Shown here piece after piece: positions 1 to 64,000 of a stretch of 64,000 bases of DNA. The translations under genes and the position numbers were made by a program. Positions within the stretch are counted from its first letter, which is position 1; every line of letters begins with the position of its first letter. The notes under the pieces were generated by a model that had not been told where the DNA came from, ran no database searches, and was given only the letters and a program-made list of their open reading frames with translations. The DNA comes from Rhynchopus sp. YZ270_cl-10 (Eukaryota), in NCBI GenBank assembly GCA_964035575.1, contig OZ037838.1, positions 558,001 to 622,000 on the forward strand. The letters run 5' to 3'.

Positions 1-1833
1 GGCGAGGACTGGGGTGCGGAAGCAGACACCATGCGACAAGTGTACATGACATATGTGCTGCCCGTGCTCACCTACGGGATAGGAGTGTGGGGACACGCAC
101 TGCCCAAGAAGAACCGAACCCATCTTGAGACCCTCCACCACGGCGCAGCCAGACTGATCACCGGCTGTCTACGCACCACAGCGACGGAGAACCTTCTCTG
201 GGAGGCGAACCTACGATCAATCGCTGAAATTGCACAAGCGGAAGGAGCAAAGCTGTACGAGCGCGCCAACCGCATACATGACTCGCCCGCGTACACCGCC
301 GTGCAGTCAACCAAAAAACACTCCAACACTACATGGCTTAGAGCAGCCACGAACACCGTTGAGGAAACAAAGATGTACACTCAGCACACAACTCGGAGCA
401 CCATTGCGCTCCACTACCCTGTGCCCCCCTGGCAATGGGAGGAAGTACAGGATAAGCTTACGCTGCACCCCACCATCCCAGGAGTCCTCCGAGCGGACTC
501 TAAACAAACCAAAGAGGAAGCTCTGGAAAAAACGCAGGAGGCCCTCGACAAGCTACCCCAGTACGACTACAGCACGTACACCGACGGATCACTGTCCGAC
601 ACGAACATCGGCGGGGCGGGATGTGCAGTGACGGACGCTGACGACAACATGATCCACGTCTTCGGCAAGGGGGCAGGCAGGCGATGCGTGGCCTACCAAG
701 CCGAGCAGACGGCAATCCGTGAGGCACTCACCGACCTTGCAAACCGCACCACTACCACCAAACACGCGAGAGTGGCGATCCTCACAGACAGCCAGTCCTC
801 AATCCGCGCCCTAGAGGGAGGACCACAGAAGGCTGTCGAGCATTCACTGCACGACATATGGCGTGCGATACACACACTCACGCGCAAAGGAGTACGCGTA
901 GACTTCCAGTACGTCCCAAGCCATATCGGCCTACCTGGAAACGAAGCTGCGGACAAAGAGGCAAAGCGGCACGCGAACGCCATGGTACCACAGCTGGAAC
1001 CCATAGCGATGATGACGGCCGCCTCTCAGATCAAGAGGGTGGCAGCGCAGCTCACCGTCACACCCACCGAAGACAGCGCATATGCGTGCCAGCACACCGA
1101 CGCCAAAGCGAAGACGAAGATACAACTCCGCCACCCGCAACTCCGCCCACAACGACTGACACGTAAGGGAGCGCGTGAGATGAGACTCCTGCGCACAAGA
1201 CGACACCCCCTCCTGTACACGGACAGGAGCCACAACGACACCCCCAACTGCAAGGCGTGCGGAAAGGCGAATGTGACGGCGAAGCACCTTCTGAAGCAAT
1301 GCCCCAAGCTCACCGACAAAAGAGCCAACCTGTGCAGCAACACCTCGTGGGGAACACTCCTCACACAACACCCAGCAGTGGTCCTGGAATTTTTGGTGTC
1401 CTCCGGATTGTCTGATGACACTCTGAGTGACCTTCTGAGGCCAACTGTAACGAACTGAAGAGAACACAACTTTTAGCTTTATTTGCTTTTACTTTTACAT
1501 TACTCATATCAACAAGAGGATACCAACAAAAAAAGAAAACATCAAGAGAACACACCGACCAGCATGTCAGCTGATCACGGGAACCTAAAAAAGGTTTCCA
1601 CTTTTGTCGTCAGGCCAGTGTCCTTAACGATGCTGCCACACCCTGAGGGGGAGGTGTGCTGTCTGTAAACCCTGTGTGGCAAACGGGGAGGTGACCTCCG
1701 TAAAACGGCAACCCGCACGTCCTAGATGTGAAAAACGGCACCAGCTGGGACACGGTCCCGGGTTTACTCTGGATAGAACAAAAAAGAGCGGCCACACTGC
1801 CTCGGCAGCGCTGAAGAGACGAGAGTGAATACC

Positions 1834-1867
<34 letters not shown>
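1..1867 (+). mobile_element. 3' part of a non-LTR retrotransposon (Ingi/I-like group), truncated by the window edge
   Basis: ORF with RNase H and Cys/His knuckle, followed by a ~380 nt 3' UTR ending in an A30 tail (1838-1867). Confidence 0.85.
31..1458 (+). CDS. C-terminal part of retrotransposon polyprotein (RT thumb/connection, RNase H, CCHC-type knuckle); true start lies upstream of window
   Basis: YVLPVLTYG (RT thumb), YTDGS..AE..TDSQS..YVPSHIGLPGNEAAD (RNase H catalytic motifs), CKACGKANVTAKHLLKQC. Confidence 0.88.
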   Translation: MRQVYMTYVLPVLTYGIGVWGHALPKKNRTHLETLHHGAARLITGCLRTTATENLLWEANLRSIAEIAQAEGAKLYERANRIHDSPAYTAVQSTKKHSNTTWLRAATNTVEETKMYTQHTTRSTIALHYPVPPWQWEEVQDKLTLHPTIPGVLRADSKQTKEEALEKTQEALDKLPQYDYSTYTDGSLSDTNIGGAGCAVTDADDNMIHVFGKGAGRRCVAYQAEQTAIREALTDLANRTTTTKHARVAILTDSQSSIRALEGGPQKAVEHSLHDIWRAIHTLTRKGVRVDFQYVPSHIGLPGNEAADKEAKRHANAMVPQLEPIAMMTAASQIKRVAAQLTVTPTEDSAYACQHTDAKAKTKIQLRHPQLRPQRLTRKGAREMRLLRTRRHPLLYTDRSHNDTPNCKACGKANVTAKHLLKQCPKLTDKRANLCSNTSWGTLLTQHPAVVLEFLVSSGLSDDTLSDLLRPTVTN

Positions 1868-1871
<4 letters not shown>

Positions 1872-2450
1872 AGGGCGAAATCATAAAAGTAGCGTACCGT
1901 GCGCCTGCGGCGCAAGCTTACTGTAAATTGTATGACATGGTACTGGGTACTTAACTCAAAAAAGTGGACGGCATCTAAAAATTTCCGCCTGCGGCGCGGC
2001 AGCCCTGACCCAGTTTCCCCCTTTTCTTGTTCAGTCGGCAGGATCACTTGGCCCTTACACTGATGTTGACCAAAAGCCAAGAACTTGTCCATTTCGTCAA
2101 ATTGACCCCACCACAGCGCGGACGGATTCCAAAAATCCCCCACGAACCAGCTTCTGCAGGGGCTTCGCGCGCGAAGCGCGCGAAAAATTTTGCAACCCGA
2201 AAAACACCTCACCCCCCCTATAGGGGAGTCCACGTAGTAGGAATTCCTTAAGAAACCGTGTCACAAACCCATTTTTTTGAGTTTTAGGTTAAGAAATCCA
2301 CTAAAATAGTCGTATTTGGCCCCAAAACCACCTCCCGATCACAAAAATATCTCATTAAAACCACAGACGACCTCAACAGAAGCTTTGTTCCTTAAAAAAA
2401 TCGTGTTTTTCTGAAAAAAAACACGAAAAATGTGTGACAAAAATGTGACG

Positions 2451-2991
2451 CTTATGTCACACTTATGTCACACTTAGCAAATCACACTTTCTAGTTCCAA
2501 AGAGTACCTGTAAAGCCCAAAAACCACTCCCATCATACTGGGGTGAGGTCCGAGGGTGGGAAAATATGCTTTTGGGGCTTTTTTGGCACCGATTTTCGGC
2601 CCCAGAAATAAAATTTTCTGGGAAAAGCATTCATTTTACCCTAAAAATACCCGTTTTTGGGGGTGTTTCCAACATACCAACCCTGAAAAAAATCACCAGA
2701 AAAGTCACCGCAGGCCAGAATTCGGCTCGGAATGGATGCGGGGACATCCAAATAGGCAGAAAACCATACTTTCCAGTAAAAAAAACGCTTTTTTCTGGCC
2801 TGTGAGATGCCCCCCTCCGATGTCACACTTATGTCACACTTAGTGTCACACTTATGTCACACTTATGTCACACTTAGCAAATTACACTTTCTAGTTCCAA
2901 AGAGCACCTGTAAAGACCCAAAAACCATTCCCATCATATTGGGGTGAGGTCCGGGGGTGGGAAAATATAGTTTTGGGGCTTTTTTGGCACC
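2451..2991. repeat. Direct repeat (~2451-2590 and ~2851-2991) with reiterated CTTATGTCACA 11-mers
   Basis: Both copies read cttatgtcacacttagcaaat.acactttctagttccaaagag...ttttggcacc. Confidence 0.75.
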
Positions 2992-3747
2992 CCCAGGAGG
3001 CTACGCTAAATCTCGTAAAAATCGCAAAACCTGAAAAAACCTGCAGAATTTTTGGGGCTTTTTTAGGCAAAAAATAGTGAGGGGAGTTGGGTCCAGTCAT
3101 AGGGGGCATAGCATATTTTTTGTAAAATTCTTCAAAAAAACGAGGATTTTTGCTGGGCACAATGCAAATTTCAGAAAAATCCCAATTTTCGACTGGTCAT
3201 ATTTGGAGCAAATTATGGCCCACCCACCCCGATTTTGTGTCAAAAACCGACTTTGCTCAGAAGTTGTGAGAGGTCCTCCCCTACACTTATTTTCATAAAA
3301 GTGGATCTGGTGGCGACTTGCAGAGCAGTCGTTGCGACACCGCGACAGAGGTTCCAATTCCATTAGCTATTTCCCTGTTCAAGGCTACCAATCCGACACA
3401 AACCACACGATGGAGTGGCCGGACCCTATTGGCCGGACCCCGAGTCAGCCCGGCGGACTCGGGGTGAGCGCTCAGTCCGGATTGGACTGAGTACCCCGCG
3501 CGGACCCTATTTAGGGTACCCCGGTGCGTTGCACCACAACCGAGTGTGAGCAATGACACAAGGGGGTATGACTAGTTGCATGACAAGACTAAATAATGAC
3601 AAGGGCCTAACGCCACTCATTATATACAGGAGTCTTGTCGTTAGTTAGTCTTGTCATGTAACTGGTCATGCACCTTGTCATGGCACATGTCACTTTACAT
3701 GTAAAGTACATGTAAAAAAAGTTACATGGAAAGCACATGTAAAAGCG

Positions 3748-4525
3748 CATGTCATGTCATGTCATGTCATGTCATGTCATGTCATGTCATGTCATGTCAT
3801 GTCATGTCATGTCATGTCATGTCATGTCATGTCATGTCATGTCATGTCATGTCATGTCATGTCATGTCATGTCATGTCATGTCATGTCATGTCATGTCAT
3901 GTCATGTCATGTCATGTCATGTCATGTCATGTCATGTCATGTCATGTCATGTCATGTCATGTCATGTCATGTCATGTCATGTCATGTCATGTCATGTCAT
4001 GTCATGTCATGTCATGTCATGTCATGTCATGTCATGTCATGTCATGTCATGTCATGTCATGTCATGTCATGTCATGTCATGTCATGTCATGTCATGTCAT
4101 GTCATGTCATGTCATGTCATGTCATGTCATGTCATGTCATGTCATGTCATGTCATGTCATGTCATGTCATGTCATGTCATGTCATGTCATGTCATGTCAT
4201 GTCATGTCATGTCATGTCATGTCATGTCATGTCATGTCATGTCATGTCATGTCATGTCATGTCATGTCATGTCATGTCATGTCATGTCATGTCATGTCAT
4301 GTCATGTCATGTCATGTCATGTCATGTCATGTCATGTCATGTCATGTCATGTCATGTCATGTCATGTCATGTCATGTCATGTCATGTCATGTCATGTCAT
4401 GTCATGTCATGTCATGTCATGTCATGTCATGTCATGTCATGTCATGTCATGTCATGTCATGTCATGTCATGTCATGTCATGTCATGTCATGTCATGTCAT
4501 GTCATGTCATGTCATGTCATGTCAT
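3748..4525. repeat. (GTCAT)n microsatellite, ~155 units
   Basis: Perfect 5-mer array; preceded by an imperfect inverted repeat at ~3555-3680. Confidence 0.98.
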
Positions 4526-7039
4526 TTTACTTCACCGTCGTGTATACTCCGGACACGGATACCCACACAGAATACACGGTTACCCAGACATCTGTCAGGC
4601 AATCACTGATTCACTTAACACAGGTCGGGCAGGTGCTGCCTGCCCATCCTCTTTTTCCTGTCTGCTATCGATTCCAGGTTCACAAGGGATACACAAAACC
4701 ACACAAAGCGCGATCGCGCTTCTTCGGCAAAGTGTCGAAATCAGTGCGTCACACGGCCCCTCTAAGCCAGTGATGGCCGCAGACGTGTATGCGTCTGCGG
4801 ACGCTGCAGGTTTTCTCTTAGTGGCTAAGCCAGGGGACCTGAGGTTCAACACCGTTGGGGGCGGGAAAGTGTCGGGGACACTGTATGGGCGGTTCTACGA
4901 CAAGTCCGCTCTAAAACCCTTGTAGACGCGGTGGAATGACAGTAAAGGCAAAGCGCCGCATCCACTAGTGGGCCTGCCGAAGGTGTCCTCATTGGTGATG
5001 GGAGACTGGGTCTAGGAAACCGAGAAAAGGCGACGTGTGGTGTATTAGGTGCCCGCATGCAAATGTGGACTCTGAAGAAGATAAAGAAGACGAGGCACAT
5101 GCGGGGGCAGTGCTATAGTCGAGTCTACGACCGGGCGTGTCTAGTACAGGGCTATTGTAGACTGAGCTGCAAGACCAAGGGTAGGAATTGGGCATTGCCA
5201 TCTCTGAAAGTCATACGAGGTATTTTTTTTCAAAGGGAGGGACCGGGTGAGGCAGTGACGGCAGATCTGATCCATCATTTACGCCAGAATAATTTCCCTT
5301 AACTTTGATCACTCCCCGACCCATTGATGGGCACCTAAGCGCATGACATTGGTCACTACGATCCAAATACGGACTAAAGGTGACCACGTTGTCTTGGTTT
5401 AGCTGTATGCAAACACAATTACCCTACACAATGCCTGGGTACCAAAGCCCGCCTGCCCTGGGACAGGGCTGCGGACACCCCGTCACTTTCCGTGGACTTT
5501 GACTGGAGCCGGCTCCCCTCGAGGGCGCCTCCGTCGTGGAAATACGGCCCTGAGCGACACACTGCTTTTCTTGCGTGGCTGAGGTCTGTTGAGGACAGCA
5601 ACAGTTGCATCAGCAACATTGAGCTGGGTATTAGCTTTGAGGTATACTCAGGCATCTCGCTGCGACAGTGCAAACAGGTCGCCCATGCCCTGTCTGTGCG
5701 TGAGCGGGGGAAGGCGATGTCCCTCTGGCTTCGATGGTTCCGGAAGCACTGCGCCGAGAACAAGCTGGACTGCCCCGTTCCCGGAGAGAAAAGTGACGAT
5801 GCTGCACTGCCTACGGCCTATCGGTGCACCTCCGGTCTGGTGGGCACACTCCACGTGCCAAACTCTGCGCCGGCAGCATCGCCACTATCCTGAAGTACCT
5901 GACGAGGTCCATCAGTTCCCTCTCCGACCGTGACTGGGGCACCTGCCCCCTCCCCGCCTACAACACCACCATCACTGCGCGTGCCGCTCAGTGGACCTCG
6001 CCCTGACGACGCCTGCGTAACAATACCGCCACCCCTGCCACCCCTACAAGCCTTGTTCGACGGGGAACGCCAAGGCAGTGCATCACCATCGTGACCCCTC
6101 CCGTACTACCAGAACCTGAGCCGCCTGCACTGCCTGATACAGTGCCCGACAAACCACCCACAGGTGACCCTGAGCCTGGTCCCACCGCCACAAAAGGGCG
6201 TCAATCAAAAAGAAAACGCTCAACTTCCCCCGAGCATGAAACAAGAATAAAGCGGACTAGAACCGCCTACCCACAACGTCTGCTTCGCCCCCATCTGATG
6301 ATGGACCGGTGGGGAGCAACCTTAGCGTCATCAGTGTGACATCTCCCACACAGGAGAGATCATCAGCGTGTTCATCAGCGGTTACTAAACAGCGTTTTGA
6401 AAAGTGGAGTTCATCCTCGGGTGTCCACACTAAGACAACCCAGTTTTCAAAATATAAAACTGAACACCGGGGAGAGGAGCAGGGTAGCCCTGCCGCCTCG
6501 CGGCAAACTGGGTAGTGCTTTCGCACCGTTCACACTTGTACTGAATATGCGAGACGTCTTCCCAGACCCACGTCACGTCGATAACTCCAGCGCCGAGTTG
6601 TACGCACTGCCGATGCTGGACACCAGAGTGTTGTCCTGCATGGGGCTGTCAGATGGCACATGAGAGCAAGTAGTAACGATGCAAGCACAAAAACACCTCC
6701 ATTTGGAGTTCCCGTTAGGTATGCACTAGAGTTCCGAGCTGCGCCGCAGGCCCCCAATTGCATAGGGGGGTCTGGGGGGCGTATGCTTTACGCCCCCCAG
6801 TGGGGGGTTTGGGGGGCAAAGCCCCCCAATGGGGGGTTCGGGGGGCGAAGCCCCCCGGCGATTTTTTTTGGCCTGAAATTTGCCTTTGCCAAAATCAAAA
6901 ATGAGTTTTGTGAAGGAATTTGCTAAGGAAAACACCCAATAATAGGCCACTGTAGCAGTGCATATGATTCACCCACAGATGCTCAAAACATCAAAATTTT
7001 GCCGTTTTTGAATTTTTCGGTGCACAAGGTCCCAAGGTC

Positions 7040-7460
7040 AGGCCCAAAAAAAAAAATTTTTTTTCCAGGCTTGAAAAAGTAGTTGTCAAATTTTTCAAAA
7101 AAAAAATTTTTTTTTGAAAAAATTTTTCTCGACATCTACTTTTCCAAGCCTGGGAAAATACCGGTAGGGGTACGTCGTAGAGTAAAAACCAATGCAGGAA
7201 AATACCAGTAAAATATCAGTTTTTCTCAGGCTTGGAAAAGTAGTTGTCGAAAAAAAAATTTTGGGAAAAAAAAATTTTTTTTTCGACAACTACTTTTCCC
7301 AGCTTGGAAAAAAAACTGATATTTACTGGTATTGACTGGTATTAACTGAGATTTGACGTAGCCTCCTATAGTGAAACACCCGTTATTTTTTTCAGGCTTG
7401 AAAAAGTAGATGTCGAAAAAAAATTTTTCGTCGAAAAAAAAAAATTTTTTTTTTTGGACC
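7040..7460. repeat. Alternating inverted copies of caggcttg(g)aaaagtagttgtcg with A/T tracts
   Basis: Motif at ~7066, 7227, 7393 and its reverse complement at ~7130, 7283. Confidence 0.6.
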
Positions 7461-7661
7461 CTCGGACCACCTGGCGGGGCCTGTGTTGAAGAAATGTTGA
7501 AAAAAAACCGAAAATTTGGGCTCAAATGGGCATTTTCATGCAGGACCTCTGAAATGTGAATGATTCGTTTTTTTGGCAGAGAAGTGCGTTTTAGGTGCCC
7601 ACAGATGGTCAAAACATCATTTTTTTTGTGTTTTTGGCATGTTTGGACACCCAAGGACCCA

Positions 7662-7948
7662 CTGTGTACCTGTGTACCTGTGTACCTGTGTACCTGTGTA
7701 CCTGTGTACCTGTGTACCTGTGTACCTGTGTACCTGTGTACCTGTGTACCTGTGTACCTGTGTACCTGTGTACCTGTGTACCTGTGTACCTGTGTACCTG
7801 TGTACCTGTGTACCTGTGTACCTGTGTACCTGTGTACCTGTGTACCTGTGTACCTGTGTACCTGTGTACCTGTGTACCTGTGTACCTGTGTACCTGTGTA
7901 CCTGTGTACCTGTGTACCTGTGTACCTGTGTACCTGTGTACCTGTGTA
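7662..7948. repeat. (CTGTGTAC)n minisatellite
   Basis: Perfect 8-mer array. Confidence 0.98.
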
Positions 7949-9914
7949 TTTGGCAAAGACAGTCAGCAAGCCTACATGCTAAAAGTGCGGAAAAAGTGCG
8001 AATAGGTGCGGAAAAAGTGCGAGAAAGTGCGAATCAGACCCCTTCAGCCACACCAAAAAAGTTTAAATTCCCTCCATTACACTCCATTACACCCCATTAC
8101 ACATGAATTACGCCGTGCCCGGGACACCCCAATTTTTTTTGCACCCTCTTTCAAAATTTGGCCGGACAGACCTCAGATTTAGGATATGCCCTGAACTCTT
8201 GACAAAAAAATCCAAAAAAACAACGAATTGCTAAGAAAAGTAACCGGGGTATGCTGTGGAAAACCTCAGTCCGCCGGGCGGACTCGGGGTCTGGCCAAAA
8301 GGGTCCGGCCACTCCACCGTGTGGATTTTGTGTGTGATTGGTATCCTTGAACAGGGAATAGCTAATGGAATTGCAACCTCTGTCGCGGTGTCGCGACGAC
8401 TGCTCTGCAAGTCGCCACCAGATCCACTTTTATGAAAATAAGTGTAGGGGAGGACCTCTGGTTTACGAAATCGTAGGCACTTCTGAGCAAATGAAGTCGG
8501 TTTTTGACACAAAATCGGGGTGGGTGGGCCATAATTTGCTCCAAATATGACCAGTCGAAAATTGGGATTTTTCTGAAATTTGCATTGTGCCCAGCAAAAA
8601 TCCTCGTTTTTTTTGAAGAATTTTCCAAAAAATATGCTATACCCCCTATGACTGGACCCAACTCCCCTCACTATTTTTTGCCTAAAAAAGCCCCAAAAAT
8701 CCTGCAGTTTTTTCAGGTTTTTCCAATTTTACGACATTTAGCGGACCCCCCATTGTGATTTTTTTTTTTGAGATTTTTTCAAAAATCGACTTGTTTTTGG
8801 TAAAAATCACGAAATTTTGGGTTCGCGGAACCGCGTTTTAGACCCCCCTAGATGCTCAAAAGTGCCAAATTTTAACTTTTAATGACCTCAAATCGTCGAA
8901 ATTAGCCCAATATAGGGGCCAAAAAAAAAAAATTCGAGGGTCTAGGTATGGAGAGCGAGCACCTTAGAAGGAAGATCGTACGTAAATTTTTGTGTGTACA
9001 ATTGTACACCCGGTCTGCCGGTCTTTTTCGAGGGTGGGTAGGACCGGCCCTTATAGCCGGTAATCCTTAAGAGCCGGTCTTTTTACGGACCCTAAAGACC
9101 GGCTAAAGACCGGCTATACACACTAATTACGTGTCTGGTCGTTGCCGGTCTATTTACGGATCCCCCATAGACCACCCTAATTATTATGAAACTCTTAGTC
9201 AGTCACTGCTATAGCCATTAACCCAGGGAGCATAGCTAGTGCAAGAAATTCGACTTCGGGATCCGGAAAGTCTGTCCTCTGCTTGCGGAGGACTAGACAC
9301 AAGAAAATATTGCGTTCCCCCAGAAACCAGTTTTTGTCACAGTAATTTTTGCCCAGGGCATGCTCTTGAAGCATGGCGGCTTGGTGTGAGAAGGGGCAGT
9401 GTATTGTTTTGTTCTAGATTTCAACGGTTGTTAGAACGAGTCAAGTGGATGCTTATCTAAACACTGACTTTAGTACAGACCCGAGAGATCACACATGACT
9501 TTGAGGAAAGAACAAAGCAATGCATCTGTACCCGCACGCCAGGTTGTAGTTACTTCAGGATTTTCTTAAGTTTGCATGAAAGAGAAGGGGGCGAAACCTT
9601 TGTATACGTTTACGACGAAGGTAGTAGCCTAATGACAACCATGTGGTGGCTGTAATTCACATCCCTTAGAATTACCAGAATTCAGCCTTTGTTGAAGTAA
9701 CGTGCATACTTGTATGTGCGTGTCACGCTTCTCCACCCTTAAATGGGTGCACGTGCACGAAGATTAGTAGGCAAGTGGTAACCCTTCTCGACTAGTGCAA
9801 ACTTAAGAATTTTCTGATGGAACTTATCAAAATCGATTTTCTCACCCCAAACACCCGCAACACCCCACCTGCTACTTCGGTAGCCTGTGTTGTTGGGAGT
9901 TGGTTCTCATGTTG

Positions 9915-10135
9915 ATCCCCAGTGTTTTGCACTGCTTCTTCTGAGCCCAACGCTGTTTGGCCTGTCGACGTACTAAATACGAAGACAGGGCGGCGGTGCC
10001 AACAATTTTCCGATGATGTAACGTTTATCTGATTGATTTATCGTTTGCTATACCTTTGTGCTACTTCATGCACACCCAAGAAAGGTTATTGAACGGTACT
10101 TTCAAGCGATACTTCGTTATGTCATTGGGGGTACC
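9915..10135. repeat. Dispersed repeat, second copy at ~16572-16795
   Basis: cttcttctgagc.caacgctgtttggcctgtcgacgtactaaatacgaagacaggg...gtcattgggggtac shared. Confidence 0.8.
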
Positions 10136-10347
10136 TGGGTACCTGGTGCCTGTATTTTGACAGGTGGTACCTGTCAAAATGACAGGTGCCACCTGTCAAG
10201 AATTTTCACCTGTCATTTTACTAGTAAAATCACCTGTCATGGCCATAACTAGTCCGTCGTGTAGTTGTACGCTTCCACCAACACAAAAAAAATTATCTCC
10301 AAACAAACATGGACCTATCATCCCAGTTCCCCTCCCCTGGTCACACG

Positions 10348-11411
10348 TCACTCACTGTTGTGTGGGTACAGATGTCTTGTCGCAATGACGCCATCTCGTT
10401 GCATGACCACAACAACACGTGAACACGGTGATATCGCAAAGGACGTATCTGAGTTATGCCGCATCACACGCACACAGGACGTTGTCACCACATCATACTG
10501 GTGCAGCACGTGTGTAGTCCTCACCACAAGGTACTTCCCACACGGGGTGAACTGCATGTCCCTGACACGCCCACCCACATCAACACTGCGAAGAGCCGCA
10601 CCACTCCAATCATAGAGGTGCGCGATACCAGAGACCGCCACAGCACAGACAGAGGCAGACCGTGAAAGCGCCACTGGACACCACCTACCCTCAGGCACAC
10701 ATGCCACAGCTTCACCTGTTCACATCCCAGAGACGTGCGTTCCTCTCAGTGTAGGAGGAGGTGATCACCCACCCACCACAGTGCGATACTGCCATTTTCG
10801 TGCACCCTTCGTGCGAGAGAGAGCGGAGCAACGTCAGGTCTTCGTCATACACAGAGACGACGTTGTGGCCCTTCGAGACAACAACACTGCCACACGCGAC
10901 CACTGACTCTGAAGTTCCGTCGACTTTGCGGACCACCTCCCCACCCGGAAGCGCAACCTCGAGAAAGTAATCCCCACACGCCAGGTAGCAGCGTGTCTTG
11001 CACTGCGAGATGGCAGGTGGACCGTACACTTCACTGTCCACTTCAAACGAGAAGACAGTTTCAAAGGTTTCTGTGTCGAAGCCACCAACATTCCTAGCAT
11101 AAATATATACGCAGAGCGTTCCACAACGCGACAGCGACAAGGTTCCCCTCTGCATTGCACTGTACTCAGCAGGACACTTGATGTCGGCAAAGCGGCGGGC
11201 AAGCACGACCTGCACCCCTGCATCAAACGCAGTGTCCTGCAGACGGCACGTCCCCTCCAGCACCTGCGTGCCGATGCGCATCTCGACAGACGCAGGCGAC
11301 AGCAAGCGCCGTGCACGCAACCTCCTTTGCCGCTGCAACGTCCGCCTCGCACGGCACCTCCACTGTCGCAGTCACGCCTGACTCTTCCAGCACAAAGGTC
11401 ACATCCATCAT
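10348..11411 (-). pseudogene. UBL + 7-bladed beta-propeller family, copy 1 (two 2-bp frameshifts)
   Basis: Full-length homology to intact copies; missing GA at ~11299 and TG at ~10718. Confidence 0.85.
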
Positions 11412-11604
11412 ATTGTTAAGGGTTCTGTTGTGTTTGATGTGATGGTTGGTGGTGTCACTTCGCAACGACAAATAAGAAGGTTGGTGGGTTAAATTCGCGT
11501 TCCTGCAACAAGACAAAAGGGGGTTCTTGTGTCTTGGGTTGTTGTTTTGCTGGTACCCTGGGGTATATTCATCACCACCCTCCCTCCCCTCCCCTGGTCA
11601 CACA

Positions 11605-12726
11605 TCACTCACTGTTGTGTGGGTACAGATGTCTTGTTACAATGTGAGTACCTTCTTCCAATACCACAACAACACGTGAACACGGTGATATCACAAACTC
11701 CTCTGACCTTTGCGGGATCACACGCACACAGGACAGGGTCGCCACATCATACTGCTGCAGGCGTGCATAGTCATCAGTACCATAATCTTCTCCTGAATCA
11801 AATACCTTGACCACAAGGTACTTTCCACACGGGGTGAACTGCATACCCCTGTCATCCCCATCCACATCAACACTGCGAAGAGCCGCACCACTCCAATCAT
11901 AGAGCTGCACGTTCCCAGAGCACCCCACAGCAAAGACAGAGGCAGACCGTGAAAGCGCCACGAGACACCAGAACCCCCCGGGCACACATGCCACAGCTTC
12001 ACCTGTGTTCACATCCCACAGACGTGCCTTCTTCTCCTTCCTGGAGGATGTGATCACCCACCCACCACAGTCCGACACTGCCACCTCCTCACACTCTTCG
12101 TGCGAGAGAGAGCGGAGCAACGTCAGGTCTTCGTCATACACAGAGACGCCGTCTTTGCCCTCAGAGACAACAACACCGCCACACGCAAAGACTTTGAACG
12201 AGCTGCCTTCAGTATCGACTTTGCGGACCACCTCCCCACCCGGAAGCGCAACCTCGAGAAGGCCGTCCTCCCGATACGCCATGTAGCAGCGTGTCTTGCA
12301 CTGCGAGATGGCAGGCGGAGCCGTCGTCACTTTAGTGCCCACTACCGTTTTGAACGAGAAGACAGTGTTGAAGGTTTCTGTGTCGAAGCCAACAACATGT
12401 CCACTCTCGTACCAACTTTTGACGCAGAGTGACCCACAACGCGACAGTGACATGGTTCCCCTATGTGGTGCAGTGTACTCAGCAGGACACTTGATGTCAG
12501 CAAAGCGGCGGGCAAGCACGACCTGCACCCCTGCCTCAAACGCAGTGTCCTGCAGACGGCACGTCCCCTCCAGCACCTGCGTGCCGATGCGCATCTCGAC
12601 AGACGCAGGCGAGACAGCAAGCGCCGTGCACGCAACCTCCTTTGCCGCTGCAACGTCCGCCTCGCACGGCACCTCCACTGTCGCAGTCACGCCTGACTCT
12701 TCCAGCACAAAGGTCATATCCATCAT
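11605..12726 (-). CDS. UBL + 7-bladed beta-propeller protein, copy 2 (373 aa)
   Basis: Starts MMDMTFVLEESG; seven S/T-x-C-G-type blade turns; ends RHLYPHNSE. Confidence 0.9.
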   Translation of the reverse strand: MMDMTFVLEESGVTATVEVPCEADVAAAKEVACTALAVSPASVEMRIGTQVLEGTCRLQDTAFEAGVQVVLARRFADIKCPAEYTAPHRGTMSLSRCGSLCVKSWYESGHVVGFDTETFNTVFSFKTVVGTKVTTAPPAISQCKTRCYMAYREDGLLEVALPGGEVVRKVDTEGSSFKVFACGGVVVSEGKDGVSVYDEDLTLLRSLSHEECEEVAVSDCGGWVITSSRKEKKARLWDVNTGEAVACVPGGFWCLVALSRSASVFAVGCSGNVQLYDWSGAALRSVDVDGDDRGMQFTPCGKYLVVKVFDSGEDYGTDDYARLQQYDVATLSCVRVIPQRSEEFVISPCSRVVVVLEEGTHIVTRHLYPHNSE

Positions 12727-13053
12727 ATTGTTAAGGGGTCTCTTGTGTTTGATGTGAGGGTTGGTGGTGTCACTTCGCAACGACAAATAAGAAGGTTGGT
12801 GGGTTAAATACGTGTTTCAACAAAAGAGTCTGATAAAGAAAGCAATTTGAAGATACCCTGCGGCAAACACACAGATGTGACAAATAAAACTGATGGCTTG
12901 CCCGTACTGTGCTGTGAACGGGGAAGGTACACAACCGCTCATCAGAAGGTTTGTGTTTCCGCTTAAAACAAGTGTTTTTCTGCGCGTGTAATTTTATGGG
13001 GGAGAAGGCATTATGCTGTATGCTTCCTTCCTTCACAACGTTACACGTAACGC

Positions 13054-13172
13054 TTTTGGTTTTTGGGAGACACACAAGGTGCCAGGTTCTATGGTATACA
13101 CGGAACCACCCTGCACCTGTTTGTCATATTGTTTCCGGTGCAATACATGAGGAAACGTTTCGCAGTCGAAAC
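13054..13172. repeat. Dispersed ~120 bp repeat core (also ~18811, 28239, 39021, 60454, 63619)
   Basis: ttttgggagacacacaaggtgccaggttctatg...cacggaaccaccctgcacctgtttgtcat...tcgaaac seen six times. Confidence 0.85.
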
Positions 13173-13609
13173 TAGGGAAAGAACCCTAGGACAGCTTCTT
13201 TTGATAAAAGTTAGCAAACACAAAAACCAACGCGTGGAAAAAAGAGAGTGCTATTTTCTCCTGTATGCGCAGTGTACGTTTTAGGTACGGTGCGGAGAAT
13301 ACATACAGTATGTTCGATAAAAGAAAACGCGAGCATATTTATGATTTGCTTTATCTCATTCAAAATAAGCTTGTTGTTCCCACCCCATTCGGTGCTCTCA
13401 TACATACAAAACAACGAGTCAACAAGAAATGACATAAATATTGAGGGAAAATACAATAACGAAGTCTTTGTGTGTGATGTTTGAAAAGCTGTAAGCTTGA
13501 GCCAGATTGACGGTGTGGCCCATGCAGTTGATGGTATACCCTCTGAAGACACTTGCACTGTCCCCTTCTGTCAGAATACAGTCACCACCCTCCCACCCCT
13601 CGCGAAACA

Positions 13610-14731
13610 TCACTCACTGTTGTGTGGGTACAGATGCCTAGTTGCAATGCCGCCTGTTGCTTCATACCCGAACACAACGACACGTGAACACGGTGATATC
13701 GCAAATGCCCCATTCTCGGCTTGCGGAATTACAAGTACACAGGACAGGGTTGCCACATCATACTGGTGCAGCTGGACATCGCAATCCTCATATTCTTCGC
13801 CATCATCTGTACCATCTGTGTATGCCTCAACATCCACCCTGACCACGAGGTACTTCCCACACGGGGTGAACTGCATGCCCAAGACTTCGCCACGTATATC
13901 AACACTGCGAAGAGCCGCACCACTCCAATCATAGAGGTGCACGGTGTTTTCCTCCACCACAGCAAAGACAGAGGCAGACCGTGAAAGCGCCACCCCATCG
14001 CACCCCGGCACACATGCCACAGCTTCACCTGTGTTCACATCCCACAGACGTGCCTTTTCCTCTTCTTCAGAAGAGGTCATCACCCACCCACCACAGTCCG
14101 ACAGTGCCGTATTCAAAGACTTCTCGTTCGAGAGAGAGCGGAGCAACGTCAGGTCTTCGTCAAACACAGAGACGCCGTCTTTGCTTTCGGACACGACAAC
14201 ACCGCCACACGCAAACAATGCGAACGAGATGTCGTCGACTTTGCGGAGCACCTCCCCACCCGGAAGCGCAACCATGTGTAAGCCATCCCAACACGGCACG
14301 TAGCAGCGTGTCTTGCACTGCGAGATGGCAGGCGGACCGAGGTCATCATTGTCCATTTTCAACAAGAAGACAGTGTCAAAGGTTTCTGTGTCGAAGCAGC
14401 CAACATACTCAGCAATTTTTCCCGAAAATACGCAGAGCGTTCCACACCGCGACAGCGACAAGTGTTCTGTATCCTCACCATACACAGCAGGACACTTGAT
14501 GTCGGCAAAGCGGCGGGCGAGCACAACCTGCACCCCTGCACCAAACGCAGTGTCCTGCAGACGGCACGTCCCCTCCAGCACCTGCGTGCCGATGCGCATC
14601 TCGACAGACGCAGGCGAGACAGCAAGCGCCGTGCACGCAACCTCCTTTGCCGCTGCAACCTTCGCCTCGCACGGCACCTCCACTGTCGCAGTCACGCCTG
14701 ACTCTTCCAGCACAAAGGTCACATCCATCAT
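13610..14731 (-). CDS. UBL + beta-propeller protein, copy 3 (373 aa)
   Basis: Intact ORF, family motifs. Confidence 0.9.
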   Translation of the reverse strand: MMDVTFVLEESGVTATVEVPCEAKVAAAKEVACTALAVSPASVEMRIGTQVLEGTCRLQDTAFGAGVQVVLARRFADIKCPAVYGEDTEHLSLSRCGTLCVFSGKIAEYVGCFDTETFDTVFLLKMDNDDLGPPAISQCKTRCYVPCWDGLHMVALPGGEVLRKVDDISFALFACGGVVVSESKDGVSVFDEDLTLLRSLSNEKSLNTALSDCGGWVMTSSEEEEKARLWDVNTGEAVACVPGCDGVALSRSASVFAVVEENTVHLYDWSGAALRSVDIRGEVLGMQFTPCGKYLVVRVDVEAYTDGTDDGEEYEDCDVQLHQYDVATLSCVLVIPQAENGAFAISPCSRVVVFGYEATGGIATRHLYPHNSE

Positions 14732-14921
14732 ATTGTTAAGGGTTCTGTTGTGTTTGATGTGATGGTTGGTGGTGTCACTTCGCAACGACAAATAAGAAGG
14801 TTGGTGGGTTGAATACGTGTTCCTGCAACAAGGCAAAAGGGGGTTCTTGGGTCTTGGGATGTTTTGCTGGTACCCTGGGGGGGGATCCTCACCACCCTCC
14901 CTCCCCTCCCCTGGTCACACA

Positions 14922-16103
14922 TCACTCACTGTTGTGTGGGCACAGATGTCTCGTTACAATGTTGCCATCTGGTTGCAAAGACACAACAACACGTGAACAC
15001 GGCGATATCGCAAATGTACCTGCGCATTGCGGTATCACACGCACACAGGACATGGTTGACATATCATACTGGTGCAGGGGTGTATTATGCAGGCGTAAAT
15101 AGAAATCTTCATCATCTTCATCTTCATCTTCATCGTTCAAATCAAATACCGCTACCACAAGGTACTTCCCACACGGGGTAAACTGCATTCTATTAATATT
15201 CGCAGCCACGTCAACACTGCGAAGAGCCGCACCACTCCAATCAAAGAGGTGCACGCTCTTTTCCTCCCCCTCCACATCAAAGACAGAGGCAGACCGTGAA
15301 AGCGCCACTCTACACTGCCACCCGTCCGCAGGCACACATGCCACAGCTTCACCTGTGTTCACATCCCACAGACGTGCCTTCTTCTCCTTCCTGGAGGATG
15401 TGATCACCCACCCACCACAGTCTGATACTGCCACACGCCCACACTCTTCGTGCGAGAGAGAGCGGAGCAACGTCAGGTCTTCGTCATACACAGAGACGCC
15501 ATCTTTGCCCTTCGAGACAACAACCCTGCCACACGCGAATACTAAATACGAAGGGCCGTCGACTTTGCGGAGCACCTCCCCACCCGGAAGCGCAACCTCG
15601 TGCATACCTTCCTTGCACGCCATGTAGCAGCGTGTCTTGCACTGCGAGATGGCAGGCGGACCTCGACCAGATAAATCGATTTTCAACTCAAACGCAGTCT
15701 CGAAAGTTTCTGTGTCGAAGCCAACAACACGCGGGTACACGTAGTCATAATAAGAAGTATCATGTGAAAAAACGCAAAGCGTTCCACAAGGAGACAGCGA
15801 CACGTGTGCTGTCTGCGGTCGTCCGTAGCGAGTAGGGGGAGCGTAGACATTGTACTCAGCAGGACACTTGATGTCGGCAAAGCGGCGGGCAAGCACAACC
15901 TGCACCCCTGCACCAAACGCAGTGTCCTGCAGACGGCACGTCCCCTCCAGCACCTGCGTGCCGATGCGCATCTCGACAGACGCAGGCGAGACAGCAAGCG
16001 CCGTGCACGCAACCTCCTTTGCCGCTGCAACGTCCGCCTCGCACGGCACCTCCACTGTCGCAGTCACGCCTGACTCTTCCAGCACAAAGGTCACATCCAT
16101 CAT
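14922..16103 (-). CDS. UBL + beta-propeller protein, copy 4 (393 aa)
   Basis: Intact ORF, family motifs; acidic loop DEDEDEDDED. Confidence 0.9.
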   Translation of the reverse strand: MMDVTFVLEESGVTATVEVPCEADVAAAKEVACTALAVSPASVEMRIGTQVLEGTCRLQDTAFGAGVQVVLARRFADIKCPAEYNVYAPPTRYGRPQTAHVSLSPCGTLCVFSHDTSYYDYVYPRVVGFDTETFETAFELKIDLSGRGPPAISQCKTRCYMACKEGMHEVALPGGEVLRKVDGPSYLVFACGRVVVSKGKDGVSVYDEDLTLLRSLSHEECGRVAVSDCGGWVITSSRKEKKARLWDVNTGEAVACVPADGWQCRVALSRSASVFDVEGEEKSVHLFDWSGAALRSVDVAANINRMQFTPCGKYLVVAVFDLNDEDEDEDDEDFYLRLHNTPLHQYDMSTMSCVRVIPQCAGTFAISPCSRVVVSLQPDGNIVTRHLCPHNSE

Positions 16104-16343
16104 ATTGTTAAGGGCTCTGTTGTGTTTGATGTGATGGTTGGTGGTGTCAATTCGCAACGACAAATAAGAAGGTTGGTGGGTTAAATACGTGTTTCACAAA
16201 AAAAGTCTGATAAAGAAAGCAATTTGAAGATACCCTGCGGCAAACACACAGATGTGGCAAATAAAACTGATGGATTGCCCGTACTGTGCTGTGAACGGGG
16301 AAGGTACACAACCGCTCATAAGCAGGTTTGTGTTTCCGCTTAA

Positions 16344-18720
16344 TAGCTATTTATTGGAGTGAAAATAAGTCGTTTTTTTTCACCGAGTTGGTGTTTTCAA
16401 CCCGAGTTACTTTAATTCACGAGCGAAGCGAGTGAATTAAAGTCACGAGGGTTGAAAACACCAACGAGGTGGAAAAAACGCTTATTTTCTACTCCAAGAC
16501 ATAATTTTATCCATAAGTGTGAAGCTTTATTTTCCGAGCCCGCCCAAGTGTCGTGTGAGACCTGTAGTGTGGATCTCCAGTGTCTTGCACCGCTTCTTCT
16601 GAGCGCAACGCTGTTTGGCCTGTCGACGTACTAAATACGAAGACAGGGGGGCGGTGCCAACAATTTTCCAATGATGTAACGTTTATCTGATTGATTTATC
16701 GTTTGATATACCTTGTGTGTCCTACTTCACCTGCACACCCAAGGTTATTGAACAATACTTTCAAGCGATACTTCGTTATGTCATTGGGGGTACTGGTACT
16801 GGGTACCTGGGGAAAACACGTGCGTTTTTGTTCGCGATAACACGCACACTTTTTGTACGTGTTATCGCAATTTACCCTAAAATATATTACCTCCGCTGAC
16901 ATAGCTCGAGGGCTACTCCAACAAGTTTGTAGCCACCATGCACACCCCGCCCCCACCCCAGTCCAGATGCCCTGGGGGGGAAAAAAAACTCAAAAAAAAA
17001 TAGGGTGAGTTTGGGGGTGTTTGGGGGCTTAACTGGGGGGGGGCTAATAAAGTATACGGTGCTAATAAAGTATACGGTGCGGAAACCCATTTTGAGCGTG
17101 TAAATCTGTGAAATAAAGTATACGGTTTTTGTGTACATTTTTGGTGTGGCTGAACCCAAAAAAAAGGGTATTATTTAGCAGTTTGTTAGCACTTTGTTAG
17201 CATGCATTTTTGGGGGGGGTGGTGTATAAAAACTTTTTTCCTCACGGGTGTCGGAAAAAAAAATTTTTTTTTTCGTTGGTGAGCTTTTTAACGCCGGCAT
17301 TTGCATTTCCGGAATCCGTCCGGCCAGTGGTGGGGTCAATTCGCCGAAATGGACAAGTTCTCGTTTTTGGTCAATTTCCGCAGTATACACAGTATACACA
17401 GTATACACAGTATACACAGTATACACAGTATACACAGTATACACAGTATACACAGTATACACAGTATACACAGTATACACAGTATACACAGTATACACAG
17501 TATACACAGTATACACAGTATACACAGTATACACAGTATACACAGTATACACAGTATACACAGTATACACAGTATACACAGTACACAGTATACACAGTAT
17601 ACACAGTATACACAGTATACACAGTATACACAGTATACACAGTATACACAGTATACACAGTATACACAGTATACACAGTATACACAGTTTTCACAGTATA
17701 CACAGTATACACAGTATACACAGTATACACAGTATACACAGTATACACAGTATACACAGTATACACAGTATACACAGTATACACAGTATACACAGTATAC
17801 ACAGTATACACAGTATACACAGTATACACAGTATACACAGTATACACAGTATACACAGTATACACAGCATACACAGTATACACAGCATACACAGCATACT
17901 CAGGGGAAAACTTACTTTGTGGGCACCGCAGGCGCACGGTACGCGTTTTTCGTGATTTTTTCCAGCCCCGTTCTGTGAGTTCTTTTGACTCAGCGAGTCG
18001 ATTGCGTTCAACGGTGGGGTCACACATGGGTGTGCAAGAGTGGAGGCGCGCCAACAGGGGGAGTGGAAAAACCAAGGTAAAAAAATGTTTTTATACACCA
18101 CCCCTAAAAAAAGGGTATTATTTAGCAGTTTGTTAGCAGTTCTTTAGCAGTGAACTTTGCTGGTTTCAGCCACACCAATTTTTCTTACTAAAAAAATTTT
18201 ACAGCAATTTTTGCACAAAAAATCGGAATTTTTTTTTTTTTGATTTCGGTGGTCCGGATTCTGTGCGTGCTGTGATGGGGTCACTTTGCGCTGAGAAACG
18301 AGTATTTTTGACCTAAAACGCGTGTATCAGTTTTTACACGATTGGTGCTGACGGGGTTCAGATTTGTGAAAATTTAAGTCACCAAAAAATTGTTCATTTT
18401 TCCACATTGACCCCACCACTGGCTGGGATTGGCCCAAAAATGCCAATGGTGGTGTTTTCGCGAGGTTTCGGCCACTAGAAACCCCAAAATAACAGTGATT
18501 TTTTTTTTTTTTTTTCCTTTTTCGTTTTTTGGCCATTTAAGCAGTAATTCCCGCCGAATAAAGTATACGTATACTTTAATAGCTCCCCCCCAGTAAGACG
18601 GGTGAAAAAAAACGGTGAAAATAAAATTTTATTTTCACAGGGTGAAAATAAAAATTTTATTTTCACACCCCTCCACGTACTTTTGGGTGGGCGAGGAAAA
18701 TAAAGCTTCACGCGCGTGGA
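16344..18720. mobile_element. Composite nested non-autonomous insertion (~150 bp hairpin + TIR element 16508-18722 + inner TIR element ~17030-18596)
   Basis: Absent from paralogous site at ~12963 (ccgct-taa-aacaagtg); TA/TAA duplicated at the ends; TIRs tatcca..gtgaagctttattttcc and ctggggggg.gcta.taaagtatacg. Confidence 0.8.
17381..17897. repeat. (CAGTATACA)n minisatellite
   Basis: Near-perfect 9-mer array inside the nested element. Confidence 0.97.
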
Positions 18721-19626
18721 TAAAACAAGTGTTTTTCTGCGCGTGTGATTTTATGGGGGAGAAGGCATTATGCTGTATGCTTCCTTCCTTCACAACGTTA
18801 CACGTAACGCTTTTGGTTTTTGGGAGACACACAAGGTGCCAGGTTCTATGGTATACACGGAACCACCCTGCACCTGTTTGTCATATTGTTTCCGGTGCAA
18901 TACATGGGAAACGTTTCGCAGTCGAAACTAGGGAAAGAACCCTAGGACAGCTTCTTTTGATAAAAGTTAGCAAACACAAAAACCAACGCGTGGAAAAAAG
19001 AGAGTGCTATTTTCTCCTGTATGCGCAGTGTACGTTTTAGGTACGGTGCGGAGAATACAATATGTTCGGTAAAAGAAAACGCGAGCATGTTTATGATTTG
19101 TTTTATCTCATTCAAAATAAGCTTATTGTTCCCACCCCATTCGGTGCTCTCATACATACAAAACAACGAGTCAACAATAAATGATATAAATATTGGGTTA
19201 TATTTCCCAACCCAACAACAAAGATAAAGCGTGAAGACAATAAATAACCGAGAAAAAATTTCTTCACAGTAACAAGGTGTGAGTAAGAAGAAAGTGAAGT
19301 TGATAGTGCAAACGCCTCTGGGACGCAGGCACTGTAAGAAGAAAAGAAAGCGAATAAAAACGAAAAAAATCATGTTTTTTGTGAATGTGATGATGTTGTT
19401 GGGGTGGGGAGAATAAAACAGTTCCAAGAAAAACTCCTGCGTCGGTTTTCTTTTTGTTAGAAAAAAATATAATAACGACGTCTTTTGTGTGTGATGTTTA
19501 AAAAGCTGTAAGCTTGAGCTAGATTGACGGTGTGGCCTATGCAGTTGATGGTATACCCTCTGCAGACACTTGCACTGTCCCCTTCTGTCAGAATACAGTC
19601 ACCACCCTCCCACCCCTCGCGAAACA

Positions 19627-20787
19627 TCACTCACTGTTGTGTGGGTACAGATGCCTTGTTGCAATGGCTCCTGTTGCATCAAAAATGCTGTTTGTTGCTT
19701 CACACCCAAACACAACGACACGTGAACACGGTGATATCGCAAAGGACCCATAATGGGCGAGCGGGATCACACGCACACAGGACATGGTCGCCACATCATA
19801 CTGGTGCAGCTGTGCATCGTAATCATCGCGATCATCATATTCTTCGTCATCGTCTGTACCATCTGTGCATGCCTCAACATCCACCTTGACCACAAAGTAC
19901 TTCCCACATGGTGTGAACTGTATGCCCTCGACAGTCCCATCCACATCAACACTGCGAAGAGCCGCACCACTCCAATCATAGAGGTGCACGGTGTTTTCCT
20001 CCTCCACCACAGCAAAGACAGAGGCAGACCGTGAAAGCGCCACCCCTTCGCACAACTTTGCAAGCACACATGCCACAGCTTTACCTGTGTTCCCATCCCA
20101 CAGACGTGCCTTTTCCTCTTTTTCGGAAGAGATGATCGCCCACCCACCACAGTCCGACAGGGCCGTATTCATAAACCCTTTTTGCGAGACAAAGCGGAGC
20201 AACGTCAGGTCTTCGTCATACACAGAGACGCCGTCTTCATCTTGGGAGACAACAACACTGCCACACGCAAAAACTGCGTACGAGCGGCCGTCGACTTTGC
20301 GGACCACCTTCCCACCCGGAAGTGCAACCATGCGTAAGTCATCCCAACACGGCAGGTAGCAGCGTGTCTTGCACTGCGAGACGGCAGGCGGACTGCGTAC
20401 TTCACTGTCCACTTCAAACGAGAAGACAGCGTCGAAGGTTTCTGTGTCGAAGCCGCCAACACGCCCAGTCATTTCGCTCGAAAATACGCAGAGCGTTCCA
20501 CAACGCGACAGCGACAAGTGTTCTGCATCCTCACCATACTCAGCAGGACACTTGATGTCGGCAAAGCGGCGGGCAAGCACAACCTGCACCCCTGCACCAA
20601 ACGCAGTGTCCTGCAGACGGCACGTCCCCTCCAGCACCTGCGTGCCGATGCGCATCTCGACAGACGCAGGCGAGACAGCAAGCGCCGTGCACGCAACCTC
20701 CTTTGCCGCTGCAACGTCCGCCTCGCACGGCACCTCCACTGTCGCAGTCACGCCTGACTCTTCCAGCACAAAGGTCACATCCATCAT
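19627..20787 (-). CDS. UBL + beta-propeller protein, copy 5 (386 aa)
   Basis: Intact ORF, family motifs. Confidence 0.9.
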   Translation of the reverse strand: MMDVTFVLEESGVTATVEVPCEADVAAAKEVACTALAVSPASVEMRIGTQVLEGTCRLQDTAFGAGVQVVLARRFADIKCPAEYGEDAEHLSLSRCGTLCVFSSEMTGRVGGFDTETFDAVFSFEVDSEVRSPPAVSQCKTRCYLPCWDDLRMVALPGGKVVRKVDGRSYAVFACGSVVVSQDEDGVSVYDEDLTLLRFVSQKGFMNTALSDCGGWAIISSEKEEKARLWDGNTGKAVACVLAKLCEGVALSRSASVFAVVEEENTVHLYDWSGAALRSVDVDGTVEGIQFTPCGKYFVVKVDVEACTDGTDDDEEYDDRDDYDAQLHQYDVATMSCVRVIPLAHYGSFAISPCSRVVVFGCEATNSIFDATGAIATRHLYPHNSE

Positions 20788-20914
20788 TGTTTCAAGAGCT
20801 GTGTTGGTGTGATGCAAGCTAATGTTCTGTTGGGTGGACAGTTGAAGGAGCTGAGAGGGTGGACAAGTTGGAAAGAGGGGACGAGGGCTGGGGGTCGCTG
20901 TTTTATTTTGGTGC

Positions 20915-21236
20915 AATTTCTAATGGAGTGATTTGGGGTCTTTTTTTCAGGAAAATTCACAATACACTCAAAAAGAATCACAAAACGTTCACTACCGATT
21001 CACATAAATTCACACGTGTGGTATCTCATAATTTTCTTCTGCACCTCGAACTTTTGTGAACGTTTGTGAATTTACGTGAATTGGAACCTGGAGCATTCAC
21101 AAAACCTTCACTAGAGATTCGCATAAATTCACAAAAAATGGGGCACCTGGTGTGTCACATTCTTTCCCCCCCGCCTAGTTGTGATTTTTTGTGAATTTTC
21201 CTGAAAAAAAAGTCCTCAAATACCCCATCAGAAATT
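20915..21236. mobile_element. MITE-like element with ~48 bp imperfect TIRs and internal ATTCAC motifs
   Basis: aatttctaatggagtgatttggggtc(t)ncaggaaaattcacaa vs reverse complement at 21190-21236. Confidence 0.65.
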
Positions 21237-21300
21237 ACAGACTGGGGAGAATAATATGAACAATCAATCACCACCCTCCCTCCCCTCCCCTGGTCACACA

Positions 21301-22413
21301 TCACTCACTGTTGTGTGGGTACAGATGCCTTGTCTCAATGACGCCATTTGCTTGCATGACCACAAGAATACGTGAACACGGCGATATCGCGAAGCATGCA
21401 ACTGAGCTTGCAGAGATATGCGGTATCACATGCACACAGGACATGGTCGCCACATCATACTGGTGCAGCACGTGTGCATTGTCATCATCATATTCTTCCG
21501 GAACATACAGCTTGACCACAAGGTACTTCCCACATGGGGTGAACTGCATGCCTCCGACACCCCTACCAACATCACTCCTGCCAAGAACCACACCACTCCA
21601 ATCAAAGAGCTGCACGTTGCCAGAGCCCGCCACAGCAAAGACAGAGGCAGACCGTGAAAGCACGACAACACGGCTTGATACAGGCACACATGCCACAGCT
21701 TCACCTGTGTTCACATCCCACAGACGTGTGTTCTTCTCCTTCCTGGAGGAGGTGATCACCCACCCACCACAGTCCGACACTGCCACGCCCCAGCACGTTT
21801 CGTGCGAGAGAGAGCGGAGCAACGTCAGGTCTTCGTCGTACACAGAGACGCCGACTGTGCCTTGGGAGACAACAACACCGCCACACGCGAACACTGAGTA
21901 CGAGTAGTCGTCGACTTTGCGGACCACCTCCCCACCCGGAAGCGCAACCTTGAGAAGGCAATCCTCACACGCCAGGTAGCAGCGTGTCTTGCACCGTGAG
22001 ATGGCAGGCCGACCGTACACTTCATTGTCCACTTTGAACGAGAAGACAGTGTCGAAGGTTTCTGTGTCGAAGCCGCCAACATGCCCATCCCAGTGACTAT
22101 AGACGCAGAGCGTTCCACAACGCGACAGCGTCAACGTCGTCGCACGCATCTCTAAAATGTGTTCAGCAGGACACTTGATGTCGGCAAAGCGAGGGCGGGC
22201 AAGCACAACCTGCACCCCTGCACCAAACGCAGTGTCCTGCAGACGGCACGTCCCCTCCAGCACCTGCGTGCCGATGCGCATCTCGACAGACGCAGGCGAG
22301 ACAGCAAGCGCCGTGCACGCAACCTCCTTTGCCGCTGCAACGTCCGCCTCGCACGGCACCTCCACTGTCGCAGTCACGCCTGACTCTTCCAGCACAAAGG
22401 TCACATCCATCAT
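21301..22413 (-). CDS. UBL + beta-propeller protein, copy 6 (370 aa)
   Basis: Intact ORF, family motifs. Confidence 0.9.
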   Translation of the reverse strand: MMDVTFVLEESGVTATVEVPCEADVAAAKEVACTALAVSPASVEMRIGTQVLEGTCRLQDTAFGAGVQVVLARPRFADIKCPAEHILEMRATTLTLSRCGTLCVYSHWDGHVGGFDTETFDTVFSFKVDNEVYGRPAISRCKTRCYLACEDCLLKVALPGGEVVRKVDDYSYSVFACGGVVVSQGTVGVSVYDEDLTLLRSLSHETCWGVAVSDCGGWVITSSRKEKNTRLWDVNTGEAVACVPVSSRVVVLSRSASVFAVAGSGNVQLFDWSGVVLGRSDVGRGVGGMQFTPCGKYLVVKLYVPEEYDDDNAHVLHQYDVATMSCVHVIPHISASSVACFAISPCSRILVVMQANGVIETRHLYPHNSE

Positions 22414-22810
22414 ATTGTTAAGGGGTCTCTTGTGTTTGATGTGATGGTTGGTGGTGTCACTTCGCAACGACAAATAAGAAGGTTGGTGGGTTGAATACGT
22501 GTTTCAACAAACTCTGATAAGCAAGCAATTTGAAGATACCCTGCAAACACACAGGAGATGTGAAAAGAAACCTCATGGCTTGCCCGTACTGTGGTGTGAA
22601 CGGGGAAGGTACACAACCGCTTGTCGGCAGGCTTGTGTGTCCGTTTACAGCAACCACAAGAGCAGAACACACAAACGATAATGAGACCTGGAGTCTCTCT
22701 TGTTTCTTGAGTGACAGACGGGGGGCATTTTTTTGCGTGCATGTAATTTTTTTTGCTAGTACCTTGGGTTATATTCATCACCACCCTCCCTCCCCTCCCC
22801 TGGTCACACA

Positions 22811-23941
22811 TCACTCACTGTTGTGTGGGTACAGATGTCTCGTCACCAGAACGCCCCCTGAAGGCATGGAGACAACAACGCGTGAACACGGTGATATCGC
22901 AAAGTACTCAGATGACTCACCTCTCTCTTGCGATATCACACGCACACGGGACATGGTCGCCACATCATACTGGTGTAGGCCAGTAACGCATACCGAACCC
23001 CTTTCGTCACATTGTACATCAAAGGTCCTCACCACAAGGTACTCCCCACACGGGGTGAACTGTATTCCCTTGACATCCTCATGCACATCAACACTGCGAA
23101 GAGCCGCACCACTCCAATCATAGAGGTGCACGTCGTTTTCCTCCCCTGCCACAGCAAAGACAGAGGCAGACCGTGAAAGTGCCACCCCTCCACACCACCC
23201 CCCCTCCAGCGGTACACATGCCACAGCTTCACCTGTGTTCACATCCCACAGACGTGTGTTCTTCTCCTTGCTGGAGTAGGTGATCACCCACCCACCACAG
23301 TCCGACACTGCCATCTTCCTGCACCCTTCGTGCGAGAGAGAGTGGAGCAACGTCAGGTCTTCGTCATACACAGAGACGCCGTCTTTGCCCTTCGAGACAA
23401 CAACACCGCCACACGCGAACACTGACCCCGAGTAGCCGTCAACTTTGCGGACCACCTCCCCACCCGGAAGCGCAACCTCGAGAAGGCAATCCTCACACGG
23501 CAGGTAGCAGCGTGTCTTGCACTGCGAGATGGCAGGCGGACCTAGCACAATATGGGGTATGTTGAACTCCAAGACACGGGCAAAGGTTTCTGTGTCGAAG
23601 CCACCAACATTCGTATCATACACATAGATACAGAGCGTTCCACAACGCGACAGCGACATCGCTACGCTCATCGATGACTTCTTCACATTGTACTGAGCAG
23701 GACACTTGATGTCGGCAAAGCGGCGGGCAAGCACAACCTGCACCCCTGCATCAAACGCAGTGTCCTGCAGACGGCACGTCACCTCCAGCACCTGCGTGCC
23801 GATGCGCATCTCGACAGACGCAGGCGAGACAGCAAGCGCCGTGCACGCAACCTCCTTTGCCGCTGCAACGTTCGCCTCGCACGGCACCTCCACTGTCGCA
23901 GTCACGCCTGACTCTTCCAGCACAAAGGTCACATCCATCAT
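22811..23941 (-). CDS. UBL + beta-propeller protein, copy 7 (376 aa)
   Basis: Intact ORF from MMDVTF; upstream in-frame extension not conserved among copies. Confidence 0.9.
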   Translation of the reverse strand: MMDVTFVLEESGVTATVEVPCEANVAAAKEVACTALAVSPASVEMRIGTQVLEVTCRLQDTAFDAGVQVVLARRFADIKCPAQYNVKKSSMSVAMSLSRCGTLCIYVYDTNVGGFDTETFARVLEFNIPHIVLGPPAISQCKTRCYLPCEDCLLEVALPGGEVVRKVDGYSGSVFACGGVVVSKGKDGVSVYDEDLTLLHSLSHEGCRKMAVSDCGGWVITYSSKEKNTRLWDVNTGEAVACVPLEGGWCGGVALSRSASVFAVAGEENDVHLYDWSGAALRSVDVHEDVKGIQFTPCGEYLVVRTFDVQCDERGSVCVTGLHQYDVATMSRVRVISQERGESSEYFAISPCSRVVVSMPSGGVLVTRHLYPHNSE

Positions 23942-24261
23942 TGTGTTGCGTTGCTTCGTGAGAAGGTGCAAATCAGCACGTTTGCTCCACCACAAACGGA
24001 GGGAGTGATGAGGTGGGTGGGGGAGAGGTGTTGTTCTGTATTGCATGTTTGGGTTCTCGTTGTGGTTACCGAGACGGATGTACTCTCCCGAGACCACTAC
24101 ACGTCCACTGCGAGACGGACACGCAAGCAAATACAAAAGTAACCCGCGCAAGAAATCTATGAGTAAAATGGTAACCCTCGCTGTAGGTTGTGTGACACAC
24201 ACTACCAAGGGATATTCCGCAGCTGCACCACTGTCACTGTCTCTGGCTAAACCTAACGATA

Positions 24262-24376
24262 TCCACGTCACGCACACAGGACCAGGTCGCCATAAATACC
24301 CTGACCACAAGGTGCTTCCCGCACGGGGTGAGGTGCGTGCCCTCGACCGCCCATCCACATCAACACTGCGAAGAGC
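24262..24376 (-). pseudogene. Degenerate fragment of the propeller family (blade 6 region)
   Basis: cacgcacacaggac..gtcgcca..gaccacaaggtgcttcccgcacggggtga..catcaacactgcgaagagc. Confidence 0.65.
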
Positions 24377-26312
24377 ATGCGTTCAGCGTAACAGAAAGAA
24401 TGCCCCCTCGTCACCCCCCGTCCCATCGTCTCACCAGAGCAGTTGGTCACCTGACCCCACCCGTCTCGTGTCGAGAACCTGCAGTGGAACGACACCTTCC
24501 CCTGCCTGCGTTCGCATCCCATCAAAAGGGTACCACTGCACACCCTGCCGCACGCAGCGAAGCACCCTACCCACAGCAGACTGGCATCTGTTTCCTCTCT
24601 GATCCTCGTCGCCTGCTCCTGCAACCTGGACAACCCTCCCTCCCAATGTACCGTCCTGCAGGAGTGGTCATGCCGCCGTGCACTATGTCTCAACAAGGGT
24701 GCGAGCAGATGCACCAGCGCCAGCTTAAACACGCGCAGGACAAAGCAGTGCACGTCAAGGCGGCACTCGAGCCATGTGCGTGATCTCTCACATCGTATGC
24801 ACAGCCCTTGCAAAGACCTCTTCACAGCAGGCATCCCGCCCCCACTCCCCACATCCCACTCCCCATGTCCCAAGCCAGGCTCTCTTCCTCACCACAGCCA
24901 CCCTCCAGCCCAGGCCTGCCTGTCTTCTCATTCGCTCTGCACTGCAGCAACATTCTAAACAGCACCCCCCACCCACCTGGTTGGCTCACTCACCACACAC
25001 ACCTCACCACGCCACGGGCGCAATGGAACACAAGCACATCGTCCTTCGGCTGCCACAAACGTCGTCAAAGACGACCTTCGGGCTGCGAAGGGACACCACA
25101 CTGTGATGTGTGCAAAGCTGGCGACGTTCATTACATCGTTTCCGGCAATCAGGAACGACACAGGTCTTCACACCCAACCAGCGACGCTCATCCTCACTCT
25201 ACACAGCAACCAGCAAGCAGCAAGCACGGCAGGCTTGCCACGTACAACCACTGAACTGCCACAGCTGTGCACTGCACCCTCCCTCCCCACCCACCACGTC
25301 GGCCAAACCACTCAAGATTCGTAGTTAAAGGTCGCTATGTCAGGTGCCCACCCTACGTAAACTAATCTGAGATACACACGCCTCACGACCGCAACCCGAA
25401 GGAGTGATACTTAATGAGGACATGAGCACAACAGACTTCGCCTCGAGCGGACCCACATCCTCAGCAGTCTGCCTTTTGCCAACACACAACAAAGATAGCA
25501 GGTGCCGCTGCCTGCACCCAAACCCACACCCCCCCTCAGCCAGAAAACCTCCCAGCACCCTCCCACCAACACAACCCAGGCACCACCCTTCCTCATGCTT
25601 CCCAAAGGCCAACCCATGCAACACCACTCTGCCTCCCCCACATATGAAGCAAGCACCCCTGTGCGAACACTCTCCAGCCTCTCCAACAACTCATTCCTGC
25701 CCAACACCCCAGCACGCACATCCTGCACAGCAATGCACCCCCCATCCCGTTGACGTGCCTCCTCCCCACTCCCCTGGCCGCCTTCATTGGTCACAAAGTC
25801 ATTCTGTGCTTTCCTAGGTGGAACCACTGGAACAAAAAAAACCTCCCACCCCCCAACCCCACCCAACCCAGCAACCCAACGGGCACCGAGACGCAATGAA
25901 CCCCTTTGCTATACATGTGAATCCCTGAGGAATAACGTAAGCAGCTGGGCGGCACTTCAGGACCCCCCTACAGCGCATGAAAACGACAGCAATCAGTATG
26001 CAGAATAGGCCCTAGCCAGCTTAGTGTCATTAAGACACCAAAAAGAACAGTTTCGACTCAAGGGTTCAGCTGCGTGGGAGTACACAAAGGCGTTGTCAGG
26101 GTTGATGCCATTTCCCCAACAGGGGTTCGTAATGTTGGCACGTACGATGTAGTGTTCAGGATGAGACCTAAGTCCAGGTGCACCAATGGATTACCGAGGA
26201 CCCATAAGGAGGAGATGGCAGATGGGAAATGGGTTCAGGATCCTAAGGGATTTGCACAGACGTAAAGGGGGGACGGAACGTTGTATTTTTTTTTTTTTGA
26301 AAGAAGTGGTCA

Positions 26313-27268
26313 GGTACCCAGGCCTAATGCTAACCGTTGGTTCGTCGGTTCACTTTTATTCATTATTTTTTTTATTTATCCGTTGGTTCGTCGGTTCACC
26401 CTTAAAAATGGGGGTTTTTTGGGATGGGGGGTTCTCTGCCTGTGGTATGCCGTGGGTACCTTGGTCCTGGAGATGTGGGCACCTGCGCCCGCATCTTCAG
26501 GAGGAAAGGAGATTATAAGAAGGACACAGCAGTGCATACTGCGGCCCCCACCACTGGGTTCGAGGAGGAGGAGGGTCTGTCAGTCGACGAGACATCGAGT
26601 GTTGGAGAAGTTCTGATCTCTGAAGATACAGAGAGCAGTGTTGCATCTGTTGATGTTAAAGAGGAAAGCGAAGATGGCGATTGCGATGGCGGTGGCGGTG
26701 ACGATGGAGACTTGTTTCAGGGACTCAATGATGCACCCCCCTTGCCGGCATTAAAAAAGTAGCCTACCGTGCGCCTGCGGCGCAGCTCAAAAACTGGCAG
26801 CCCACAGACCTCTACCATAGTTTGGCTGTAAAAATGTTCGGTTTTAGGTCACAAATTTTGAAATGTTGCGTACCGTGGCTTCGCCAGAAAGTTTTGATAT
26901 CAACCGCCGTTTCTTCTTGTCCTGAGGGAAGGTTTCGTTCACTAGAGAGAACCTAATGCGAGGGCTTGACGTGGAAAAACGTGAGAAAAGGGTTGGTTTG
27001 GTTCTTGATGTACGTTACCATCCCACGTCATCACGTATTTACGCGAAATGAACGGACCTTTCGCGCGGAGCGCGAAATTTTTTTTTTTTTGACCCCTTTT
27101 TGGACATATCTTCACGATTTTGGGGAAAATTTTTTTTCATGAAGATAAGCGAAAACCCTGGACCCCTTCCCGGAGGGAAATTTTTTTTTTCGTTTTTTTT
27201 TTTTTTTTTTTCCGTCGGTTCGCTTTTTTCCCCCCTCCCCCAAAGTTAGCATTAGGCCTGCAGGTACC
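26313..27268. mobile_element. Putative TIR element
   Basis: ggtacc.caggcctaatgctaac at ~26313 and its reverse complement gttagcattaggcctgcaggtacc at ~27245. Confidence 0.5.
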
Positions 27269-28680
27269 ACCATGGGCCGCTTTGTTCTTTTTTTGATAAA
27301 TTGTTGGAGGTAGTGCAGTTGCCTCGGTTGTGTTGCCACAGTTTGTGCAATATCCACTACTTTTTTTCCTTTTTGATGAAGGTCAAATGCATTTGTATCT
27401 GTTTTTGCTTTTTTTCTTTTTTGGTTTTTTTTTTTTTTTGATTTTTTTGACTTTGTGTCCGTAAATGGGGCCACTTCTCCAGAAAGAGGGTGGATCGAAC
27501 CGTTAAAGAGAAGAAATCTTGATGATCTGACCTTAAGCCACGTATGCTGAGTCACCTTGAAAAACGATAGCGACGGCGGGCTATGTGGTAGCCATACTAA
27601 GCAAAAAAAAGAGAGGAAGAAGGGGGAAAACTGTGGTTGTTGATGCACCTCCGACCGACCCACGTACGATGCCAGCCATGCGGATGAAAGCACAAGTGGA
27701 AAAAAAATGTTTGTCGAAACGTCCAGCCTTCGCTTCCACGAGCGAGTGGCGTTTAGGGGGAGGGATGTCTGGGAACATAAAAGATTTTTCTTTTTTTTGA
27801 TTTTAGACTACCACAGGATGGCATCGATTTTTCTTTCCTTCACAGAATCCTTAAAAGAGAGCAAATATAAGGACTGCAGCATCAAGCAATATTCCCGCGA
27901 GATTCTGACCCTCATGTAAATGGGGGTGTCAGAAATCTTTCCCTTGGTAGACTTAACTATAAGGGCAATACACACGTATGCAAGCATGGCATCGAAAAAA
28001 AAGGTCGTGCGGCCACTTCGAAACAGGGAAACTGTCCCCACTGCCTTGGGTGATGTGGAACCCTGCCACGGAGAACAAGAAAAGTGTGGTAGTACCAGGG
28101 TCGAGGTGCGTGCACTAAACCTTCGTGCACTGTAGGTAATCGTAACAAAAGGAGAATAGTTTATAAGATGAACCTAAGCCTCTCGTGCATAGTCGCCTTA
28201 TTTTTATTTTTCCTTCCTTCCAAAACTACACACAACGCTTTTGGTTTTTGGGAGACACACAAGGTGCCAGGTTCTATGGTATACACGGAACCACCCTGCA
28301 CCTGTTTGTCATATTGTTTCCCGTGCAATACATGGAGAAACGTTTCGCATTCGAAACAAGGGGAAAGCTTTTTGATAAAAATTAGCGAGATACAAAAACC
28401 AGCGCGTGTGGAAGAAAAAAGGAGAGGAAAATATTTTTTCTGATTCAAAGTGGTGTTTACGTTTTGGGTACGGGGCGGAGAATAAAATCTGTTCGATAAA
28501 AGAAACGCGAGCTTATTGTTTTATCTTGTTCAAAAAAAAAGGTAGAAAATAAAAACGGCGAGTGTCAAGACGGCGAGCTCAGGATGTTGATATAAGATGA
28601 ACGTAAACCTCACACTATTTTAAAAAAATATCAGCTCTCCTCGATTCGTCGCCTCTCCTTGCCTTGTCTCCCTTCCCCTA

Positions 28681-29685
28681 TCATCTAAACCCAAGAGCGC
28701 GTTCAGCAATGCATCCCTTCCACACTGCGGACGGCAGACACAGCATGGCCCCTGTTAGCTCCGCACAGTTCGAGTACTTCAGACACACCTGCCGCGCAAT
28801 GTGTCTGGAATACCCGGCCACCTCCCCCCCCTCCTCCTCCTCCTCCTCCCCATCTCCCCACTTCACGGATGGCAGACACTCCTTGTGTTGATACTTCCTT
28901 CTGTATCGATTGTCAGGAAACCCGAAAAGGAGAAAGACGTGGGGGCATTTAAACGTGAGGATACCACGCCGCAGTGTGGTGAGCGCGAGCGAACGCTCGG
29001 ATGGGTTGGGACGCGGTGGGGTCGAGGCGCCCCACTGGTGGAGGGGGCGCACGCAGGGTGTCGCCGCGACGTGGAGAGGCGCGTCCCCTCCACTGTCCGC
29101 CGCATCGACATCAGCACCGTGCGCTATGAGCAGCGCCACCACCTCGGTATGCCCTGCCCCAGCGGCCATGCTCAGTGCCCCCAACCCACCACCCCCCACA
29201 CCCACCCCCACAGGCACCCCGTACTCCAACAGACACCGTACCACCTCCACATGCCCTTTCACTACCGCAAGTTGCAAAGGCGTGTCACACCCCGGGTTTG
29301 GATCTGCGCCAAGCGAAATAAGAGTGGAAACAGCGTGGTGATGGCCAGCCCTGGCCGCAAGGTGGAGGGGCGTGAACCCAGGGGAGGCGGTGGGCTCTAA
29401 ATCAGCGCCGTAGGAGCTGAGGGAATGGATCATGTGGCAGTCTCCACGGTGGGCGGCGAGGTGCAGTGCGCAGCAGGAGGCTCGGCGTTCGCGAGCGTCG
29501 TGGGCCGCGCCGTGCTGGAGAAGCGCCAGAACTGCCTCGTTGTGGCCACCCCGCGCAGCAAGGAGCAGCGCCGTCCACCCGGCCCCGTCGACAGTCTCAC
29601 AATCAGCACCCTCACCAAGGCAGTGTACAACCTGCATCGTGTCGCCCCCGCGTGCTGCAGTAAGAAGCCTCACAGAGAGATTCAT
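28681..29685 (-). CDS. Ankyrin-repeat protein (~6 repeats); 3' end may be spliced
   Basis: GWTALLLAARGGH, ALHLAAHRGD, GFTPLHLAARAGH, DTPLQLAVVKGH, ALSMAAGAGH, GDAPLHVAA; possible GT-AG intron 28964-28901. Confidence 0.85.
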   Translation of the reverse strand: MNLSVRLLTAARGGDTMQVVHCLGEGADCETVDGAGWTALLLAARGGHNEAVLALLQHGAAHDARERRASCCALHLAAHRGDCHMIHSLSSYGADLEPTASPGFTPLHLAARAGHHHAVSTLISLGADPNPGCDTPLQLAVVKGHVEVVRCLLEYGVPVGVGVGGGGLGALSMAAGAGHTEVVALLIAHGADVDAADSGGDAPLHVAATPCVRPLHQWGASTPPRPNPSERSLALTTLRRGILTFKCPHVFLLFGFPDNRYRRKYQHKECLPSVKWGDGEEEEEEGGEVAGYSRHIARQVCLKYSNCAELTGAMLCLPSAVWKGCIAERALGFR

Positions 29686-29951
29686 CGAGAGAAAGGGGGA
29701 GAGGGAGGGGGAGGGGGGGAGGGGGTGCTGTTCGGTGTTGTTTGTGGTGTGAGAGGTGACGAATGGAAAATTATGCTGAGTATCGCGAAATGAGAGCGTC
29801 GCATGGGCAGCGTGTGAGGTGGGCGACCTGTGTTAGGCAAAGAGAAAAGCAGCAACAGGGCTGAAAGGGGAGTTTCTTGGGGGTGTTTTGAGGGTCTTGG
29901 GTTTGTTTTGGTGGGGCCCTGGGTTATATTCATCACTACTCTGTGCACACA

Positions 29952-31046
29952 TCACTCACTGTTGTGTGGGTACAGATGTCTTGTATCAATGACGCCATCT
30001 GATCGCAAAACCACAACAACGCGTGAACCTGGCGATATCGTAAATAAATCAACTGAGGTTTGCGTCATCGCATGCACACAGGACATGGTTGCCACATCAT
30101 ACTGGCGCAGCACGTGCATAGTCTTTACCACAAGGTACTTCCCACACGGGGTGAACTGCATGCCCCCGACACCCCCACCCACATCAACACTGCGAAGAGC
30201 CGCACCACTCCAATCATAGAGGTGCACACTGCTAGCGTTCTCCACAGCAAAGACAGAGGCAGACCGTAAAAGCGCCACGCAACACCACCTGCCCGCAGGC
30301 ACACATGCCACATCTTCACCTGTGTTCACATCCCACAGACGTACGTCTCTCTCCTTTTCAGAGGAGGTGATCACCCACCCACCACAGTCCGACACTGCAA
30401 CACTCCTGCACCTTTCGTGAGAGAGAGAGCGGAGCAACGTCAGGTCTTCGTCATACACAGAGACCCCGTCTTTGCCTCGGGAGACGACAACACCGCCACA
30501 CGCGGATACTGTGCACGAGGGGCCGTCGACTTTGCGGACCACCTCCCCACCCGGAAGCGCAACCTTGGCAAGACAATGCATACTCGCCAGGTAGCAGCGT
30601 GTCTTGCACCGTGAGATGGCAGGCGCACCCCACACCTCAATGTCTACTTTGAATTTGAAGGCAGGGCTGAAGGTGCCTGTATCGAGGCCGGTGACATATC
30701 CCGCATTCTGTGTTAAGAGGCAGAGTGCTCCACAAGGAGACAGCGATAAACCCACTATACTCATGTCCTGCCCGCCAGGTGGCACCTCTGCAGTGTACTC
30801 AGCAGGACACTTGATGTCGGCAAAGCGGCGGGCAAGCACAACCTGCACCCCTGCATCAAACGCAGTGTCCTGCAGACGGCACGTCCCCTCCAGCACCTGC
30901 GTGCCGATGCGCATCTCGACAGACGCAGGCGAGACAGCAAGCGCCGTGCACGCAACCTCCTTTGCCGCCGCAACGTCCGCCTCGCACGGCACCTCCACTG
31001 TCGCAGTCACCCCTGACTCTTCCAGCACAAAGGTCACATCCATCAT
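29952..31046 (-). CDS. UBL + beta-propeller protein, copy 8 (364 aa)
   Basis: Intact ORF, family motifs. Confidence 0.9.
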   Translation of the reverse strand: MMDVTFVLEESGVTATVEVPCEADVAAAKEVACTALAVSPASVEMRIGTQVLEGTCRLQDTAFDAGVQVVLARRFADIKCPAEYTAEVPPGGQDMSIVGLSLSPCGALCLLTQNAGYVTGLDTGTFSPAFKFKVDIEVWGAPAISRCKTRCYLASMHCLAKVALPGGEVVRKVDGPSCTVSACGGVVVSRGKDGVSVYDEDLTLLRSLSHERCRSVAVSDCGGWVITSSEKERDVRLWDVNTGEDVACVPAGRWCCVALLRSASVFAVENASSVHLYDWSGAALRSVDVGGGVGGMQFTPCGKYLVVKTMHVLRQYDVATMSCVHAMTQTSVDLFTISPGSRVVVVLRSDGVIDTRHLYPHNSE

Positions 31047-31373
31047 TGTTTCAAGAGCTGTGTTGGTGTGATGCAATTGAATGTTCTGTTTGGTGGACAG
31101 TTGAAGGAGCTGAGAGGGTGAACAAGTGGAAAGAAGGGATGGGGTTGGGGGTCGTTGTTTTGGGTTGGGGAAGAAGTTCTGGGGTACAGGACAAAAATGA
31201 ACGGCAGTGAGGACATGAATAGGTCTCACCATGGCGCACATCTCTGTGTGGAGGGCGACGAGGGCGGCCTGGCGGGAGGCGATGTGGTGTTCGGCTGCGA
31301 CAAGGTGGTCTGTGGTGTCTTGCTCGTGGATGCAGATCTGCCATCACTGGATAGGTGTGGTGGGCAAGACGCA

Positions 31374-32513
31374 TCACTCGTTGTGGGGGTACAGATGTCT
31401 CGTCACAATGGCGGTGCTGTTGGACAACGCAAACATAACCACACGCGAACATGGTGATATCGCAAATGACTGACCTGTGACGTCCGGGATCACAAGTACA
31501 CAGGCCATCGTCGCCACATCATACTGTTGCAACTCTGCACATGAAGTTAACAATTGTGCATGACTCTGTACCCTGACCACAAGGTACTTCCCACACGGGG
31601 TGAATTGCATGCCGCCGACGTCACTAACCACATCAATCCTGCCATCAACACTGCGAAGAGCCGCACTACTCCAATCAAAGAGGTGCACGTAACCAGAGCA
31701 GCACACAGCAAAGACAGAGGCAGACCGTGAAAGCGCCACACAACACACCGCAGGCACACATGCCACAGCTTCACCTGTGTTCACATCCCACAGACGCGCG
31801 TTCCTGTTCTCCCAGGAGGAGGTGATCACCCACCCACCACAGTCTGAAACTGCCATGTCCCAGCACTCTGCATGCGAGAGAGAGCGGAGCAACGTCAGGT
31901 CTTCATCATACACAGAGACTGCGTCTTTGCCCTTCGAGACAACAACACCACCACACGCGAACACTGACCCCGAGTAGCCGTCGACTTTGCGGAGCACCTC
32001 CCCACCTGGAAGCGCAACCTCGCGAAGGCCTTCCTTGCACGCCATGTAGCAGCGTGTCTTGCACTGCGAGATGGCAGGCGGACCTCTACCAAGAAAATCA
32101 ATTTCCAACTCAAACGCAGTCTCGAAAGTTTCTGTGTCGAAGCCATCAACACACGTGGACACGACTCCATAATGGGAATTATGATGTGAAAAAACGCAAA
32201 GCGTTCCACAAGGAGACAGCGACACATGTGCTGTCTGCTGTCGTGCAGTGTCGACATTGTACTCAGCAGGACACTTGATGTCGGCAAAGTGAGGGCGGGC
32301 AAGCACAACCTGCACCCCTGCATCAAACGCAGTGTCCTGCAGACGGCACGTCCCCTCCAGCACCTGCGTGCCGATGCGCATCTCAACAGACGCAGGCGAG
32401 ACAGCAAGCGCCGTGCACGCAACCTCCTTTGCCGCTGCAACGCCCGCCTCGCACGGCACCTCCACTGTCGCAGTCACGCCTGACTCTTCCAGCACAAAGG
32501 TCACATCCATCAT
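31374..32513 (-). CDS. UBL + beta-propeller protein, copy 9 (379 aa)
   Basis: Intact ORF, family motifs. Confidence 0.9.
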   Translation of the reverse strand: MMDVTFVLEESGVTATVEVPCEAGVAAAKEVACTALAVSPASVEMRIGTQVLEGTCRLQDTAFDAGVQVVLARPHFADIKCPAEYNVDTARQQTAHVSLSPCGTLCVFSHHNSHYGVVSTCVDGFDTETFETAFELEIDFLGRGPPAISQCKTRCYMACKEGLREVALPGGEVLRKVDGYSGSVFACGGVVVSKGKDAVSVYDEDLTLLRSLSHAECWDMAVSDCGGWVITSSWENRNARLWDVNTGEAVACVPAVCCVALSRSASVFAVCCSGYVHLFDWSSAALRSVDGRIDVVSDVGGMQFTPCGKYLVVRVQSHAQLLTSCAELQQYDVATMACVLVIPDVTGQSFAISPCSRVVMFALSNSTAIVTRHLYPHNE

Positions 32514-32798
32514 ATTGTTAAGGGCTCTGTTGTGTTTGATGTGATGGTTGGTGGTGTCACTTCGCAACGACAAATAAGAACGGGGAATACGTGTTCCTGC
32601 AACAGGGCAAAAGGGGTTTCTTGGGGGTGTTTTGAAAAGCCTTGCATTTTGCTAGGACTCTGGGATATATTCATCACCACCCTCCCCTCCCCTCCCCTGG
32701 CCCACATCACTCACTGCTGTACAGATGCTTTCACCTCTGCACCTTTCCCCTATCCACATGGTCGATGCACGGCGTACCGCTTTCATGGAACAGCGCTC

Positions 32799-32948
32799 TC
32801 AGGGCACCCCCTTAGCATCACGTCCAATGCGCAGCACGTCAAGAATAGCAGTGGCATTCGCCTTCTTGGGCAACCGTTTTGCAACCTCTAGGGGTGTGCG
32901 CCCTGCGTGGTTCACTGCATCGACAGAGGCACCGTGCTTGATGAGCAT
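32799..32948 (-). pseudogene. Ankyrin-repeat fragment (duplicate at ~41260-41409)
   Basis: Translates MLIKHGASVDAVNHAGRTPLEVAKRL...; in-frame stop four codons upstream. Confidence 0.7.
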
Positions 32949-33067
32949 GTCCGTGGTTTACATGAGATATATGGTACTCCCGCTTCCACTCATCATCCAT
33001 GGGTTTGTTTTGGTGGGGCCCTGGGTTATATTCATCACCACCCTCCCTCCCCTCCCCTGGTCACACA

Positions 33068-34163
33068 TCACTCACTGTTGTGTGGGTACAGATGTCTTGT
33101 GTCAATAACGTTATCTGGTTGCAAAACCACAACAACACGTGAACACGGCGATATCGCAAATGAATCAACTGAGGTTTGCGTCATCACATGCACACAGGAC
33201 ATGGTCGCCACATCATACTGGCGCAGCATGTGCATAGTCTGTACCACAAGGTACTTCGCACACGGGGTGAACTGCATGCCCTGGACACTCCCACCCACAT
33301 CAACACTGCGAAGAGCCGCACCACTCCAATCAAAGAGCTGCACACTGCCAGTGTTCTCCACAGCAAAGACAGAGGCAGACCGTGAAAGCGCCACGCAACA
33401 CCACCAACCCGCAGGCACACATGCCACAGCTTCTCCTGTGTTCACATCCCACAGACGTACGTCTTGCTCTTTTTCAGAGGAGGTGATGACCCACCCACCA
33501 CAGTCCGACACTGCCACACTCCTGCACTGCTCATGCGAGAGAGAGCGGAGCAACGTCAGGTCTTCGTCATACACAGAGACCCCGTCTTTGCCTCGGGAGA
33601 CAACAACACCGCCACACGCGAACACTGTGCACGAGGGGCCGTCGACTTTGCGCAGCACCTCCCCACCCGGAAGCGCAACCTTGGCAAGACAATGCATACT
33701 CGGCATGTAGCAGCGTGTCTTGCACCGTGAGATGGCAGGCGCACCCCACACCTCAATGTCTACTTTGAACTTGAAGGCAGGGCTGAAGGTGCCTGTATCG
33801 AGGCCGGTGACATATCCTGCACTCTGTAAAGAGGCAGAGTGCTACACAAGGAGACAGCGATAAACCCTCTATATTGATGTCCTGCCCGCCAGGTGGCGCC
33901 TCTGCAGTGTACTCAGCAGGACACTTGATGTCGGCCAAGCGAGGACACGCAAGCACAACCTGCACCCCTGCATCAAACGCAGTGTCCTGCAGACGGCACG
34001 TCCCCTCCAGCACCTGCGTGCCGATGCGCATCTCGACAGACGCAGGCGAGACAGCAAGCGCCGTGCACGCAACCTCCTTTGCCGCTGCAACGTCCGCCTC
34101 GCACGGCACCTCCACTGTCGCAGTCACCCCTGACTCTTCCAGCACAAAGGTCACATCCATCAT
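33068..34163 (-). pseudogene. UBL + beta-propeller copy 10 (single 2-bp frameshift ~33826); close paralog of copy 8
   Basis: ctctgtaaagagg vs ttctgtgttaagagg in copy 8. Confidence 0.85.
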
Positions 34164-34511
34164 TGTGTTGCGTTGCTTCGTGAGAAGGTGCAAATCAGCA
34201 CGTTTGCTCCACCACAAACGGAGGGAGTGATGAGGTGGGTGGGGGAGAGGTGTTGTTCTGTGTTGCATGTTTGTGGTGGTTCTCGTTGTGAGAGGTGACG
34301 AATGGAAAATGACACTCAGCATCGCGATCTGTCACCCACACGAGAGCGCCACATGGGCAGCGTGTGAGGTGGGCAACCTGTGGCAGGCAAACAAGAGAAA
34401 AGCAGCAACAGGGCTGAAAGGGGAGTTTCATGGGGGTGTTTTGAGGGTCTTGGGTTTTTACTGGTACCCTGGGTTATATTCATCACCACCCTCCCCTCCC
34501 CTGGTCACACA

Positions 34512-35588
34512 TCACTCACTGTTGTGTGGGTACAGATGCTTTGTCGCAATGACGCCACCCGGTTGCGCAGTCACAACAACACGTGAACACGGCGATATCA
34601 CAAATGACGTAGCATAGGTTTGCGGGACCACACGCACAGAGGACATGGTTGCCACATCATACTGGTGCAGCATGAGTGATGCCTTTACCACAAAGTACTT
34701 CCCACACGGGGTGAACTGCATGCCCCAGATATCCCCGTCCACATCAACACTGCGAAGAGCCGCACCACTCCAATCAAAGAGCTGCACGCTGGTTCCCACC
34801 CCCTTCACAGCAAAGACAGAGGCAGACCGTGAAAGCGCCACTCTACACCACCACCCCTTGGGAGTACATGCCACAGATTCACCTGTGTTCACATCCCACA
34901 GACGTGCGTTGTTCTCCTTGTTGGAGGAGGTGATCACCCACCCACCACAGTCCGACACTGCCACGTCCCAGCACCTTTCATGCGAGAGAGAGCGGAGCAA
35001 CGTCAGGTCTTCGTCATACACAGAGACGCCGTCTTCGCCTCGGGAGACAACAACACTGCCACACGCAAACACTGATTCCGAGTTGCCGTCGAATTTGCGG
35101 AGCACCTCCCCACCCGGAAGCGCAACCTCGAGAAGGCCTTCCACGCATGACAGGTAGCAGCGTGTCTTGCACTGCGATATGGCAGGGGGATATAGCACAA
35201 TATGGGGTAGGTTGAACTCAAAGACACAGGCAAAGGTTTCTGTGTCGAAGCCAACAACATTCATATCACAAAAATAGATGCAGAGTGTTCCACAACGCGA
35301 CAGCGACATCGCTACGCTCATCGATGACCTCTTGAAATTGTACTCAGCAGGACACTTGATGTCGGCAAAGCGGCGGGCAAGCACAACCTGCACCCCTGCA
35401 TCAAACGCAGTGTCCTGCAGACGGCACGTCCCCTCCAGCACCTGCGTGCCGATGCGCATCTCGACAGACGCAGGCGAGACAGCAAGCGCCGTGCACGCAA
35501 CCTCCTTTGCCGCTGCAACGTCCGCCTCGCACGGCACCTCCACTGTCGCAGTCACGCCTGACTCTTCCAGCACAAAGGTCACATCCAT
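34512..35588 (-). CDS. UBL + beta-propeller protein, copy 11 (358 aa)
   Basis: Intact ORF from MDVTF. Confidence 0.9.
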   Translation of the reverse strand: MDVTFVLEESGVTATVEVPCEADVAAAKEVACTALAVSPASVEMRIGTQVLEGTCRLQDTAFDAGVQVVLARRFADIKCPAEYNFKRSSMSVAMSLSRCGTLCIYFCDMNVVGFDTETFACVFEFNLPHIVLYPPAISQCKTRCYLSCVEGLLEVALPGGEVLRKFDGNSESVFACGSVVVSRGEDGVSVYDEDLTLLRSLSHERCWDVAVSDCGGWVITSSNKENNARLWDVNTGESVACTPKGWWCRVALSRSASVFAVKGVGTSVQLFDWSGAALRSVDVDGDIWGMQFTPCGKYFVVKASLMLHQYDVATMSSVRVVPQTYATSFVISPCSRVVVTAQPGGVIATKHLYPHNSE

Positions 35589-35855
35589 TGTTTTGTCTTC
35601 TTCTTCTTGTTCCACCTCTGTTCGGAGGAGATGAGGTGTGGGTTGTTTTGTTTTGTGTGTTTGTGATGTTCTCATTGTGTCTGTAGCTTCCACCAACAGA
35701 AGAGGGTTTTAACAAAGCAAAAGTGAGAAAGAGAGGCAAAGGGGGGTGTGGTCTTTATCGTGAAAATGTCTCAAAATGAATTCCCTCACAGGCTAGTAGG
35801 TCGAGGGTGCAACGCAAATACTGATGCAACGCACGATAGCAACACACCGCAGTAC

Positions 35856-36983
35856 TCAGTAGGGGTACAGATGCCTCGTCACAAGGGCGGCACTTTCTCC
35901 TGACTCAAACATAACCACACGTGAACACGGTGATATCACAAACTCACTCCAGCATTTTGGTATCACACGCACACAGGACATGGTAGACATATCGTACTGG
36001 TGGAGGAGTGAAGCTTCGTCCTCAAACAGTGATTCTTTAATAAAGTCAACGACGACATACTTCCCACAGGGAGTGAACTGCACGCCATAGACATGGTAAT
36101 CCTCCTTTTTAATGCTGCCAAGAGCCACACCACTCCAGTCATAGAGCTGCACTTCTTGATTGCAACCCACAGCAAAGACAGAGGCAGACCGTGAAAGCGC
36201 TAGCCTTACCTCCCACGCCGCCGGAGTCATGCTTTCCACACATGCCACAGCTTCACCTGTGTTCACATCCCACAGGCATGTGTTCCCCTCCTTCTTGGAG
36301 GAGGTGAGCACCCACCCACCACAGTCCGACACTGCCGCTTTCACACAATCCCTGTGCGAGAGAGAGCGGAGCAACGTCAGGTCTTCGTCATACACAGAGA
36401 CGCCGTCTTTGCCCTTCGAAATAACAACACTGCCGCAGGCAAACACTGCTGTCGAGCATCCTGTAGCTTTGCGGAGCACCTCCCCACCAGGAAGCGCAAC
36501 CTTGCGTAAATCACCACCAGACGCCACGTAGCAGCGTGTCTTGCACCGTGAGATGGCAGGCGTGCTGGCAAGTGCTCCGAGGCAATTACGTTCAATTTCA
36601 AACTCGAAGGCAGTGTTGAAGGTTTGTGTGTCGCAGCCTACGCAGGTAATACGTCCATCGACAGCCACGACAACGAGGCAGAGCGTTCCACAACGAGACA
36701 GTGAGAAATTTTCCGCGTTGCCCTTCTGGATACTACACTCAGCAGGACACTTGATGTCGGCAAAGCGGCAGGCAAGCACAACCTGCACCCCTGCATCAAA
36801 CGCAGTGTCCTGCAGACGGCACGTCCCCTCCAGCACCTGCGTGCCGATGCGCATCTCGACAGACGCAGGCGAGACAGCAAGCGCCGTGCACGCAACCTCC
36901 TTTGCCGCTGCAACGTCCGCCTCGCACGGCACCTCCACTGTCGCAGTCACGCCTGACTCTTCCAGCACAAAGGTCACATCCAT
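35856..36983 (-). CDS. UBL + beta-propeller protein, copy 12 (375 aa; divergent propeller)
   Basis: Intact ORF, ends RHLYPY. Confidence 0.9.
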   Translation of the reverse strand: MDVTFVLEESGVTATVEVPCEADVAAAKEVACTALAVSPASVEMRIGTQVLEGTCRLQDTAFDAGVQVVLACRFADIKCPAECSIQKGNAENFSLSRCGTLCLVVVAVDGRITCVGCDTQTFNTAFEFEIERNCLGALASTPAISRCKTRCYVASGGDLRKVALPGGEVLRKATGCSTAVFACGSVVISKGKDGVSVYDEDLTLLRSLSHRDCVKAAVSDCGGWVLTSSKKEGNTCLWDVNTGEAVACVESMTPAAWEVRLALSRSASVFAVGCNQEVQLYDWSGVALGSIKKEDYHVYGVQFTPCGKYVVVDFIKESLFEDEASLLHQYDMSTMSCVRVIPKCWSEFVISPCSRVVMFESGESAALVTRHLYPY

Positions 36984-39777
36984 TGTTTTCTGTATCAGGA
37001 TCCTTTGTGTTTAACGCACTGTGATGTGGTACGTTGGTAGACGTGGAAGGATGTGAGAATAGAATTAGTTTGGTTGAGACACACAAAGGTGTCGGTTCTA
37101 CCCATATCCTGTGTCACATCGTTGATTCTTCTTTCCCTGCGTTGACTGCAGGAAAGTTGTAGTATGAAAAAATGAAAGCAGAAACCTTTTAAAACTATAC
37201 ATTTTATTGTCCCTTTTGTCAAATCTCTTTGTTTTGTCGTTGTCTGTTTTTTCTACATTTCTTGTTTTTCTTGATAAATTGTTGGAGTAGTGTAGTTGCC
37301 TCGGTTGTGTTGCCACAGTTTGTGCAATATCCACTGTCTTCTTATTGTAAAAGGGCCTTAACTGTTTCAAACACCCAATAACTCAATGAGTTTGGATCAG
37401 GTGAACCAAGCCTCTCTGTGCTTGGTCAAATAAAAAGAGAAAAGTTCATAACATGATCCTAAGCCTCTCGTGCTTAGTAACCTTGAAAAAAAAGGGGGGA
37501 AGAGTGGGCATAAAATTGAACAAAGCCTTGTAGAACACAAGGAAAGCATCATCAAAATGCAGCAATGAACGCTGTCCGGGGAGGGGGAAGAAGGGGCAGG
37601 GAGGGAGAGTTTTCACAACTGTGCAAATATTGGCGGCATACCCTTAAGCATAAGGGGAGAGGGAAGAGGGTGAGGAATTGGCCAAGGGTTGTGAAGAGAA
37701 ATTGGTTGGTTCTCTCTGATTTGCTCTGGTTGAAGAGAAGGAAGGAAAAGGTGTTGGAAGTTACACTTACCAAGAGAGGGGGAGAAATGGATATTTTGGT
37801 TCTGTTTGAAAACATCTGTTTGCCACCTTTAAAAATTATTTTATATACTTTCTTTTCCAAACGAAAAGAAGGTAAAGAGGGTGTGAAAAATGTACCCTTG
37901 CTTTTTTTTTTTTGAAAACTTGGTTGCAGGGATTTTTCTAAATGTGGATTGGGATTGGGATTTCCGGAAAATAAAAAAATTCCCTGAAAAAAATTCCCTG
38001 TTTTTCCCTACAGCAATTTCAGGTACATTCTACCCCACCCCACCCCCAGAGAGTTTCGCCTGTGGGATGCGATCGATCAACGCGATCAAATAAAGCGAAA
38101 AAAGGGGGGAACAAAAAAATAAAAATCCCGGATTTTCGAGAAAAAAATTGGCTCTGCAGGCGGTTACTGTAGTTGTGGGTGCGGATGTTCACGTCAGTTG
38201 CAGGCAAACGTCCAGCATCAGAGACATTTGAGGTTGTGCACAAGAAGAAGGAGAAGACGTGTCAATCGCATTCAATTATGAGGGTTGGAAGACGGAGGAG
38301 ATCTCAGATGTTGCGTACCGTGGCTTCGCCAGGAACCTTTGGGTGCCTGATGACCGCCGTTTCTTTCATAAATGTACCGAGGTTACTGATAAGGCTGATA
38401 CACTACGGCTTGTGGTTCACCCCTCCCCACCCGCCTTTTGTGCATCAGAGGGAGAAAGCGCCACGCCTCCCTGCACTGGCAGGGAGTCGCGAGCGCGAAG
38501 CGCGCAGCGACCGCTTTACGGGGGGAAAGCTCGGGACCCCAAATCACCCCCGTTTTGGCCAAAAGGGGTGATTGGTGAGTGACCTGTCGACATGTCGGGG
38601 AAAAAAATATTTTTTTCCACAAAAAGGTCAAAAAACGGCCCAAAAAATATACCAAAAAAAACAGGGAATTTTTTGGATTGGGATTTCGGAATTTGGCCAA
38701 AAAGGGACGGATTTAGAGATATCCTTGCTTGGTTGTATTAGTGTAGCCACCCTAGAGTGTGCTCCACTATTTTTTTTGGATGCTTTGCAAAGCGTAGAAA
38801 GAACCCTAGGACAGCTTCTTTTGATAAAAGCTAGCAAACACAAAAACCAACGCGTGGAAAAAAGAGAGTGCTATTTTCCTCCTGTATGTGCAGTGTACGT
38901 TTTGGGTACGGTGCGGAGAATACAATATGTTCGATAAAAGAAAACGCGAGCATATTTATGATTTGTGTTATCTCATTCAATTTTATTTTTCCTTCCTTCA
39001 AAACTTCACACACAACGCTTTTTTGGTTTTTGGGAGACACACAAGGTGCCAGGTTCTATGGTAAGCACGGAACCACCCTGCACCTGTTTGTCATGTTGTT
39101 TCCCGTGCAATACATGGAGAAACGTTTCGCACTCGAAACAAGGGAAAGCTTTTTTAATAAAAAATGAACGAAGCACAAAAACAAGCGTGTGTGGAAGAAA
39201 AAAGAAAAGGGAAAATATTTTTTCTGATTCACAGTGGTGTTTATGTTTTGGGTACGGGGCGGAGAATAAAATCTGTTCGATAAAAGAAACGCAAGCTTTT
39301 TGTTTTATCTTGTTCAAATAAGCTTGTTGTTCCCACCCCATTCGGTGCTCTCATACATACAAAACAACGAGTCAACAATAAATGATATAAATATTGGGTT
39401 ATATTTCCCAACCCAACAACAAAGATAAAGCGTGAAGACAATAAATAACCAAAAAAAAAAATTTCTTCACAGTAACAAGGTGTGAGTAAGAAGAAAAGAA
39501 AGCGAATAAAAACGAAAAAATAATGTTTCTTGTGAATGTGATGATGTTGTTGGGGTGGGGAGAATAAAACAGTTCCAAGAAAAACTCCTGCGTCGGTTTT
39601 CTTTTTGTTAGAAAAAAATATAATAACGACGTCTTTTGTGTGTGATGTTTAAAAAGCTGTAAGCTTGAGCTAGATTGACGGTGTGGCCTATGCAGTTGAT
39701 GGTATACCCTCTGCAGACACTTGCACTGTCCCCTTCTGTCAGAATACAGTCACCACCCTCCCACCCCTCGCGAAACA

Positions 39778-40974
39778 TCACTCACTGTTGCGTGGGTACA
39801 GATGCCTTGTTGCAATGGCTCCTGTTGCATCAAAAATGCTGTTTGTTGCTTCACACCCAAACACAACGACACGTGAACACGGTGATATCGCAAAGGACCC
39901 ATAATGGGCGAGCGGGATCACACGCACACAGGACATGGTCGCCACATCATACTGGTGCAGCTGTGCATTGTAATCATCGCGATCATCATATTCTTCGTCA
40001 TCATCTGTACCATCTGTGCATGCCTCAACATCCACCTTGACCACAAGGTACTTCCCACACGGGGTGAACTGTATGCCCTCGACAGTCCCATCCACATCAA
40101 CACTGCGAAGAGCCGCACCACTCCAATCATAGAGGTGCACGGTGTTTTCCTCCTCCACCACAGCAAAGACAGAGGCAGACCGTGAGAGCGCCACGAGACA
40201 CCATATATCCGCAGGCACACATGCCACAGCTTCACCTGTGTTCACATCCCACAGACGCGCGTTCCTCTTCTCCCAGGAGGAGGTGATCACCCACCCACCA
40301 CAGTCTGATACTGCCATGACCCAGCACTCTTCATGCGAGAGAGAGTGGAGCAACGTCAGGTCTTCGTCATACACAGAGACTGCGTCTTTGCCCTTCGAGA
40401 CAACAACACCGCCACACGCGAACACTGACCCCGAGTAGCCGACGACTTTGCGGACCACCTCCCCACCCGGAAGCGCAACCTCGAGAAGGCCTTCCTTGTT
40501 CGCCATGTAGCAGCGTGTCTTGCACCGTGAGATGGCAGGCGGACCTCTACCAAGAAAATCAATTTCCAACTCAAACGCAGTCTCGAAAGTTTCTGTGTCG
40601 AAGCCATCAACACACGTGGACACGACTCCATAATGGGAATTATGATGTGAAAAAACGCAAAGCGTTCCACAAGGAGACAGCGACACATGTGCTGTCTGCT
40701 GTCGTGCAGTGTCGACATTGTACTCAGCAGGACACTTGATGTCAGCAAAGCGAGGACAGGCAAGCACAACCTGCACCCCTGCATCAAACGCAGTGTCCTG
40801 CAGACGGCACGTCCCCTCCAGCACCTGCGTGCCGATGCGCATCTCGACAGACGCAGGCGAGACAGCAAGCGCCGTGCACGCAACCTCCTTTGCCGCTGCA
40901 ACGTCCGCCTCGCACGGCACCTCCACTGTCGCAGTCACGCCTGACTCTTCCAGCACAAAGGTCACATCCATCAT
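39778..40974 (-). CDS. UBL + beta-propeller protein, copy 13 (398 aa; chimera of copy 9-like and copy 5-like halves)
   Basis: Intact ORF; halves and flanks match two different paralogs. Confidence 0.9.
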   Translation of the reverse strand: MMDVTFVLEESGVTATVEVPCEADVAAAKEVACTALAVSPASVEMRIGTQVLEGTCRLQDTAFDAGVQVVLACPRFADIKCPAEYNVDTARQQTAHVSLSPCGTLCVFSHHNSHYGVVSTCVDGFDTETFETAFELEIDFLGRGPPAISRCKTRCYMANKEGLLEVALPGGEVVRKVVGYSGSVFACGGVVVSKGKDAVSVYDEDLTLLHSLSHEECWVMAVSDCGGWVITSSWEKRNARLWDVNTGEAVACVPADIWCLVALSRSASVFAVVEEENTVHLYDWSGAALRSVDVDGTVEGIQFTPCGKYLVVKVDVEACTDGTDDDEEYDDRDDYNAQLHQYDVATMSCVRVIPLAHYGSFAISPCSRVVVFGCEATNSIFDATGAIATRHLYPRNSE

Positions 40975-41445
40975 ATTGTTAAGGGGTCTGTTGTGTTTGA
41001 TGTGATGGTTGGTGGTGTCACTTCGCAACGACAAATAAGAACGGGGAATAGGTGTTCCTGCAACAGGGTAAAAGGGGTTTCTTGGGGGTGTTTTGAAAAG
41101 CCTTGCATTTTGCTAGGACTCTGGGATATATTCATCACCACCCTCCCCTCCCCTCCCCTGGCCCACATCATTCACTGTTGTACAGATGCTTTCACCTCTG
41201 CACCTTTCCCCTATCCACATGGTCGATGCACGGCGTACCGCTTTCATGGAACAGCGCTCTCAGGGCTCCCCCTTAGCATCACGTCCAATGCGCAGCACGT
41301 CAAGAATAGCAGTGGCATTCGCCTTCTTGGGCAACCGTTTTGCAACCTCTAGGGGTGTGCGCCCTGCGTGGTTCACTGCATCGACAGAGGCACCGTGCTT
41401 GATGAGCATGTCCGTGGTTTACATGAGATATATAATTATTATTAA

Positions 41446-42962
41446 CCCTTTAGACCCCAAGCCGTTTTTTCGACCCACTTTTGAGTTTTGGTTTTTTGGG
41501 CTCTCCAACCGGTAAAGGGACCCCAGATGCAAATTTTTGATCGTACCTGGCCGCAATTGAAAGATTTTGAACACAGCGTCCAATTCCATTTTTTAAAGTT
41601 TTTTTTTTTGAAAAAAAATGTTCCCCTCAAAATGAGGTAAGCATAAAATCCGCCTTTCGGTTTTTTACTCGTCCAGCAGAGCGAGGGAATACCCGTAAAT
41701 TATTGCGCTCCGAAAATGGCGTTATTTGAAAGATTCGTCACAAAATCTTTCCAAAGAAAAAAAAATCGAGCAAAAAGTCCTAGTAGAACCCAACTTAGAT
41801 GAGGGTAGCTCTGTTAGCAGCATGTCTAAAAATCGATTTCCCTAACGATTTACACTGAAACACCACTACACAACGTAAAAAAGGCTATTTTTTCACGTTT
41901 TTTGGCACCTACAGGCCCGAAACACCCCCAGAATGGGTCAGAACGACCCTGTGAGCCGAAAATTCACAAAAAAATCACCCTAAAATACGAAAAAAATAGT
42001 GAAAACCTGGCTTCTAGTGTGTTTTGGGTGGGAAAAAGGCAAAGAATAGTCAGAAAAACAGTGATTTTGGTGGCGGTCCTCACGAACTTCCAAAGTGCAC
42101 TCAGATGCACAAAAGTTTTCGATTCTTGCTTCTTTTGACAGATTTGACATCAAATCTTTCCAAATATGTAAAAATCTTTTCACGAAAATGAGTAGAACCC
42201 TATTTATCAACCCTACTAGCCTTACGACCTTAGCGACGTTTAAACCCGTGATTTGGTGGTAAAATCTCACCAAAATCCCAGGAAATCACAGATGCATAAA
42301 AGTTTTCGATTTTGGCGTATTTTGAAAGATATGAACGAAATCTTTCCACACAAAAAAAGTGTTTTCACGAAAACGAGTAGAAAATTTTTAATCACATCGA
42401 GACTCTGAAAAGTGACCCTTTTTTCGTACTTTTCCACGCTCCCCGGCATCCAAGGAAAACCCAGATGCATAAAAGTGTTCTTAGATGGCGTATTTTGAAA
42501 GATCGGTGAAAAATCTTTCAAAATCTTAACGTACACTCTCTGTTGATTCTAAAACGGGGGAGGGTAAAAAAGGCGTGAAAGGTAAATTGGGGAAGAGGTT
42601 GAAAAGTTGGAACGCTTCCTCACCCCAGATCACACACATATGTCACAAGTGTCATGTCACCGAAAAATATAAAAAAATGTTTTTCTGAAACTGAGTAGAA
42701 CCCCAGTAATGGCCTAGTGGTATTAGGAGGGTTATTTCAGGGGGTGTTGGTCAAAAAACATGATTTTCCGTGGCAGCTCCGCTTTCCCCCCAGCATCCAA
42801 AAAAATATTAGATGCGCAAAACTTTTCGATTCTTGCTTCTTTTGAAAGATCGGCGCAAAATCTTTCAAAATATAAAAAATGTTTTTCCCATTTTGAGTAG
42901 AATATTCCTAATTGTATGGCGCCATTCTGCTACCCATATATGGGTATCTGGGGTCTAAAGGG
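41446..42962. mobile_element. Non-autonomous piggyBac-like element
   Basis: TTAA on both sides (41442-45, 42963-66); 14 bp TIR CCCTTTAGACCCCA. Confidence 0.85.
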
Positions 42963-43017
42963 TTAACGCGCAATTAAGGTCTCGTACAAAAATCCTGACC
43001 AAAAAAGTATTTTTAAG

Positions 43018-43512
43018 ATCCTTAATCCCACTAGTCATAGCTAGAGAATGCGCATCATGCGCATGATGCGCATAATGCGCATAATTGTGTTATGCGCATG
43101 TTTTTTGTGTGTTTTTTTTATGTCATGCGCATACAAAAAAACAAAAGTGGATGCGCATATTTTTTTGTGTTTTTCTTCATGCGCATGTCTTTTTGTGTTT
43201 TTTTGGTATGCGCATAACGCATATGTGTGATGCGCATACCAAAAAAACACAAAAAAAACACAAAAAAACATGCGCATTTTAGAAAAACACACAAAAAAAT
43301 ATGCGCATCAGAATGCGCATAATGCGCATGACGCGCAAAATTTTGTGTGTTTTTCTAAATGCGCATATTTTTTTGCTGTTTTTTTTAATGCGCAAAATTT
43401 TGTGTTTTTCTCTTAGAAAAAACACAAAAAAATATGCGCATGACAATTTGTGTTTTTTACATAATTTGCGCATGATGCGCATTCTGTATCTATGACTAGT
43501 GGGATTAAGGAT
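43018..43512. mobile_element. Palindromic MITE rich in TGCGCA motifs
   Basis: TIR atccttaatcccactagtcatag.ta.agaatgcgcatcatgcgca. Confidence 0.8.
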
Positions 43513-44444
43513 TGTGTATAAAATAGCCGTAAAATTTTTGACAGTAAAATTAAGGAAATAATTACACGCGAAAAAAAATTTTTTTTTCGGCCTGCCACGA
43601 CATGGGGAACACATTTTTTGGACACAAAAAAAAATTTTTTTTTGAAAAAAAATCAACAAAAAATCACAAAGATCCATACAAATCCACACAATAGACGACG
43701 GACGTCTTCCAAGTAGCCGTAGTTCGAACAAGACTGCCGAGCACATGGCTAATGATTGTGAAGAGCCCATCTGCACATTTTCTCTTTACTTGTCACTCAC
43801 ACTCACACTTAACACCATACCACCCTCACTCCAGGTTCTGACTACCTTCTTGGAACCCGCCGGATTTTTGTACTCGACCATAATTGCGCGATAATAAAAT
43901 ATCTAATTTAGTGTAATTATTCCCGTAATTACACTTGGGGGGGTTCTGGCACTCGTTTTCCTAATCGCACTCGCTGCGCTCGTGCGAGTATTGGAAAATT
44001 CGTGCCAGAACCCCCCCGCGTGTAATTATGAGGAAATAATTACACTAGAATTATATATATTATGGTACTCCCGCTTCCACTCATCATCCAGGTGAAGGGT
44101 GATCATTGCAAACACAGGGACATGAATCCTGTGTGATGTAGGGTCCGGTTGTGGCCCTCTGCCCGCTTCGCAGTGTGGGAGAGGTAAAAATGGAGCACAA
44201 ACCCTGAGTCACTAATTTGGGCGGGAACATGAAGAACAATACACAACAGTGGAGGGTAAGGTTTCGCTATGGTTTCATTCGTTGCGTTAAGCAACAAAGC
44301 CTTTGTGCGTCATGTGTGAAAAGCCGTCCGCTTGAGCTAGATTGACGGTGTGGCCTATGCAGTTGATGGTATACCCTCTGCAGACACTTGCACTGTCCCC
44401 TTCTGTCAGAATACAGTCACCACCCTCCCACCCCTCGCGAAACA

Positions 44445-45581
44445 TCACCCACTGTTGTGTGGGTGCAGATGCCTTGTTGCAATGCTGTTTGTTGTTTCAC
44501 CCTCAAACACAACGACACGTGAACACGGTGATATCGCAAAGGACCCATAATGGGCTTGCGGTATCGCACCCACACGGGACATGGTCGCCACATCGTACTG
44601 GTGCAGTGCCTCGCAAAGTGTAGATTCTTCATCATCATCTGTGCCGACCGGATCATCCACCTGGAACACATCGCCAACCTTGACCACAAGGTACTTCCCA
44701 CACGGGGTGAACTGCATGCACCTGATACTATTCCCACTCATATCAACACTGCGAAGAGCCGCACCACTCCAATCATAGAGGTGCACGATGCCATTCTGCC
44801 CCTCCACAGCAAAGACAGAGCCAGACCGTGAAAGCGCCACTACTGCGCACCACCCCTCCGCACGCACACATGCCACAGCTTCACCTGTGTTCACATCCCA
44901 CAGACGTGCGTTGTCCGGACTGGAAGTGATCACCCAACCACCACAGTCCGACACTGCCATGTTGTAACACTCCTCGTGCGAGAGAGAGCGGAGCAACATC
45001 AGGTCTTCGTCATACACAGAGACGCCGTCTTTGCCCTTCGAGACAACACCACCACACGCGAACACTGACTCTGAGATGTCTTCGACCTTGCGGACCACCT
45101 CCCCACCCGGAAGCGCAACCTCGTGAAGTTGTTCCCAACACGCCAGGTAGCAGTGTGTCTTGCACTGCGAGATGGCAGGCGGACAGTACACTTCGAATGC
45201 GTCCACTTCAAACGAGAAGACAGTGTTGAAGGTTTCTGTGTCGAAGCCACCAACGTGCCCATTCCTGCTACAATAGACGCAGAGTGTTCCACAACGCGAC
45301 AGTGACAAGTTTCCCACACGAGTTGCAGTGTACTCAGCAGGACACTTGATGTCGGCAAAGCGGCAGGCAAGCACAACCTGCACCCCTGCATCAAACGCAG
45401 TGTCCTGCAGACGGCACGTCCCCTCCAGCACCTGCGTGCCGATGCGCATCTCGACAGACGCAGGCGAGACAGCAAGCGCCGTGCACGCAACCTCCTTTGC
45501 CGCTGCAACGTCCGCCTCGCACGGCACCTCCACTGTCGCAGTCACGCCTGACTCTTCCAGCACAAAGGTTACATCCATCAT
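44445..45581 (-). CDS. UBL + beta-propeller protein, copy 14 (378 aa)
   Basis: Intact ORF, family motifs. Confidence 0.9.
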   Translation of the reverse strand: MMDVTFVLEESGVTATVEVPCEADVAAAKEVACTALAVSPASVEMRIGTQVLEGTCRLQDTAFDAGVQVVLACRFADIKCPAEYTATRVGNLSLSRCGTLCVYCSRNGHVGGFDTETFNTVFSFEVDAFEVYCPPAISQCKTHCYLACWEQLHEVALPGGEVVRKVEDISESVFACGGVVSKGKDGVSVYDEDLMLLRSLSHEECYNMAVSDCGGWVITSSPDNARLWDVNTGEAVACVRAEGWCAVVALSRSGSVFAVEGQNGIVHLYDWSGAALRSVDMSGNSIRCMQFTPCGKYLVVKVGDVFQVDDPVGTDDDEESTLCEALHQYDVATMSRVGAIPQAHYGSFAISPCSRVVVFEGETTNSIATRHLHPHNSG

Positions 45582-45865
45582 ATTGTTAAGGGGTCTGTTG
45601 TGTTTGATGTGATGGTTGGTGGTGTCACTTCGCAACGACAAATAAGAAGGTTGGTGGGTTAAATACTTGTTTCAACAAACTCTGATAAAGCACTTTGAAG
45701 ATACCCTGCGACAAACAAACAAAAGATGTGAACAGAAACCTCATGGCTTGCCCGTAGCTAGATTGACGGTGTGGCCTATGCAGTTGATGGTATACCCTCT
45801 GCAGACACTTGCACTGTCCCCTTCTGTCAGAATACAGTCACCACCCTCCCACCCCTCGCGAAACA

Positions 45866-57083: not shown

Positions 57084-58337
57084 TCAAAGCAATCGCCGTT
57101 TTTCATGTGAAGAAGAAGGTCTGTGAAGCACCCTGTATGTTCCCACTGCGAGAGCGATCATGACAATGATACTGACGGTGATGAGGATGACCAGAAGCGT
57201 CGTGCTCATGTGTAGGGAGGCGTCGTTCGCTGGCGACGTCCAAGAAAAGGCGCATGGTGGGGTAGCTGTGATGAGCATCGCGCTGTCTCTGAGGCACGGT
57301 GTCGTGAACGCTGTTGTGTTGCGCACGTCAACCATAAACGTTGTTGTGTTCCCCGCAAGGACCTGCACCTCCCCTGCATCGATCGTAAAGGTGGCAAGCC
57401 CGCCACGGCACTGCAGCACCCCAGCAAAAGGGATGTCGCCCTCCTCAAGAAGCACGCTGCCAGATTTCTCGATATCCGTGCGTATCGCGCTGACCGCCGC
57501 AGCGCCGGTCACCACCTTTTCCTTCGAGAGCGAGAGCGGCCCGTACGGTTGCTCCCCAGGGTTAGGCTTGAGTGCGGAGTACACCTGCATGGAGTAGTCG
57601 AAAGAGACCGTGTCGGCCCCCTCATCAAACCTCGTCATCACAAAGCTAAATCCACTGCTCCGAGACCAAAGCACCTCGCACGCAAGCGAGACCGTCTCGT
57701 TGGGTGCAAGGTCAACCCAGCGCCACCACACAGCCGCGGTCGCGTCGCTTTCCGTCAACGTTGCGTTGAAGCCCACTGCAGGCCCGTCGTCGTCACCACG
57801 TGTCAGAAGGAAGCTGTGGAACTGTGCCGTATTCGTCACCAATGGGTCCACCTCGGAGAGCTGCATCGGCACCTCAAGAGGCAGGCGGATTGGGATGACA
57901 CTGAGGGGGAGGTGGAGGTGGAGGTGGGGTAGGGGGTAGTGTTGGTTTAAGACACCCAAAAGGTTAGTACAGTTTAGTACAGTACAGTACAGTGCAGGGG
58001 GCGCGTGTACAGGAAACATGGCAAAGGCGGGTTTTGATCCTTTTCCACAATCTTGAAGGACGAGGCGCTGCTGTACACCGCCCAAAAACACCGCCAAAAT
58101 CAGTGTCAAAAATCATGTACAATACTGGCATGCTTCAATGCTAATTTGAGAAGCGCCAAAAAGATAAATATTGTGTCTTAAGAACGAGGTTGGGAGTTCC
58201 CCTTAAGGTCGTAGGCAGTGGGGATGGATGAAGACATACGCTATACTGGCCATGTCCACATGGGCAACAACGACTTCGGAAAGCACGACAGTCTCAGCAA
58301 CGACCTGCGCCGCAAGCAAGCACAATAACGCCGCCAT
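57084..58337 (-). CDS. Type I membrane glycoprotein of unknown function (2 exons: 58337-58240 and 57900-57084; 304 aa)
   Basis: Signal peptide MAALLCLLAAQVVA; intron GTATGT...TACTAAC...CAG keeps the frame; several N-x-S/T sites; C-terminal TM helix; tail EKRRLL. Confidence 0.75.
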
Positions 58338-58906
58338 CAACAGCGCCCCGTGTTGGTTTGTGTATTATCGTAAAACCTCTGCAGGTGTGTTGGTGTTTGA
58401 TATGAGGGGTGGGTCCAAACATTTAAAAAGGGTTGGGGGGAAAGGGAAGAACGGAACAGAAGGGAAAGTCATCAGGGTAAAACATACACATAACCACTAT
58501 CTACAAAACAAAAAAAAAAGGGGGGCCAGGTCTTTTGTGCACTCAAAGCAAAGGAAGAAGAAAAGATAGAAAACTTTTATAAGATGGCTAAATAAGCCTC
58601 CCGCAATGAGTCGCCTCATCATGAGAACCGAATATTGTGCAGCATCCACTGAACGACTTTGCAGAAGAAGAGTTAAACAAAGAAACACGACGAAGTAATA
58701 AAAGCCCCGTATAGTTAAGCTTAGTTGGTACGCTGCCCACATCAACATGAAGCACAGAAATGAGGTGAGTGCATAATAAAGGGGCGGATAATTGTTTCAT
58801 ATACTAACTATTCTACTGAATCCCGAAATAAAAGGGGCAATTAAACAAAAAGGTCGCAGACGTTTGAATTCATTTCCCACCACAAAATATTTTCCCTACC
58901 TACCCT

Positions 58907-59156
58907 CCCCCGTGTATATGTCCGGACCCATTTTGATGTGTATATGCCCGGCACTTTCTGAATAATTTCCGGACAATAACACATATGAGCGGAGATCCCC
59001 CGCCAACGTACCGGACGGAAAGCTCGGAATGGGTTTTTGCCGCTGTACACTGTAGTATACTACCTGATGTCCGGCATGTGCATATGTCCGAAAACACGTG
59101 TATATGTCCGAGTCTCGACCAACACGGACATTATGCACAGGACATATACACGGGGG
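58907..59156. mobile_element. Small MITE-like element
   Basis: cccccgtgtatatgtcc / ggacatatacacggggg inverted ends with internal copies of the motif. Confidence 0.6.
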
Positions 59157-59730
59157 AAGATAGGTAGAAAAAAGAAGAAAAAAGGAGGGACAGATTAGGT
59201 AAGACCACCCTACACCTCTGTTCTCTATGCTTAGCCACCTCGAAAAGGTTGACTTGTAATGCAAAGTAGAGTTGAAATACAAAGCCCTCTCGTTACTGTG
59301 TACCTTTGGTACAATGACCGGCTGTACCGGGGGTGGACACCCATGCAGTCCTACATCCATTTCGTGGTTTACATCTGAAAAGCCCTCTCGTTACAATATA
59401 CCTTGGTACATGACCGACAAAATAAAAAGGACATCCCTGTGGTCCACGGTATATCCCGTACAGGCTAGGAATGTACAGGCCGAGATTCTCAAAGATATTG
59501 CCGCAAAAGCAGGAAGGTAAAGTCCTCCTCCTACCCCTTTAGCCCTACTCAGGCTGTCCGCTAGTGTTCTGTTGTCTGAATTGTGGGAATATGCAATTAC
59601 CACGTTGTGCAATCCCCAGCTGTTTATGTCCGAACATGGCGACAACTTTCTGCTCGCTCTTTTGTACTGTCTGCGTCGTTTTCTTGAAAAAACGGACGCT
59701 TTTTCAACCGCTTTCCAAGACCTTTCGAAA

Positions 59731-60003
59731 CTAGCTCACTTTACGTCGCTTTGCCTCTGGTTGAGCGTCGGGTCGTTCCCTGGTGTGTTCGGGTTCTTTG
59801 GTATCAGATAGGGCGTCACGTCGGATTTCGATAACTAGTGTGTCGCGGAGAACACGAACGTTGCGCGAGCCTGCACGGAGCTCATCCTTGAGATGCACAA
59901 CACGTGTCGTGTCGTCGCGCTTGAACGCTTCACTCAGATGGACCATCAGCACGAAGTTTCGGTTCAGCTGGCTCCGCAGCTGTGCCTCAATAGTCGTCGA
60001 CAT
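59731..60003 (-). CDS. Hypothetical small helical protein or last exon (90 aa, basic C-terminus KRRK)
   Basis: MSTTIEAQLRSQLNRNF...PEAKRRKVS; protein-like composition, preceded by ttgcag. Confidence 0.35.
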   Translation of the reverse strand: MSTTIEAQLRSQLNRNFVLMVHLSEAFKRDDTTRVVHLKDELRAGSRNVRVLRDTLVIEIRRDALSDTKEPEHTRERPDAQPEAKRRKVS

Positions 60004-61149
60004 TCCCGCCCCCCTTTCTGCAAAGCGGGGATGGGGCAGGGGGTAAGTGGCAAGGGGGTGGGGAGAAAAGGGTGCAAGGTGGTTACGATTGCCAAGACCA
60101 GGGTTTCCAATCATAACTGCTTTGCGAATAACAAAAGCGTTGCATGTCGTACCAGACACCCAGGCACATTCAACCCCCCCACCAGCACACATGCCACAGC
60201 AACACCTGTGATGTCGACGATGCCTTGCGCGACAAACCAGCAAGAAGAAGAAGAAGAAGACGAGACGCTGTCACTCCCATCAGCGACGCAGTGAGACACG
60301 TGGCGGAGGCCGGGCTCTGCTCTCGTTGTGCTGGGTGCGACCCCCATGAGTCCGCACCACAGGGCAAAGTCGCAAAGCAAAGCGGGGGGGTCTTTACAAA
60401 ACAAAACATCACTTTTTATTTTTCCTTCCTTCAAAACTACACACACAACGCTTTTTTGGTTTTTGGGAGACACACAAGGTGCCAGGTTCTATGATAAGCA
60501 CGGAACCACCCTGCACCTGTTTGTCATATTGTTTCCCGTGCAATACATGGAGAAACGTTTCGCACTCGAAACAAGGGAAACCATGACAACACAGGTGCAG
60601 GGGTTTTTTAAAGTTTGCTGCATTTGCATATTTTTCTGCTTTATGACAAAGAACAAGAGATACGTAAGAGCAGACACGCCGCTAGGCTGTGTACTGACAG
60701 AGCAAATAGAAACATGTATACATGTTCCAGAGAGGGAACCGAGAAGCGTCACAAGAAAGCGCTACGACGAGCGTAGCAGAAAAAATCGTAAGAAAGTCAC
60801 AAGAGATGTTAGCAAGCATCCAGCACTCAATCCACTAAAGGAATACAAGAGCACTATGTAAGAGAAAAAACAACACTAACATTCATGGAGCCAAGGGAGC
60901 GAAGGGTGCACACGGCACCGAGAAAGAAACACGAAGGATACCCGAGTATCCCGCACTCTGTCCTACGAGAGACCACCAGCTCTCTTCCCCGGACAGGCGA
61001 GCCCACAAGTGCTCTGTCCCATCCACGAGATCAACCAGGATCTTAACTTAAATACAGGTACAGACTCATATGACTTTCATGCAGCGAAAAAGAATGGCAA
61101 ACCAGAGTGCAAACAGCACCGGGAGAGAGCATCAAAAAACATCCGAGAA

Positions 61150-63330
61150 GCTAATACTCAAGTCAAGCAAGAGATCCCGAGAACTCATCACTAGGCTCCA
61201 ACAAGAACTTAATCTCTAACCTAGCTCAACCAAGAACTCTACCCAAGCAAGACCAATCCATACGAGAGATCACAAGAACTCATCACTAGGCTCCAACAAG
61301 AAACTTAATCTCTACCCTAGCTCAACCAAGAACTTCACTCAAGCAGGACCCCCATACGAGACGTCACAAGAACTCGTCACCTGGCTCAACCAAGAACTTA
61401 ATCTCTCACCAGGCTCATCCAAGAACTGTACTCACGCAGGGTTACCAAGTATAAAACTCATCAATGTATGTGATGCAGAAGAAACAAAACAGAGTGCAAA
61501 AGGCACAGAAAAACGAAAAACCATCGAGCAAAATACTCAAGTCAAGCAAGAGATCCCGAGAACTCATCACTAGGCTCCAACAAGAACTTAATCTCTAACC
61601 TAGCTCAACCAAGAACTCTACCCAAGCAAGACCAATCCATACGAGAGATCACAAGAACTCATCACTAGGCTCCAACAAGAAACTTAATCTCTAACCTAGC
61701 TCAACCAAGAACTTCACTCAAGCAGGACCCCCATACGAGACGTCACAAGAACTCGTCACCTGGCTCAACCAAGAACTAAATCTCTCACCAGGCTCATCCA
61801 AGAACTGTACTCACGCAGGGTTACCAAGTATAAAACTCATCAATGTATGTGATGCAGAAGAAACAAAACAGAGTGCAAATGGCACAGAAAAAGCCACGAG
61901 AAACCATCGAGCAAAATACTCAAGTCAAGCAAGAGATCCCGAGAACTCATCACTAGGCTCCAACAAGAACTTAATCTCTAACCTAGCTCAACCAAGAACT
62001 CTACCCAAGCAAGACCAATCCATACGAGAGATCACAAGAACTCATCACTAGGCTCCAACAAGAAACTTAATCTCTACCCTAGCTCAACCAAGAACTTCAC
62101 TCAAGCAGGACCCCCATACGAGACGTCACAAGAACTCGTCACCTGGCTCAACCAAGAACTTAATCTCTCACCAGGCTCATCCAAGAACTGTACTCACGCA
62201 GGGTTACCAAGTATAAAACTCATCAGTGTTCGCGGCGCAAAAGAAACAAACAAAGTGCAAACAGCACATAGAGAAAACGTAAAACATGACACATATCCGA
62301 ACATCAAATACTCGATCCACACAAGAGATCCCAAGAACTCATCACCCATGAGAGACTAGCCCCCTCGGCACTCAGTCTCACACTAGGGCTCAACCAAGGA
62401 CTTTTCTCCAGCAGGACCACCAAGTGTACACTCATCCGCATTCATGTAACAGGAAAGGAAGACAGAGCAAACAGACACAAAAAACATCCGAGCATAAATA
62501 CAACGGTAATTCATGAGACCACAGAGCTCTACCCCTGGAGAGACAAGCCCAACTGGCGCACATCTCCTATCACCCGGGATCAACAAGCCTACAAGTGTCA
62601 TCGAAACCTCTAACCCTGGAAAGACGAGCCCATACGGCACTCAGTCTCTTTATCACCCGGGATCAACAAGATCTCTACGCAAGCAGAACCAACCCATGCG
62701 AGAAGCCACAAGAACTCTAACCCTGGAGTCACCCGGGATCATCAAGAACTCTGCTCAAGCAGGGTTACTCAGCATTAGCTCATCCGCTTTTGTGCCACAG
62801 GAAGAAACAAAACAGTGTACAAGTAACATAACAGAACACAAACACCACAGAGAGAGCGAAAAATCCCCCGAGCAAGAACTCTAACCCATGAAAGACGAGC
62901 CCATCCGGCCCTCAGTCTTATCACCCGGGATCATCAAGAACTCTGCTCAGGCAGGGCCATATAAACTCATCAGTGTTCTTGTAACAGGACAGAAAAAACA
63001 GTGCAAGCAGACACGAAAAACATCCGAGCATAGATACAACAGTAATGCATGAGACCACAGAGCTCTACCCCTGGAGAGACAAGCCCAACTGGCGCTCATC
63101 TCTTATCACCCGGGATCAACAAGCCTACAAGTGTCATCGAAACCTCTAACCCTGGAAAGACGAGCCCATACGGCACTCAGTCTCTTTATCACCGGGGATC
63201 AACAAGATCTCTACGCAAGCAGAACCAACCCATGCGAGAAGCCACAAGAACTCTAACCCTGGAGTTACCCGGGATCATCAAGAACTCTGCTCAAGCAGGG
63301 TTACCCAGTATTAGCTCATCCGTATTCATG
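61150..63330. repeat. Hierarchical tandem repeat: 3 x ~380 bp units (from ~61153, 61532, 61914), then diverged units with a ~536 bp period
   Basis: Recurrent caagaactc.tcac.(t)aggctc.a.caagaact subunits. Confidence 0.9.
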
Positions 63331-64000
63331 TAACAGAGCAAGCTGATCAAGCAGGTTAGCCAATGAGGCACTATTTTTAGAAGAAGAAAACAGGGAGCGG
63401 GGGGAGGGAAAGCTTTTTGATAAAAATTAGCGAAATACAAAAACCAGCGCGTGTGGAAGAAAAAAGGAGAGGAAAATATTTTTTCTGATTCAAAGTGGTG
63501 TTTACGTTTTGGGTACGGGGCGGAGAATAAAATCTGTTCGATAAAAGAAACGCGAGCTTATTGTTTTATCTTGTTCATTTTATTTTTCCTTCCTTCAAAA
63601 CTACACACACAACGCTTTTTTGGTTTTTGGGAGACACACAAGGTGCCAGGTTCTATGATAAGCACGGAACCACCCTGCACCTGTTTGTCATATTGTTTCC
63701 CGTGCAATACATGGAGAAACGTTTCGCACTCGAAACAAGGGAATAGAAACAACTCCCCCCCTCCCCTTTTCAACCCATCCCTGCCGCACAAGGGACCACA
63801 GCGTTGCCGCAGTAGGGAAGGGGTGGACGAGCCGCCGATAACATTAAAGAGAAAAAACAGTTTTCTTTCCTTACGTCAAAAACTCTCTCTTTTTTAATTG
63901 ATTTGGTTTTGGTTGAGACACATCAATGGTGTAGGTTCTGCGGAATCACTGAACCACCCATATCCTGTATCACATCGTTGATTGTTCTTTCCCTGCGTTG

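What the first reader, a model, noticed from the sequence alone, without database searches (positions are those of the whole stretch)
11605..12480. Variation is confined to loops mapping to one face of the propeller
Across all copies (coordinates show copy 2), the A-B turns and C-D segments (FDTETF, EVALPGGEV, VSVYDEDLTLL, LWDVNTGEAVAC, YDWSGAAL, QYDVAT) are almost fixed, often including synonymous sites. The segment just before strand A and the B-C loop of each blade differ radically with in-frame indels (e.g. after KCPAEY: TAPHRGTM / GEDAEHL / NVYAPPTRYGRPQTAHV / TAEVPPGGQDMSIVGL). In WD40 propellers the D-A and B-C loops form the top ligand-binding face (established). The result resembles antibody framework/CDR organisation with up to 14 variable loops.
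Basis: partly seen in the sequence, partly recalled or inferred. Interest (0 to 1): 0.85.

Follow-up and report, generated by a model that had tools for sequence, protein, structure and literature searches.

The report
Hypervariable ubiquitin-like propeller gene repertoire
A single-celled flagellate carries 18 tandem copies here, and likely over a hundred in all, of a gene for a predicted propeller-shaped protein whose 14 loops on one face change faster than neutral drift and are reshuffled between copies, likely forming a library of binders inside the cell for fast-changing foreign targets.

Summary
Observation confirmed. The window holds 18 intronless same-strand copies (15 intact) of a gene for a ubiquitin-like domain plus a predicted seven-bladed WD40-type propeller. 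At least 120 close paralogues exist, each its own 90% cluster. Variation alternates in exactly 14 segments, the D-A and B-C loops (entropy 2.07 bits on the top face, 0.33 on the bottom; 52 of 55 indel blocks on top). The top face is positively selected: omega 1.33-1.47 against 0.35 on the bottom, and 36 of 93 top codons against 0 of 110 bottom codons with dN>dS. Neutral simulations with recombination and rate variation never reached this. One correction: synonymous divergence is also about 2.6-fold higher on top, and half the framework segments are not synonymously fixed. This fits recombination homogenising the scaffold, not a mutator. One copy is a clean crossover chimera. A euglenozoan spliced leader joined to a family transcript (one contig) gives the lineage and indicates expression. 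The evolutionary pattern is known from Podospora HNWD receptors, but this family lacks NACHT/HET domains and near-identical blades. Ligand and function are untested; intracellular non-self recognition is the best guess.

The parts
11605..12726 (-). Copy 2, intact, 373 aa: ubiquitin-like domain + linker + 7-blade propeller
12511..12726 (-). Copy 2 N-terminal ubiquitin-like domain (res 1-72); 97% identical among paralogues, omega about 0.34; no C-terminal di-glycine
11629..12480 (-). Copy 2 predicted seven-bladed propeller (res 83-366, velcro closure by strand 83-85)
11644..12474 (-). The 14 hypervariable top-face segments of copy 2: 12454-12474, 12397-12420, 12316-12351, 12262-12273, 12193-12207, 12151-12162, 12082-12099, 12025-12042, 11962-11979, 11911-11925, 11845-11862, 11761-11808, 11698-11712, 11644-11664
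10348..11411 (-). Copy 1, frameshifted at two places, shorter than intact copies
13610..14731 (-). Copy 3, intact
14922..16103 (-). Copy 4, intact
19627..20787 (-). Copy 5, intact; its 3' half matches copy 13
21301..22413 (-). Copy 6, intact
22427..22428 (-). AG trans-splice acceptor 13 nt upstream of the ATG, where a run X6 contig continues as a euglenozoan spliced leader; copy 2 has the same flank (AG at 12740-12741), so the transcript cannot be assigned to one copy
   Evidence: (table 7)
22811..23941 (-). Copy 7, intact
24294..24376 (-). Fragment of a copy
29952..31046 (-). Copy 8, intact
31374..32513 (-). Copy 9, intact; its 5' part and upstream flank match copy 13
33068..34163 (-). Copy 10, one frameshift; about 90% identical in protein to copy 8
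34512..35588 (-). Copy 11, intact
35856..36983 (-). Copy 12, intact
39778..40974 (-). Copy 13, intact; chimera of a copy-9-like 5' part and a copy-5-like 3' part, switch between codon 254 and 268 (copy 2 numbering)
44445..45581 (-). Copy 14, intact
45866..46963 (-). Copy 15, intact
47781..48765 (-). Copy 16, internal deletion with frameshift; about 93% identical in protein to copy 18
49417..50544 (-). Copy 17, intact
51372..52508 (-). Copy 18, intact
52706..52925 (-). Internally deleted fragment of a copy, next to an 8-bp microsatellite

Best explanation
This is a large tandem family of genes in a euglenozoan flagellate, each encoding a nearly constant ubiquitin-like domain and a predicted seven-bladed propeller whose 14 top-face loops are under diversifying selection and are reassorted between copies by recombination, and it likely serves as a germline library of intracellular binders for fast-evolving foreign proteins. 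Shown here: the array, the one-face variation, dN>dS on that face, purifying selection on the other face, mosaic copies, and broken copies (birth and death). Inferred: unequal crossing-over and gene conversion keep the scaffold alike and make new loop combinations, while divergent loops resist conversion, so dS rises near them. Also inferred: the proteins are cytosolic, since no signal or membrane segment is apparent in the sequence. Each copy would grip a different ligand on its top face, and the constant ubiquitin-like domain and bottom face would dock on one conserved host partner. That partner is most likely part of the ubiquitin-proteasome or AAA-ATPase machinery, which would remove the bound target, as F-box and BTB adaptors do. 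The likely targets are proteins of viruses, endosymbionts or other intruders. Neither ligand nor partner was identified.
For: Array and family size: (best 120 hits 68-77% identical besides the query itself; 87 of 120 on a contig of the same length as the query's, counted by me from the listing). Fold: propeller pLDDT mostly 80-98; Foldseek to WD40 structures, E about 1e-14. One-face variation. Selection: class-level omega 1.33-1.47 on 93 gap-free top codons vs 0.35 on 110 bottom codons, under two codon-frequency models, with and without multi-nucleotide changes, per-segment trees. 0 of 99 neutral simulations with recombination reached 1.33. A dual-rate grid test gave 36 of 93 top, 2 of 53 mid and 0 of 110 bottom codons with P(dN>dS)>0.9, against at most 5 top codons in 44 neutral simulations with recombination and site-rate variation. 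The seven near-constant-length loops alone give omega 1.41 (LRT 5.9). Recombination: PHI-type test p = 0.002 and decay of tree similarity along the gene; chimeric copy 13; 12 of 120 proteins share disjoint loop tracts with two different partners; all 120 have a unique 14-loop combination. No mutator signature: no base bias, and 4-fold diversity falls from 0.27 next to selected codons to 0.08 at 9-20 codons and 0.02 beyond, the last bin being mostly the ubiquitin-like domain. Constant end: ubiquitin-like homology, omega 0.34 (LRT 4.8). In five more divergent subfamilies identity to copy 2 is 0.61-0.82 in that domain, 0.59-0.78 on the bottom face and 0.20-0.24 on top. Lineage and expression: spliced-leader junction.
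Against: Average omega on top is only modestly above 1, and dS there is 2.8-3.1 vs 1.1 on the bottom. Plain NG86 gives 1.11 for the loops overall, and below 1 for six of the 14. The indel-rich loops alone are not significant (omega 1.26, LRT 2.8). In four close pairs, two of which include a broken copy, top-face codons show 26 non-synonymous vs 12 synonymous differences (pN/pS about 0.65; bottom 0.25), so recent change does not show omega>1. The M1a/M2a test is unreliable here: 13 neutral simulations gave LRT up to 38 vs 40.8 observed. Misalignment was not simulated. The ubiquitin-like assignment is indirect: Pfam hits occur only in distant paralogues and below the curated cut-off, and both structure models of that domain were low-confidence. 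Part of its constancy may be conversion and not function. Nothing tested ligand, partner, location or induction. Expression rests on one contig of a run that is not on record as RNA.
Confidence: 0.55

Rival explanations
1. Internal conflict or self-recognition: the propellers chase proteins of selfish elements (the genome carries retrotransposons), or act in mate or kin recognition like Podospora het genes, not in defence against outside intruders.
For: Same selection signature. HNWD genes with this signature work in allorecognition (PMC1805685, passages). A non-LTR RNase H ORF lies at the window start.
Against: Allorecognition loci are usually few and polymorphic between individuals, whereas here over a hundred paralogues diverge within one assembly. 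Loops 1-2 of copy 2 are identical in 4 of 4 runs, although these may be one strain. No NACHT or death domain was seen.
Confidence: 0.15
2. Offensive effectors: the ubiquitin-like domain is an export or translocation header, as in Crinkler-type effectors (recalled, not tested), and the propellers bind proteins of prey or host cells.
For: A constant N-terminal ubiquitin-like header on a variable C-terminal part, in a large recombining array.
Against: No signal peptide is apparent in the sequence and no enzymatic or toxin domain was found. The bottom face is also under purifying selection, as expected of an intracellular complex.
Confidence: 0.12
3. No selection for change: loops are merely unconstrained, and conversion homogenises only where copies still align, so omega is about 1 in loops.
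For: dS is raised in the loops; close pairs give pN/pS below 1 on top; 3 of 18 copies are broken.
Against: Neutral simulations never reproduced the observed omega or site counts (0 of 99; at most 5 vs 36 sites in 44 runs). Bottom-face loops are just as exposed yet conserved and free of indels. Within top loops conserved codons alternate with hypervariable ones, e.g. 175/176/177 at 3.2/0.7/3.7 bits and 211/212/213 at 2.7/0.4/3.0 bits.
Confidence: 0.08
4. Ordinary cellular adaptors related to the ribosome-assembly factors Ytm1/Rsa4 (ubiquitin-like domain + WD40, pulled by the AAA-ATPase Rea1), expanded to serve many endogenous clients.
For: The same domain order is known (PMC8122580, passages).
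Against: Those are essential, conserved factors. Here there are over a hundred fast-evolving paralogues with positive selection. The NLE family was not among the families shown, and no Rsa4/Ytm1 chain was among the best 60 PDB hits.
Confidence: 0.06
5. A targeted mutator (DGR-like or deaminase-like) diversifies the loops.
For: dS is raised in loops; transversions exceed transitions on top (291 vs 195), which saturation and selection also explain.
Against: No base bias (alternative alleles per site A 1.9, C 1.7, G 1.8, T 1.5); a gradient instead of sharp borders; conserved codons inside loops; identical loops across runs, although contigs drop rare variants.
Confidence: 0.04

Closest known systems
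Podospora anserina HNWD/NWD NLRs (het-d, het-e, het-r); PMC1805685 and PMC13449251 (passages)
   Same: WD40 propeller with positively selected codons in the d-a loop and b-c turn on the top face, in pairs flanking a conserved codon; the rest homogenised by exchange between family members; pseudogenes in the family.
   Different: HNWD has about 10 genes with HET and NACHT domains, blades 80-100% identical to each other, four selected positions per blade, and repeat-unit shuffling. Here there are at least 120 stand-alone genes, an N-terminal ubiquitin-like domain, blades unlike each other, exchange between genes at the same position, and loops that vary in length (loop 12: 4-28 aa, loop 1: 6-16 aa).
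Expanded F-box, MATH-BTB and BTB-Kelch cullin adaptors of nematodes, plants and other animals (recalled; the search did not return the primary paper)
   Same: A constant module facing the ubiquitin system joined to a positively selected binding domain; tandem birth-and-death families proposed to target foreign proteins.
   Different: No F-box, BTB or SOCS box was seen. The constant module is a ubiquitin-like fold with no known partner, in a unicellular euglenozoan.
Ytm1/WDR12 and Rsa4/NLE1 (ubiquitin-like domain + WD40); PMC8122580 (passages)
   Same: Domain order, and a ubiquitin-like domain that would serve as a docking handle and not as a conjugated tag.
   Different: Those are essential conserved ribosome-assembly factors that bind Rea1 through a glutamate. 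No specific similarity was found here, and the family is large and hypervariable.
Antibody V domains
   Same: Framework/loop alternation, with length-variable loops gathered on one surface.
   Different: Different fold; diversity lies in separate germline genes; no sign of somatic assembly or hypermutation.

Membership tests
WD40-type seven-bladed beta-propeller | Seven four-stranded blades with velcro closure, structurally matching WD40 proteins | tested here: met
   28 strands in the AF2 model; Foldseek hits to G-beta, WDR5, LIS1 and PkwA at E about 1e-14
WD40-type seven-bladed beta-propeller | Sequence match to WD40 repeats / DHSW tetrad | tested here: inconclusive
   PF00400 matched 83 of 120 at E<=0.05, best 1.3e-6; copy 2 scores 15.9 bits vs cut-off 27; P0156 and P0274 pass the cut-off; only blade 4 shows tetrad-like H, S/T, E and W residues (my reading)
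Ubiquitin-like domain | Homology to the ubiquitin family | tested here: inconclusive
   A profile of 7 distant paralogue N-termini finds residues 2-72 of copy 2 at 65.6 bits (best of 2000 shuffles 11.4). Those N-termini hit PF00240 (4 of 15 proteins, best E 7e-5, 23 bits vs cut-off 25.4) and Rad60-SLD. Strand-strand-helix-strand order fits, but the models were low-confidence and the fold search uninformative
Ubiquitin-like modifier (conjugated) | C-terminal di-glycine after the domain | tested here: not met
   0 of 15 intact copies have GG in residues 69-82
HNWD / fungal NLR | NACHT or NB-ARC domain and HET-type effector domain | tested here: not met
   No such Pfam hit in the 4 window copies scanned in full or among the 25 of 35 families shown for 120 proteins; the 373 residues are accounted for by the two domains
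HNWD / fungal NLR | High internal conservation: blades 80-100% identical within a gene | tested here: not met
   blastn of copy 2 against the window shows no off-diagonal match inside copy 2 at E<=1e-5; blade sequences differ
HNWD / fungal NLR | Positive selection on d-a and b-c top-face positions | tested here: met
HNWD / fungal NLR | Sequence exchange between family members | tested here: met
Ytm1/WDR12, Rsa4/NLE1 | N-terminal ubiquitin-like domain followed by a WD40 propeller | tested here: met
Ytm1/WDR12, Rsa4/NLE1 | NLE domain with the MIDAS-binding glutamate | tested here: inconclusive
   PF08154 not among the families shown (25 of 28; 25 of 35); the glutamate position was not aligned by any search
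Cullin-RING substrate adaptors (F-box, BTB, SOCS, DCAF) | F-box, BTB or SOCS domain, or WDxR motif | tested here: not met
   None among the Pfam hits shown; a loose W/Y-D-x-R/K pattern occurs in only 2 of 15 copies
Cullin-RING substrate adaptors (F-box, BTB, SOCS, DCAF) | Binding to a ligase or proteasome and degradation of the bound target | not testable with these tools
   No host partner sequence was available and no ligand is known
Diversity-generating retroelement target | Adenine-specific variation from a template repeat beside a DGR reverse transcriptase | tested here: not met
   No base bias; the only RT-related ORF seen is an RNase H-bearing one at 31-1458; a template repeat was not searched for separately

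The most novel reading that the evidence does not exclude
A free-living euglenozoan (probably a diplonemid) has a germline, recombination-shuffled immune repertoire of hundreds of intracellular 14-loop propeller binders. Each is coupled by an invariant ubiquitin-like handle straight to protein-degradation machinery, without an F-box/BTB adaptor or an NLR switch. This would be a protist counterpart of TRIM/F-box-style intracellular immunity against giant viruses or endosymbionts, and a natural library of one-scaffold binders.
Probability: 0.3. Interest if true: 0.88.

Novelty: new variant of a known kind. Interest (0 to 1): 0.62.

Why it matters
Little is known of how single-celled eukaryotes recognise intruders, and a family of over a hundred one-scaffold proteins under diversifying selection is a direct, testable candidate. 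It shows that the HNWD recipe (homogenised WD40 scaffold, selected top face) also works at whole-gene scale without an NLR, and with loop-length variation. The nearly invariant ubiquitin-like domain is a single bait whose partner would reveal the output of the whole family. The family also shows which positions of a WD40-type scaffold tolerate free substitution and long insertions, which is useful for binder design. I found no description of this family in five literature searches, in the Diplonema papillatum genome paper (0 occurrences of WD40 or ubiquitin in the main text; supplement hits shown were unrelated genes, 4 of 8 occurrences seen), or among named database entries. The library lacks most subscription papers.

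Tried and rejected
No whole genome is held, so the genome-wide copy number and DNA of copies outside the window could not be had; all codon work rests on the 15 intact window copies. The 3 frameshifted copies and all gapped columns were left out of the codon models; alignment columns under 50% occupied were left out of the entropies. The 120 proteins are the best 120 of 414 hits and so lean towards copy 2. M1a vs M2a was run and then set aside because neutral data with site-rate variation gave LRTs up to 38. A single-sequence fold of the N-terminal domain was poor (pLDDT 59) and its fold search gave nothing above Z 4.9. A phmmer search of the P0156 N-terminus against PDB found nothing. The ESM Atlas returned only WD40-type look-alikes at 0.81-0.83, which are leads only; the N-terminal query did not complete four times. 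No relatives were found in JGI metagenome contigs or IMG/VR (could not be run); these pattern scans find close relatives only. The six longer proteins carrying this N-terminus are one two-unit read-through, four copies with a shared C-terminal extension and one with a B-box gene in front; they may be gene-calling fusions. The retroelement search gave no informative name. No run is on record as RNA. Run X6 lacks cover over 24092-24400 where X3 has it; this is not used as evidence. Small-share runs X7 and X8 gave only short pieces. No Rfam family and no tRNA. No earlier notes exist on this genome or sequence. No complex prediction was sent, as no candidate partner was at hand.

Full report
What is there. 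The finding's coordinates cover residues 83-373 of a 373-aa minus-strand ORF at 11605-12726. tblastn and blastn find 18 full-length copies between 10348 and 52508, all on the minus strand and without introns, plus two fragments. Fifteen are intact; three have broken frames, and single-base breaks could also be assembly errors. Gaps between neighbours are 194-887 bp in 13 of 17 cases, and 13 of the 18 copies share the same 5' flank with a pyrimidine-rich tract (my count). A protein search gave 414 hits. The best 120 are the query and 119 proteins 68-77% identical to it, almost all single-member 90% clusters; none is named, and those with a source shown are from ENA. By my count 87 lie on a contig of the query's length and 26 on one other. 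A profile search added more divergent subfamilies and full-length relatives at about 28% identity with the same layout, also unnamed ENA singletons, one on a contig length shared with close members. The family therefore looks lineage-restricted and old within that lineage.

Host and expression. A contig of run X6 aligns up to 22427 and then continues with letters that read, on the gene's strand, CTACAGTTTCTGTACTTCATT, joined at an AG 13 nt upstream of the ATG. The motif is absent from the window. It matches the conserved 3' part of euglenozoan spliced leaders printed for prokinetoplastids (PMC7859406, passages) and Trypanosoma brucei (bioRxiv 10.64898/2026.10.18.760011, passages). So the host is a euglenozoan and at least one family member is trans-spliced. 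This rests on one contig of a run not on record as RNA, and the copy cannot be told. X6 also holds loop-spanning pieces of copies 5/13, 6 and 7 with no differing letter (table 8), which would mean several copies are transcribed if X6 is RNA. A diplonemid is my guess from recall of their leader and proteins. Unidirectional gene clusters are described for Diplonema papillatum (PMC10161547, passages).

Structure. AlphaFold2 on the 120-sequence alignment gives 28 strands from residue 83 to 366 at high confidence, and Foldseek matches them to WD40 propellers. The first 76 residues are low-confidence. A profile of seven distant N-termini recognises residues 2-72 far above 2000 shuffles, and those N-termini hit Pfam ubiquitin and Rad60-SLD just under the cut-offs. 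The domain is therefore likely ubiquitin-like. It has no di-glycine.

Where the variation lies. I classed positions from the model's strand limits: D-A and B-C loops plus the adjoining two strand residues as top, A-B and C-D loops plus theirs as bottom (convention in PMC3195729, passages). Entropy is 2.07 vs 0.33 bits; every one of the 14 top connections (1.2-3.0 bits) exceeds every one of the 13 bottom ones (0.1-0.6). Of 55 gap blocks, 52 are on top. Most loops have 80-118 distinct sequences among 120 proteins, and all 120 combinations are unique. The loops are enriched in D, E, G, N, K and H, with mean net charge -8.7; loop 12 is strongly acidic. The loops around blades 3-4, where tetrad-like residues persist, vary least in length.

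Selection. With my own codon-model code and a separate tree for each of 14 segments, top codons give omega 1.33-1.47 (LRT against 1: 7-14) and bottom codons 0.35 (LRT 42-43). Tree-length dS is 2.8-3.1 on top and 1.1 on the bottom, so synonymous divergence is raised too. Neutral simulations with two breakpoints per segment gave omega 1.02 +/- 0.10, and none of 99 reached 1.33. A site model (M2a) looked strong but failed calibration when site rates varied, so I discarded it. A dual-rate grid test, which lets dS vary by site, gave 36 of 93 top, 2 of 53 mid and 0 of 110 bottom codons at P>0.9; 44 neutral simulations gave 0-5. The flagged codons include 132/135, 175/177, 213, 291/293 and 340/342, which by my register are the R1-2 and R1 hot-spot positions of PMC3419727 (passages). 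They often flank a conserved codon, as in HET-E (PMC1805685, passages). Against: NG86 gives only 1.11, indel-rich loops alone are not significant, close pairs give pN/pS about 0.65 on top, and misalignment was not simulated.

Recombination. Incompatibility rises with distance (p = 0.002) and segment trees lose similarity along the gene (0.30 for neighbours, about 0.1 at 4-9 segments, rising again to about 0.2 at the longest separations). Copy 13 follows copy 9 to codon 254 and copy 5 from codon 268, flanks included, which is a crossover product. Among 120 proteins, adjacent loops are shared 97 times against 37 (maximum 54) when loops are permuted, tracts are mostly two loops long, and 12 proteins have two different partners. 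Four-fold diversity falls with distance from selected codons and shows no base bias. This fits conversion that is efficient in long conserved stretches and blocked near divergent loops. It does not fit a mutator. Loops 1-2 of copy 2 are letter-identical in four runs from three studies, which may be one strain.

How it most likely works. Shown: a duplicating, recombining, partly dying family with one conserved end and one selected face. Inferred: top faces bind varied, changing ligands, and the ubiquitin-like domain and bottom face bind one constant host partner, probably in protein removal. The ligands are probably foreign. I put about 0.9 on the evolutionary account and 0.55 on the whole, with internal conflict (0.15), effector (0.12), neutrality (0.08), Ytm1/Rsa4-like housekeeping (0.06) and mutator (0.04) as rivals.

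Comparison. It evolves like Podospora HNWD receptors but is not one: no NACHT or HET domain, no near-identical blades (PMC13449251, passages). It is built like Ytm1/Rsa4 (PMC8122580, passages) without evidence of kinship. It would work like expanded F-box/BTB adaptors (recalled) without their domains. Unchecked notes of this scan describe similar one-face hypervariable Kelch and propeller arrays in other genomes, so the pattern recurs; the combination of a ubiquitin-like handle, a WD40-type scaffold, this family size and a euglenozoan host is what is new. Verdict: real, selected, a new variant of a known kind; function untested; interest 0.62.

Noticed in passing
window 31-1458 (+): C-terminal part of a non-LTR retrotransposon ORF with RNase H; its cluster has 7 members and its relatives are 24-32% identical and nearly all unnamed.
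   Followed up: partly
window 3748-4525, 7662-7948, 17381-17903, 52932-53149: Long, nearly perfect microsatellites with 5-, 8-, 9- and 8-bp units (156, 36, 58 and 27 copies); the last abuts a broken family fragment.
   Followed up: no
window 28681-29685 (-): Ankyrin-repeat gene inside the array.
   Followed up: no
window 57084-58019 (-): 311-aa ORF with a hydrophobic C-terminal segment and no clear Pfam family.
   Followed up: no
window 61153-62285: Three tandem copies of a 379-bp unit, 95% alike, strongly A/C-skewed.
   Followed up: no
framework segments of all copies: Synonymous diversity is uneven: the C-D segments of blades 2-5 differ at 3-7% of 4-fold sites, while six of seven A-B segments differ at 15-34%. 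The longer C-D stretches may favour conversion, but the short A-B segment of blade 5 (4%) does not fit.
   Followed up: partly
P0272, P0273, P0275, P0276: Four paralogues lack the usual stop and continue into a shared C-terminal extension of about 300-350 aa with no Pfam family in the one scanned; possibly a fused effector domain or a read-through.
   Followed up: no
A-B turns of all blades: Conserved S-x-C-G/K-type turns put six cysteines on the constant face; intact copies have 17-24 cysteines.
   Followed up: no
window 24784-25254 and 53130-53951: The same non-family sequence occurs upstream of both gene fragments, suggesting a duplicated block or repeat that breaks copies.
   Followed up: no
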